In this document: in pieces, positions 1-64,000 of the stretch
Position numbering within the stretch: the first letter of the stretch is position 1
Layout of the letters: every line of letters starts with the position of its first letter
Source: Atractiella rhizophila
Lineage: Eukaryota
Reading direction: 5' to 3'
Assembly: GCA_021432655.1 (NCBI GenBank)
Contig: MU271230.1
Span: 62,001 to 126,000, forward strand
Length of the DNA stretch: 64,000 bases
Position numbers and translations under genes: made by a program
The notes under the pieces: model-generated
The model's input: the letters and a program-made list of their open reading frames with translations, nothing else
Told to the model about the DNA's origin: nothing
The model's database searches: none

Positions 1-1580
1 ATGTTATCACTCCAGAGCAATATCCCAATTCGATCCACCTCTCCATTCTTCCCTCTTTCCTATCTCGTTTACCTCTCTCAATTCACACGCTTCGGATTTC
101 GTTTATTTTATCTCGTTCATTGGACTCAAATTGGGAGCCTGGAGAGATATCAAAATTGTCCTATTTATCACTTGAACGGGTCAAAAATGTTGTCCACAAT
201 GATGGAGCAATCAATCTTCACATTACTATCCACAATATCACAGTAACCGTTTCGGAAGAGCATGTGTTGGCATTCGAAAGAGTTGTCAAATCAGAGGTCG
301 ACCTGCTTGCTTCATATGGCGATCCATATCCTCGCACATTTCGCACATTTCCTTTCTGTCGCGAGAATGCCATATTTGCCCGCATAGCTGCATACTCAGA
401 ACATGAACGACACATCCTCCCCATGGGCGAGGACGAATCGCCATCCCTCCAATCCCTCCAATCCATCCACTCAGCTAGCATCATCCAACTCTCGGTCCCA
501 TGTCCAGGCGTTATTCCAGGCGCCATCTCACGCTTGCCCATCGAGCTCCTCTCTCTAATATTCAGTTTCTCCGACAAAGTTTCTACCCTCTCTGAAGTGT
601 GCAAGCTGTGGAGGGAAGCTTCAGTACCTTATTGGGATGAACCCAATTCTGTGGCGGAAAAGTATGAGCTGTTGAAAAGGTATCCTGGGGCCGGACGTCT
701 GTGGGACGGACGGGAATTTGACGAAGACATCGGTGTTGAGAAAGTGAAGGAGGTCATCGTCGGCTCGCCGAATCTCACAACTGTGTGGATGCGTGCATTT
801 TGGGATGAGGAGGAGGCGAAGATTGTGTTGAATGCAATTGAAGGCTTGAAACGGGTGGATGATGTCATGTTTGGAAGTGGTTCAAGAAAGTGGAGGAAGG
901 AGGAAATCGAGAACTTTACGCGGAGGATGGGTGACAGGATCAGATTGCTCAAAGTTGACGACGTGGAGGACTCTGCCGCTTCAACATCAGCAGGCATTCG
1001 CTTATCCTCTCAACTCGAATACCTACTCCTTCACAAGTACCCGCCTCTTCTATTCCTTTCCCTCCCACGCGCTGTCAAGCACCTCGCGCTCTCCAATATG
1101 TGTCCTCTCCCATCCTCCATCTCAGAGTCCCCTCTGCCGCCTCTTCTGGAACATATCACGATTGTGCTCGCCCCCTTCATTGCCGATGGAAAGACCTCCA
1201 TCCTACCCACTCCGCTCGATTTATCACATCTCACACACCTCACTCAGCTGATCCTCGACGGGGGCGAAGAAACGTCAAACCTCGTTTCCCGCGCGTTCTT
1301 CAGCACCCTCAAAAATGCAACTGCGATATTTCAGATAAGACTCGAACATTGTGTGGTGGATTCATTCGACTTCCCAGACTTCATCCCCTGGTTCTTTGGG
1401 GATCGGCGGGTGAGCGGACTCGAGATGGTTCATGCAGTGAACATGAAACTTGTTGTTTTGTTATTCTTTGGAGAGTGGCGCGAGGAGGACATCGCCTCTG
1501 CAAGGACGCTGATGGGGGAGTACACAAGCAGCAAGAGGTCAAGTGTTTCGGAGTCCGGGGAGCAGGAGAAGTACTGGTAG
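1..1580 (+). CDS. F-box + LRR-like protein with family-specific N-terminal domain (copy 1, 5' end outside window)
   Basis: Frame is open from base 3 (VITPEQYPNSIHLSILPSF...). F-box motif ISRLPIELLSLIFSF..LSEVCKLWREAS is followed by LRR-like repeats (LEYLLL, VKHLAL, LEHITI, LTQLIL). Paralogous to three other copies. Confidence 0.75.
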   Translation, partial: VITPEQYPNSIHLSILPSFLSRLPLSIHTLRISFILSRSLDSNWEPGEISKLSYLSLERVKNVVHNDGAINLHITIHNITVTVSEEHVLAFERVVKSEVDLLASYGDPYPRTFRTFPFCRENAIFARIAAYSEHERHILPMGEDESPSLQSLQSIHSASIIQLSVPCPGVIPGAISRLPIELLSLIFSFSDKVSTLSEVCKLWREASVPYWDEPNSVAEKYELLKRYPGAGRLWDGREFDEDIGVEKVKEVIVGSPNLTTVWMRAFWDEEEAKIVLNAIEGLKRVDDVMFGSGSRKWRKEEIENFTRRMGDRIRLLKVDDVEDSAASTSAGIRLSSQLEYLLLHKYPPLLFLSLPRAVKHLALSNMCPLPSSISESPLPPLLEHITIVLAPFIADGKTSILPTPLDLSHLTHLTQLILDGGEETSNLVSRAFFSTLKNATAIFQIRLEHCVVDSFDFPDFIPWFFGDRRVSGLEMVHAVNMKLVVLLFFGEWREEDIASARTLMGEYTSSKRSSVSESGEQEKYW

Positions 1581-2929
1581 TGGTACAAGGCATTGTTCCA
1601 TTCAGGCTTCAAATACGAGGCGGCTGGGTCAGACTCCAAACTCTCACATCACTCTCAGATGCCCAAGATTCAAGGAGGTGCGAGCGAACAAGAAAGCGAT
1701 CGCGAAGGGGGCTCGTGGATAGATTCGTGGTTCGGCCGTTGTTGAAGGTGAACAATGGTGACGCAATGGAAGGAGGATAGCATCCGCTTCGCCTATTGAT
1801 GGTTGGAACATCTATGTGGTTCCTTCCGATTGCATTACATCTGAGTTGAACAATGAAGAACGATTGAGAACAGAAAACTGCCTACAGCATGAACCAAGCT
1901 CTTTAGTTTGCTCTCTTGCCCGCCGCGCAAGAATCGGTCTCATGCAAGCTTTGTCAAAGCTTCCCTGCCAAAATGGGCGGCGAAGTGAGGAAGGGCAGCT
2001 AATTTGGAGATATCGCTTCTCATCCGATTGAGCCTGCGTTGACTTGAGATGAACAAGGCTTCCAGGCTTGGATATTGCCTGGATACGCAACATGCGAACT
2101 CTGTGCTCGATTAAAACGGAGGACGCCTCTTCTGTGACAGCAATTAGGTTTACAGCGTAAGATGGAATCGACGTGCATAGTTGTATATAGACATAACCAC
2201 GTCCAACAAGCCTCGCAGCTCAATTCTTCATCTTGGTGGTCTGATCAATGGCCTCCACCGTCAGACCTTCTCCAAAACCACTCTTTCCCTCCACGCTTAC
2301 CAGCTCCCTAAACTCGAAGAGGGGACTTACCCGCAGGAAGACTCTGCTTGAGCTTCTCTACCTTCTGGCCAGTAGCAAGCACAAGAGTGTAAAGGTAATT
2401 TGAACACCAGATCTTGAATTTGGCGACGGGTTCTGCGGAATTGAGGGCCTTGGACTTCTTGGTGGCAGAGTCGAATGAGGGTTTGGCGTTTGCGCGACAA
2501 TATGTGTGCTTTATGCGAGCGACTGATTGTGGTATCAGCGCTTGTGTTAGTAGGTGAGGGGAGGGAGGAAAGGACCTTTGGCATCCTTTCGTCGAGCAAT
2601 TTCGAGGGATGTGTGCTGGCGAATTCAGATTCCTATGCCCCATAGAAATGGCAAACACGAACTACTTTATGGCTTTGATTTCTCCTTCGTCGCTAGTCTA
2701 ATGTCAACACCAAACTCACAAGAGAGCAGAAGACTTACGAGGTTAACTTGGAGTCCGCAATCCTACAAAGGGTATGCACCGTACTGTCTAGTCCTCCCGA
2801 TTACTCCTCCTTCACTAATTTCGTCGTCCGCAGGACGTCCATGATGCTTGGAAGGGAATGACAGGTGAAGGAATGCAGCGGCTAACTTTGTAGCGGGATT
2901 GAATGACATCATTCAACTTGGAGTGGGAG

Positions 2930-5900
2930 TCGGCAATGTGTTGTAATGCTCAGCTCTTCCCTTCATTCCAATTTTGTCCAGCTAGGTCCACCATCCTTTC
3001 CCACAACGGAGCCTCCTCTTCATCCCTCACACCTCCCGATCTCAAAACTCTCCCCCGCACAAGCACGAACCACTCTTCGCTCACCAAGCCATCAATCCAC
3101 CTCTCCGCCTTGCATTCCATCTCCGCCACTCCCTCCGCTGTTGCCTTCACTAACCCTGAAGTACCACTACCCGACACATCACAGACTCTCAACGCACATT
3201 CGCAGTGGATCTACTCCCGTAGCGCAAGAGTAAATACCACGTCTCGCTCCCCGTCTTCCGTCTCCTTCCTCCTTCCTCTTATCCAGTAGAGCGGCAGGAG
3301 CAGTCCCAGAGACAGGTTGGTTGGAGCATGCGGCAGAGTGAAGACAGGGAGGGAGATGGGCTGATCGAAGGGGGTTCGGCTAGGTCGGTTCATGGTGGAG
3401 AAGGAGGGGGATGGTTTGTTTCAAGCAGGACGCATATCCTGAAGAGGAGGAGGGTGAGGACCGTAGGGGGTGCGGCGGTGGAGAGGTCGAAAACACATTC
3501 ACCACTGCCACCTCTCTGCTCTTCGGTCAGCGCGCCATCACATAACCACTCAACAGGTTCTCTGTTGGATTGGCACGAACGACCTTCCTCCGCTCCCCTG
3601 CTCCCTCCTTCCGCTTTTACACTTTGGCAGGAACACGTCGAGCGTCCATCAGTCGCCTTCGCTGTTCACCTCCAACTTCCTTAGCCAGCTAGCTGGAACA
3701 ATGTGGGGATATTCAGCAAATGGGATGCCTCCTCATTCTCTAATGTCCCGGTAAGGAGCGGTGACGCGCAAGATTTCGGAACGGAGGAGAAGGAGGAATC
3801 GGGCGTAGACGGGGACATGGAGAGCTGATGTCGAGGATATGGAGGATGAGAGGATGAGGATGATGATAGAAGAAGGGCCTGGAGGGACAAAGGGTTTCGA
3901 GATGAGAGGTGGCATGGGAGAGAGCCAGTGCTGCTTCTATCGGAACGAGGACTACTTAGGGAAGGTGATGAGATGAGACAAGGATTGCGTGAGCCTCTGG
4001 TTGCAGAGTAAGGATGTGGAGATGGAAGCGGAAAGGTCACGCGAATCGACTGTGTTGTGTGTCCTCTTTACTTTCAATTCTTTCCCGTCTACAGTGCTGA
4101 TTTCATACGATAAGATGAAGCAGGATGTGTGGCATTGTTGACACTCTGCTGCCATATCCAAATGGAGACTACTCCCACTTCCACGTCAGCAGTGCTGGCT
4201 GCCCCTAGAAATTCACATCTATTGTACCGTGATAGCATCAAGAGGCGACACCGTGGCTTGTATGCCTTCCTTTCATACGATAGGTGGAGGTTAACGACGG
4301 CAGCTGTACTCAGACACTCGACGAGCTGACCATCCGAAGGCGATTCGAACCGCTTCTGTTCAACTGAATCCCTTCCGCTTGCCAGTAGATCAGATTTGGG
4401 TAGCGTATCACCACCCAGCCTGACCGATATTCTCGCACCTGTGTATCCTTCCTTCCGGACCGTCTGGAGAGGGAGTGCTGGAGCAGAGTTGAATGAGTGT
4501 GGAAAGGCAGGCCCGGTAGCTCGCGTGGAGGGACGGAGAGTGGGTCGAACCACCTCGTTGACGAGGGAACAGGATTCATGGCTCTGAACTCACTAGAGGA
4601 TTCAATGACCAGTCGAAGGGAGACCATCCTCGATTCTGCTGGGAACATTACTCCTCGTCCCTCCACGGAGTCACAAACCAGCTTTATCCCAGTAACATAG
4701 CGAAGAAGCAGCTCGAGGTCTATAATGGATTTTGAACCAAGGATGTCGATAAGAGGAAGACGAAAAATGGGTGGATGGCCCTTGGAGACTTCTTTTTGAA
4801 GAGGTAGATGGAAGAGGATTGCGTGGAAGGACTTGGAAGGACAGTTCGAACATGCCTTATCGCTTAGAAAACCTTAGTATCTCAACCACTCGCTTCCATC
4901 CTAGGTCCTACTAAAAGGCAGCGGAAAGTGACGCGTTGCATGCATGTCGTCACGTCGGATTATTGCCATCGTCTTCCGTGTCCCCATTGGACTGCATCCC
5001 TTACCAAGACATGATCCTTGCGACGTTTGGAACAAGGTCAAACGGTTCGTTCTTCATCCTTCACACGAACCTCTGTTATAAACTGATTGCCCTCTCAGTC
5101 TTGAGGCATAAAACTTATGCTTATTTCCCTTCGAATAGCGGCATCGCTCATCGCTTCCCGACTTGACGCGAGGAAGAAGATAAGTTTGAATTCCATCTCG
5201 ATCGAGCGACGCTCTTCCTCCTCTCCTTCGACGAACGACCGCCTTCAGCAGCAACCGGAATACGTCAGAATCCCGCAGCGTCTTCCAGTTCACTTGCTTA
5301 GGACAGAAAAGAGGGAAGTGCGGGATGCAGAACGATGACCGAGAATCCACGCCTGGTCACGTAAGGCAGTATAGTTCGAAGGTGAATGAATAGATCATCG
5401 CCATCGCCTCCCTCGTTATCACCGTACTGCTCATTGTCTACCAAAGAAGACATCGTTGATGACCTCACCCCGTTTGCTAACAGGCTCAAAGAGTTCGTTC
5501 TCTTTCGTCCTTCACAGGAATCGATGGAAAGAATTGCTGGACGCAGAAAGATGACTGAGAATCCACGCCTGGTTATGTAAGGCAATGTAGTCTGAAGGTG
5601 AATGGAGGATGATGAGGGATGGAGCGGAGGATAACCGAAGTATGAAGGATATGGAGCAGTTAGGGATATATTGCTGAAGACGAAGGGCAAGAAAGAGAAA
5701 CGGAACAGTGAAGAGGGAGCAATTTGCTGGATGTCATTCGTGAGTAATTCAGACTACAATATCTTGTAAGCACACTTCTCTCAACCCAAACTGAGACTGA
5801 TATTTCCTCTTCGCGGCCTTCTTCTAATGTGCCAAATGGCGCGAACCTCTCAACTCTACCATCTCTCCTCTTGTCCTCTGATTGGCCTTCTATCCACACG

Positions 5901-5970
5901 GTAATCACTGCGGCATTCATTATCATGTTCCCTTCCTCCTCTAGCAGTTTGTGAACAACGACTGCAGGCG
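2930..5970. repeat. Diverged segmental duplication, copy A (partner ~11380-14760)
   Basis: Colinear matching blocks: GCACAAGCACGA(A)CCACTCTTCGCT at 3056/11531, TGACCATCCGAAGGC at ~4327/12741, ATCGRGCGAC..TTCCTCCTCTCCTT at 5201/14221. Ends are approximate. Confidence 0.7.
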
Positions 5971-6483
5971 AGGGAGGAGTATGTGTTCATGACTGGAGCT
6001 ACGTAATCTTTGGCAGCTAGGTCCGGCGTCCGTTCCCCACATCCACCGCTTGAATGACTTCTTACATTCTTAGAGTGACCCTCTGCGCATAATATCGTGA
6101 AAGACTCCCGAAGTCCAAGTTTTCCGCCTCATATAACAACACACTTCCAAGTTTCCGCCTCATATAACAACGCACTTCTATTGTCAAGAACAAACGATCC
6201 ATCCGTCTCCCCATTCTCCTTCATTCTCCAAAGAACTTGTTCATCTAGGTAATCTCGCTGCTCGGTGGACCTTTGTCGCCAAAATCATGATCTCGGTTGT
6301 CAGGATGGAAAGCAGGATGGAAAGCAAGATAAGAAGGAAGAAGAGAAGAGTGATTTTGAGGAGAAGGCTGACGATGAGGATGGTAAAGGCTTGTGATGCG
6401 ATTAAGGCACAATTTATTCTCCACCTTCAGCTTTCTTCTCTAACATGGATTATGCGGAGTAGTCTGCAGTCTCCTCTCAAAAG

Positions 6484-7410
6484 ATGAAGGCTCTGGTCCT
6501 CTCTCAAAAGATGAAGGCTCTGGTCCATGTCATCACCCCAGCGAACTATCCGGATTCAGTTCACCTCTCCATTCTTCCCTCTTTCCTAGTTCACCTACCT
6601 CCATCAATTCACACGCTCCGGATTTCATTTGTCTTTTCTCGTTCATCGCGCCGGTATTGGAAACCGTCCTCAAAATTGTCTAATTTATCACTTGAACGGC
6701 TCAAAGATGTAGTTGACAAGGGTGGTGTAATCAACTTTTGCATTACCATCACCCGTGAAAATGTCACAGTAACCTTTTTGGAGGTTGAAGGGCATCTATT
6801 GGCTGTCAAAAGAGCTATCAAAACGGCTTCGCGTGATTCACATGGCGACCAGTATTGTTATTCTTTCATATTTCCTCGTGTTCACGAGAATGCTATATTC
6901 GCCCCCATAGCCTCATACTCCCAACACGAAGGGTGCTTCATTCCCATCAGTGGCGACAATTTGTCAGCCCTCCCATCCCTCTGGACAGCTGGCATTATCC
7001 AACTCTCCATCCCACCTCCAGATATTACTCTATGCTCAATCTCACGCTTGCCTGTGGAGCTCCTCTCTTTCATATTCAGTTTCTTCGACGATGTTTCCAC
7101 CGTTTCTGATGTATGCAAACTCTGGAAAGCCGTTGCAGTTCCCTACTGGCTTGAACCTGGTTCTGTGGAGGAAAAGTATGAGTTGTTGAAAAGCTATCCT
7201 GGTGCTGGACGTCTGTGGGACGGACTGTGGTTTGGCGAAAGTAAGGATGTTGGGATGGTGAAAGAGGTCATCGCAGGCTCCCCCAATGTTACGAAAGTGG
7301 AGATGTATGCATTTTGGAATGAAGAGGACGCGAGTCTTGTGTTGAATGCAATTGAAGGCTTGAAACAGGTGGATGACGTACAGTCTCCATCTCTGTCTCT
7401 GCCACGATAA
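6484..7410 (+). pseudogene. F-box family copy 2, truncated before most of the LRR region
   Basis: Aligns to copy 1 up to ...EGLKQVDDV (~7380), then unrelated sequence and a stop. A 27-bp tandem duplication lies at the start. Confidence 0.7.
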
Positions 7411-8266
7411 GATGTCCCAGCTTCCTATTTCGCTCAGGTCAAACCTGGCCAAGTTGTTTGTGGACGGAGTTGCGGCCGCTACCATGTGTTTCGATTATTT
7501 GGCTCTTCAGATCATTGACAGCAACACATCAATCAATATGCAATTTACCTGTGTAGTAGCTCCTGGAGCTCCCTCCATTCAGGCCTGATCAGGGCCAACA
7601 TGTCATCTGAACATTCTCCCGAACACTCGTACATCGAGGGATCAACTGGCTCTTCCCTCCCTGTCCTCCGCCAGCCCACCACCTATTCTCTCCGCGACGC
7701 ACCGAAAGCGGCTTCAATCAGTACTTCTCTTCCTCAGGACAATTCGTGAAGTAGCTCGACTTGCTATGGTCGTGTGTAGGAAGCCAAGAGTATTGAACCA
7801 CGGGATCTAGGTACGGACCTGCCCATCCACCCATTAAACAACTTGACCAATCTAGGTAAGTCCGCTTGCTCTGCTTGGATCGCTTGTTCATTAATCAAAG
7901 AAGGTCGTTTCTCCATGCCCAACACGAACCAGACGGTCGTCCTGCTGAAGTCCGAGTTCTCCACATCACATATTAAAGCAGGCAACGTCCTTCAATCCCC
8001 CAACTCCAAACGATACATCGATCTTGCCTTTCACCTTGATTATCCCACAAACTATTCGTCAAAGCAGTCTCACAGCTCACAGTTTGGACCTCGGCTCATT
8101 CTCGTCAAGCTTCGTCACAGTTTCGATCCCGTCAAGATGAGGAGGAGGTAAGGAGGAGGTTGACCCCTGCTGATGACACCATCCAGGCATGATTTCATCT
8201 CCAACTTCGGCTTTCTTCTCATCTAACATGGGTTATGGGTTCTAGTTTGCTGCCTCTTCTCGAAGA

Positions 8267-9928
8267 ATGACGGAGGAGCAAACAGCTGGCCTTTGCCATG
8301 GCTCTCAAGAACCAAACTCGAGAGCACTTGTCCATGTCATCACCCCTAGTTATGTGCCCGATTGGATTCACCTCTCCATTCTCCCCTCTTTCCTATCTTG
8401 CCTACCTCCGTCAATTCACACGCTCCGGATTTCGTTTGCCTTATCGCCATCATTGGGGAGGCGGGACCTTGTAGAGATGTCATCAAAATTGTCTCATTTA
8501 TCACTTGAACGGGTAGAGAATGCGGTCTACAAGGACGGTGCAATTAATCTTCACATTATCGTCAACAGGAAAAGTGTGTCAGTGACATTTTTGGATGTTG
8601 AAGGGCATGCGCCGACTGTCGAAGAAGATGCCGAATCAGATGTCGACTCGCTTGCATCAGATGGCGATCTATATACTCACACATTTCCTTTCTTTCGCGA
8701 GAATGCCATATTTGCCCCTATTGCCTCATACTCCAAACATAAACACTGCTTCATCCCCATCGGTGACGACGAATCGTCAACCGTCCCATCCCTAGGGACA
8801 GCTATCATCTTCCAACTCTCTGTCCCACCTCCAAATGTTATTCCCTGCACCATCTCACGCTTACCTATCGAGCTCCTCTCTCTCATATTCAGTTTCTACC
8901 ACTCGGACGCTTCCATCCTCTCTAAAGTGTGCCAGCTCTGGAGCGATGTTTCAGTTCCTTATTTGAAGGAACCTCGTCACGGTGCTGTGGCAGAAATGTA
9001 TGCGTGTTGACACGCTATCCAGGTGGGACGTCTGTGGGAAGGACTGGATTTTGATGAAAGGATGGATATTGGGATGGCGAAAGAGCTCATCGCAGTCTAA
9101 CCGAAAGCGACGACGGTGTGGATGCGTGCATTTTGGAATGAAGAGGAGGTGAAGATTGTGTTGAATGCGATCGAAGGCTTGAAACGGGTGGATGACGTCA
9201 CGTTTGCACGGTGGGGTTGGAGAAAGTGGAGGAAGGAGGAGATCGAGAACTTTATGCGGAGGATGGGTGACAGGATCAGACGGCTCGAGGCTCATGACGT
9301 GGAGGATTCTCCCACTTCAGCCTCAGCAGGTCTTCACTTATCTTCTCGCCTCGAATACCTAAAACTGGGAAAGTACCCGCCTCTGCCATCGCTCTCCCTC
9401 CCACATACCCTCAAGGACCTCACACTCTCCCATATGTGTCCACTCCCTTCCTCCATGTTAGACTACCCTCTGCCACCTCTTCTGGAATATCTCACCATCA
9501 ACCTCGCCCCATTCCCATTCTCTGCCGATGGAAAGACCTCCATCCTACCTACTCCGCTCGACTTATCACACCTCACACACCTTACTTACCTAATGCTCAA
9601 CGGGGGCGAAGAAACGGCAAATCTCGTTTCTCGCCAATTCTTCAGCACCCTCAAAAATGCAACGGCGATACGGGTGATATCGCTCGCATACTGTGTAGTG
9701 GACTCGTTCGACTGCCCAGACTTCATCCACTGGTTCTTTGGAGATTGGCGGGTGAGGGGAGGTGAGAAGGGGGATTGTGTTAATGGAAAGGCGATAGGGT
9801 GGGACCTTAAGGTTCGTTTATTCTTTGGAGAGTGGAGCGAGGAGGAGATCGTGATTGCGAGGAGTGTGATGGGAAAGTACAAAGGCTCCTCGTCAGGCAT
9901 TTGGGAGCCTGGGGAGGGAGGGGAATAG
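8267..9928 (+). pseudogene. F-box/LRR family copy 3, frameshifted or stopped at ~8980-9110
   Basis: Two ORFs (8267-9010, 9116-9928) together align to the full length of copy 1. Confidence 0.75.
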
Positions 9929-10829
9929 TGTAGAAGGCACATTCTGATTCAGGGTCCGGACATCTGGAGCTACTGGATCAGACTCCGGACTCTCACATCG
10001 CTCCTAGCACCCCATGATTGATGGAGGTGGCCGTGAACAGGAAAGAGTTTGCGAGGGGGACTTGTGCACTTGTTTCGCTAGCCAGGCAAATGCCTAGATT
10101 ACAATTGGGAGGATCCCACTAGGGCACCCCGACGTTCAAATGATTGTTAATTACTCGTTGACAAAATGTACAACGAAGGATTTCTGAAAGGAAGTCCTTT
10201 GGACTGTGAATAATATGATCTACAGGAGAAAGCAAAAAGAAGAGGCCTCTCATAAGTTCAGTCAATGCCAAAGCTGGCCATTTAGCGCTGCCTTCAGCAC
10301 ATTGGAGATGAACTCATTCATACTCAGCTCGGAACTCCAAATTCGAACCCTCCTCTGGTGACTTCCTCAACACGTCCCTCCCAACCCCGAACACCTTCAG
10401 CACAGTCATCACCTCTTCCACCCCATTTTTCTTCCATACATCTGCTATGGCCAAATGATTGAGCGGCAGGAATTTAACGCGATACACCACCACATCTTTT
10501 GAGCTTCTGTTTCTTTTCGACGGAACAAGTGCCTTTGGAGAATTCTAGGTCCGCTTCTGTAAGCCTGCATGGAACGATTGTTGATAAAGCTGCTGGACTA
10601 GGTGATGCAAAAGAGTGGGGATGCTAGATGTCATTGGAGAGGATGAAGGGGAGAATCGGAGAGGAGGGATGGTCCGCAGCGGTGGCCGCTCTACTTCATC
10701 TGCATCTGTAAGCAATTGTCAATCCAATCTTCTGAATGGTAGAACATAAAATACCATCGTAGAGAAAGAAAGGAGCAGGTTTACCTTGATTGATGTCTCT
10801 CTGTGCCAGACCCTCCACCACAGTAGTGT

Positions 10830-11260
10830 TTCCGAATCCAGGTTCCCATGACAGCAAATTATTCATTGCACTCCTACACAAAATCCTAACCACCATCCCT
10901 TCTAAGGATCACATCCAGCTTTCCCTTCGCCACAAGCGAGGGAATTCAACCGCATTCTTATTGACAGCATCAAACCCATCCTCCGCTGTCTTCTTCCAGC
11001 TTTCGACACCCTTACCGTCTCTGGCCTCTAGTCACACGTGGGGATCATGCAGTGCTCTGTATTGTCACTGACTCGCTTCAGAGAAAGGTGAGGCATGTGG
11101 AGGAGAATGGCGACAGAAGACGCCCCTAAGAGTCGGTGTGGCACTGGAGTCAGTACAATACGGGGAAGGAGCTCGAAGGAGCGAAATAGGGATGGAAGCC
11201 AGAGGAAGATCGGGGGGGAGGGGGTGAATGGAGTGGCTAACTGGAATGCACGTAAATGCA
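10830..11260. repeat. Diverged duplicate of ~15140-15560
   Basis: Shared AACCCATCCTCCGCYGTCTTCKTCCAGCTTTCGACACC, GGGATCATGCAGTG and GGGGAAGGAGCTCGAAGGAG blocks. Confidence 0.65.
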
Positions 11261-11379
11261 TCGATTACGTCACTCAACTTGAAGTCGAGACAGGAACATG
11301 GGAGAGTGCTAAAATGACGGTATTCGGGTATGGTCTGTTCTTTTTAGCAGCACTCTGTTCTCACCTTTCATGCCGCTTT

Positions 11380-14300
11380 GTCTGGCCAGGTTCACCATTT
11401 GCTGCTCACACTAACGAAGCACCATTCAAACTACAACCTGCTCCACCGTGACTGCACTCCTCCTCATCTCCGGTCACGCCACACCTCTTCATCCCCTCAC
11501 ATCCCGATGCCTTGCAACCGCTCTCGCCCTGCACAAGCACGACCACTCTTCGCTTCCTCTCCAATCACCATCCTCACAACACTTACATCCCCACCTCCGC
11601 CTTCTCCGCCTCCGCTGTAGCCTTCACGTAGCACCACCTGACCTACTGCGCAGGCTCCCACCCTGCGTTCGAATGGACTCGCTCGGGGTGCGCGGGAGAG
11701 CGTCAACCCTCCCTCCACTTCCCTCTCCTTCCACCTTTCACTTTTTCCAGAGTGAACGGCTGGAGTTGTCCAGCGGACAGGTCGGTTCAGAGGACACTTC
11801 AACGGAGGAATGAGAGGGAGGTGGGTTGGTCGAAGGTTTCGTGGCCTAGAAGGGACAGCTGGTAGCAGACGATGATTTATTTACCGCCTATGCCTTTTCT
11901 GAGGAGAAGGGTGAGGACAGTAGGCGTGGTACGGAGCACTGGAGAGTGGTCAAAACACCAATTACCAACCGTATGTCTGCTCTTCCTAGCTGCAGGGCAT
12001 CACGTAACCACGCAACAGGTTCTCTGGCAGGAATTTGGCATGGCATGGGCGACTCCCTGCTCCAAACCATCCTCTACACCGCAAATCCTGTCCATCCCTC
12101 TCCTCCCGGCTCGTTCCACTTCGTCTGCGCCATTCACCTCCTATCTCCCCCGCTGGCTCGCTGGCTCACTAGCACCACTCAGGATATTCGGAAAGCGCAC
12201 GCTTCCTCATTCTCTAATATCTTTGTCAGGGTGATGATGGCAAGGTTATGGAATGGGGGGGGGAGAATGCATGGAAAGCTGGAGGGAAATAGAGAACTGA
12301 TGTCTTGGAAATGGGAGGAAGACAGTCTCGAGCAGGAAAGGAGTCTGGAGGGGGGTTGGCATGGGAGAGAGCCGGTGCTGTTTCAAGGCCTAGAGAGCTG
12401 ATATTATGATGAAATTAGTACTGGGTGGATGGCTGATTCCCAAATCAGGGATCGGGAGATGGAGCAGGTAAAGTGGCGCAAATTGACTTCGATGTGCGTC
12501 TTCCATGTGGATCCCATGCGGATGCGATGGAGAAAGACGAGGGAGTTGACATTGTTGAAGCTCTGGTGCCCCATCCAAAGCGGGACATTCGCCACCTTCT
12601 TGTCAGCAGTGGTGGCTGCCCACAGAATATTCAATCTGTTGAAAGGTGGTGTATCGAACGACGAAACCACAGTGTGTATGCCTTCCTTTCCTAAGCAGGG
12701 GAGATTGATGATGACGATTTAATTCAGGCACTGGCCAAATTGACCATCCGAAGGCAATTCGAGAGATGTACACTTTGTGCTCCCATCAAGGTTCGAGAGA
12801 ATACCACACATGAAACGCACAACTACCATATGCCAACCTCACCAGAACGGAGGACTTGCCTGCCATGCCAGTTATAATGCCTTTCAATCGCCTCTCGCTA
12901 TCATTATCACCAATACCGTGAGGTTATAGAACACTCCCTTTTCTCCATCGCTGACTCGCTTTTGTCAGCCCCTTTCACCTCCTTTATCAAAGTGTTATCC
13001 TTGCCTGGATTGCAGTCTTCTTGTCAGGTCTTCATTGCTGTTACTCTGCTAATAGATTCAGAGACTGATGTTGCATGTATTAGGATCAGTTCTTGACGAC
13101 TGTACGTCCTTATCCTCCTCTCTCCTATTACCTCTCCATCCACCCTCACCAAGCCATGTGTTGACCATAGAACAAAATTGTCATGCAACTCACGCCTTTG
13201 CTGACGGCCTCTGTTCCACTTATGACCCTCTCCGACATACGCGACAGGTCCCAAGCTTAAACACGGACATATTAGAAGCTAGCTACACCTACACAGGGCG
13301 CCCCAAATCAATCGATTCTCCCTGATCCAACGACACGCTGTGCTCCTGACTGAATCCTTTCGGCTTAGGAGTAGATAAGATTTAGTTAGCGCCATGCCAC
13401 TTACCGCCGCCAACCTTCCTGAACTTGCTCCCTCTTACAAACCATCTGCAGGGGGGGTGCCGGATTGGAGTTGGAGAGTCCGAGGATCCATGAGAAGGGA
13501 GAGCTATCGAATGGGGAGACGGAGAATGTGGCGGAATCCTTCACCGTTGAAGGAAGGAGCGGGTTATCGTGGTTCCCACCTTGCAGGAGCATTCGATCGG
13601 ATAGTTGGAGGCAAATCTACCTTCGAATCTGCTGGCAGTAGCAATTTCGTTCCTCTACGTACTCACACAGGACAGAGACTAAGATCCCGACGTGTACACG
13701 ATGCTGAACAAGATTTATCCGAGTAACGTGACGAGGAAGCAGGGTGAGGTGGGTAGAGTTTTGTAATAACGGTATCCATATCGAGAGGAGACCGAAGAAT
13801 GAGTATACGTTCTTTGGAGATTCTTTGGAGTGGGGGAGGGAGAAGGATTCTGTGGAATGCCTTTGGAATGACGCTCGAAAATGGCTTACCACTTGGAAAT
13901 AACTTAGTATGTCAACCTCATCCGTCGCCCCTATCCCTATGTCCTACAAACCGATGCTGAAGGTTTGCATGTGTCAGAATGGATCATCGCTATCTTCATC
14001 TTCTTCTTTGTGATCAGACTGTTTTGTCATCTACCAAGGAGACAGTGTCGATAGCCTCACACCGGGAACAGGCCAAAACAGTTCGCCCTTCGCAAGAATC
14101 TCGGGCAGTTACTGATTGTTCCTTACTCCTAGTCGTCGAGACGATAATATTATGCACATTAAGTTTCAAGCGACTCCACAGTTTCCGGACTTGATTGATA
14201 AAGATGACTTTGGAGTCTCGATCGGGCGACATCCTTCCTCCTCTCCTTTGACTAACAATCGTCCTCGAGACAGAAGCGACAAATGCGTCAGAATCCTTTG

Positions 14301-14760
14301 CAGTCTTTTGCTCACTCGCTTAAGAAAGTGAAAAGGGAAAGGGGAATGATGAATGAGAACCTCAGTCTGGGCATGTGAGGCATTCAAGTTTGGAGCTGAA
14401 AGAAAGAGGATGAGGGATGGGGAGAAGGAGCATGGAAGCTATGGAGGATGCAAAGCGGTTATGGATCTGTGACTGACGTATGGCATAATGGGAGAAAGTG
14501 GACCGTGAAGGAGAAGGAATTCCTTAGATGAGATTCTTGAGTTACTGTATTCACTCTCTCATATCTTGCATGCACACTCGCTCAAACCGAAACACGAACT
14601 GACTTGTCTCCTCCGTTCAAGATTTACTCCTACCGCCGAACGACTGTAAGCCTTTCAAATTGCTTATCTCTGCTTTTGTCTTCCACAAGCAGCCCATCTA
14701 TCCACGAGGGAACCTTCATCATCATGTTCCATGCCCCCTCGAACACTTTGTGAACTATCT
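11380..14760. repeat. Diverged segmental duplication, copy B (partner ~2930-5970)
   Basis: See copy A. Copy B has extra sequence at ~12780-13400. Confidence 0.7.
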
Positions 14761-15782
14761 CGCCTCGTCTCTGCCGCGTGGGAAAGGGAATGGAGAAGTA
14801 TCAAACCATGATGTTCACGACTGTAACTGCATCGCCTTCAATCAGGACAAGCATTGTTTTGATTCCAACTTGTCGAGGTGCAACTTCCGTTCCCACTTCC
14901 TCCACTTAAATCTCTTCCTTCATTCGCAGAGGGTTAATTCCATCTGGTTAATAGGAACTAGCCGTCGCCTTCTTCGACGTCCGAGTTTTCCGAATGCGCA
15001 CAACGTTCGTGCACCAACAATGTGCCATTCTCCTTGATCTTCCCACAAACTGCTCACCTATGGTTATTCCTTTCTTGGAACGTGACCTCAACATCCTTCT
15101 TGAAATTCGAGTTTGCCGCATCAAATAAAGGTACACAACTTCTATCCATCCCACAACGACCACAATCCATCAACCGTGCCATTCTCCTTCATTTCTCCCA
15201 CAAACTGGTCATCTGGGTGCCTCATAGCCCACGGCCTGAGGCCTGCTCTTTGCCCGTCAACCCATCCTCCGCCGTCTTCGTCCAGCTTTCGACACCTTCT
15301 CCGCCGCCTCCTTACCCCCTCTGGCCTCTAGCCACAGGTGGGGATCATGCAGTGCGCTGTGTTCTCGCTGACTCGTTTGTGAGAAACGTGAGGCGTGTAG
15401 AGGCAGAACAGTGACTGAAGAATCCCCTCCGAGTCAGCTGGACTTGTGCGGTGCTGGAGTCCGGCATACAATGTGGGGAAGGAGCTCGAAGGAGAGAAAT
15501 AGGGAAGCCGGAGGAAGAACGAGGGGGAGGGGTGAATGAAGCGGCTAACTCGAATGCGGCACAGAGGATCGACTAGAGGGGAAGGTGGATGGATGGAGCT
15601 GTCGTCGTTCTCTTGTCTCAATGAAAATGTAGTGCATATAATGTTTCGAATTAATGCATGCATTTCTGCACCAGAAGAGAGGAGCGTGTCAGAATTTCTG
15701 ACAACAATCGCAGTGAAAATAGAAGCAGACCTTTCTTCAGCTACTCTGTGCACCAGTATCACTATATGAATCCCTCCCAATT

Positions 15783-16149
15783 TGTTAGGGCTGACACTAT
15801 GTGCGGTCGCCAACGGGCGATGCGTCTGTAGTGGAGATAAACCTAAGAGAATACTCTAAGGTCACCTCCACTACTCTCTGATCTATATATACAAGCGGAA
15901 TAACACTGCCACATAGCGTAGAGGAGAGCAGATGAAACATGTAAGAGAACTAAAAGGGAAGTGACAGTGGGATTACGTGGAGTTAATAAGAGGAGGATAG
16001 GCACAATTGGGCTAAGTGGTGATGTAGGTGCAAATGGGCGACGGGAGACGCAGTGGCGAACGGGCGCCGATTCGCAGGGAACGCAAATGGGCGAGAGGAG
16101 ACGCAATCCGGCGAACGGGCGCCGATTTGCGTAAGATGCAAACCTGACA
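15783..16149 (-). repeat. 3' LTR (367 bp)
   Basis: Near-identical to 21828-22231 except for a 37-bp indel and scattered substitutions. Confidence 0.95.
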
Positions 16150-16354
16150 ACACCCCCCAGTTTCTGTGGTTCTTGCAGTAAGCAGAAACTTCTACTTCAT
16201 AAGGTTTGCCAATTTTGCGAAAAGTGCCTGAAGTACCAGCCGCCGCTCGGACAGAGTGAAATTGTTGGAGCAAAGAGACATGGTGTACCTCGCAATTTGA
16301 GGAATTTTTCGAAGTTGACCAGGTGTTGTTTTGGTGTAATAAGTGTCCATTCTG

Positions 16355-16754
16355 CGAAAACGGGCTGGACAACTCACCAACAAACCGGTCGCCGATCTGT
16401 CCGTTGAGGAACAGACCGGCGCCTCACCTAGACCTATGTTCAACAATGTGACTAGGGATTCACCCAGCGAGGCATGTAGAGGAGTAGGACCTCTTAAAGT
16501 GAGGGGGAGGGGACCTCGCGATTGAGGGCAATTTTTCGTAAATGCGACATTGGTGATGGTGCGAGAACGCAATGAGCATTCGTCTTTGACGGGTGACGAA
16601 TGGACTCACCAACGACCAAGTCGCCGACTTGCCCATTGAGGAGCAAGTCGGCGCCTTGCCTTGACCTAAGTCTCAAAGACTAGGATTTCACCCGGCAAGG
16701 CATATAGGGGTGTTGGACCCCTTAAAGTGAGGAAGACCCTTCAGCCCGTTTTCG
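16355..16754 (-). ncRNA. Candidate structured cis-RNA element (two tandem multi-stem domains) at the pol stop / 3' UTR
   Basis: Repeats 16372-16504 and 16604-16732 keep three stems through compensatory changes. Both are enclosed by a 13-bp inverted repeat CGAAAACGGGCTG / CAGCCCGTTTTCG. Confidence 0.65.
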
Positions 16755-19700
16755 TCGAAGGTTACGAAAACGCGTGTTTGGGCGATTTTTTGCGGAGTTC
16801 GGTATGGAATCGGGACGAACTGCGAGAGGGTGTGCAGAGTGATAGTCTTTTATAGCATCCTGCGAATTTTCTAGATCTGCGATGTTGATCCACTCGTCCT
16901 CAGATGGTGAATACCCTTTGTATCAAACACGATATTTGAAAACTCTATTTCGGGTACCGAACCATTTTCCATCGACAATTTTCTCCACTTCCCATTCTTC
17001 AATTCCATTCACCAATTCCGCAGGTGGTTTGGGCAACTGGACTCTGCCCGGGATGTCGTCTTCGTTGACTTTTCGTATTAGACCTACATGGAACACTGGA
17101 TGTATCTTCCATGAGGATGGCAACTTGAGTTTAAGGTTGAGGGGACCCAAAACTTGCAAAACACGAAAAGTGCCATTTGTCGTCTAACTTTTTGACGGGT
17201 CTCGTTGATTTGATGTTTTTCGCGCTCAACCAGACGAAATCGCCGGCGTGATATTCGGGCGCCGGTGCGCGTTTTCTGTCATGATGTTTTGCCATGAGAT
17301 CTGCTGCTTGCTCGAGTGCCGCTTGTGCTTCCCGGTCGGCGATTTGCATCTTTTCGACGAATTGCGCGGCCGCGGGAACGTCCTCGTCGGAGATGGGTTC
17401 AAAGGCCATGCGGGGATGTTGACCGCAATCGAGCGAAAATGGAGTTACGCCCGTCGCCGAACTGACGCGATTGTTGAGCGCAAATTCTGCATTGGGAAGT
17501 CCTTCCACCCAATTATCTTGAAGGTGATTGCAGAAAATGCGAAAATATTATTCAACCTCTTGGTTCATGCGTTCAGTCTGACCATCACTTTGCGGGTGAT
17601 AGGCTGTCGATGGTGAGCCTTTGATACCTAATAGGCGAAAAAGTGCGGATGTGAATTTGGACACAAACTCTTTGCCTCGATCGAAAATTGCGACATCGAA
17701 AAGTCCATGTAACTTCCATACGTGATCGCGAAAAAGTCTTGCAAGGCCTTCTGCATCCATCGTCGAATGGGTGCGAATGAGATGGGTGCGTTTTGAGAGT
17801 CTGTCCACTATGACGAAAATCGTGTCAAACCCCCCAGATTCTGGGAGTGGTCCAACCAAGTCCATGCTGACAATTTGCCATCGACGCGTGGGAATGTCAT
17901 TTGGTTGTAAAAACCCGACAGGTGGGGAAGGAAAGTTTTTTGTTCTGTGGCAAGTGTAACAGGCGCCGACATAGCGGCGAACGTAATGCGCCAAACCCGG
18001 CCACCAGTAGTACCTTTTTACGAGAGCCGTCGTCGATTTTACGCCTGGATGACCGGCGATTTGCGAATCGTGCAGGTCTTGCAAAATCGAGCGGCGAATT
18101 TCGTCGTCGCGGGGAATGTAGAGTTTTCCGCGAAAATAGACAGCGCCATCGACTTCTTGCCACTCCCGTCGGCAAATTGCGTCGACTGGTTCGTCCAGGA
18201 TCTCTCTCAAGGCTTTGACTACTTGTTCTTCCCGTTCAGGTACCCTTTTCATGCGTTCCAGTATACTCAACTCCGACATTTGTGTTGTGAGCGCAACCGC
18301 GCTCCCAGTCGCGTTGATCGTGATACGATCCGTGTTGAAAAAATGTTCTGGGAGTAATACTATGTCAAAGTTGTCGCAAGTCGCCGGTTTGTGATCCGGT
18401 CGCCGACTGAGCACATCTGGTTTTGCGGAGTTTCGTCCAGGACGGTCTAATAGAGTGAAGTTGAAAGATGCAAGTTCAGTGATCCAGCGCGCCTGTCGCC
18501 GATTCAACTTTTGTGGCATTCTGAAATACTCAAGATTTTTGTGATTGGTCAAGATCAGAAATGGCTCATCAGTACCTTGAAGAAGGTGTCTCCATTCTTG
18601 CAGTCCACGCATAATTGCGAGCATTTCTTTGTCGTAGGTGTCATAGTTCCTCTGGGCATTGTCGAGCGATTTTGACACGAAACCGAGAGGATGAAACTTC
18701 CCATCAGGCTTCATTTGCGACAGAACGGCGCCTGTCGCGAAATTTGACGCGTCGACTTCGAGCAAAAATCGTCCTATTTGTTCGGGATGTGCCAAGACGG
18801 GCGCCGAAGTCATGAGTTGTTTCAAAGCGGCGAACGAACGTTGTTGATCTACCCCCCAGACCCAGGGAACCTCCATTTTCGTCAGTTCATATAAAGGTCG
18901 TGCGATGTGACTGAATCTGTCGCAAAAGCGGCGATAGAAATTAGCGAAACCGAGGAACATTTGGACTTCCTTCATGTTTTTTGGTTCTGGCCAATCCATC
19001 ATTCCTGCAACTTTCACTGGATCCGGTTCGATCCCTCTGCTGGAAATGATCAAGCCTAGATACTCTACCTCCTCTTGACACCAAATGCATTTCTGCAAAT
19101 TTACGTAAAGTCCATTTTCACGCAAAATTTGACAAACTTGTCGGACACGTTCCCAATGTTCTTCTTCAGTCTCTGTCGCAATGAGGATGTCGTCGATGTA
19201 TACGAAGATGAACGCAGCGGCGATCATCGTGCGAAAAATAGAGTTCAGGAAGGCCTGAAAAGTCGCTGGTGAGTTGCAGAGACCGAAATACAGCACCAAT
19301 GGTTCGAAAAGGCCGCGATTTGTGCGAAACGCCGCTTTGTGCTCGTCTCCTTCTTTGATGCGAACGTTGTTGAAACCCTTTCTCAGGTCAATCTTGCTAA
19401 AAAATTTCTTACTAGAGACCATGGAGAAGAGGTCAGCTTGGATAGGGAGTGGAGTTTTGTCCTTGATTGTGGCTTCATTCAACTTACGATAGTCGAAAAG
19501 GGGACGAAGTTCGGGTGAGTCTTTTTTGTGTGTAAAAAAGACGGAAGCACCATGTTCACCTGTGCTAGGACGTATACGACCAGCGCTCAGTTCAGCGTCA
19601 ATGAATTGGTCGAGCGCCGCTTGTTCGTCTCTTTTCAAGGGGTAGATGGGACCAGCATATGGTTGAGCTTCTGGTTTGAGGTTGATGGCATGGTCCCAAG

Positions 19701-20517
19701 GTCGTCAAGGAGGAAGCCAGGTTTTGAATTTTTCGTCGTCGAAAATGTCTGCAAAATCGGCGATTTGCGCCGGTATTTCGACAACGCTTTTTGGTCTCAT
19801 CGCCGCTGCGTCTTTCGCCAGTTTCTGCGATTTTGTCATGGCGGCACGTATTGAGGCAGAGGACGATGGAACTTGGTCACGTGTGGTAGACACATCAACC
19901 GCATTGCAACCGGTGGGGCAACGAGAGAACTCAACTTTCCCTGATGCCCAGTTAATCTCTGGGTTGTGGTGTCTTAGCCAGTCATGACCCAGAATCATGT
20001 CGACTGTCCCCAACTCCGCCACAGCGAATTGCCAAACTTCGTGATGGGCGGCGATCGAAATGGGTAAATAAGCGACAGAATGGATGGAACCCCCCTGATT
20101 GAGGGATCCGTCGATATTGTAAACGGGCACTGGGGAAGGGAGTTGAGTGACGGGTAGGTTGTATTCAGAAACGAGTTTCGGAGAAATGAAGGAAGTAGTT
20201 GCCCCGCTGTCGAAGAGCGCGGATGTGGCGTGTCGGCGATGGGAATGTGGGTGATGAAAACCGGTTCTGAGTTTCGTTTTAGAACTGACTAGGGATGCCG
20301 TTGTCGAACGTAGGTGGACTTTGTCGTACATTTTTGCGACATCTGCGCATCTTTGTCTCCAAGATGGAAAACGCAATTTTGGAAATGGGGAGTCATGTTC
20401 GGGAGAAGGGAAATCTGCGCAAAGCGGCGCTTTGTTGGAAGTAATTTTAAATGACGAAAATGAATTGCAAGTCGGCGACGGGGACACTCCTTTCACCCAT
20501 CGCCGTCTCAAAAATCC
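16722..20517 (-). pseudogene. pol: pol: protease, RT, RNase H, integrase, chromodomain
   Basis: PR LFDSGATTSFI; RT LYFGLCNSPATFQ and YIDD; RH EVDASNFATGAVL; IN H..HPG..CYTC, SMDLVGPLP, DRGKEF, GQTER; chromodomain EEWEVEKIVD. In-frame stops at 19705, 17548 and 16923, plus a frameshift at ~17155. Confidence 0.95.
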
Positions 20518-21766
20518 TCCCACAGATCCGATGATTGAGTGACGGTCGTTTTCGGCCACCGGTCGGAGATTTGCGCAGATTGTCGTTCTTATTCTACGAG
20601 ACGAGTGTCGAAATATTCTCCTTGTGCACGAAGGTATTGCTCTTTGCTCATGGATATCTTGCATTCCTTCTCTCTGTGTCCGATCCTTTGGCATCTTCGA
20701 CAACGAGGCGGTCTGAACTTCGTTGCGTCCACCTCCATATCGTCGGGATCTTTAGCTTCATGAGATTGCGAAGCGGCGATGGGTGACAGAGCAGCGCTCA
20801 GTCGGTACAGTGGCGGTCCGCTGTTGTCTTTCTGTTTCGTTGATTTTGAGTGATCCTTCTTTGCTGAAGGTGTATTTTGGGTTCCACTCGTCACCAATGA
20901 GATGCCCCGAAAGAAGCTGGAATGTGCGAATTCTTCTGCGTCGATTCGCCGCGTTTTTTCCTTCCACTCTTCAAGGGACTTGGGGAAATCTCCTTGTGTC
21001 ACTTTAAGGTGTAAGGCAGGATTGAGGCCCCGTTTGAAGAAAAATGTGAGCGCCTCATCATCAAAGTCTGTCTGATTTGCCAACTCTTCAAACTTGATGA
21101 TGTAGGACTCTAGCTTGCCTTTCTGTTGCAGGGAAGACAGTTTCGTTTGCGCAATAAGTTTGTGGTCAGTTTTGCAAAATCGCGATCTGAACTCCGACAA
21201 AAATTGCTCCCACGAAATCTGTTCCTCATTTTCGACAAGTCGGCGCAGTATCCCAGCGGCGAATTTTTCAGCGTCTCCTTCTTTCATATATGATAGAGTA
21301 AATAAGATTTTCGATTTTTCTGAGGGGAACTGTCCTGGGATGGCAGACGTGTAGATGTGGATTTCGCGAAGAAAGGTCGGCGCCGAGCTAGGCACTCCTT
21401 TGAAGATAGAGGGCGTGGCAAGTCTGATTCCTGCATAAGGCGAAACTTGTGCATTTTGAGGTATTAAGTTTGGGGTATTGGGTCTGTTCGCGATAAAAAG
21501 GGGGAGGTGGTCCCACTGTCTCTAGGAGAAGGCAGTCTGGAGTCCAGCAATTGTAAAATTCGGTCGTTTGTGTTCTGGACGTCGGACCTCAGTTGCGCAA
21601 TTTCGTGCGCATTTTGGGAGGTTTGCGCGTTTTGTTGGTTGAAACTTGCTACGAGATCTTGTTCGATTTTTTTGAACTGCTTTTCGGTTGTGAGGTGTAG
21701 AGTTTGGAACATCCTTTCTAAACGATGGATGCGTTCTTCGCTCGTCGGCGATTCGCGCGTTTCCAT
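20508..21766 (-). pseudogene. gag: gag with CCHC zinc knuckle
   Basis: Retrotrans-gag-like region (QQKGKLESYIIKFEELA..FFKRGLN) and CRRCQRIGHREKEC. Frameshift at ~21470 and premature stop at 20589. Confidence 0.9.
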
Positions 21767-21827
21767 ATCTCCTCAAACCTCCGACATTTTTTAAGTTTGG
21801 TTTTGAAATTGAGAGAGAGTATTCTTC

Positions 21828-22231
21828 TGTTAGGGCTGACACTATGTGCGGTCGCCGATAGGCGATGCGTCTGTAGTGGAGATAAACCTAAGAGAATACT
21901 CTGAGGTCACCTCCACTACTCTCTGATCTATATATACAAGCGGAATAACACTGCCACAGAGCGTAGAGGAGAGCAGATGAAACATGTAAGAGAACTAGAA
22001 GGGGAAGTGACAGTGGGATTACGCGGAGTTAATAAGAGGAGGATAGGCACAATTGGGCTAAGTGGTGATGTAGGTGCAAATGGGCGAACGGGCGCCGATT
22101 TGCAACGGGAGATGCAGTGGCGACGGGAGACTCAGTGGCGAACGGGCGCCGATTCGCAGGGAACGTAAATGGGCGAGAGGAGACGCAATCCGGCGAACGG
22201 GCGCCAGTTTGCGTAAGATGCAAACCTGACA
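21828..22231 (-). repeat. 5' LTR (404 bp) with TATATATA box
   Basis: Direct repeat of 15783-16149, upstream of gag. Confidence 0.95.
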
Positions 22232-22267
22232 CAATTCTTATCGAGCATCCTCCTATTTGTCCTTTCC

Positions 22268-25200
22268 ATGAGATCCAGCTCAATGCACCCTAGTTCGACA
22301 TCCCATCTCATCCCTCTCCATGACAGCCTGAGATCCACTAGGAACTCTTCATCGCCATATCCCTCCATTCGTGCTCAAGCCAGGAAGAAAAAGGCGGAGG
22401 AGGATGGGCTACGATTAGCAACACGTGCTGCTTTACGCGTTGATTTCATCGCAACTTCCGGCATCTCATTGAAGCATACACCCGCAAGGATCCTGTGCCT
22501 TCACGAAGGGTTCCTTACGCATCGAAAGTCCGACTCAAGATACAACAGCCTCCAGCATCTGAGCCTCAGCATTCCCGGCTTGAAATGGATATCTCAACAA
22601 CAGACCTCGATGCAATTCCTGCAGGCAACATGAACGATGGAAGTGATGAAGAGATGGAAGTCAATGGCGATGAGATGATTGTTGGAGAGAGCATAGAGCT
22701 GAGAGAGGAGGTGGAAGTTATTGCATCGATTGCTGAAGATGAGCAGACGTATCATAATCCAAATCCTGATGAAGCCCCCCAACCTGTTGGAGCTGTAGAG
22801 CTCACACACGCGACCCCACTATGGTAAGGATTCTCGCATGTGATGAAATGGCATTAATATTTGTTTTTGTGTTGCAGCGACATTCGTGATATCCTCATGC
22901 CACTTTACGACGACAACTCCGAGAATCTTTCATCTGTTCCTCCAACACATCCAGATGATATCCCCAGGCTTAGTGACAAGCGGCAACTTACTTTGGACAA
23001 GTTCCAAATCTGGCACCGAAACAACGAGAAAGAGGCAAGCTATGAAGGCCATCGTCAAAACTGGACTTTGCGTAAGCATGAAATGCATACCCTTCCTGAG
23101 GCAAAAAAGATGCTTGCTGAGCTCAGCGGCTTGGCCGGAGAGTGGTTGCCTATGTGTGGAGCCTCTTGCAGCTCCTATCTTGACAAGTATGAGAAGTTGG
23201 ATGGGCAAGTTGGTTGTTTTCGAATAGCAAAGAAGGTGCTAAAGAAAGACTTAGATGTCCACATTCGTGCAAAATTAACGGCGCCATTGTACCATGCAAC
23301 CGATCTCGCTTTTCTCTTTCCTTTGGACGATCTGCAATACCAGGTGATTCATCAAGAACAAAGAAGAAGAGTGAAAAGCATTTTCTCTTCTACAATCCCC
23401 TCCATCAAATTAAGGCGAAGTTCCCGGCTCCACAGAATGCTGAGATGATGGGGTACTTTGGAAGGAAGCTGGGAGAGACACTGGCAAAAACAGAGCATTT
23501 ATTAGACAAACTGCGCCGTGGATACACTTACGATGACTTCCACCACGGGCACAGCAGTCCAAGCCCTTGCCAACGATAACATTGGCTTTATGGAAGACGA
23601 ACGAGAATCAGTCTTTATTGCTTCGACAGACGGTGCAGCCATCCATGCCACCCGCGACTCTAACATGTGGTTCATCATCCTTTCGTTTCTAGGCTTCGAC
23701 ACGGGCGTACGAGCGAAACGTCATCATACATATTTCACCTTAGGCGTTCCTGGTCCCAACAATCCCGTTGACATCCAATCGTTCTTCATTCCATTCTATA
23801 AAGCTATGGCAAAGTTGAGTGGAGGATTGTGGATGTGGGATGCTGGATATCGAAGGTGGTTTGTTTGGAAAGGATGGCTGCTCAACAAGCTCGGGAAGAA
23901 TCTCACACTGCTTCCTTAAAACTCACATTGAAAGACACATAGGTGACATGCTTGGCTCTGCAAAGGCTAATGGCTGCACGGGCCATCAAGGCAAGTGTGG
24001 CTGTCGCTTTTGCAAGCTTATCGGTCGGCTTCTTGGCCAACACTACTATTACCCATGTATATCGCTTCCTCAGGATGATGGTACACTACCTGATTATCGC
24101 CTAGTCGCCTACGATCCTCTAAACCTTCTCATTCGCACAACGACAGAATACACACAAATAGCAAAGGACCTAGCCCTTGCAACGACCCAAAAAGCTCGTT
24201 CAGAGATAGCTCGTGACAGTGGCATCATTTCCATCATGCCCATATCTGGTCTCGCTACATTTCGTGATCCTTGGACCATTTTTGCTGGGGATCTTGCTCA
24301 TCTCCATTGGAAGAATGATGCTGAACTCATTTTCGATTCTACCATGGGGATCAACAAGCAGGAGTCGCTTCCTAAACCATGGCATCCGACACAGCAAATT
24401 CGTGAGGAATTTGGGAACCCATGATCGAATGCTCCAAAATTGATATTCCCTACGCCTTCTCTCAGGCGGCTCTTCGAAACATATACCGATTTCGAAACAC
24501 TCAGTACAAGATGCACGAATAGTGGGACATTTACGACTGGCTGCTTCTTCCTAGCCTTTTCCTCCTTGGATTTCCTCTCAACGTCCTAAACGTAATTGAC
24601 TCTTTTGTCTGTGGCTGCCTGCTCGCACAGCAGCACCAGATTACAGAAGAGCAGTGGCTCAAAATTCGAGAATATTTTGCCAATTTCATGACAGGCTGGG
24701 AGAAGGTATTTGTACATGGGGATCGGTCTCGACTTGTTCGAATACCCATGTGCATCCGCCATCTCTTGCACGTTGCCGATTGGATTCTCTGGTGGGGCCC
24801 CCCGAATTCTCTACTCGCAATTTCCAATGGAGGGAATGATTGGTTATCTTAAAAAGTGTATCAACCAGGACAACAAGTATCAAGAGAATCTCCTTAACCA
24901 AGCACTTTTGCAAGAGCAGCTGAACATCGTTGATGTTCTCTATCCAGATGAAAATCCCATTCATGGCAAGTCTGCCCCTCGGTTCTGTCAGTTGTCCTTA
25001 TATCCTCTCACAACTCTGTCTCTTCACCTCGATGGACATCTATTCCTGTCACCAAGTTAGTCAAACTGCGAGGCAGCGATTAATTCGTAGAATGGATGCA
25101 TGAGATCAATTTGATTCAATCCTACAGTGCCTCTCATGGCAAGAATCTTGACGGAATAGATATGGAGAAGACTGTTGCAAAATGGGAGTACTGGGGCCGG

Positions 25201-25992
25201 TGTTCTTTGGCTAATGGGGATTATTCGCTCTCAGAGACTCGAACGGTCATGGAAATTCGAAGCAAGAAGGGCTCGCAGATTTCAGGTCAGATTTAGATTA
25301 GTACACTGATATGAGCTACAAACTCCTCTGACATGACGGATAGGGCATTGATGATGCTGGAGACATCTTCTATAGTGAGGCTGTTGTCTACATTCGAATT
25401 CCAGAGTCCTTCTTCAACCCAACAGCAGATGCAATGGCCGACAGGCTCTTCGCGCTCACTCAGCTTTTCAACAAACGAGCAAACCCCTTACAGAGTGAGA
25501 TCCTCTGCCAATGGAGCGGCGAGTATCGGCTTGTGATGGGGCCACGGGAGCATAAACGCACCCTCCTTTCTCTTGCTGGTATGAAGTCATATATCCTTGG
25601 TTCCTTTTTCTTAATACTCAGCTTTTATGCTATAAAATAACTTCCCCTGCAAGTGTGAGACCCAGACTTTTGATTGGTCTCGCACCTTGCAGGTATGTAT
25701 TTCATTCTCATATAGAACATACAATAATAGAGTTTTGATTGGTCTCGCACCTTGCAGTCCCGCTCACCCCACCGCTCGTAATCTTTATCAGCTTGTACCT
25801 CTGGACCAGATCCACCGTTTGATCGGGATTTTTCAAGCTGAAGACGGCAACGGTACAGCATTCGTGTGGATTCTTTTTCGCCACCACTCGGATACAGTCA
25901 TTGACACAGCTCTCGAACCGGATGCAGACGACTCTCTGGTTGAAGGAGATGCAGACCAGAATGAGGAAATGTATCTTCCAGACTCGATATAA
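22268..25992 (+). pseudogene. CACTA/EnSpm (Tnp2/Transposase_21-like) transposase, fragmented, with introns
   Basis: Motifs STDGA, PGPNNPVDIQSF, GDMLGSAK..GHQGKCGCRFC, GDLAHL and SQFPMEGMIGYLK occur in order across several frames. TIRs were not identified and the 5' boundary is approximate. Confidence 0.7.
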
Positions 25993-26502
25993 GGCTCTCA
26001 AGCGTTGATGGGCTCGTATTATTCTAGTACATTTCACCTATTCCCATTACATTGTTGCGCTATCTATGTTTGTAGATCAATTTAGCGGTTCTAATTTTGC
26101 TAGTTACAATATGAAATTTCGATATTTTAGTAGATATATACTGTCTAACATGGATTTTGTGGTACTGCAATAAGTTGACCTCCGTGCACTTTCCTCTCCA
26201 GCTCTCTCTATTTCAACACACAACATACCCACCAATCCATTCTTCCACCATTGGCCTTCTTTCTTCAAGTCCTTCCACAGGAGCAATGCCTTTTGCATGG
26301 CGGAGGCAGAGTGGTGATGGAGAGGGTTGACTCAACTCTGCAATTGAGGGTTGTGTTTCCCCGACGTCCTTTAATTCTGCTGCTGATGTTGTCTCTAGTT
26401 CGTGTTTCTCGCGACCATTACAGTTGTCATTGAACCACGAGCGTTCAGCACTTCCCAGGCACTAGATACACTACTCCATCCCCTCCACAGCACTCAACTC
26501 GC

Positions 26503-28647
26503 TGTCAGGTTTGCATCTTACGCAAATCGGCGCCCGTTCGCCGGATTGCGTCTCCTATCGCCCATTTGCGTTCCCTGCGAATCGGCGCCCGTGCGCCACT
26601 GCGTCTCCCGTCGCCTATTTGCACGCAGTGCAAATCGGCGCCCGTTCGCCCATTTGCGCCTACCGACCTCAAACACGCACCATACTCCTCCCCTCCGTTT
26701 ACTACACCTGTTACAACGCCTCCATTAGGGTCTGTATTGCCTACTACTCTCGTCTTCGTACTCTTGGCACCGGTAGTTGTTACTCCTCTCGACCTGCACA
26801 GCCTAGCCCGGTGAAAACCTACTCCCTGTATTTAACTATACTTGGTGTCTATCGGGTTTTGGAGTAGACAGGTAGGTAAAAGCCTCTCCCGTTACGATTC
26901 TAGTCAGTATATTCATTTTCTTTTCCAAAAGTCTAACTTTTCCTGTTTGTTCTAGAGAAAAGAAACTAGTAGGCTATCGGGTGAGTTGGTTGAGAAGACC
27001 TTAGCAAAAGGACTCTTCTATTTTTCTCCCCCCTCTCTCGACGGTGAGCGTCATTGTGTAAGCTATTCCCAATGGTCAAGTTCGAACAGACTGAAACGAG
27101 CTATTTACCGAGAAGAGAGTCGTCCGGGTTAATGCGCTGCCTGAGGATAGAAGGCCGGCGGAGGGTCGAGGTTTGGGAAGAGTAGGTATAAACGGTCTAG
27201 TAGGGTATTTTAAGGCATAAAAGAGTACCGGGGGAGCTCTTCTAGTTTTATCCTCACTTGTAAACAGGCTAACTTTCGAAAACGTGCGAACCCTAGGTTT
27301 CCTAAACGAAACTTTGAGGCTTAGAGACAAGGTACGGCGAAGTAGTTTGCCATTATGGTCGGAAAAGGGACCGCCGGAGGGGTGTTAGAAGAAGTGTTGG
27401 TCCATATTTGGGGAGGATACTTCTCCTTCGGGACTTAGAGGCTGGGTGGCTTAGGTCGAATAGTCAGGACGAAGGAGAGGGAAATGAGTTGTTCGCGACT
27501 ACAACTACTGAAAGATGGGCCAAATTGGGGAGGTTCTGTGGCCATGGATTCTCATGGTATTAAGTACTTCCATTTTGGAGGTAAAGGTAAACCTATCCTT
27601 ATGGCACTTCGTTCAATAGATATCCTTTACCGCGTGACACCCAGGAACCAAGAGAGCCGGAGAAGAACCTCGAAGGTTATTTAGAGGTGACGAAGGTGTT
27701 TCAGGAAGAGGGAAAATCGGTTGTGTAGAAAAAATGATTCCAGGAAGAAGAAGAAACCACCGTAAGCCTCCTCCGACCTCGACACCCCTGTGCCAACCTT
27801 CAACGCAACCATTCCTGCACAGCTGGGTTCGTGCACTGGTCTTTTCGCACACCTTAACGACTGAACTTTGAATTTAACGCCTAAAACGCGTTGTACGATT
27901 GTTACCTCGTGGTCTGAAATTGTTCACCAGAGAGTAGTTCAACATCCGACTAGACTCGTTTTGAATCTGTCACCTTATTGATCTACAAAGAGAACAAATA
28001 AGGGTTTTTTTTAGTGTCATTAGTCTATAGGAATGACTCTTTATGTATTTAAGTAATGACGATATAAAAGCTTCTATAGAGTTTCCCTCAAGGTGGTTAA
28101 ACAACGACTTATCTCTCCTTTTATACGCGTGTACGTTCCTCTAAGACTTATGTTTAAAAGATTTCCCTAACCTAAACTAAACCCGCTGAAATAATATACC
28201 ACAATTTCTAGACCCATACAATTCAAAGACCCATGGTGTATCATCAAGTGCTTAAACGGGACTCCTTCTTCTCTCTGTAACTAACTTCGGCGAAAGCAAG
28301 GCGGAGACTTCTCTGATACACTACCCGACCACCTGCGGTTTCCTCCCTTCTCCCTCAACTAGGGGACCTTGAAACGTCCCGCCCACAATCCCGACTGTGA
28401 CATCACCTCTATTTTGGATTCACGTACTATACTGTACTTCTGATTGGACATCACCTCTATTTGGATTCTCTTATGAGACTCCAGTGGAGGTGATGAGAGA
28501 CTAGATATATATGTTCGCCTTATTGTGACGGTGTCTCGCATCTCCTCTCGTCTACTTTGTACATTCTCTTGATCTTCCCCTTCACTGTCACCCTAATGCG
28601 CCTCAATTATTCTCCTCCTATCCGTGTTAACCCGATTCACCACTACA
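26503..28647 (+). repeat. Solo LTR of the same chromovirus family, split by the mirrored segment (26503-26661 plus 28647 back to 28385)
   Basis: TGTCAGGTTTGC start. Reading 28647 leftwards continues the LTR to ...GCCCTAACA. Flanks CTCGC / CCCGC form a near-TSD. Confidence 0.85.
26662..28647. other. Mirrored segment 1 (reversed, not complemented)
   Basis: 28449-28647 is the base-by-base complement of LTR 21873-22071 (one extra T). Flipping the segment restores LTR continuity. It abuts the 253-N gap at 28648-28900. Confidence 0.95.
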
Positions 28648-28900
28648 NNNNNNNNNNNNNNNNNNNNNNNNNNNNNNNNNNNNNNNNNNNNNNNNNNNNN
28701 NNNNNNNNNNNNNNNNNNNNNNNNNNNNNNNNNNNNNNNNNNNNNNNNNNNNNNNNNNNNNNNNNNNNNNNNNNNNNNNNNNNNNNNNNNNNNNNNNNNN
28801 NNNNNNNNNNNNNNNNNNNNNNNNNNNNNNNNNNNNNNNNNNNNNNNNNNNNNNNNNNNNNNNNNNNNNNNNNNNNNNNNNNNNNNNNNNNNNNNNNNNN

Positions 28901-29835
28901 CTCGCGAAAGCCGCTCCAGTCCTCCTTATGTCAACCCATCGACTCACACACAACTTCAGACGGATTTAGAAGACCCCCTCGCTAACAGCTCTGACCCACT
29001 CTCTGACGACGACTTCAATGACTCTCTCTCAGATTCTGGGGAACCTCCAACAATTGAGGAGGGCTTTCAGCTCATTGATGCCGAAACCTGCCTTCTACGC
29101 ATGAAAGAGGTGCCTCCTCTGACGCTTAATTCGACACAGTTACAGGCTGCTCAACTTCCACTAGAACAAGACATCTCCACATCTTCTTCTGCTCCGGTTC
29201 TCCCAACTCCAACGAGACTCCCTTCATCCGACACTCTAACAGTGACCCTGCATACTCCGATCAACCCAAATCACTTCTATCCAAAGAAGCCACTAACCAT
29301 CTTCCGCAATCGAGAGGGGCAGAGGATCCACGTCTCTGCCAAAAGCCCATCGATGTTGTTATTTCGTGCCTTGTCCGCAATGGATACAGTGCGGAGTGAA
29401 GATCAACATCGAGAAGGGGCACTAAGAGCATCAGTGGAGATGCTGACAAGGGAGAATGGACAGTTGCGAAATGCCCTGGAGTCAAAGAAGAAACCGGGAA
29501 AGAAAACAGAATTGACGACGACAGCACGGTTGTTGAGTGGCGTAGAAGCCTATGAGAAGATGTTGGAGAATGAGCAAGCAGCTGAAGAAAAAACAGCCGG
29601 GGAAGCACGCAAGAAAGTGGAGACTGCAAGAAAGAGAGCAGAGACTGCCAAGAAGAAAGAGGAGAAGGAACAAGAGAAAAAAGTGAAGGCAAATATGAGG
29701 GAAATGAAGCGGAGGGAGAAGGAGGAAGCTGAGAAGAACAAACCTCCACACAAAAGAGGTGGAGGTACTAATAGACTACAGCTCCCCGTAATTCACCATT
29801 CCGATTACTTTATCTCCTCCTCCGCTCCTTGCTAA
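28901..29835 (+). CDS. Probable C-terminal, KE-rich part of the pogo transposase
   Basis: Open frame after the gap, inside the TIRs. ENGQLRNAL..KKK..ARLLS plus a KE-rich tail resembles fungal Fot1-type C-termini. Confidence 0.6.
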
Positions 29836-30828
29836 CAATTAGTGCAGCAGCCATCATCACCTCATACAACGGAAGCGGTCCCTTCAACCTCCAGCCTGCC
29901 TTCTCTTTTCTTCGGACCTCAGCAGTCACTTGCAGCAAGCTTTCCACAACTACACTCTGGGCAACCCCAAAATCTGTCATTCATGGGACACAATCCTGTT
30001 TTCAGTGACCAATTAGCCACAGAACAACTACAAGCCATTCATACAAAGCAATGGGAGAGTCTCAACCAATGCATGGATCTATTTAGTACGTTACATTTGA
30101 TACTAACAGAGTGTTAAGACAAACTGAGCACAGTGACACAACCTGATCCTTCAGACCATATTTTTGCATCAAATACCTCACGAAAGCGGCCAATGTCACC
30201 AGTCGAGGTTGATACATCACTCCCCACCCCAAAACGCCCATTCCTGCCACATCACCGCACCGAATCGATTCAGGATCTACACTCACAGGTTCTATCAATC
30301 CCACACCCTCAACAGCAAAGACCCAGTCTCCTAGCACCGCAATATCATTATACTATCGATCCAATTGACAATCCTCTCCAGAACTAGCTTCAAAACGCAA
30401 CAAAATATGCACGAGGACCAACGGAGGCAAGTAAGGCAGCTGGCAGCAGGTGCAAAGGAAGGGACCTAATTTCTCGTTCATTTGCTTTAATATCGGAAGC
30501 CAAGTACTTACACCTTTATAATACTATTTAATCATTGATAAACCAAGGATAAACCCAGTTTAAAGGTCGCGTTGGTCTTCAATAATTTTGCTTGATCAGG
30601 AAAGTGCGCGATTGTCATCAAGAGTCATCGCGACCATTTGAGCAAGGATGGCATTTAACACCATCAAAAAAGAGCCTCTTGCTCGTAGCTCTACTGCTGA
30701 ACTAAAAGACGTGTTTCCTATGAAGTAATTGTTGAATGGATAATTGAGACCCTTAATGAGGTATTCCGGGTATACCAAACCCCTGACAATCCGAGGTAGG
30801 CACAAAATCACGCGATGTTAAAGATCTA

Positions 30829-33800
30829 TAGTGTTGGTCGCCTACACACATCAACTGTGGCAAACCTTAAAATTGATCTTTCAGTTTTGACCCAATGGAC
30901 TATCTGTCTGTGGAATATGCTCTAAATGGGCCCTAGATTAAAACCTACAGACAACTTTTTGATACCTCTTCTTCCTGAGGAGCAATATTTTTTTTGTTCC
31001 CTGATTTGGAAAATGACCCCTTGTGTGTGCCATTGTACGATAAGCAGGCTACTGTACGCCTCGTTGTACGTCACATGATCTACTGTACGTTTTGTACAAG
31101 TACCGGAACCCTACTTTGCGTATTTCCGAACTGTGTTTCAAGAAGGAAGAAGCTTCATTTTCTTCTGTCCGTTCGCCTCTCGCTCCATCTCCAGCTTCAT
31201 GGGCAAGCGAAGGAAAGGGCGAGGGCGTCCTTCTCATGCGAAAGAAGCGAGGTACGCCGCCCTTCGTGAAGCTCGCAAGCAGGCAACTGCAGCCAGACTC
31301 GCCTCGCTTGCGTACACTCCAGCTCCAGCTTCCTCTTCTGGCTTCGACCGTCGTCACCGTGGATTCAGGATCTGATGATGAAGGACTTAAACTGCCCTCG
31401 TGATAGTGAGGAAGGAGACCACGATGAAGACAGCGATGAAGGCAAGCTGGATCTGGGTAGCGATGACGAAGAGGCTCCGGATAGTGCAGAACGATGAGAA
31501 GTTCTGCTGAAGGCCAGGGACGACCTCCCAGGATCTGTTTACGATGAACTTATGCGGTGGGGAGCGCATGCAAATGCTTGGGTCAGAGGGGAGAAGCAAA
31601 TTGGGAAGTCAAGGTCAAAAGGGTACAGGGATGGAGCGACTTCGACAGCGCTGACTTCTGTCTGGCGCAGAAATAAGTTTAATGAGGCTAGGCAACGGTG
31701 AGTCTTTACATAATGCTTTCTCTGAGATTACTGACTTCATTGCAGTGGATGTGAGCACATTGACAACATTTTCAAGCCGCTCCCTCGGAAGTCACGTCCA
31801 CACGTCCACAGGCAGCATCCTCACCCGAGAATCACACGCTGCCAGACGACATCCTCGTTGTGCTGACTGACGACGAGGACGAAGAGGACAAGGACCAGGA
31901 TGGCCCCCTTCTGTGTCTTCCATCCCTTCGGCGTACACCCCCTTTGCTGCCAACTCCCACTCCTCAGATATGTCACTTGCACCCACTAACATCCATCCGC
32001 CACAGCCTGCCACTCCACCACCTGCCTCTCCTCCGCCTATCACTCTGCCTCTGACTCCTCCTGTCACTCCACCTGTCCCTCCGCCTGTCCCTCCACCTGT
32101 TCCGCTGCCTGCCACTCCATCATCTGCCACTTCCCCACCTACTCCTTCACCAGGCACTCCTCCCCCTCCTCTGCCCACCACTTTGCCTGTGATGGGGAAG
32201 ACCAAGAGAACACGAGCGGAAGAGGAACCTACCGACGAATCTGCCCCGCCGCTCAAGCGAATACGTCCTACGAAGGAGGAGCGCACTCAGCACAGGCAGG
32301 AAACAGCTAGAAGAGTATGGGATAAGAGCTGCTCAGATTGAGAAGCTGTTGCAGAGGAATCAGTTTCTGACACACCTTCAGGGACGGAGGGTTCGAGCAT
32401 TGGAAACTTATTATAACCTGTTAAGACTGGGTACAAGAGGGAAGCTGGAAGCATCGCAGATTGCGGCAGCATCCCACCGATTCGGCTTGGTTTTCGGAGC
32501 ACGGTGCGTTCGTTTATGGGCCAACCATTATGAGGAGACAGGGGAGCTTCCAGTGTCAAATAGAGGTCAGTCCATTTGCTTATTGTCAAGTAAGTGCTCA
32601 TGATGCATTGCAGGGAGGCATGTAAAAACATATACATTGCTCAATGATCCAGAAATCTGTGGATATCTCCGTTCCTGGCTCCGTACAAATAAGTGGTCAA
32701 TGGATCCAACGAAGCTCGCTCAATTCCATGTCAACACGATGGTCCCACTTGCTCTGGAAAAGTATGCGAGGCAAACAATCCGAGAGGAGATTCCCACAAG
32801 GGTTGAAGAATTATCTTGAGGTGAAGCTATTTCCTCGTATCCGATTTAAGCCGGGACCAAAGGGTATCTCACTGAGGACAGCCAGGAGATGGTTGAAGAA
32901 AGAAGGCTTTAAATGGACCTATTACAAGAAGGGCCTCTACTTTGAGTACGTCTGCTGCTGCCCTTACCTTGCGGAGTATGAGTGTGACCTGACTTTCTGT
33001 ACATGTGCAGCGGTCATGAGCGGCCAGATGTTGTCAAGTATCGGCAAGAGGTTTTCATTCCCCAGTTTGAAAGCTATATTCCACGCCTCCGTCAATATGA
33101 AGTTAGAAATGTGATGAAAGAAGTTGTTAAGGATCTTGCCCCTGAAACCCGCCGAGTTGTCCTTGTCTCTCATGACGAGTGGACTTGCAATGCACATGAT
33201 GGCAAACACTTCTCATGGGTGCTTGACGGGCAAAACAACCTTCGAAAGAAAGGACAAGGTCGTGGTCTACACCGGTCAGACTTCATTTGCTCAACCCAAG
33301 GATGGCTGGAGGAAGCTGGGGAGCAGTTGGAGTACGGGAAGAATCATGAAGGATATTAGAATGCTGAGAAGCTGGCTGAGCAGGTCGGCATTCTTTCCTT
33401 GGGGTTGTGCTCTTGTCAATTGATATGTTCAGGTGGAAAAAAAGTTCATCCCGGTTTTTGAACGGTTACATCCGGGAGACCAGGCACTTGTCATTTTCGA
33501 TAACTCAACCGGCCATGCAGCTCTCGCAAAGGATGCCCTGAACACCAAGCATATGAATGTTAATTCTGGTGTGTACTTTCTTTATCAGTCTTATTTTATG
33601 GCATTGCTTATCTTTTACCAGGTGGGGCACAAGCAAGGCTGAGGGACGGCTGGTGGGTGGATGCAACCGGGAGAAGACATGTCCAGCAGATGGTTTATGA
33701 TGATGGAACTCCGAAAGGGATGAGGGTTGTGTTGGAGGAGAGAAACTTGTGGTTGCCGGGACTGCGGGGGAAGTGTAAGAAAGTTGCTGACCATCGTGAC

Positions 33801-34545
33801 GATCACAAGTGTTGCGCCGGTAAGCTTCTTCCTTTGATTTTGAAAGTTGACTTACGTCTGTGTTAGAGAGATGGCTTGCAGCACAGCCAGATTTCCTGAA
33901 GCAGAAGCCATTTGTGCAAGAGATTCTGGAGCGGAGAGGCCATTGTGCAATTTTCCTCCCAAAATTTCATTGCGAATTAAATTTTATTGAGTTTTTCTGG
34001 GGAGCAATGAAACGATATATCAGAGGTAATGGCAGGCTTCCGCTTATCTGCTTTGTGACTGACATATGGAACAGAGAATTGCGACTATACCTTTGAAGGA
34101 TTGAAGCGAACGGTTCCAGAAGGTTTGCGGTCAGTACCATTGTCAACAATCCGTAAATTTGAGCACCGGAGCCACCGCTGGATTCAAGCCTACAAGGAGG
34201 GGAAGAGTGTGATTGATGCTGAATATCAACAGAAGCAGTACTCTTCACATTGCAGGATTCCTGAGGCTCGAGCAGCTCGGGAAGATCAATAATTTACAAT
34301 AAAGGAGATATCTTTGCGTCATAATTAGAGTCTGATAATTTCCTTATATACAAATAGTAAATTCATCTAACCCACTCTTCTTGACCGCGACAACCTTGTT
34401 CCTCAGCCTTATCAAGTCTGGCCAAGTCTGGCCAACGACAAGTGAGCAACAAAAAAAAAAATTAGAAATTTGGAATGACCCATCATCAACTGTCATCAAC
34501 GAGTCATGGTTTGCCACAGTGGTTGCGACTAGCCGACCTTCACCA
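30829..34545 (+). mobile_element. Tc1/IS630-like DNA transposon copy 1, nested in the pogo element
   Basis: TA at 30827-28 and 34546-47. Imperfect ~38-bp TIRs ending ACTGTGGCAAACC. Both boundaries match copy 2. Confidence 0.88.
31199..34292 (+). pseudogene. Spliced DDE transposase (Tc1/IS630-like)
   Basis: ISLRTARRWLKKEGF, VSHDE, FDNSTGH and LPKFHCELNFIEFFWGAMKRY motifs with multiple GT-AG introns. Frameshift at ~32795 and TAG at 33357. Confidence 0.85.
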
Positions 34546-35095
34546 TATGTAAAATTCCGACCTTAGGTGTTAAGTTTCCGGGTACCACATAGTAGCTCGA
34601 CTTGCTATGGTTCTGTGCGGGAATTCACGAGTATGGAACTGGGTACGGATGTGCCCTCTTTCCTGCATCCATCCCTGATCCATCCACGCAACAACTTGAT
34701 CAATCTAGGTCCGTCCACTTGCTCCGCTTCAATCGTTTTGTTCATTAATTAAAGAAGGTCAATTCTCGATACCCACCACAAACCAGACGTTCGTCCTGCT
34801 TCATGTACAGTATAAAGGCAAGCGACGTCCTTCAATCCCCAGCCACGAAACCATACATCGATCGTGCCTTTTGCCTAGATTCTCCAGCTACATCTTGGTA
34901 GTCTTACACGTAACTGTTTGAAGCCTTGGATCATTTTTTCGTCAATCTTCGTTACAGTTTCGATCACGTCGAGATCCGAAAGGTGAGGAGGGAGGATGGT
35001 GCGAGCTGATAATGTGACTCAGGCATGACTTCATCTCCATTTTTGGCTTTCTTCTTCTCATCTAACGTGGTTTATGGGCTGTCTCTTCTCAAAAG

Positions 35096-36305
35096 ATGAC
35101 TGAGCAAACATCTCGCCTATCTCATGGCACTCAGGAACCAAAATTGACGGCACTGGTCCATGTCATCACCCCAAATAACGATCCCGATTCGATTCACCTC
35201 TCCATTCTTCCGTCTTTCTTATCTTGCCTACCTTCGTCGATTCACACGGTCCGGATTTCGTTTGCCTTGTCGCGACCAAATATGAGGTTGAACCTTGCAG
35301 CGATGTCACCAAAATTGTGTTATTTATCACTTGAACGGGTCAACAATGCGGCGCACAAGGAAGGTGCAATCAATCTTCATATTACCGTCCATCCCAAAAA
35401 TGTCTCAGTAACCTTTTTGGATATTGAGGGGCATGCATCGACTGTCGAAAGAGATGTCAAATCAGAGGTCGACACACTTGCTTCAAATGGCAATCCATTT
35501 ATCCGTGCATTTCCTTGCTTTCGCGAGAATGCTATATTCGTCCCCTTAGCTTCATTCTCCCAACATGAAGGACGCTTCCACCCCATCGATGAAGACGAAT
35601 CATCGTCCCCCCCATTCCTCCCGACCGCTAGCATCATCCAACTCTCTGTCCCACCTCCAGAAGTTATTCCATGCACAATTTCGAGCTTGCCTGTGGAGCT
35701 CCTCTGTCTCATATTTAGTTTCTCCGACGTCGCTTTCACCGTCTCGGAAGTGTGCGAGCTTTGGAGGAAGGTTTCAGCACCTTATTGGAGCGAACCTGAT
35801 TCTGTATCGGGCAAGTACACTCGATTGAACCGCTATCCTGGTGCTGGACGACTATGGGACACCCTGGAGTTTTACGAAAGTATGGATGTTGGGATGGTGA
35901 AGGAGATCATTGCTGGCTCGCCGAATATCACGACGGTGTGGATGCATGCATTTTGGAATGAAGAGGAGGCGAAGACTGTGTTGAATGCAATCGAAGGTAA
36001 ATGGCTGGATGAAGTCAGCTTTGGAAGTGGTTCAAGAAAGTGGAGGAGGGACGAGATCGAAAACTTTATGCGGATGAAGGGTGATGGGATCAGACGGCTC
36101 CAAGCTCACGACGTGGAGGAATCTCCCGCTTCAGCCTCAGCAGGCCTTCACTTATGCTCTCGCCTCGAATACCTTGACCTCTACAAATACCCGCCCCTTC
36201 CATCGCTCTGCCTCCCACACACCGTCAAGCACCTCCAGCTCTCCAATATGTGTCCACTCCCTTCTTCCATCTCAGAGTCCCCTCTGCCGCCTCTTCTGCA
36301 AGACC
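35096..36305 (+). CDS. F-box/LRR family copy 4, runs into assembly gap
   Basis: Aligns to copies 1-3. Open until the 25-N gap at 36306-36330. Confidence 0.75.
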
Positions 36306-36330
36306 NNNNNNNNNNNNNNNNNNNNNNNNN

Positions 36331-39030
36331 GGCGGGAACAGGAAAGAAAGTTTCCAACAAAACGGGCAGTTCGTGGGTACTCTTCACAAACGGTAGTACA
36401 CGTAACGTTCAGCTGAGCAGTACTCTCTGTTCCTGTTGAGCCGCCCAAAGTCCCCGTTCTAGGAATTGTTGAAGAAAGTAGTGTAAAGGTTGAAGTATAA
36501 CTACCTTCGGCACCTTATATCGAAAGTTTGACCCCTTACTTTTGGAGAACGGCTATGAACTGTTGTAGACCGGCGAGTACTGGCGACGTGTACATGTCTT
36601 TTCAGTCCAGTGTGAGTATGAGGTGTTCCATTCCCGTCGTCGTCTGCATGAGTTTCATCTCCGGGAAGAACATTATCCAGGTAAATTTCGGAAGAAAGAA
36701 GTTGGTAGAGGACCGACAGGAGTCACTCTATGGGAAACCAGGGCCGAATTTAGCCTATGCTCCTTTATCGAGGTGGAGTTCTATTAAGAAGTTGGGAACG
36801 CCTTAGAGGAGAGCCTAACAAACGGAGCGTATGAAAAGGTCGCGTTCACCCTGGTAGTACAACTGTACCTTAACTCGCTCGAAGCAACCTAGGTAACTGG
36901 TGAATAAACATGCCTCGGTCCTTGCCTCTATAGGTGTCTAAAGACCTAGTAACTCGTTACATATACAAAAATGTACGGAGGGACGTTACGTAGTACTCGT
37001 GTATGAACTGTTATTCGTTTACCTGACTGGAGATAAACTGTGACCTTCGAGGGGACAGAGGAGTATTACCAACCGGGTATTTGCTTACGTGGCACGAGGC
37101 TTTCGGTTCGGTTTAGCCACCCTACGACGGCGTTAGACGCTACGAAGGTCGAAGGGAGAACATGGGTCAGAATTGTCCAATATTATTCAAAGGTTGCGAG
37201 CTTGGGAGGCAGGGACTTCCACACAGTCTTTGACTAAGGAGACGTTGTCGAAGAGTTAGACTCGTCGAGAATAGGGTATGAGAAGATCGACAAAGGAGGA
37301 CACGACTCACGCGAGGAGGAAGCATCCTGCATAAGCGAACTCGCCGCCCCGTCTAAGCAGCCATCCAAGGAGAAGGCGAGCACAAGAGAACCAGAAGGGG
37401 TAGTGTCCGTTTCACCACCCGTCTCCTCCCCTCCTCACGGACCACCTCCTCATCCACCCCTTCACCGTCTACTACCTCACCGTCTACTACCTCACCGTCT
37501 ACTACCTCGTCGTCGCCTTGTCCACCTCGCTGTCCGTCTCCCTGTCCACCTCACTGTCCGCCTCAGTCTCCGTCTCACTATCCGCCTCCTCTCCGTCCAC
37601 CACCTCACCGTCCGACACCGCTTACCTACAATCACCCACGTTCACTGTATAGACTCCTCACCCTCAACCGTCGTTTCCCCCACATACGGCTTCCCTACCT
37701 TCTGTGTCTTCCCCCCGGTAGGACCAGGAACAGGAGAAGCAGGAGCAGCAGTCAGTCGTGTTGCTCCTACAGCAGGCCGTCGCACACTAAGAGCCCACTC
37801 CTACGACGGACACCTGCACTGAAGGCTCCCTCGCCGAACTTTTACAACAGTTACGCGAGTGTAGGTGACGTTACTTCAGTCATTAGAGTCTCTTTCGTAA
37901 TACATTTCTGAGTGGCAACGGATCGGAGTAATTTGAATAAAGACGCGGTCTGTCTTCAGTCGCGACAGCTTCAGCGAGGTAGGGATATGGGAAAACTGGA
38001 ACTGAAGGGTTAAACGAAGAGGGGAGACTGGGTTCGTAAACGTACGTGAGGGGTGGCGTATTCAAGTAGCATTTGTCTAGGACCCTCCAGCAGGGACCGG
38101 AAGTCGTCTTGAAGAGTAGCAAGACGTGATAGGCCTCGGAGAAGCAGTAGCGATGGGTCTAGGTCGAGCGGAAGTAGCGACAGAAGTAGCACCAGAGGAA
38201 GGAGTGATAGGAGAAGGAGGTTGAGAGAAAGGAGCGATAGGAGAAGGAGCCTAAGAGAGTCTTGGTAGTTGGAAAGGAGAAGGGGTTCGCTCGGCCTTAG
38301 CCCGCCTCCTCTTTGGTTGCCCTATCCCAGTTCGAGCTTCGGTAACGCACTCCTCATGTGTGACAAGTCATCCATAGTCAACCCAAGGATAACTATTCGT
38401 CTATTGAGTGCTCCTGTCAAATTCAGGAAGTAGTAGTCTACTAGGACTTAGGTGCCACTGCTGCAGCTTCGGTCTTCTCCTTCGACCTCGACCTCACATG
38501 CGTTCGCTCCGCTCAGACCGACGTCAACGGACGAACGCTCGAAGTGCTTCCCGCCGTATGGAGTGAAGAAAGCGTACTCTTCCTGCGGGAGTGGGAAAGG
38601 AAGCGAACGGGTACTTCGACCTCTACCTCGCTCTCCGTTTTGCCTGTCTTCTTTTACTTCGAAGAAGGAAGAACTTTGTGTCAAGCTTTTTATGCGTTTT
38701 ATCCCAAGGCCATGAACATGTTTTGCATGTCATCTAGTACACTGCATGTTGCTCCGCATGTCATCGGGACGAATAGCATGTTACCGTGTGTGTTCCCCAG
38801 TAAAAGGTTTAGTCCCTTGTTTTTTTTATAACGAGGAGTCCTTCTTCTCCATAGTTTTTCAACAGACATGCAAAATTAGATCCCGGGTAAATCTCGTATA
38901 AGGTGTCTGTCTATCAGGTAACCCAGTTTTGACTTTCTAGTTAAAATTCCAAACGGTGTCAACTACACACATCCCGCTGGTTGTGATATCCGTAACAACG
39001 TTGGCTTCCCCAAAATAGCCCTGCTCATAT
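36331..39030. other. Mirrored segment 2 (reversed, not complemented)
   Basis: Read right-to-left, 38990 to 36331 matches 30826-33263. The reversed end CAAGGGCGG joins GGTCTACACCGG at 39031 in frame (QGRGLHR). Confidence 0.95.
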
Positions 39031-40314
39031 GGTCTACACCGGTCAGACTTCATTTGCTCAACCCAAGGATGGCTGGAGGAAGCTGGGGAGCAGTTGGAGT
39101 ACGGGAAGAATCATGAAGGATATTGGAATGCTGAGAAGCTGGCTGAGCAAGTCGGCATTCTTTCCTTGGGGTTGTGCTCTTGTCAATTGATATGTTCAGG
39201 TTGAAAAAAAGTTCATCCCGGTTTTTGAACGGTTACATTCGGAAGACCAGACACTTGTCATTTTCGATAACTTAACCGGCCATGCAGCTCTCGCAAAGGA
39301 TGCCCTGAACACCAAGCATATGAATGTTAGTTCTGGTGCGTACTTTCTTTACCAGTCTTATTTTATGGCATTGCTTATCTTTTACCAGGTGGGGCACAAG
39401 CAAGGCTGAGGGACTGCTGGTGGGTGGATGCAACCGGGAGAAGACATGTCCAGCGGATGGTTTATGATGATGGAACTAAGGGATGAGGGTTGTGTTGGAG
39501 GAGAGAAACTTGTGGTTGCCGGGACTGCGGGGGAAGTGTAAGAAAGTTGCTGACCATCGTGATGATCACAAGTGTTGTGCCGGTAAGCTTCTTCCTTTGA
39601 TTTTGAAAGTTGACTTACGTCTGTGTTAGAGAGATGGCTTGCAGCACAGCCAGCTCTCCTGAAGCAGAAGCCATTTGTGCAAGAGATTCTGGAGCGGAGA
39701 GGCCATTGTGCAATTTTCCTCCCAAAATTTCATTGCGAATTAAATTTTGTTGAGTTTTTCTGGGGAGCAATGAAACGATATATCAGAGGTAATGGCAGGC
39801 TTCCACTTATCTGCTTTGTGACTGACATATGGAACAGAGAATTGCGACTATACCTTTGAAGGATTGAAGTGAACGGTTCCAGAAGGTTTGCGGTCAGTAC
39901 CATTGTCAACAATCCGTAAATTTGAGCACCGGAGCCACCGCTGGATTCAAGCCTACAAGGAGGGGAAGAGTGTGATTGATTGATACTGAATATCAACAGA
40001 AGCAGTACTCTTCACATCGCAGGATTCCTGAGGCTCGAGCAGCTCGGGAAGATCAATAATTTACAATAAAGCAGATATATTTGCGTCATAATTAGAGTCC
40101 CATAATTTCCTTATATACAAATAGTAAATTCATCTAACCCACTCTTCTTGACCGCGACAACCTCGTTCCTCAGCCTTATCAAGTCTGGCCAATTCTGGCC
40201 AACGACAAGTGAGCAACAAAAAAAAAATAATTAGAAATTTGGAATGACTCGTCATCAACTGTCATCAACGAGTCATGGTTTGCCACAGTGGTTGCGACTA
40301 GCCGACCTTCACCA
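36331..40314 (+). mobile_element. Tc1/IS630-like transposon copy 2 (5' part mirrored)
   Basis: 39031-40316 is highly similar to 33264-34547. The left TIR reads leftwards from 38987 and TA is present at both ends. Confidence 0.88.
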
Positions 40315-40621
40315 TACGCAGAAGAATACGGAAGGTCATCGCAGAAATTGTCATCAAATTGCAGCATTGTGCTCACTTCGCATATGTTCTGGTTATTTTA
40401 TTGCCAATAAACTAGCAAGGCGGCATGAAATTGATTGTGGATAATTTTAGGTCTCTTCTGCAAAGTTACCAATGCACACCACGGGTGCAACAAAGTCTCA
40501 CAGAGATCGGTGGCAAAACCGGCCATTTCTAAGCCTAGTAGACGACTTTTATTTAGGGAGGGAGGGCGAAGATGGGACTGAACTGCTTGAATTTCCGATA
40601 CAACATCCAGGCACTGTGTTT

Positions 40622-42378
40622 TCAAATAAAGCGGCCCAACAAGGCAAGGGGATTCGGCTGGCCAGGTCGAGGACAATCGGTCTCTGTGGTTTGGCAGCCA
40701 AGTTGGAATGGCCACGGCCACGACTCGCCGGCTTGAGGGGACGTGTCACTGATGGAGCTCTGTGTAGGGCGAAGATGGAGCGTCTGCTGAGAGGGAAATT
40801 CGAATGGCCACAACTGCGTCATTTGGAGGGAGGTGTCGCTGAGCGAGCTCGGAGCAGGGTGGAGATGGAAAGGCTGCTCAGAGGTAAGTTGGAATGGCCA
40901 CGTGGATACATCCGCCTCCATAGATAACGATGCAGCTGAACCGCTTTGTGTGCATGAATCGAGGCTGCTGATATTGCAGTCAAAGGAGTTAGGGTTAACC
41001 CCTGCTGAATCGGAGATGAAGGCTAGCATGTCTATTATTTTCTGTGAGTGAATGAAGGCGAGCGGAATGCTCGTCGCACCTCTGGATCCCGACCCACCAC
41101 CTCCTGCATTTTGCTTCCTGCCCCCCCTTGCGGAAAGTAACACCTCTTTCATTACCTCTAACAGATCCGCATTCTCCCTCTTCAAGCTTAACGTTTCTTT
41201 TTCCAATTCTTTCATTTTCTCTTTCATGACGGTGTCCGGCGACACAAATGAGGCGACCACTTGAGCAACGAGCCGTTGTAGATCAGGTGCTGCCGTTGAG
41301 TCAAATGACATATTCGAGTGCACAGTTGGGGGCAATGATGGATGTCTAGGTTGGATATGGGCAGGTTTCTCGACGCAACCCGTAGTAGGGTGGGAGAATA
41401 TGTTCGAATCCAGCCCCATTGTGGCGGATAAGGCAGGGGGAACAGTAGCGAGGGAAGAGTCAGTTGCATCTGACACTGGGGCAATGAATCGTCGGAGATT
41501 GAGTGTGAGCGAATCGAATGAGGGGTTGGGAGCAGCGGTTGAGAGCGGTGCTGGCGCACCACATTGCATGGGGAACACTTCCTCGATGCACCCCGTCTCG
41601 CAGTGGGAATCCGCTTCAGTCACGACAGGTAAAGGTCGTGCTACAGTGTTAACGGGGTTGTCTTGCTCTTCGTGTTCGATATGGAATCCGCATCCGTTTA
41701 AGTTGGCCGTAGGATGACGGCAGAGTCGTGACTGCGAGTGATCCCCCATGGAAAAGGAATGGATGGACTGGTTAACATCAAACGAACATCCAGAAGGCCC
41801 ATCGCCGTCGTCACATCCATTGTCTTCTTCCAAGCTCTTTCCAGATGTTACGACCTTTTCAGGCACCTCCAACAGATCCAGACTCTCCCCCTTCAAGTTT
41901 GAATTTTCTCGTTCTAGCTCCGTCAACTTCTTCTTCAGGTCACGGAGCTCTGTCTTCATCTCGCGAAGTTCTGCATAGATGATTAGCGACATCATTCAGA
42001 AAGGTTGAATTACCAGAATCCTGAATATACACAAGTCTCGGCCCGTCAGGGAGCATACACTTATCCTCTTTCCCCCTCCTGCTTCCTGCTCAGTACAGGA
42101 AGGTCATTTCGAAATTCCACTCACATTGAGCAGGTAGCACACGGCGTGATGATCGCTCCAGAATCGTCAATCAGCTTGACACATTTTCTTTTCATTCTGT
42201 GGCACTCCTGTTCCTCGAGTTACCATCTTTAACCTCAACACTTCTGTCCACGTACATCACAGCTGTCACCAAATGTCAGGATGGTCCATCTGCTACTGCA
42301 ACGTATGAGACATGCCTCAACTGGCGTTTCGGATTGTGCTTTGCAACCCCTGTTGACAAAGTGTCGGGAAGGCGACAT
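40622..42378 (-). CDS. Zn(II)2Cys6 transcription-factor-like protein with coiled coils
   Basis: Removing GT-AG introns 42255-42208, 42124-42079 and 42013-41971 gives CDECHRMKRKC-x12-CATCSMRGKEDKC, fused in frame to the 457-aa ORF. Confidence 0.75.
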
Positions 42379-43076
42379 TGGTCTCCCTTGCCTCGCCTAT
42401 GTCGCACGCTCAGTTTTCAATATAATTAAAACCTTCACTCACGTCACACACGGCCCACAGGGGAAGGGCTACAATGTAGGTTAGTCACAGCCCAGCTCAG
42501 AAAGGAGGCAATACTTTGTTGCATTTCACCTTCCGTCGTCTACACTCCTACAATGTCCAATGAACCCCGCCTTATTATCTGGGGATATCAGACCTACCGT
42601 GCAACTAGCAGGAGACTATTCAGTAGCGTTGTGGATTGGCTTGAAGACAGACACACCTCAATGCAGGTTTGATCTTTTTCCTTTTCCGGCTTGCTGCAAC
42701 CTCTTGTCTCTGCATCATCATCTCCTTCTCAAAGAGGGACTCAGGATTGCGTTTCGAGGGATTGGTCTTAAAGTAGGAATCGCATTCTCAACCTTCTTCC
42801 AAGGTTGAGGCTAGAACTTCGAACCTGAAGCGTGAGGCCTCTTTTAATTGGATTAAAAACAGTCCGTCGCTGCCGCCGGGATGTGCTCCATTTGAAAATC
42901 AATTGGAGCCCATCAAACGGAACCGATCGAATGTGGCTTTCAGGATGTGACCGAACGCGAAGGCCACAATCGTGCGCTAAATCAAGTTTAGAATAAACCT
43001 GTCAAAAGAAGGTTTATGTATGAAACTGCAAATCTTGATTTTGAAATTGATTCAGGGCACAGAATCGCCTCACCTA

Positions 43077-43616
43077 CTTTGTGTTACCCAGAAACTTAAC
43101 GGACGAGCCCCGAAATTCAAATAGATCTTTAAAAGCACCATTTCGTTCCTATTGTGCATACCAGCAGCACAATAACACCTGGAAAACCTCAGTGCAAGTC
43201 GAGACTAGCATACAAGTTTTTAGAAACGAGGATGTCTCTCTGCTGAGATAAAACACTTCTGGATCCGAACTAGCGGCACTCAAGTTCTGCATTTTAATAG
43301 CTGGCCTTCAGTCATTCGTAAATGGATGGGGAAGTCACTTCCAGAAACGCTGATTTTGTCATTTCTCTAGAATTTGAGCGGGAAAATGTGTTGAGCGCGA
43401 ATATTCCCTTGGGAAAACACTTGATAAGACAACTCCCTATTTTCATTAATATCAAGAAGGGAATGCAGCTGAGTATCTGCATGTTGGGAGACAAGAGTTA
43501 CATATTGAGTCAGGAGATTCTAAATCCAGAATATCTAAGGGATTGATGAGAATTTAAATGACTTTAATATATGGTGTTAAAGTTCTGGTTGTATTAAAGT
43601 TCTGGGTATCACATAG
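43077..43616 (-). mobile_element. Non-autonomous pogo-family element (MITE, ~540 bp)
   Basis: Ends CTTTGTGTTACCCAGAAACTTAAC and TTAAAGTTCTGGGTATCACATAG resemble the pogo TIRs and subterminal sequence. TA on the left, CA on the right, no transposase. Confidence 0.75.
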
Positions 43617-44042
43617 CATTGCAACAGAATGTTGAGGTGTCTGGACATTTGCTGAAGGATCCATCAGGCCAGCCGGCCAAGAATATTTTCTTGTATGAGT
43701 CACATTATTTTGAGTTTGGAAGCCCAAAGCTTCTCAACTCATCCCTCTTTCCACTGTATGCTGTTATGTTCTTGATACTTACCTCTCTTTCCTTCCTCCT
43801 CCACTCGTCCTTTTTTTTTGCTCCTTAGTATCCTTCCTCCATTCCTTTGCTTCTTGCAATTGTTGTAGTTCCCATCTCCCATCTCCTATCTCCTCCCCTA
43901 GTCAGCCCTAACAACAGCATTCTCAATTAAGGGGAAATCATCCAAGTTCTTCCTCAACGTGGTAGTGATTAAGCACCATGGTGTAGGAAGGGTGTTGTGG
44001 CCGCATCCTGTGTCACCACTGAAGAGTATTGATACCCCATAA

Positions 44043-44250
44043 TTGATATCCTCACTGGATCAGATATTTCGCCCCTCCTTTCAACGTTTACAATGGATGA
44101 TCGACTGTTCCGACACAGAAGCTGCTGCAATTGCTCAGGTGTTTCCAACTGCAAAGATCCTTTTCTGTTACTGGCACCTCCTCAAAGTCTGGTTGCACAA
44201 TCAAAGGACAAGATCAAGCCACTTCAAAAAGGAAGAACCAAGCAACAACT
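44043..44250 (+). pseudogene. MULE/Mutator transposase fragment
   Basis: WMIDCSDTEAAAIAQVFPTAKILFCYWHLLKVW fits the D..E..AI..VFP...CxWH signature. Confidence 0.7.
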
Positions 44251-45199
44251 CGAGCTTGAGGAGAGGAGGTGTAGCCAGGTGGAGCACAGTTTTAGACCAG
44301 GTCTTACCCCTGACATAGCCATAAATTGGTATCCCCTGAATGACGGACACAAAACGAGTTAGAATGAAAATCATATTCTAGAAAAAAGAGCAAAGCGAAG
44401 AAGTAATTGTGCAGATAACACATTCTACCATTCTTCTACATTTTCACTGGTGTCCGACCAATCATCATTTGTTTTGAAGCTTGACAGTGTGCCACTTATC
44501 TCCTCATCCACTGCTTCCTCGATCAATGGCATCACAATCTCATTCCAATTCCGGTGCATTCCAGGGGAGTCCCAGTGATCAGCCACCTTGTGATGATCAT
44601 TGTAAGTTCCTTGTGCTGTTCCCTGAGATCTCCCTCAATCTCTTCTAATTCTCTACAATCATACCTCAAGAGGGAGGTTCTGCTTATGTCTGGGAGTGGT
44701 CAACAGGAAGCTGGCATATTGACACCCGGACAGAGGGCTGGACTGATCTTGCCCATCTCAACAACAAAGCAAAGGTCCTGGTCTTTCATCCGACCATCTG
44801 CTATCTGTGAAGAGGGAGTAGGACCTTGAGGAGCGAAGCCAATTTCTTGATTCATACCAGCTCATTGGAACTTATTCAATCGACATGTCTCCGCTTTCCT
44901 CCAACATCTTCTGTCCCTCTGTCGTGAAGGCACTGTGCCACCAGGTGCTAGAGACCCACACTCAACAGATGGCTGGGAATAAGAAGGGAAACTGGCTTGT
45001 AGACTGGGAAACAATGTGGACAACTTAATTGGTCAATGATATGGTGAAGAAATGGAAGAAAAATAAAGAGAGGCAACTATTCTTGGCTCTCCAAGTGTTA
45101 GAATATAGGAAAATTGTTAACCGAGTCCTTGACAGAGAGGTATGCTATTCTGTACTTATTTTAAAGTCTATGGGTTACAAGTGAAATGTAGATTAACCA

Positions 45200-47390
45200 A
45201 GGAGCCATTCCCACTGGGCTTTCCCCTCTATGTTTCTCCCAATGCCAATTATGACCATTTACGGCAAAAAAACATTTCTGACTGTCTGGAAAATTTGTCG
45301 TTGATCCTCTCCTTGTCCTAACTCCCGAATGCTTTCCTGGCTATAATATAGAGAAATGTCCGGTCAAAGGCTGCATGGCGAAGGTTGAAAAGCAGGGGCT
45401 GGGGGGCAACTGGCTATCTCTCAGTTTATGGGCTATCATACAATTTGAAAGCAATTGGTTGTTCTCTCAAATGTCAGACTCATGGCAAATGGAGCACAGC
45501 CTCTCCTGACTTTCGGAGGAAATTTCAGCCATATGAATTAGGTATCGGCCTATTTTTTAAAATGATTTAATAAACTCATGACTAAGTTTCTTGTATAGAA
45601 GGAATACCTTACTTCCGGGAGTCAGCAGCTGTCACTCGAGAGCTGTTCAACTTTATTACAAACAAGTTTGGCAACAGTATGCTATTGAAGAACAGATTCG
45701 TACAGATGACATTTTGGCCCTTTCAAGCCAATCTTGAAGCAGTTCCCAGCTGTTTTAGTTCCCGACCTAACTATAAAAGATGATGCAATTAATCCCTCTC
45801 CATCATCTGACCTCATCAAGATGATCTATGAACACTGGTGTGAGCGTGGCCCGGAAAGCAACATGTATTTGAAAACCCTTACCAGTATGTATTTTGGTTT
45901 ACCTTGGCTTCTATCCTGACAAACAATCAGGTCTTTCATTATGCCTCAATGCAACCCTCAAGGTCACCAAGAAAGCAACGTTACTCCACTATTAAGGAGG
46001 CTAGTGGTCGTCAAAAAGTACAAGTTACAAATTATTTTTTGGTGGGGATTGTTGACAATGGTAAATGTGGACTGAGAACTTGTGGAATACGTAAGTTATA
46101 AGGTTGTTTTCATCTGTGGATTCAAAGTCTTATAATAGCAATCCAGGAATTTCTTGTTGGAAACTCATCACTCGAGATGGGTCCACCACTTCAAGATTTT
46201 GCTCAACGTGCACAGCTACTTGGAGTCAATTTCGAAGGTAGTGGTAGGCATGTGTTGACCTCTGCTGTCAACATAGGAACAGTATCCTTCTCTATATGCC
46301 CGAACTCTGGATTGGTCAGGATCTAGCTCATCTCGAAATGTGTGTCTTTGAAACAATTCCTCATGTCAATCCAGCACGAGCAGATTTTGTTGTGGCATTT
46401 CGAGAGGCAATCTTGCAGAAGAAGGCAGACTTGCAAGAAGGCAGACTTGCACGGTGGGGTTGCTGAGTATTATTCAGTTGAAGAAAGCTTGGAGCGGCTT
46501 ACGAAAGTTGAAGACAAGTTCAAGCAGAATCCTGATCTTTGGAACAAGTGCTGTGCCACATTCGAGCTTTAAAAAGGTCACATTGCGAAGGGATGCCTTA
46601 TTCCAAAGCATCAGCAACTCCCGTTTACGACATCAAATAATGAAAACTGGCATAATGCAGCTAGCGAGCCATTTTGTGGATCAGCTTCTTCTCTTACAAC
46701 TGTTCTGAGTGTCCTTCCCAATATCTTCTTACGCAAAAACCTCCTTGTCAAAATTAAGAACCGCTCTCAGCCAGCTGACTCACCATCACAAGCATTTCGG
46801 AAGAAGGTTATTGAGGCTGGTACCCACCACATCTTTCTTGTGGATCGGAATCTTCGCCTGGAAGAAATCTTATACTCTTCAAGCCGGCCTAAACTGCTGG
46901 ACGTCTTTTCGAAGCACGAGTTTGGATTGGTCAAGCGTGAAAAGCAGTATGTTTTCTGTACATGCCATTGGGAGTAGTATATTTATTAATATTCCATGAG
47001 TTTAGATTTACAGGAGTTGACCTAGATCGCTATAAAGCGAAGCGAAAGGAGCTCCTCCAAACTCTCAAACCAGATGATATCGAACACCCCGAAGTGATTG
47101 TTATGGCTGTCATGAATGGAACGGTTGTCATGAATGGTGAGCTTCCTGTGGACTCTGATGTTGAAATGGAGGTGTTTCCGAAGGCTGTAAGTCTTCTCTT
47201 TCCCAGTCTTCTCAACATGAGAATATCTTCATATTGAGCTGTTATAGAAACCTGAGAATACTCCTTTACAACATTCTGCGATCAGTTCATCTTGCTTGCC
47301 AGAAAAGCGCATGGCAACCCAATTGGATAGTGAGGAGGATGATGCCACTACTACACTCACCATCTCCTCCAAACGCCCTCATCTAAATCG
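45200..47390 (+). pseudogene. Degenerate multi-exon gene of unknown family
   Basis: Series of short + strand ORFs separated by intron-like GT..CTRAY..AG stretches. No recognisable domain. Confidence 0.3.
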
Positions 47391-47410
47391 ATAATTGATG
47401 TACATGAATT

Positions 47411-47768
47411 GTGTGTTTTGTCCTCCGCTTTTTTTAATATTTGCTCGTTCTCAATACACATTATACGTCGTTGAAGCTACATCTCAGGCCTCCCATTTGC
47501 GCCACTCACGTCTAAAATGCGATGGATAATGGCGAAGCAATGAGGAGTTGCGTTTTTTGATGTATATGAGGTGCGTATTTTGTCCTCCGCTTTTTTAATG
47601 TTCACTCGTTCCCAATATACATTATACGTCGTTGAAGCTACATCTTACGCCTCCCATTTGCGCTAATCACGTCTAAAATACGATGGATAATGGCGAAGCA
47701 ATGAGGAATTGCGTTTTTTGATGTATATGAGGTGTGTGTTTTGTCCTCCGCTTTTTTAATGTTCACTC
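47411..47768. repeat. ~161-bp tandem repeat, ~2.2 units
   Basis: TTTTGTCCTCCGCTTTTTT recurs at ~47416, ~47578 and ~47739 with conserved intervening sequence. Confidence 0.9.
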
Positions 47769-49924
47769 ATCGTTATTACATGTTATACAGGGCAACAACA
47801 GCATCATATACGTTGCGTTCAAGCGACTTAACAGGAAAACACATTGGGTATTGATGCGGAAGGTGCGATCACATTTCAAGTTTCAACATACCCATATCTT
47901 TATTTATTTATTTATTTTTGCTTGAGAGACAGACACATTCCTTTTCATAGACACTGGATCAGTCTAAATTATGTCCATGATGAATCATTAATCATTACTA
48001 CATTTTTGCATTCCATAATATTCGATGGCGACCACTTTTGTGTTTGCAGCCCGATGCGGCGCAAATCTCCCCGAAATTGAGTGCAAAACCCTAGCCGCCT
48101 GCGCAAACCAAGAGAAAAAAGTTTTGCGCTCTGATTTTGAGGAGATTTGCCCACAAAACTTGCCTAACTTTTGGACCAGTTTTAACGCCGACGGACGCCG
48201 ACCCTCTGGGCGACAGGGTCTATCTCTTCGGCCTTCCAAACAAATGTCCTTTGACAAGACGGATCAAATGAACATCAAGAAAGTAGAGGCTTTGAACATC
48301 GTCAATACTACAGCTATGGATGATGTGGGTATTCAATTGAATTGGTCAAGTGGCAGATCTGCTTGCTCATCCAAACTTCAAATAGGGCGTGTTGGGATCG
48401 CAAGGTATGACAGAGGGAATGAAGAATAAAGTGGTCGCGGTGACAAAACAAGTGCTCGAATCATGCGGGCCAGAAGATAACGAAAGTGGCTCTATTTCTT
48501 CAGGAGATTGTGCTCTAAAACTGCGTTGAATTTAATGGCAACAGGTCGCCCAGGTGATAGTTGGACGCATTGCCGACAACGAGGAATTTAAGGGAAACTG
48601 GCTTGTCATTACCAGTCCACAAGCTAAAGGTGCTCTACGTTACCGTATGTGTTTACGGTCTGTCATATAGTAACCCTCACCCGACTTGTGGTTGTAGCTC
48701 CTGCAAAGAGCATGAGTTACCGGGTTAAAGGGGAAGACTTTGTGAGACATTCCATCCTGTCTTTCTCCTTTTCGTCGAACGTCATGTGTTGGCATTCGAT
48801 TTTAGTTATTGGTCAAGATCGCCTAGTCTCGCACAAGAAGGGATCCCCCCGTCACAATCTTACGCATAGCAGCGCCAACAAGTGTAATTGTGCCCACCAA
48901 ACAAAGTACCAATGCAAAAACTGTGCCAATAATGCTACGATTACTTCAATCTATCATCTTTCATCCAAAGCAACATAGGTGCCATGTCAGTTCTCATTCC
49001 TCTACTAACCGGCCGTGGTAATCAGAATTGTGAGTGTGTTTACTAACTCTCTATTATGTTCTTCCTGACGCCCCGTTACGTGTTAACAACCAGTTTTCTG
49101 TACCCACACTGATCAAGGTGTCGTTAGCATATCGATCGTTTCAGATCTGCTCACCTTGCCACGCCGGAACAATCTCTTAACCCCCGACCTCCGATGTCAC
49201 AGTTATCTCGACTCTCCCTAAACTACCTTAGGTAGACATCGCCCCGTACGGCAACTGAACCCAAGAACAGGGTCTTTAATCCCTTTTAACTTGGAATGTG
49301 GATAACTTAATCTTCACATCAGTGGACTGATCTTGGGCTGGATGTGTCCCAGAGGCTAGCTGCGGGAGTTCAAGATTCTTAGTGGCAGGATCCACGAAGG
49401 ATTCTCAAGTGCGGGATGGATCTCTGTTCTTGCGATGCTGCCCCACAATTGTTGGGCTGATGGAATGCCACTGCTGTGCTACAATTGTGCAGCTGCCTCG
49501 GCAGTCATTTTGGACTACTTCATGAGAGGACTGAGGTACACGTTCACGAGTTCCATCCATGGCCAGGGTGGACGTACGTGGCACAGCAGGGATTCCAAAT
49601 AGCCTTCATACGTATTGTGAAGGATAGATGGATAGCCGTGCTCTCCGTGAAGCTGCATATGAGGAAGCGGCAAAAATAACTTGTGATGAGCTCTCGAACG
49701 CGATTTCCAATTGACGATCCTAAGGCTTTGTCTCCTTGTTCTTGGCAAAGCTACCAGGCCGACCCAAGCCATGATTCATTTAGATTGCATCTAATAACCC
49801 GCAGAGAAGCGCTGATGAAATGGTCTTAGGAAACATTGACTTCAGAAATTTTCTTCTTCCTTCAGCCACCTCCAGCCTTGTACTTCAGCAACGGCATCGC
49901 AGTCAAATTTCTCACTTAACCCAC

Positions 49925-52832
49925 ATGTCTAAAAATCCGGTCAAGGTCTTTAAAGTCCTCGAAAATATCAAGAAGGCGAATCCGTCAGGATTGCGGGTCC
50001 TTTGCATCGACAATGGCGGCATCCGCTCCTTTTCCGCCCCATACATGAACAGATTATGCTTCAAGCCATGCACCTTCTCAAAGTGCCAGAAGACGAAGAC
50101 CTTCGTCCCTGCATATTTTTGCTCCAATTTGTGGGACTTCAACCGGCGGATGGATCGCGCTTATGCTGGGCAGGCTGGGAATGACCGTTCGACAATGCAT
50201 TGCAGCGTACGAAGAGATCATGGAGAACGTGTTTATGAATAACGTCTCAAGCTCCACCGACGAGTACGCTTACTCGGCGAAAAAACTCGAAGAAACTTTG
50301 ACCGCAATCATCCAGCGACATACAGATTCTTCCCAAGGCTCTGCGAAGTCTCTTCCAATGAAAGATGTTTATTTGCAGGACAGATGTAGAACGTTCCTTG
50401 TTTCTACCTACGAGTCTAATGTCGTCATTTCCACAGAGATGCGTACATACGATATTCGTCCTGCTGGATACTTTGCTGTTTATACCAGCCTCCGCTTATA
50501 CGGTCTGGGAAGCTGCAAGGGCGACTGCCGCTGCACCTCCCTTCTTCCCTCCCATCAACATGGATTCCACCGAGTACATTTCGCTGTTTCGCGACAATCT
50601 TACCGCAATAGCTGTCGAAGAGACAAAGCGCATTTGGGGAGACAGATGTGAGATTGCCTGCCTTGTGTCTCTCGGCTCTGGAATTGCACCTGCTGTCAAG
50701 TTGGACAATGTCGAGCGAGCGTTAAAGGCGATAGCTGCGGATTGCTCAAGGGTTGCGAACGACGTGAAGATGAAGATGCAGCGAAGTCAGATGGGCCACT
50801 GCTGCCATCGTTTCTCGGTTGATACGTTTGGAGATTTCAGGTGGGAAGAATGGGAACGAAAGAATGAAGCTGTTGGATGCACGAAGGCTTAGATAGCTGC
50901 GATGTGTTATAAAGTGCTCCCTGCTGCTCAATCGCTAGTGAAAGGTATGTTCCTCCTGGTTGTAATTGCATGCACATGCTCACTTTCTACTTGTCAGCTT
51001 GCAACGATCGGATTGCTGTGTACAAGAAGATTCCACTACCTCCTCCAGGCGCTTGTTATGGAAGAGAAGATGAAGCTCAGAAAGCGATCGACTTCATCGT
51101 CACCGATCAGAGGCACCTTGCCATCATCGGCGGCGCAGGTAACGGCAAATCTACGGTCGCACTGGAAGTCCTGAATGCAGACGAAATCAAGAGAGTATTC
51201 ATGACTGTGAAAGATGGAAAAGAACAAGATCTTCGATTTTGGGGTCGATGTGACGCTTTCTCCGACTTCTCCTCGCTCTCCGCCTACCTCTGGAAGGAAG
51301 CTTTTGGATTGGCTCCCAAACCTGGAGAAGATGACCTTGCCGCCGTAGCGAGATATCCGAGGGTATAAGTGCATCCTCTTGGATAATGGTGACACCCCGC
51401 ACAGTCGGACAAGAATAAACTGCAACCATTCTTCCAATCCCTTCTTTCCAGAAAATGCTCCTCTGGTTCCATTCTTGTCGTAGTACACTGCGGCCATCAG
51501 CTGGAACGCATGAATTTGAGAGAGTTGAGATTTCAAAAGCTGGTGATCGGGTGTCTCAGCGACGCTGCTGGAAAAAGATTGTTCAAGTACAACGTACATG
51601 GGAGAAGAAGATTGTGCGGAACAACTACTGGAGTCCATTTTCGCAAAGCTGGACCGTCATGCCTTGTCTATCAAGCTCTTCATTCTTCGCGCCAATGCGG
51701 AGTCAACTAAGCCGCTTGCTGTTTTGGTCGAGGAGTGGACGGCAAAGAAGACCACCCTCTTATGGAACGAAGATGGCGAAGAGACACTCACTCTCGCCAC
51801 TTCGATATCTTTTTCGCTCGATTCACCTCTTCTCAGAAAACATGAAGACCTTAGCGCCTTTATCCATGCCCTATTATCTTGGACTCCTGATGGCCACCTG
51901 GCAGACGACATTATCGCTATCGGGGATAAAAATTTTTCCACATCAATCGGAACAGTCTTCCGTGCTCGTCACATCAATCTTAACCGTTGGGCTTGCTGAG
52001 GAGATTGTGGATGTCCTCACAAACTCGAAACCTTTGTGCATGCTGGCACCAATTCGTGAATATATCAATCGCTTAGTCCTTGGTCCCATTCTACCTTTCA
52101 ATGGCACTGCTTTATCACTTCAGCCGTTGACTGAAGTTCTCATATAGAAGGCTCGTAAAAATGTACGATAAAGATGAATCTGAGCGGATCGGACTGCTGT
52201 CGTTTCGCAACGATTATGGAAACCTTGAATACGTCCTTCTAGCTGCCTTTCACCACCTGGATGATGGGACAACAGCTTGCATCTTCATAGCAGAAACCTG
52301 GAATTTTCTGTATCTTCAAAGCCTGCTCTCCATAGCACTGTTTCAGGCCGCTTTATTCTAAATAACATCCATATCTATTACATCACTGACGGCTCGATTG
52401 GCGCTGGCTCTTGGATTAACATTTCAACTGAAGGGGAATGTACAACAGGCGCTGATACGGTTCGAAGAAGCGAAGGAGCTGTATGTGGTTGTGGAAGATC
52501 AGCAAGGCCGTGCCCACTGCATCCGTGGCATGGGGGAGATCGAGCAGGCTCGTGGGCGTAACGAGGAAGCGTTGAAAAGGTTCGAGGAGGCGAAGGAGCT
52601 GTTTGTGGTTGTAGAAGATCAGCGTGGCCTTGCCCACTGCATTTTCAGCATGGGGACGATCGAGCATAGTCGCGGGCTTGACGAGGAAGCACTGAAATGG
52701 TTCGAGCAGGCAAAGGAGCTGTATGTGGTTGCGGACGATGTGGGAGGTCAACTTAACTGCCTTTCTAACATGGCGTCTGTTCATGCATCCAAAGGGATGG
52801 AAGAAGGTGCATCGCCCCCGAAAAGGCTTTGA
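49925..52832 (+). pseudogene. Patatin - P-loop NTPase (NB) - TPR fungal NLR-like gene, frameshifted
   Basis: LRVLCIDNGGIRS, CGTSTGGW, WEAARATAAAP; Walker A GGAGNGKST; Walker B ILLDN; three 40-aa TPR-like repeats at ~52445-52790. Confidence 0.82.
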
Positions 52833-53429
52833 AACTGAGAGGCATGATTGGATGGTTTCGGTCCATTTCACCTTACAGTCTGGTATAAACTAACTATCTG
52901 TTGCAGTTGGTAGATTCAGCTTGGCCTTACTGTTCTAAGTCTCATTCATCAGCGCATAGGCTGCTGCGCTTCGAAGTAGAGAACCGTAGTCGGTCTTCGA
53001 CTTCGTTAACAAGGAGCAACATATCAAACCTGCTCTGTGTCTGTTGTCTCAGGGCTTTTCAGTGGAATTTTTTTGGTATATGTTGTTTGAATAGCAACTT
53101 GCACTTTCTGTTTAGCCAGCCGAAGGACGCTCGCTGAAAGTGGCTTTGCGCTTCAGTTTTGAGGACATTTACACAGGACCGCCGATAATTCGGAGGTTGA
53201 GAGCGACATGTTTGTTTGGGATCCAGCGCTCGATGCGTACAACATTACAGCTACAACAGAACAGACCTACACATCTTTACTTACGGTTCTTCAATGGATG
53301 ACGAACGATGAGCTCGACCTCGAACTCCTCCTTAACGCATCTAAATCCGACAAACCCTCCTCTTCACGCTCCTTATAACCAGAGCTTGGACCTTGCACGG
53401 ATCCAAACGGGGGGTGAGCCAAAAGGGGG

Positions 53430-53830
53430 CTGACGGGACAATACAGACGACAACGGGTGTCGTTCGATGATCTCGTAGAAGACGGCTTCCAGCTTTGCAG
53501 ATTACGCGTAACGGTCTTTAGAACATGGGGACTTCTTCGGAAAAGACTGCCGGGACCATGTGTTCGTACGCGCTGATGGGTTGTCGAACAGTCATTCCCA
53601 ACCTTCCGAGCATGAGTGCGACCCACACTCCGAAGATGAGATCGAAAACATCCACGGCCGGACTTCTTCTCCTTCGTGGACTTTGAGGAGGTTGTCAACT
53701 TGGAGCATGATGACTTGGAGCATGAAAGCGTGGAAAAGGTACGGATGCCGCCGTTGTTGATTACGAGGATTCGGAGCCTTTGTTCGTTCGTCTTCTTGAC
53801 ATTATCGGGGACTTTGAAAATCTTGACGGT
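53430..53830 (-). pseudogene. Second patatin-domain relic, paralogous to the NLR N-terminus
   Basis: Minus strand reads VKIFKVPDNVKKTNEQRLRILVINNGGIRTFS...WVALMLGRLGMTVRQPISAYE...DTRCR. The GTSTG motif is missing. Confidence 0.75.
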
Positions 53831-54899
53831 CTGAACTTGGGATGGGCGGAGGACGAGAAAGGTGTTGGGGTAGCAGATCTGGAGGTTACGGGCGATGCGG
53901 TACGTGATGCGAAGTGAAATTTCTAAGGCAGAACTGCCGCTTTGACAAGGAATGGGCTGGGTTTGTACAGCTGCAATACTGAAAGATTTTGAACTCCGAT
54001 GCCTACATTAGAACGAAGATCTTCTTGCGAATCGGCGTTGAATGCGTGGTCGGCATGAGACAAATCCTCAGTGTCTTCATGGTTGCTGGGATTTGATGAA
54101 GGCTGAGGCGCTTAGAGCTCGAGATGAAATCGATGACGATTGACCCAGAACTGCTTGTTGAACGTGAGACGAAACTGAGGAAATGCCTGTCGGATCTAGA
54201 CTAGAGCTACCAGGCGAGCGGCCAAAGAATACTTGAAACTGGCTGTGAGGAAGAGGAAGAAGAATCAAGGAATACGGAATACAGTACAGCTGCAGTCCGA
54301 TCCGGTACGTACGAATGCATCAAAGAAAATCCAGACGAATGAGGATGTGAGAATATGAAGGGAGGGAAGCTTAGGATAACTTGATCAATTTTGTCAACTC
54401 GCGAAGGTGGAGGAACGAATGCTAGGAAAAAGACTATGAACCATCCAGCACTAAGTTGAAGTTATGCTTCCGCTTGAGCAAAGGAGATATTCAGTACTAT
54501 GAAGGCTACACAATATCGAATATCGAATTGACTAGGGAGAACATAAAATTCATCCCACCAACTCTCCAACTCATCCCTCGTCTCAAGGTCGACCACGCCA
54601 GGATTGATAAATTCAAGACTCATAGGACTCCTGAGACTCTTTCTCTGATCGTGCAGAAACGCTTGACACTCAACACACAAAACTCAGGAACAGTCCGATA
54701 TCTTGCTGTCTACCACAAGCTTTTACATACATTAAAGTTACACCGCACATCCCGAAAATGCATCAGCCCGTCCAACTCGCATTGCGACAGTCCACCTCCT
54801 CATAATCGACAAGATCTAGATGGACGAGGAACTCTGGGCGAAGCATATAATGAGGGGAGCCTTTGATTCATTCATCCCAATTGTCATATGAATAGGATC

Positions 54900-57111
54900 C
54901 TTACAGGCCAAGGGCCATGCAAAGAAGGAACGATGGGCCCAATTGCTGAGAACGTCCAAGTCTATGATGAACGCCCGACCTAATGGGATCGGGAACCTTG
55001 AGGGCCGCTATTATAGGCTGTTGGCCATACTATCTAGAGGCGCTACCAAGTCAGCTTTTTTCCCCATTCTCCCAGTTGCAAAATGACATATTTGTTATTC
55101 TGATGGTAGGGAGGCGGTGGAGAAGATGGTGACGCTGGAGGAACTACGACATGACGCCGCCGAGGTACTGGTGGTCACCGCATCCGGCACCAACGGGGTA
55201 TTCTCAAAGGATGTCCACAATCCACTTTTTCTCTTGGTTCTGCTCTCAATTGAGGTGAAGGATGAGAAACTATTCGCGCCTGGGGTTACTGGTTCGTTGC
55301 CCTTAATTTCTTCGTGTCGCAGTAGCAACGATTTCCAGGAATGACGCTACAATGCTTCGCCCAGGAGCATTTGTTCGTGTCGAATATTGTTCCGACATTG
55401 CTAAAAGTTTCTATTGACTATGTCAGTTTCCACGGCCCTCCCCTGGTATCCGCTGACCTAGCATTCAGTCAGAGTCAAAAAGGGTTTATGGTGACCTCTT
55501 TCGGGTCGAGCGCAATCAGAAAATAAACTTCTGCACGACTTTCCCCTTCGCAGCCAAATGGATAGCTAAGATCAGCAGCGAAAGGGAGGTCCACAAGAAA
55601 ATCGAGCGAGCTGCTGCACGTGCTTCGATTCGTATCCTTCGATTGAACCGTGTCCTGGATGCCAAAAAGGAGAAAGAAACGGACAACAAACTCTTTTTTC
55701 TTCACGGTCTGTTTCACTTTTGCTTTTCTGACGTCGGTGTAGGTGGCTGAGCCATCTCACAGACCCGTCTGGAGAAATTGGCCTCCCACCTTCCCCGATA
55801 CGGAACCCGAAATCCCGAAGGACGAAAGATGCAAATGAGAGCCTGCGAAAAGTGCTCGAGTTATGCGACTTGGTGATTGTCGAACCCAGCTCCCATGAAC
55901 CAGAGTCAGTTTATGTCCTGGACCAGGATTGGCTAGTAGAGAACAATCATCCTGCGGCGGACCCAGACTGGATTCCAGAAAATGGCGATCGATTGCCTTT
56001 GGAAGCTTTAGTATTTTGTTCTTGTAATCATTTGCAAGCACGAATAACCCGCATCAAATCAACAGATTGCTAGCGAACATTTCAACATTGTCGATGACGA
56101 CATGGATTGGGATGCGATAGACGCAATAATGTCTACTCTGGATCTACTTGCTCCGATAGTTCGGCACAAAGCGCAAGCCAATAGCTCTCGAGGGCACATG
56201 AGTGGATTTTCTGGCCAACGCGCGGTTCAGGTACGGAGGAGTGTTGGACCTTTTGCGCTGAAGAGCAATTGCTCCGGCAAGGTGAGTAGGTTCAGGGTTC
56301 CCGTTCTAGTTGAGTCAGATTCCTCTCTCCTGCATGTAGAGGCCTCGTGAAAATTTCGACGATGAAGACCTGATGGAATCTAAGCGCGCGGAAGGGGAAA
56401 GAAGAGATAGGTGTAAGCTGGAGCTGGCAGATACCAACAGTGGTACAGCAACCGTCCATGCATCTCCAGTTGCTCAAATGGAGTGTTCAGTGGTCGGATG
56501 CCGCCTCTTGACTTTGATGGAAAAGGTTGTTCCAGAAATCTATTACGACTGGAGCATGTCCAACCTGGAGCATCCCTCAAAAGCAAATCTCCAATTTCTC
56601 CCTGTCACCCAGTACTGCGCTAGTGCCTACGTGGGACCATCTCATGTCGACAAAACTGATCGCAACTTCACATACAGTCACAACGCATTCAATGAAGAGT
56701 ACGAGATGTGCCCTTTGGCGAATTCAATGTTCTTTCCGGCATTTGATGTGAGTTCTAGCCGTCGAGGGCGGACGACTGACAATATCTGTCCAGCTTGTCC
56801 TAACGACGCCTGGAGGTTCGGTGCACGGTTGGAGGAGCCGCGACCTGTACCACGCGACGCTCCTCGCGCCTCCATATTATGGTCATAGTCGCGAAGTCGA
56901 TGGTGAACCTCTTTTTCGGGCGGCGATGGGCATAGTTACATTGGCGAGTAGCACCGTCATAAAAGAGCTCGGCAAAGGCAACCTGGAACACGAAATCTAC
57001 AGACACGAGGGTTGGAACGCAACATCCCTGGAGAAGTTAACTGCAGTAGCTCAAAAGAGAACGAATAAGTACACTTGCAGACGCTGGGCAAAGATGCGGG
57101 GCGCAGCCTAA
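54900..57111 (+). CDS. Multi-exon gene ending in a TET/JBP-like 2OG-Fe(II) dioxygenase domain
   Basis: Splicing 56282-56339 and 56748-56793 gives GHMSGFSGQR...SHVDKTD...MFFPAFDLVLTTPGGSVHGWRSRDLYHAT...FRAAMGIV (HxD...H...R). The 5' extent is uncertain. Confidence 0.55.
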
Positions 57112-60100
57112 CGCCACATGGTACTGTTGAAGTGAAGACGCTGAAGTCGTGTATAGTCCATTGTAGGATTAGTTACTTCGTTTGGTCATTCTTTTTCACA
57201 TCTGAAAATGTGTTCACGAGAAGAGAGATTTTGATGTTGTTCTATTCTTCAACCCAACTCCCTTTCCGACATTCATGGCACCACCTCGTCCAGAAAGAGG
57301 TCAACGTCCAACTTCATAGTGTTTACAGAAGGATGATTGTGAGAATTCACACAAGGATCAGGAACCAGTCAATGAGTGGCGTCTACAGTACCATCTGCAC
57401 CAGCTAACCCCATCCAGAGATCACAGGACAGCTTGGAGCCGCCACAAGCATCAGAACCAGTGGTGGATGGACCTGAGTACTTTGTTGTCGAAGTTGGTGA
57501 TGAAGAGGAGTCAGGACTCTGTTGATCGCCAGCATGACATTGACATATGGACATGCAGGGATTCCCACATTGTTTTTCACGGCGAAGAACTTGGCGATGA
57601 CTCTGAAATAGAATCAGAGTAAGTAGGTATGACTTAGTAATGATTTAACAATGTCACAGTGCAATAACCCTACTTTCTTACCATCCGAGGAAAGCGAAGG
57701 GATAATCTCTGATACCCGTCACACAGCTGCGGATATACAAGCCCACAATAGAACATATCCCTGCATACCCCTAGCTGTCTTTAACAAGGAGGCTACTAGT
57801 ATGCTCCTAACTGTGGGCATTTTGAGGAAGAGAAAGACAGAGGCTCTCAAGAACTATGTTCATTATGAGGCCATCCTTGAGCTGATGAGGTGCCAAACAT
57901 TACAATGTGAAAATGTCAAGAATTCATGACCAACATCATGCTGCCAGCATTGCTGAATGGCCATCTGAAACTCATCCACTTAACAGATGCAGAACAGCCC
58001 ACAGCAGAGTGCAAGAGAAGCTTTGGAGTGCTGCAAAAGTGAAGGCAGACGGCTAAACTTAGGCAAGCCCTCCCTCTCAGGTTTTGGGATCAGAGTCGAG
58101 GCGAGGTTCGGCAAGTAGCTCACCAACCAACTCCGTAATAGTCTGCCTGTCTCAAAGCTTTCACTTTCATTTCTCAAGTCAAGGGTATCATATCAGAGCT
58201 CATCAGCAAGGGCCTTTAGGCATACTGAAGCAGTCAGGCAGGACACAACACAACTTAACAAACGACCCACGGAAGGAGACCCTATAGATGATCTAGGAGT
58301 TGGATACCAGAGCCCCCATCAATCTTTCAAGGATAGCACAATAATGGACTACTCGAGCGAATCGGAGATATGCCAAGTTTCAAGACAACATTTTCTTCAG
58401 GGTGCTGTTTTTATTGGAGGCAGGGTTGTACCCTGGATGCCTAGGAGGCAAGGATTCAGCCAGGATCTTGTTCCTGACAGAGGCAGGGTTGAACCCTAAA
58501 GTACTGTTAGTAGTCTATGCCCACCAGCACTCACAGCCCCTCTTAGTCCTGCAACAAGCATCCCAATGGAAAGAACAAGCCAGGGGCCATTAAGCAGGCT
58601 CTACGGTGAATTCCCCTAGGATGAAAGCTAACAGATGAGCAGAGGCACACCATCAGCTCATTAAAGCTTGTGCGTGCAGTGTCCCCTTCTACAGGCACCA
58701 GGCCCCTGTCTTCTTCATCAACTCTGAATTTATAGTTCAATCTGAGGCATGCTGGCATGGAATTATGACGACACTCCGTCAAAGATTTGATGAGGATGGC
58801 CTTGTTCACCCAGGGCTATGCTTCATGAAAGACTACCCCAAGCAAATCTCTGTATTCAGCACACTCCCTCCTCACCATACTCAAAAATGAGAAACTCAGC
58901 CGTATGCATGAGCATTGGAGAGTGTGCCTATTTACTCATAACATTCGTCACAGGAATATGTTTGGGAATAGTAAATTACTGCTGTAACATGATGTCAAGT
59001 GCACCTATGAGGGAATCTGGGAATGAAATAATAAGTTCCTGAATGAATCATTCCAGGAAGCGTTTAGAGGACCAGAGGTACAATGGATGATGAATGTTGA
59101 AAGTGACCCTGAAGTAAAAGCACTAATCAAGAGATCCAAAGGTGATGAAGTATTTGAGTGAGTACTCCACTTAGTGATATTCCTCAGGCTGAAAGAAGAC
59201 ATTCCAGACCACTTAGAGGACATCACCCACCACGGAGCAACATCTTATGTTCGGGTTGACTGTAAAATTAAATCTGGTGTTTTTCGGGAAAATGGCCCTC
59301 AGGCCAACTCAGGCTCTTGTAACTAGATCCAGTTTGCATACCCTTCGTGTTGCGCTTAGGATAGGGTGTCTACTGACATGCTGCTCGGATTGGCACAGTC
59401 TAGGACTGATGTGACTGCTTTCAGGTTGAGTGAGGTGCTTCACTGCACGTCTCTAGCATAACAGCAAGATCTTTCGCCTTGTCGGGGTAGCAAATCATTC
59501 TTAGGTGACTCAGATAAGATGGGTCCCTCAGGTTCTGGCTTAGATCGAGCTGCCTTGTCATGTGAGCTGCATCAGCTGGTTGTTCGAATTTGGGCTGACG
59601 GAGCTCACCTTTGCCCTAACCCTAAGTTCGTTCCTCAGCCAAACATTTGGAGAGCTGGTCTGTCAGGACGTTCTATATGTAGAGTCCTTCACTGTGGCCT
59701 TACAGACAAAGTCTTGCCTAAAATATGCACATACGATGGTTCCTCTCCCATACTTTCTTGCCACACCATTGTGAGCTGCTTCAGCCAGCTTCCGCTCGAT
59801 AACTCAGCAAACATCCCGCTGGAAACAACATTGTTCTGTTAGTGGGTGTAACAATGAACCCGAGTTGTGGTTGGTTACCATCCGGACGATTTTTCTTGAA
59901 CTCGAATGAATACGTCGGGATGCTGTTCTGCACGAACCATAATAAACGTTGACCTTTTGCTTTTGTGATCATGCTGGTGTCAAAGGTTGACTCCCAGCCA
60001 CTCCACACTTTTTCCTGCAACGGCATCTGTCAACTGCTTTTGCATTAAGTCGTGCCTAGCCATGGGAACGATTCTCTTCTCAGCTTTCAGTTCAGCCTTC

Positions 60101-61274
60101 TCCAGGGCATTTTGTTTGTCCTCAGTGCCATCTAAAAGGCAGTCCACCCACCATTTTGCGGGAAACTAAATGATAAGCAAGGTCGGTGAAGATGTGCAGT
60201 AATGTGGCAAGTCGGACCGTGCTAAAGCGAAGTTCATCTGCTCCGCCCATTATGACTCCACTTTGTTGCTCAATTGTCTCCTGCAGGTTGTCTCATGATG
60301 TCATCCAGGCATTCAGGCGTCAGGCGCGTCGCTACATCCATAGCACTAACTGCATGTTGGATAGCTGTCCAAGTCAGGATGTAAATGAATGATTCAATGT
60401 GTCGTCGGGTTCATGTTGGATCTTCTCATCGGACAAACGTGCTTGTAAGAGTTAGACCGATATGAACTCATTAAGTCCCCTGCTCCAAAGTTAATGATTG
60501 CAAGAATATCACCAGCAAAGTTCTCAGGGCTTCATTTCAACACTTTGAATTCCCAATCAATCGAATATCCCTGTGGCTCTTCTTTGATAATAGGTTCTGC
60601 CATCAAGTAAGGAGTAGATACTCTAAAGGGACAGGTAGCTGACCTGAAAGACACGTGGCTGCACTTTCGTTGTCTGTCAATCCGGCCATGTTGGGAGCGA
60701 CAAGGGCAGAGAGTATGGCGAGCCACCTGAAGAAGCCGCATGGAACCCCAATGCTGAGCACTTACCTTCTCTGCTTCCTCTCCATCTCCCACCCAAACCT
60801 CCCCATGCTCAAAGCGCTGCTAATGAGGCCTTACAGCTTACACTTACCTGGACGGCCCCCTTGGATCCAGTGGCAACCTCCCTCTTGACAACCTGCTTGA
60901 AGAGGGAGCCATTCCAGCGTGCATCCTCATCAAAGAGGAGCTCCAGAAATTGGTCATGATATTCAATGACCTCTTCATAGCCAGAAACATCCCAAGTGCA
61001 GTCTATAAAAAGAGACCACCGAAAGAGAGAGCTACGATGATGACCCCTCACAAAGTCCACACATCAGAGTAAGAGCAGCCCAAAGACTCAAAAGCAGTGA
61101 CCTCCGCCTATACTTCTTCTAGGATGCAGCTGAAGTCTAAGTCACAATCAAACCTCAGGAGCAGTATATCTCTCACCTCCAGAGCGGATGGTCCATCAAA
61201 TGAAAAGCTTTCCCTGTCATTGTCCACACCGTCCCCACCTCCTTTGACGTCGACTCTGAGGAATAGATCCAAAG

Positions 61275-61694
61275 GTGAATCAGCCCCACAACCTCAGCGA
61301 CCACATTTCTAAATTAACCTGGTGCCATACTAAGAAGAATCCAACCTCCTCCAACCATGAGAAGGTGAAAACTCGCTCCTCCCTTATCATTTATCTCAAC
61401 AATGCCTCAGCCGCCAACATGTTGATAGAGTTTAGTCTCATCATTGACAGGAAAGTGTATATGGCAAAGAAATTGATCAGAGATGTCCTCTATTGCTTTA
61501 AGTGTCAGCAGCCTGGTCTCATCGCTACAAAATGCAAAGCACCCGTTTCCTGTGGGGTTTGTGCTGGCCCTCACTTTACTAAGTCTTGCTCCATTTCATG
61601 TGCAAATACCATTCCATGTCACAATGCACAATCTTGCTCCCATAGACCAATTGAGTGTTCTTTATGTAGTCCTACAAAACATAATGCTTCGTAA
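61275..61694 (+). pseudogene. LINE ORF1 (gag-like) zinc-knuckle fragment
   Basis: CFKCQQPGLIATKC, CGVCAGPHFTKSC and CSLC...H in tandem. No ORF2 follows. Confidence 0.65.
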
Positions 61695-62497
61695 GGTTCG
61701 GAGTGTGATGTCCTGAACGAACTGAGGCTCTTGCATCGTATTCAAGTTGGTACTGCCAGATTCTATCTGAAATGAATGACAGCATCATATCCATTCCCAA
61801 AGACTCTTCTAACCAGCTAAGTTCTCCTGTTTCATTTTATTCCTCTCCTATTCCTTTCCTTCAGCCACTCCATCTCTCTCACTTCCACATAGCCCTTCAA
61901 ACCCTCCTTCCCCCATACAAGACCAATCTCCATCCTGAAACCACTTCCTCACCTCATCCAACAACCACTCCACCAGCACTGATGCCCTGGAACCTTGCCG
62001 GGCTGGCTTAGTGCCGACCTAGTTACTCAAGGCACCACCAGCTAAACAGTGACCGAAATTTGGCTCTGCAGCAGTGCAACTTCGGTGCTTTTAGTGGGTG
62101 CTTTTGTTTGAAACTGATTTCTGGTGCTTTTAGTGCCCATCGTGTGCCATGTCAGTGTTGCCTCAGTACCGAGAATCAGTGCTTTGCCAGTGCATGTCTA
62201 GCGCTGTTCTAGTCGTGTCTCAGTCTCTGCCTAGGTTTGCTAGATTTTTCTCTTGAAATGGATAATCACATTACATTGTCCTATCCTCAAATTACATTGT
62301 ACGATGCAAGTATGATCGTGTCTACCAACATCACAGACATATTGAATGTGCACAAAGCTAGGGTCATGTCCAACATGAACAAAGAATTGTTGCATGCTTG
62401 CTCCGCCTGAGATGTCAAATCCGGGTGCATTGAAGGAGGAACTGCTCGAAATGTATATACATTCTATCACGCTCGAAATCTTTTTCCGGTTACTTAC

Positions 62498-62842
62498 TGT
62501 TGAACCTTGGGTATAAAGGGTTAATCTGCACTGTTGGGAATGACTGGTCATTTTAGTGCAATTGGCTAAAACCAGCATGGTAGCGAGAGCTGACCCTGCA
62601 TACCCAGGTTCGAACCCCTGTCTGAGCACTTTAGCCATATTGTGAGAGTGGGGCAAAACCACTATAAAAGCTGTTGAGTGGGTGCTCTTCCCCACTATAA
62701 ATGATGGAAGGAAATGGTTGTGGCAGAGAAAGTGGTTGCAGACAGTACAGATTAGGGAAGGGTGTTGAACCTTGGGTATAAAGGGTTAATCTGCACTGTT
62801 GGGAATGACTGGTCATTTTAGTGCAATTGGCTAAATCCAGCA
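62498..62842. repeat. ~80-bp direct repeat (62498-62577, 62763-62842)
   Basis: TGTTGAACCTTGGGTATAAAGGG...TTGGCTAAAWCCAGCA with one mismatch. Confidence 0.9.
62546..62628 (+). other. tRNA-like / SINE-head-like sequence
   Basis: A-box-like TAGTGCAATTGG and B-box GGTTCGAACCC, but the acceptor stem pairs poorly. Confidence 0.35.
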
Positions 62843-64000
62843 CTTGCCACTGTTTATTGGTATGCCTATCATTCAGGGCAATGAAAATAATACCATAAAC
62901 GTGAGAATTATGAACAGGTCCGCAGGTTATGAGCGGAAGATTCAGTTGAAGCACCGCCTGCCAAAATGGTTCCATATGAAAAGATGCATTGCAACAATCT
63001 AACACTCCTGAGTGTCAGTTGCTGTTGATGTTGTCCTTGTTGAATTCCCTGCTAGCACAGTTAGGTTGGAAGGTTTACCTGTCGGATATTAACCCTTGAA
63101 ACTGACATCATGGACGTTTCGAAAGCAGGTGTTCAATCCTGTTAATTGCACAGTGGAAGAGAGACACTTTGTCCATCATCAATTAGCAATTGAGCCTGAA
63201 AGGTCACAGCATGTATGGAGCAGACAACCATCTGCCATTAGTTGCAACAAAGGTTTCATCTCCCTCCTGAGCTGGAACAACATTCGCTCTTGTCACTGTA
63301 GTGGTTCTCAAGGTGGGGATGGAACGTGAGTGAGGGATGGTGGTTGTGTCTTGGCATTCATTCTATGGATTGTACATGGGTGCCTGCCACAGATGCCAGC
63401 TCATAAAGAAGATAAAATAGGTGGCAGGCTGAATAAAATGATGATATGAGATGAGTAAAATGATAAGATTTTCTATTGACTCATGTATTATGGGCTTTCC
63501 CGCGATGTTGTTGGATCATTTATCCATTCATCCTTACCTCTAAAAGCCATCCGTTCTTGGCATGAGTCATAAAACGCACTTTTGAGCATTCATACCTCCC
63601 TCAGCAGGCACATTGAAACGAAATGAATTACACCATCTCACCACATATGCTTGCGCCTTTCTGAAGCCTCGAGGAAATTTTGTTCTGAAGGGGGTAAAAA
63701 ATGCGTTTCATACTGGACTCGAACCCTCACAAGAGTCACAGTAGGGTTCAAGGGGCCATGCCCCTTGCGAGTGGGTTGGGGGGCCTGAGGGACGAAGGCC
63801 TCTGACACACTTGTTGGCCTATAAAAGCGGCCTTACTTGTTAATGTGAAATTCATGTTATTCCTCATCATCTTACTTTGCCCTCACAGCAGAAAGCGCGG
63901 TAAGAATTGAGGTAAGTTCCCTGGGCTGTAGAAGCCCCCCTGTAAGATCCATTCTCTTAATTCGGAGCCCAGATAGCTTGATAAAAGCGGCCTTACACTT

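Follow-up and report, generated by a model that had tools for sequence, protein, structure and literature searches.

Cis-acting RNAs of LTR retrotransposons are, to our knowledge, known in detail only from a few retroviruses, from the yeast Ty elements and, recently, from the ENEs of plants. The RSV and ALV direct repeats (DRs) and the MPMV CTE are located between the last ORF and the 3' LTR, where they recruit host factors that export and stabilise the unspliced RNA and also affect packaging, as described in the part of PMC9143442 used here. The DRs are reported in the same part of that source to promote the cytoplasmic accumulation of the unspliced RNA, and the CTE to recruit the host export factor NXF1/NXT1 directly (PMC9143442). 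Long spacers between the ORF and the LTR are considered unusual, and the spacer of Evade is described as holding a functional RNA element (PMC12501189, in the portion consulted). This element, the ENE, is represented by about 200 motifs, mostly from plants and fungi, and raises both the stability and the mobility of the RNA (PMC12501189, same portion). Furthermore, plant Ty3/gypsy elements (Retand, Tat/Ogre and others) carry family-specific tandem repeats in the space from pol to the 3' LTR; the portion of PMC11963269 that describes them holds no analysis of RNA structure, and the terms 'secondary structure', 'stem-loop' and 'hairpin' have no occurrence in that paper. Tandem repeats at this position in plants, together with 3' cis-acting RNAs of retroviruses and of some plant elements, are already known. 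Here we describe a spacer of a fungal chromovirus that contains two diverged copies of a multi-branch RNA fold. A search of the literature found no description of a covarying RNA fold at the pol-LTR position in fungal chromoviruses.

The carrier element and its tandem duplication

The minus strand of the window (the whole stretch of DNA analysed, 64,000 nucleotides) carries at positions 15783-22231 a single Ty3/gypsy chromovirus with an element length of 6453 nt. It was recognised as a chromovirus by its Pfam domains (Retrotrans_gag, RVP_2, RVT_1, RT_RNaseH, Integrase_H2C2 and rve), its two LTRs and a 5-bp target duplication. Matches below the Pfam cut-off were also observed for SH3_Tf2-1, for Chromo (E=4e-4) and, at the zinc knuckle of Gag, for zf-CCHC (E=0.0034). 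The features of the element that are needed here are as follows.

21828-22231, minus strand: 5' LTR, a direct repeat with 15783-16149
16725-16922, minus strand: last open piece of pol, holding the second half of the chromodomain and a tail of about 45 aa (from Pfam and alignment)
16724-16722, minus strand: nominal pol stop UAA, which closes the chromodomain frame and lies at the junction of P1 and hairpin a in unit 1
16153-16165, minus strand: polypurine tract AGAAACUGGGGGG, directly upstream of the 3' LTR
15783-16149, minus strand: 3' LTR (TG...CA), a direct repeat with 21828-22231, its ends read in the sequence
15778-15782: target-site duplication AATTG (5 bp) beside the 3' LTR, read in the sequence and flanking both LTRs

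The gag and pol regions are scattered over frames and the chromodomain is interrupted by an in-frame stop at 16925-16923. This copy of the chromovirus is dead, and any function of the RNA module described below is therefore historical at this locus. Since pol is already broken upstream by the in-frame stop and by frame changes, the 'pol stop' is only a nominal one. When pol was compared with a large protein database the highest identity was 54%, and the chromovirus family itself is therefore absent from the database searched; the named relatives are Agaricomycetes with identities of 44-52% (Lyophyllum, Pleurotus, Mycena, Trametes, Amanita and others). The only other trace of the element in the window is a solo LTR piece at 26503-26663. 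F-box-like ORFs are also present in the window, and together with the pol relatives they make a basidiomycete host probable.

The spacer from the nominal pol stop (TAA, 16724-16722) to the 3' LTR (from 16149) measures 572 nt, in agreement with the roughly 570 nt of the original prediction. It carries a tandem duplication that repeats about every 228 nt, where each unit combines a core of roughly 130 nt with a linker of roughly 100 nt. Both of the predicted fold copies of about 130 nt were found at this place, but they are only the core part of the longer repeat unit. The cores are separated from the downstream 3' LTR by 224 and 456 nt and each of them is a four-way junction formed by a closing stem (P1) and hairpins a, b and c; the linkers contain hairpins d and e. 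The parts of the duplication, and two segments that may contact it, are listed below.

21769-21776, minus strand: UUGAGGAG, a segment of the 5' leader that closely precedes the likely gag AUG, complementary to the hairpin c loop CUCCUCAA of unit 1 and taken as a lead only
16742-16754, minus strand: 5' arm of the putative 13-bp clamp, in the pol tail, with a local alternative partner at 16768-16775
16605-16731, minus strand: core of unit 1 (127 nt), with P1, hairpin a (16706-16722), hairpin b (16653-16701) and hairpin c (16623-16652)
16504-16604, minus strand: linker 1, between the cores, with hairpins e1 (16577-16602) and d1 (16514-16527)
16373-16503, minus strand: core of unit 2 (131 nt), with P1, hairpin a (16478-16494), hairpin b (16421-16473) and hairpin c (16391-16420)
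16345-16370, minus strand: linker hairpin e2 (GUCCA/UGGAC), the loop of which contains the 3' arm of the putative clamp (16355-16367)
16288-16302, minus strand: linker hairpin d2, a weak 4-bp stem (CCUC..GAGG) round CCUCAA

The cores are identical at 96 of 125 positions (77%) whereas the linkers agree at only 44 of 93 (47%). Hairpins e1 and e2 occupy corresponding places in the linkers and have unrelated stems, a placement that, outside any formal test, is consistent with a kept structure. Within 340 nt of the spacer the motif CCUCAA is found four times, and every occurrence is in or at a hairpin loop, the fourth being that of d2. We noticed that the final 60 nt or so of pol align with the 3' end of the linker and appear as a partial third linker; a partial linker therefore opens the array, and repeat sequence makes up the pol tail. 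The pol UAA was predicted to sit directly in front of hairpin a, and it is indeed located at the junction of P1 and hairpin a in unit 1. Because UUUAAG is found at the equivalent place in unit 2, this stop is part of the repeat. Tandem Repeats Finder reported no array at the spacer. The differences between the units have no codon periodicity (13, 14 and 12 over the three codon positions), and a protein search with the open frame of 137 aa that runs across unit 2 returned no relatives.

Fold of the cores and the pairing kept between them

Both cores read CUCACU...GGUGAG on the minus strand, which is the sense strand of the element, with the predicted order of CUCAC, hairpins a, b and c, and GUGAG. 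The arm sequences that had been proposed for the three hairpins are exact in both cores and the shared loop of hairpin c reads CUCAAY. P1 is formed by CUCACU and GGUGAG, hairpin a has 5 bp and a UCCNACN loop, hairpin b has 16 bp and an asymmetric internal loop that is conserved (GGGUGAA / UCNA), and the 12-bp stem of hairpin c carries the CUCAAY hexaloop. The same hairpins were obtained when the whole stretch, the single units or the two-sequence alignment were folded. In unit 1 the shared fold lies 1.1 kcal/mol above the MFE (-63.1 vs -64.2 kcal/mol) and in unit 2 the two are equal (-50.9 vs -50.9 kcal/mol). Pair probabilities were observed to be 0.6-1.0 except in a 3-bp mini-helix between hairpin c and P1, which was dropped from the fold (pair probability 0.13-0.18). 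The folding z-score of the whole region is -7.8, where 0 of 100 shuffles were as stable, and those of the units are -6.1 and -3.0. The single-stranded motifs are conserved in both units, as are the stems. Additional contacts within the core were considered and rejected. For example, a kissing contact between the loops of hairpins b and c would have 5 bp per unit, but the majority family letter at 16672 abolishes that of unit 1, and a pseudoknot between the loop of hairpin a and the junction of hairpin c and P1 would pair over 5 bp in unit 1 and contains mismatches in unit 2.

The prediction that the copies differ in sequence yet keep their pairing is borne out by the alignment of the two units. 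All 78 of the 78 cells in the 39 trusted pairs hold standard pairs, and none of the 39-42 pairs is broken. Five pairs have changed on both sides (one in hairpin a, one at the base of hairpin b and three in hairpin c), three pairs show one-sided changes, all to G-U, and two G-U pairs are conserved in both units. When the 3' partners were slid by 1-3 columns, 28-44% of the cells could still pair and no double changes were found. Differences between the units were observed at 13 of the 84 paired positions and at 16 of the 43 unpaired ones. As a shuffle control with two sequences floors at 1/32 (16/500), a mutation simulation was run in which 29 random changes were placed on unit 1 with the observed transition share. 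A mean of 10.5 pairs was broken in this simulation, 0 of 200,000 runs passed without breakage and five or more double changes arose in 0.14% of the runs; the covariation that these figures describe is that of two paralogous units only, which are also the sequences from which the structure was worked out. Neither P1 nor the middle and distal portions of hairpin b differ between the units, and these stems are therefore backed by conservation only, without covariation.

Copies of the family were also found in public sequencing data. Part of the stretch is contained in 18 public runs, mostly soil or rhizosphere metagenomes together with three coded organisms, with no RNA run listed among them. Four of the runs were aligned at 80% likeness, which gave 370 contigs from run X1 and one contig each from X3, X4 and X8. 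The region is present in contigs of three other runs, and both cores are spanned by contigs of X3 (16378-16760) and X1 (16394-16669). Because contigs of other runs span both cores, the duplication is older than this insertion and the two-unit layout is a trait of the family; no joint pointing to extra units was reported among the family contigs. Seven polymorphisms lie inside the cores, three at paired positions, where the pair is kept in all three, and four in loops or junctions (16474, 16497, 16635 and 16672). Among the former, position 16426 forms G-U here and G-C in about 98% of the family depth, position 16428 is U-G here and U-A in about 25%, and position 16629 is U-A here and U-G in about 15%. 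The variant at 16672 breaks just one apical pair, which is specific to unit 1. The polymorphisms at paired sites are consistent with constraint, but as evidence they are weak, since a G-U pair can still form after any transition. The summed contig depth was observed to be 35,000-48,000 over the units and 1,600-15,000 over the flanks; contig depth cannot rank parts of the element, and the excess is only a hint of extra conservation or amplification.

Folded into the shared structure, both units are more stable on the sense strand than on the antisense strand, with -54.4 vs -49.1 kcal/mol in unit 1 and -48.9 vs -33.8 kcal/mol in unit 2. When folding was left free, unit 1 was equal on both strands and the whole 431 nt were slightly more stable in antisense (-178.9) than in sense (-175.2). 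The original prediction had read the strand from non-Watson-Crick pairs that are G-U on the sense strand only. The shared fold is 5-15 kcal/mol better in sense. Of the three G-U pairs that are specific to one unit, however, two are Watson-Crick pairs in other copies. Since the family reads G-C at 16426 and U-A at 16428, part of the G-U argument reflects recent C-to-T decay of this copy. Assignment to the sense strand is moderately supported, and also rests on the sense transcription of the element.

A perfect inverted repeat of 13 bp (16355-16367 and 16742-16754) had been proposed to clamp both copies. The repeat is present, is used in the MFE structure and exceeds chance in this copy, as the longest match in 150 dinucleotide shuffles was 11 bp. 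However, G or A takes the place of C at 16746, in the middle of the arm, in about 86% of the family depth and likewise in the X3 contig, with no change of the partner 16363 reported, and minor family variants at 16355 and 16361 would break pairs of the clamp as well. A local hairpin (16744-16783, -13.6 kcal/mol) also competes for the 5' arm. With a central mismatch in most family copies, the clamp is unproven. An origin of the repeat as a by-product of the repeated linker hairpins was considered and set aside, as the alignment gave it no clear support.

What stands of the predicted selected cis-acting RNA are stems kept beyond chance, cores conserved more than linkers and the greater stability of the fold in sense, while the arguments from the G-U pairs and from the clamp are weakened. 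We consider it very likely that the module formed by the two cores is a selected RNA structure.

Relatives and possible roles of the module

No described RNA family was matched, ribozyme models included, as would be expected of the new element that had been envisaged. A scan of 15800-17200 with Rfam 15 (4227 models) at E<=10 gave only three chance-level matches, with 14-18 bits against thresholds of 58-84, and the whole window gave 0 matches at the gathering scores. The models include, as far as the library contains them, those of the hammerhead, HDV-like, twister, pistol, hatchet, hairpin and VS ribozymes, of xrRNAs, of the ENE and of tRNA. ARAGORN found 0 tRNA or tRNA-like genes in 15700-22300, where the tRNA model of Rfam was also unmatched. 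A covariance model built on the cores (R1) recognised just the two units in the window, with 166.2 bits for unit 1 and 166.8 bits for unit 2. In metagenomes, a hairpin c pattern with a free stem matched 58 loci, all 58 of them GC-rich, probably bacterial and taken as chance matches; they have no blastn likeness to the unit and no complementary changes at the free positions. Four of these loci (L039, L054, L055 and L058) continue with TTGGTGAG and represent one unrelated intergenic site that is unlike the unit. Pattern scans, four of them on viral contigs and one on prokaryote genomes, each gave 0-3 loci, all unrelated, and the R1 scores of 13-17 bits at loci L069 and L070 were taken as an effect of the pattern itself. 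A search of viral contigs with pol found five distant chromovirus contigs (42-47% identity), none of which matches R1 or carries a tandem repeat downstream of the chromodomain. The module is therefore not shared by chromoviruses in general and, as far as seen in these sequences, it appears to be specific to its family.

Our preferred reading, which we hold as a tentative one by analogy, is that the module may be an export or accumulation element similar to the CTE and the DRs, with no sequence or shape likeness to the long hairpin of the CTE and its two symmetric internal loops. The two cores would be copies of a cis-acting structured module in the full-length sense RNA of the retrotransposon. 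An old tandem duplication would have doubled this module, and selection in active ancestors would have retained its stems through compensatory change. The CUCAAY hexaloop of hairpin c, the GGGUGAA / UCNA internal loop of hairpin b and the UCCNACN loop of hairpin a would be exposed as single strands, and the module may dock a host RNA-binding or export factor through which the long, intronless and unspliced RNA would accumulate and exit the nucleus. Such an element could be of special use in a basidiomycete host because introns are often needed there for the accumulation of mRNA (PMC3744415, PMC4935854 and PMC8379801, in the portions used here), and a 6-kb RNA that lacks introns would gain much there from an element independent of splicing. 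A more specific version, in which the module does in a fungus what the CTE does in retroviruses or the PRE in hepadnaviruses and replaces splicing as the licence for export or accumulation of mRNA, is doubtful; the module would then have arisen since the basidiomycete host degrades or retains intronless transcripts.

Other roles have to be weighed against export or accumulation. It is rather unlikely that the module is a packaging or dimerisation signal, where the CCHC zinc knuckle of Gag would bind the GGGUGAA loop and the repeated loops and select the genomic RNA. The single-stranded motifs kept in both units and the sub-threshold zf-CCHC match would fit this role, and it was as a packaging locus that the direct repeat of RSV was initially reported (reference 72 in PMC9143442, in the part used here). 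For dimerisation, a palindromic loop fit for a kissing-loop was not found in the unit. Known retroviral and Ty packaging signals are located mostly in the 5' leader, which also speaks against such a role at the 3' end. The module could act on decay instead, with the junctions after the stop guarding a long 3' UTR from nonsense-mediated decay or stalling a 5'-3' exonuclease. The 3' UTR so defined comprises the 572 nt and the U3 and R parts of the LTR. The RSV stability element protects from nonsense-mediated decay and the duplicated xrRNAs of flaviviruses stall 5'-3' exonucleases, and by analogy a duplicated compact multi-branch fold with strongly negative z-scores in the 3' UTR, with the stop codon within the first unit, suits this role. 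Yet the Rfam 15 matches at E<=10 did not exceed chance, xrRNA families included as far as present, a ring-forming pseudoknot conserved in both units was not found, and the UAA is also present in unit 2, where no frame ends. As unit 2 has the same UAA without a frame end, the position of the stop may be incidental, and we regard a shield against decay as unlikely. The 5' and 3' ends might also communicate, where pairing of the hairpin c loop CUCCUCAA with UUGAGGAG upstream of the gag AUG would circularise the RNA, in the manner of CYC5/CYC3 of Ty1 or of the kissing loops of plant-virus 3' translation enhancers. UUGAGG occurs only once in the 6453-nt element (at 21769-21776), where eight bases are complementary to the loop of unit 1, and in the centroid fold most of this leader segment is unpaired. 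This match was found post hoc, the chance of a matching 8-mer anywhere in the element is about 0.1, and most family copies have CCUCAAC in unit 1 (16635), outside the eight bases; such communication is very unlikely. Weaker copies of the CUCCUCAA loop motif are present in unit 2 and in the d hairpins.

It is also conceivable that there is no RNA function at all and that the region is a tandem repeat of a type frequent between pol and the 3' LTR, whose DNA palindromes were kept complementary by template switching at the DNA level. The whole region folds about equally on both strands and the summed contig depth, a quantity that cannot rank parts, is greater for the units than for the flanks, as such an origin would allow. 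However, copying of one arm from the other yields perfect palindromes, yet the two units have two G-U pairs in common, and in antisense the shared fold is less stable by 5-15 kcal/mol. The unpaired motifs are conserved like the stems, the linkers have decayed to 47% with the cores at 77%, and there are just two cores rather than an expanding array. An explanation by DNA palindromes is distinctly unlikely on these grounds. Each core as an unrecognised self-cleaving ribozyme, which was among the roles originally suggested, is extremely improbable. A conserved multi-branch junction with invariant single-stranded bases in tandem is what such a ribozyme might look like, but Rfam 15 gave no ribozyme family at E<=10, nor at the gathering scores across the window. 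LTR elements need the 3' R for first-strand transfer, and a ribozyme is unlikely both because no model was matched and because cleavage would sever the 3' R and the poly(A) tail from the genomic RNA.

The module is a concrete and testable candidate for an element used in expressing or packaging the long intronless RNA of a chromovirus. It also suggests that some of the 'tandem repeats of unknown function' in the pol-LTR spacers of other elements may be duplicated RNA structures. If the reading as an export or accumulation element is true, the module could be of practical use for transgene expression in mushrooms. If its more specific version as a substitute for splicing is true, the module would be a portable element for the expression of intronless transgenes in basidiomycetes, and would offer a handle on how basidiomycetes couple splicing to the fate of mRNA.

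Comparison with known systems

In plant Ty3/gypsy elements, the family-specific tandem repeats that lie between pol and the 3' LTR are like the module in position and arrangement. The plant arrays were scored at three or more head-to-tail copies (PMC11963269, in the portion used here), whereas the chromovirus has two cores and a partial third linker, and its stems show compensatory changes. The ENE of Evade/Copia93 is likewise a structured RNA in an unusually long spacer that separates the ORF from the LTR (PMC12501189, in the portion consulted). It needs U-rich internal loops, with tracts of U5 or longer on both sides and with flanking G-C pairs, which clamp the poly(A); in the chromovirus spacer no U-run is longer than four, the longest being two UUUU, neither of them in the internal loops of the cores.

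The xrRNAs and dumbbells of flaviviruses resemble the module as tandem, diverged and compact junction folds in a 3' UTR that are kept by covariation. They differ from it in the type of genome, and the module has neither a match to their Rfam models nor a conserved pseudoknot. The MPMV CTE is built from an internal duplication. Like the module it is a structured RNA at the 3' end of a simple retroelement without a Rev-like protein (PMC9143442, in the part used here). The CTE is a single long hairpin with two internal loops of 180-degree symmetry, as partly given in PMC9143442, whereas the module consists of two separate four-way junctions, and the two have no likeness in sequence.

Like the module, the RSV and ALV DRs are cis-acting sense RNAs of about 100-130 nt which form hairpins in the 3' untranslated region near the 3' LTR, and RSV has two copies, as in the chromovirus (PMC9143442, in the part used here). 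In RSV the two copies stand apart, one on either side of src, while the cores of the chromovirus are arranged in tandem; the host of the DRs is avian and that of the module is a fungus. The fold described for the DR is a hairpin and that of the core a four-way junction, and the DR is likened to the module by its description, not by sequence. In position, size, presence of hairpins and copy number, with two cores of 127 and 131 nt, the module agrees with the RSV/ALV DRs.

Contig depth over the duplicated RNA units

In run X1, a public sequencing run with contigs matching the spacer, the summed contig depth at 16370-16745, which covers both of the tandem RNA units and linker 1, was found to be 3-8 times that of the pol end and the remaining spacer, a depth which by the warning of the placement method cannot rank parts. 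Several contigs of this run were also observed to diverge from the reference exactly at the borders of the folded cores, with loose ends left at 16371 and at 16504. Compared with the flanks of the element, the units may be present in more contexts or copies.

LTR structure and surroundings of the element

The features observed in the LTRs and around the element are as follows.

16029-16142 and 22119-22231: 55-nt tandem repeat within U3 of the LTR (2.1 copies in the 3' LTR)
26503-26663, plus strand: fragment of a solo LTR belonging to this element's family (90-98% identity over 122-164 nt)
11010-11103 and 15310-15403: 94-nt direct repeat
10973-11017 and 15259-15303: 45-nt direct repeat
6463-7410, plus strand: long open frame with an F-box-like domain (E 4e-6)
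35066-36439, plus strand: long open frame with an F-box-like domain (E 1e-4)

The 5' LTR exceeds the 3' LTR by about 37 nt (repeat spacings of 6045 versus 6082), which indicates an unequal repeat number in the two LTRs. Copies of the 94- and 45-nt direct repeats are 85-89% identical, are spaced about 4.3 kb apart and lie closely beyond the 3' end of the element. The pol relatives of the element are Agaricomycete-like, and taken with the two F-box-like frames they are consistent with a basidiomycete as host.

Related chromoviruses and priming of reverse transcription

Five 'viral' contigs of 5.5-6.4 kb in IMG/VR (L062-L066) were found to be fungal-type chromoviruses with terminal overlaps of 45-114 nt, and these probably represent LTR retrotransposons that were closed into circles during assembly.

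A tRNA-type primer-binding site is absent from the element. Two stretches at its 5' end are complementary to each other.

21813-21827, minus strand: bases directly 3' of the 5' LTR
21891-21903, minus strand: LTR segment lying about 30 nt 3' of a TATA-like box

A leader fold pairs these two stretches (-46 kcal/mol, z -1.9), and the chromovirus looks like a self-priming element of the Tf1 type.

What the first reader, a model, noticed from the sequence alone, without database searches (positions are those of the whole stretch)
26662..28647. 2-kb segment written backwards (mirror, not reverse complement) hides a pogo transposase
Seen: the segment makes sense only when the + strand letters are read right to left. 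In that direction it completes the LTR interrupted at 26661 (GCGCCT|ACATCACCAC), continues as F-box-unit upstream sequence homologous to 7640-7750, then gives TA + TIR. A Fot1/pogo transposase follows (WYYRLMKRH..NMDEKG..IECVTASG..NGWTD..DGHGSH..HTTHKLQP) and ends exactly at 26662. No six-frame ORF track can show this. Established: templated synthesis is antiparallel and does not produce kb-scale mirror copies. Inference: a gap-filling software error, since the segment abuts an N gap and has homopolymer-type indels.
Basis: partly seen in the sequence, partly recalled or inferred. Interest (0 to 1): 0.75.

Follow-up and report, generated by a model that had tools for sequence, protein, structure and literature searches.

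The report
Backwards-written gap fills hide transposon
A 2-kb stretch beside an assembly gap really is written back to front without being complemented, hiding an ordinary pogo-like jumping gene, and the same fault recurs beside many other gaps of this fungal assembly, so it is a software error and not biology.

Summary
Confirmed, and an artefact. Read right to left, 26662-28647 completes a solo LTR (201 of 201 nt identical to the LTR at 21871-22071). It then holds the first half of a pogo-like transposon, 97.5% identical over 1,587 nt to a normal copy on another contig. As written, none of six frames matches a transposase.

With both pieces at the first gap turned round, normal copies have 245-248 nt where the record has 253 N, and the element closes with TIRs and TA duplications.

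The fault is genome-wide. All 316 mirror-type matches in 835 kb have a partner near an N gap; 381 of 677 ordinary matches do not. All 11 testable junctions are reversed in place. The best explanation is a strand-handling error in long-read gap extension; the tool (PBJelly-like) is inferred, not shown.

The element is DD38D, so pogo-like but not strict Fot. The scan noted mirror blocks three times before, on other pieces of this genome. No raw reads were available.

The parts
26662..28647 (.). Mirror block 1 (1,986 nt): true + strand letters written in reverse order, not complemented; extension of the left contig into the gap
26498..26502 (+). Left 5-bp target duplication of the solo LTR (CTCGC)
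26503..26661 (-). Normally written part (159 nt) of a solo LTR of the family at 15783-16149 and 21828-22231
28385..28647 (.). Rest of the solo LTR (263 nt), readable only right to left
   Evidence: 201/201 identity to rc 21871-22071; LTR end
28380..28384 (.). Right target duplication of the LTR, read reversed (CCCGC, 4 of 5 match to CTCGC)
28245..28364 (.). Upstream sequence of an F-box-like repeat unit, reversed; paralog of 7638-7753
   Evidence: 78.7% over 122 nt; empty-site comparison
28218..28244 (.). TA target duplication (28244-28243) and left 25-bp TIR (28242->28218) of the pogo-like element, reversed
26662..27764 (.). 5' part of the DDE_1 transposase gene, reversed (ATG at 27764; first two catalytic Asp present, third lies in the N gap); frame broken by 1-nt indels relative to L008
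28648..28900 (.). Residual gap of 253 N; normal copies have 245-248 nt here
28901..28963 (.).
   Evidence: 110/110 identity to L008 across the junction once reversed; best boundary 28963
28964..30826 (+). Normally written 3' part of the same pogo-like element
   Evidence: 97.8% over 1,349 nt (28964-30312) to L008
30827..34547 (+). A second, 3.7-kb TIR element nested inside the pogo-like element
   Evidence: 40-nt inverted ends; copies elsewhere; one X1 contig joins 30826 to 34546
34568..34594 (+). Right TIR (34568-34592; 24 of 25 nt match the left TIR) and TA duplication (34593-34594)
35066..36304 (+). F-box-like repeat-unit reading frame following the insertion site
   Evidence: PF12937 E 9.4e-5, 22.6 bits, below the 24.3 cut-off; paralog 7750-9487
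36306..36330 (.). Gap of exactly 25 N
36331..39029 (.).
   Evidence: 97.3% over 2,660 nt to L101 (G000:C12), which then continues into 39031 without a break; 96.5% to 31402-33262
39030..40316 (+). Normally written 3' third of that element
   Evidence: 97% to 33263-34547 and to L101

Best explanation
The block is not in the organism's DNA as written. A gap-filling step extended contigs into scaffold gaps with a long-read consensus. Where the two extensions did not meet, it pasted each one beside the shortened N run, and for some extensions it got the strand flip half right. Either a minus-strand consensus was complemented but not reversed, or a plus-strand one was reversed but not complemented; both give the true + strand letters in reverse order. 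SHOWN: reversal in place, exact boundaries, gap adjacency, gap-length accounting and recurrence across the assembly. INFERRED: long-read origin and a software cause. GUESSED: the tool is PBJelly or works like it. The real locus is ordinary: solo LTR, short spacer, TA, a pogo-like DD38D transposon carrying a nested 3.7-kb TIR element, TA, F-box-like unit.
For: (1) Reversed block = normal copy L008 at 97.5% over 1,587 nt; as-written frames have no hit. (2) A second reversed piece sits on the other side of the same gap, and the gap's 253 N match 247, 247, 245 and 248 nt in four normal copies. (3) Once reversed, the LTR regains a 4-of-5 target duplication, and the transposon regains paired TIRs and TA duplications at a site that is empty in the paralog at 7735-7770. 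(4) 11 of 11 other contigs with as-written matches show, by eye on 200-nt bins, a mirror-scoring block reaching an N run; 7 of those 11 gaps are exactly 25 N. (5) In 600 kb from five contigs picked by number, 2 blocks were found, both at gaps, among 12 gaps, and none away from gaps. (6) 0 of 316 mirror-type matches lack a partner within 7.1 kb of an N run, against 381 of 677 ordinary matches; 29% of the DNA is that close to a gap. (7) 11 of 54 gap sides show reverse-in-place continuity and 0 of 54 complement-in-place. (8) 9 one-base indels in the reversed half against 0 in the normal half of the same element, p 0.004. (9) Two X2 contigs run left from 28964 with 29 of 30 letters equal to the reversed reading of 28901-28930. 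(10) PBJelly defines gaps as 25 or more N and, when extensions do not meet, adds them and shrinks the gap (PMC3504050, passages).
Against: No raw reads of this assembly's strain were available; X1 and X2 are contigs of one sample and differ from the window at many sites. The supporting loose ends lie in multi-copy elements, so they show the family's orientation, not this locus. Block 2 shows no indel excess (6 in 2,660 against 2 in 1,286 nt, p 0.49). Over all pairs the excess is modest (3.2 against 1.9 one-base indels per kb). Most gaps have no detectable block (10 of 12 in the 600-kb sample), and 3 of the 4 gaps of exactly 25 N there have none. The 7.1-kb limit was set after seeing the longest block (7,038 nt), and the 316 matches are not independent. 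No paper describing such a bug was found.
Confidence: 0.96

Rival explanations
1. The same artefact arose later, in format conversion, scaffold re-orientation or the scan's own data handling, for example a whole-scaffold reverse complement whose table skipped lower-case gap-fill letters.
For: Blocks coincide with gap-fill sequence, which some tools mark by case (own knowledge). The window and G000 share one source, so they cannot tell deposit from later handling.
Against: A skipped complement during whole-scaffold flipping leaves letters complemented at their own positions. That geometry was seen at 0 of 54 gap sides, while reversal in place was seen at 11. Within one scaffold some sides are reversed and others are not.
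Confidence: 0.03
2. The mirror copies are real DNA, made by parallel-stranded templated synthesis or an unknown 3'-to-5' re-reading process, and gaps sit beside them because such DNA is hard to assemble.
For: The sequence as deposited. The idea of 'parallel biosynthesis' exists in print: Tchurikov 1992, Genetica 87:113, seen only as a reference-list entry in PMC5829573. No raw reads were tested.
Against: Each block replaces, in place, exactly the sequence expected there and starts at the gap edge; there is no donor copy plus insertion and no junction scar. Two independent reversals flank one gap and leave the right gap length. Blocks cut through LTRs and genes at arbitrary points. None lies away from gaps. 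All known polymerases pair antiparallel (own knowledge).
Confidence: 0.005
3. An ordinary inversion, or a chance match caused by low complexity or approximate palindromes.
For: Reversed sequences can give short chance matches (own knowledge).
Against: An inversion gives a reverse complement, and all six as-written frames lack transposase hits. The matches are 97.5% over 1,587 nt and 100% over 201 nt.
Confidence: 0.005

Closest known systems
Flank extension in long-read gap filling (PBJelly; English et al. 2012, PMC3504050, passages read)
   Same: Gaps defined as 25 or more N; contig ends extended into the gap and the gap shortened when extensions do not meet; 'overfilled' gaps. This matches blocks of 63 to 7,038 nt on either side of shortened gaps.
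   Different: The passages read describe no reversed output. That overfilled gaps are written as exactly 25 N is my recollection, not in those passages. The tool used for this assembly is not established.
pogo superfamily, Fot/Fot-like family (Gao et al. 2020, PMC7386202, passages read)
   Same: DDE_1 transposase, TIRs of 40 bp or less, TA duplication, one or two ORFs, fungal host; about 2.6 kb without the nested element, within the 1.2-5.2 kb range.
   Different: DD38D against DD35D in almost all Fot. TA instead of the commoner TAA (341 of 385 Fot). No Pfam DNA-binding domain detected. In this record the 5' half is written backwards.
Synthetic reversed locus HPRT1R (Camellato et al. 2024, PMC11006607, passages read)
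   Same: Sequence reversed but not complemented keeps GC content and homopolymers but loses coding information, which is why no ORF track shows the transposase.
   Different: HPRT1R was designed on purpose and built as DNA; here it is an unintended string operation in an assembly file.

Membership tests
Gap-extension artefact (PBJelly-type) | Altered sequence confined to gap flanks | tested here: met
   0 of 316 mirror-type matches away from gaps; 2 of 2 blocks at gaps in 600 kb; 11 of 11 contigs
Gap-extension artefact (PBJelly-type) | Residual N run equals the sequence still missing | tested here: met
   253 N against 245-248 nt in 4 of 4 normal copies; tested at one gap only
Gap-extension artefact (PBJelly-type) | Long-read error profile (1-nt indel excess) | tested here: inconclusive
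   Block 1: 9 against 0, p 0.004; block 2: 6 against 2, p 0.49; overall 3.2 against 1.9 per kb
Gap-extension artefact (PBJelly-type) | Raw reads of the same strain contradict the deposited junctions | not testable with these tools
   Only contigs of one sample were served
Gap-extension artefact (PBJelly-type) | The named program reproduces the reversal | not testable with these tools
   No source code or run available
pogo superfamily | DDE_1 (PF03184) transposase | tested here: met
   Normal twin L008: E 9.5e-17, 61.6 bits; 97.5% identical to the reversed block
pogo superfamily | TIRs and TA-type target duplication | tested here: met
   25-bp TIRs, 24 of 25 match; TA at both ends; empty paralogous site
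pogo superfamily | DDD triad with spacing in DD29-56D | tested here: met
   DD38D in L008, L016, L025, L009 and L014; 4 of 9 loci examined gave no match to the pattern. The third Asp of the window copy lies in the N gap.
pogo superfamily | N-terminal CENP-B/HTH_Tnp_Tc5/HTH_psq-type DNA-binding domain | tested here: inconclusive
   No such Pfam family at E<=0.001 in the 409-aa L008 ORF; no structure prediction run
pogo superfamily | Phylogenetic placement in the pogo clade | not tested
   No tree built
Fot/Fot-like family (Fot1) | DD35D spacing | tested here: not met
   38 residues between the second and third Asp against DD35D (PMC7386202)

The most novel reading that the evidence does not exclude
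This is an undocumented, systematic strand-handling fault of a widely used long-read gap filler. It has left reversed-not-complemented DNA (about 1.7% of the 577 kb of non-N bases sampled here) beside gaps in many public assemblies of that era, silently hiding genes from every annotation. A simple screen (assembly against its own reversed string, or a k-mer direction score) would find and repair it. Biological mirror copying would be far more novel but is practically excluded (about 0.005).
Probability: 0.5. Interest if true: 0.35.

Novelty: not a real feature. Interest (0 to 1): 0.12.

Why it matters
Biologically it does not matter: the hidden element is an ordinary multi-copy pogo-like transposon. 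For data quality it does. About 1.7% of the non-N bases sampled (9,736 of 577,290) are unreadable to six-frame searches, gene finders and read mappers, so genes beside gaps are missing from annotation and can be taken for orphan or strain-specific DNA. Other findings of this scan that touch N gaps in this genome should be checked by reversing the flank. If the fault is general to a common tool, many hybrid assemblies need the same screen.

Tried and rejected
Read laying (window 24000-39200, contigs of X1 and X2, one sample and one study). The 3 bins wholly inside block 1 have depth 0 in both runs. Of the 4 bins wholly inside block 2, all are 0 except one bin at 7.9 in X1. All other bins have cover. 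A part without cover is no proof with contig data, so this is not counted as evidence. No listed contig bridges either block; only 12 of 267 loose-end rows and 15 of 23 joint rows were shown. No RNA holder was listed.

Inversion (reverse complement): rejected, no hit in six frames. Complement-in-place geometry: 0 of 54 gap sides. Block 2 as written has no match elsewhere in G000 (1 of 1 match is itself).

The Markov/Viterbi scan misses short blocks: it did not call the 63-nt piece and clipped block 1 to 26687-28377, so 2 of 12 gaps is a lower bound. The right flank of the C200 gap scores -7.7 (8 of 903 background windows are below -5) and has no reversed-read homolog; it is left undecided.

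Testing whether the left flank of the 25-N gap continues into block 2 via paralogs gave no junction-spanning alignment. Looking for the right TIR in 30200-30900 failed; it lies at 34568. Pfam found nothing in 32988-33356 or 28966-29832, so the nested element is unclassified.

Literature searches for a described bug found none: PBJelly or 'reversed but not complemented'; PBJelly + reversed + bug + complement (two of six hits checked by passage); six phrasings of reversed-not-complemented; PBJelly + mirror + artifact + gap; non-complemented / reversed sequence / assembly error / gap filling. All were listings only unless stated. Passages of 10.1101/2022.08.07.503107 and PMC6733440 held nothing on it. 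No supplements were read. Software issue trackers are not searchable here, so 'not in print' holds only for this library. Two word look-ups of earlier findings returned nothing.

Full report
Observation. The window has two N runs, 28648-28900 (253 N) and 36306-36330 (25 N). Searching the reversed window against the window gives long, high-identity matches only for 26662-28647 and 36331-38990. A Markov direction score is -5 bits or lower in 16 of 256 bins, all overlapping those two stretches. The LTR that starts at 26503 breaks off at 26661 as written. It continues without a mismatch for 201 nt when the block is read from 28647 leftwards.

What the block holds. A DDE_1 search of the own genome gave 26 matches, 25 fetched. 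The reversed block matches L008 (C248) at 97.5% over 1,587 nt, and L025 and L016 at 95-96%. The six as-written frames give no tblastn hit at E<=1e-4. The L008 ORF is a DDE_1 transposase (E 9.5e-17). Read reversed, the block is: 263 nt of LTR, a 4-of-5 target duplication (CTCGC/CCCGC), about 135 nt of F-box-unit upstream sequence, TA, a 25-bp TIR, and the transposase gene from 27764 down to 26662.

The locus beyond the gap. The sequence from 28964 continues the same element (97.8% to L008 over 1,349 nt). The 63 nt at 28901-28963 do not match as written, but match L008 110 of 110 across the junction when reversed, so a second reversed piece flanks the same gap. Between the two pieces, four normal copies have 247, 247, 245 and 248 nt; the record has 253 N. 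The right TIR is at 34568-34592, followed by TA, and the paralog at 7735-7770 shows the empty site with a single TA. A 3.7-kb TIR element (30827-34547) is nested inside. The block therefore belongs at this locus, in place, and only its letter order is wrong.

A third block. 36331-39029 lies right of the 25-N gap. Reversed, it matches a normal copy on C12 (L101) at 97.3% over 2,660 nt, and that copy continues into 39031 without a break.

Genome-wide pattern. Block 1 as written matches 14 places on 11 other contigs (lower bound). In 11 of 11 fetched stretches, the match lies in a mirror-scoring block that reaches an N run, judged by eye on 200-nt bins; 7 of these gaps are exactly 25 N. In 600 kb from five contigs picked by number (C1, C10, C100, C200, C300), there are 12 gaps and 2 blocks, both at gaps, together 9,736 of 577,290 non-N bases. 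Their gap sides score -25.7, -36.1 and -33.4 against a background minimum of -13.1 in 903 windows, and both were confirmed by homology of the reversed reading. Across 835 kb, 0 of 316 mirror-type matches lack a partner within 7.1 kb of an N run. For ordinary matches it is 381 of 677, and 29% of the DNA is that near a gap. The limit was set after seeing the longest block, and the matches are not independent. Of 54 gap sides, 11 show a normal homolog running from the flank straight into the reversed reading that starts at the gap edge; none shows complement-in-place.

Error profile and reads. Against L008, the reversed half of the element has 28 substitutions and 9 one-base indels in 1,585 nt. 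The normal half has 30 and 0 in 1,349 nt (p 0.004). All 7 insertions extend a neighbouring base, a loose criterion. Block 2 shows no excess (p 0.49). Only contigs of one public sample were served. Two X2 contigs run left from 28964 with 29 of 30 letters equal to the reversed reading of 28901-28930, and LTR contigs in both runs continue with the reversed reading's first letters. These are multi-copy elements, so this shows the family's orientation, not this locus.

Mechanism. Shown: extensions of contig ends into gaps are written as the true + strand in reverse order, on left sides, right sides or both. Inferred: a gap filler built a long-read consensus per flank, shortened the gap by its length, and applied only half of a reverse-complement. 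The sequence cannot tell 'complemented, not reversed' from 'reversed, not complemented'. PBJelly's described flank extension and 25-N gap definition fit (PMC3504050, passages); that it writes overfilled gaps as 25 N is recalled, and the tool is not established. Most gaps (10 of 12 in the sample) have no detectable block, which fits a fault that depends on strand or on whether an extension was made. A later conversion error would give complement-in-place, which was not seen. Real parallel-strand copying (Tchurikov 1992, seen only as a citation) would need two scarless reversals that flank one gap and conserve its length, and no block away from gaps.

Comparison with known families. The element works like a pogo-superfamily cut-and-paste transposon: DDE_1, TIRs, TA and a spacing within DD29-56D are met; the DNA-binding domain is inconclusive and no tree was built. 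It is not filed as Fot, because its spacing is DD38D against DD35D. Reversed-not-complemented DNA is otherwise known as a designed information-free control (HPRT1R, PMC11006607, passages). Five literature searches found no description of such a gap-filling fault; supplements and issue trackers were not seen. Three earlier notes of this scan report mirror blocks on other pieces of this genome; I reached the reading before seeing them and did not test their loci.

Verdict. It is not a real feature of the organism. Interest 0.12; the value lies in a cheap screen for a fault that hides genes.

Noticed in passing
window 28901-28963 and 36331-39029: Two further reversed blocks, not in the finding: 63 nt right of the 253-N gap and 2,699 nt right of the 25-N gap.
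   Followed up: yes
G000:C1:66627-74483 (L046-L047) and G000:C10:127662-129534: Reversed blocks of about 0.8 kb + 7.0 kb on both sides of a 25-N gap, and of about 1.8 kb beside a 902-N gap. The 7-kb block has stop-free frames of 462 and 506 aa only when reversed, so it hides unannotated coding sequence.
   Followed up: partly
window 30827-34547: Unclassified 3.7-kb TIR element nested in the pogo-like element. One X1 contig joins 30826 to 34546, which suggests an empty site in that sample or at another copy. The copies at 36331-40316 and on C12 carry an extra 197 nt.
   Followed up: partly
L008, L009, L014, L016, L025: A multi-copy pogo-like group with DD38D spacing, not the DD35D of Fot; it may be an unnamed fungal subgroup.
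   Followed up: partly
window 28385-28450 (reversed reading) and LTRs at 15783-16149, 21828-22231: The LTR has a short GT...AG segment whose end repeats the sequence before it, as in the 'LTR mini-intron' notes for this genome; here it is hidden inside the mirror block.
   Followed up: no
window 1-10066 and 34591-36301: Four diverged (about 73-77%) copies of an F-box-like gene unit; the copy at 35066 has a sub-threshold F-box-like hit.
   Followed up: partly
window 15783-22231: An LTR element bounded by two LTRs of the same family as the solo LTR in the finding; a related copy lies in L038 (96% over 3.4 kb).
   Followed up: no
window 43512-43616: A normal-orientation piece 79% like the left end of the pogo-like element, probably the end of a related copy.
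   Followed up: no
G000:C200:45554 onward (L094): Gap flank with a mildly mirror-like score (-7.7) and no homolog to test; possibly a short reversed block.
   Followed up: partly
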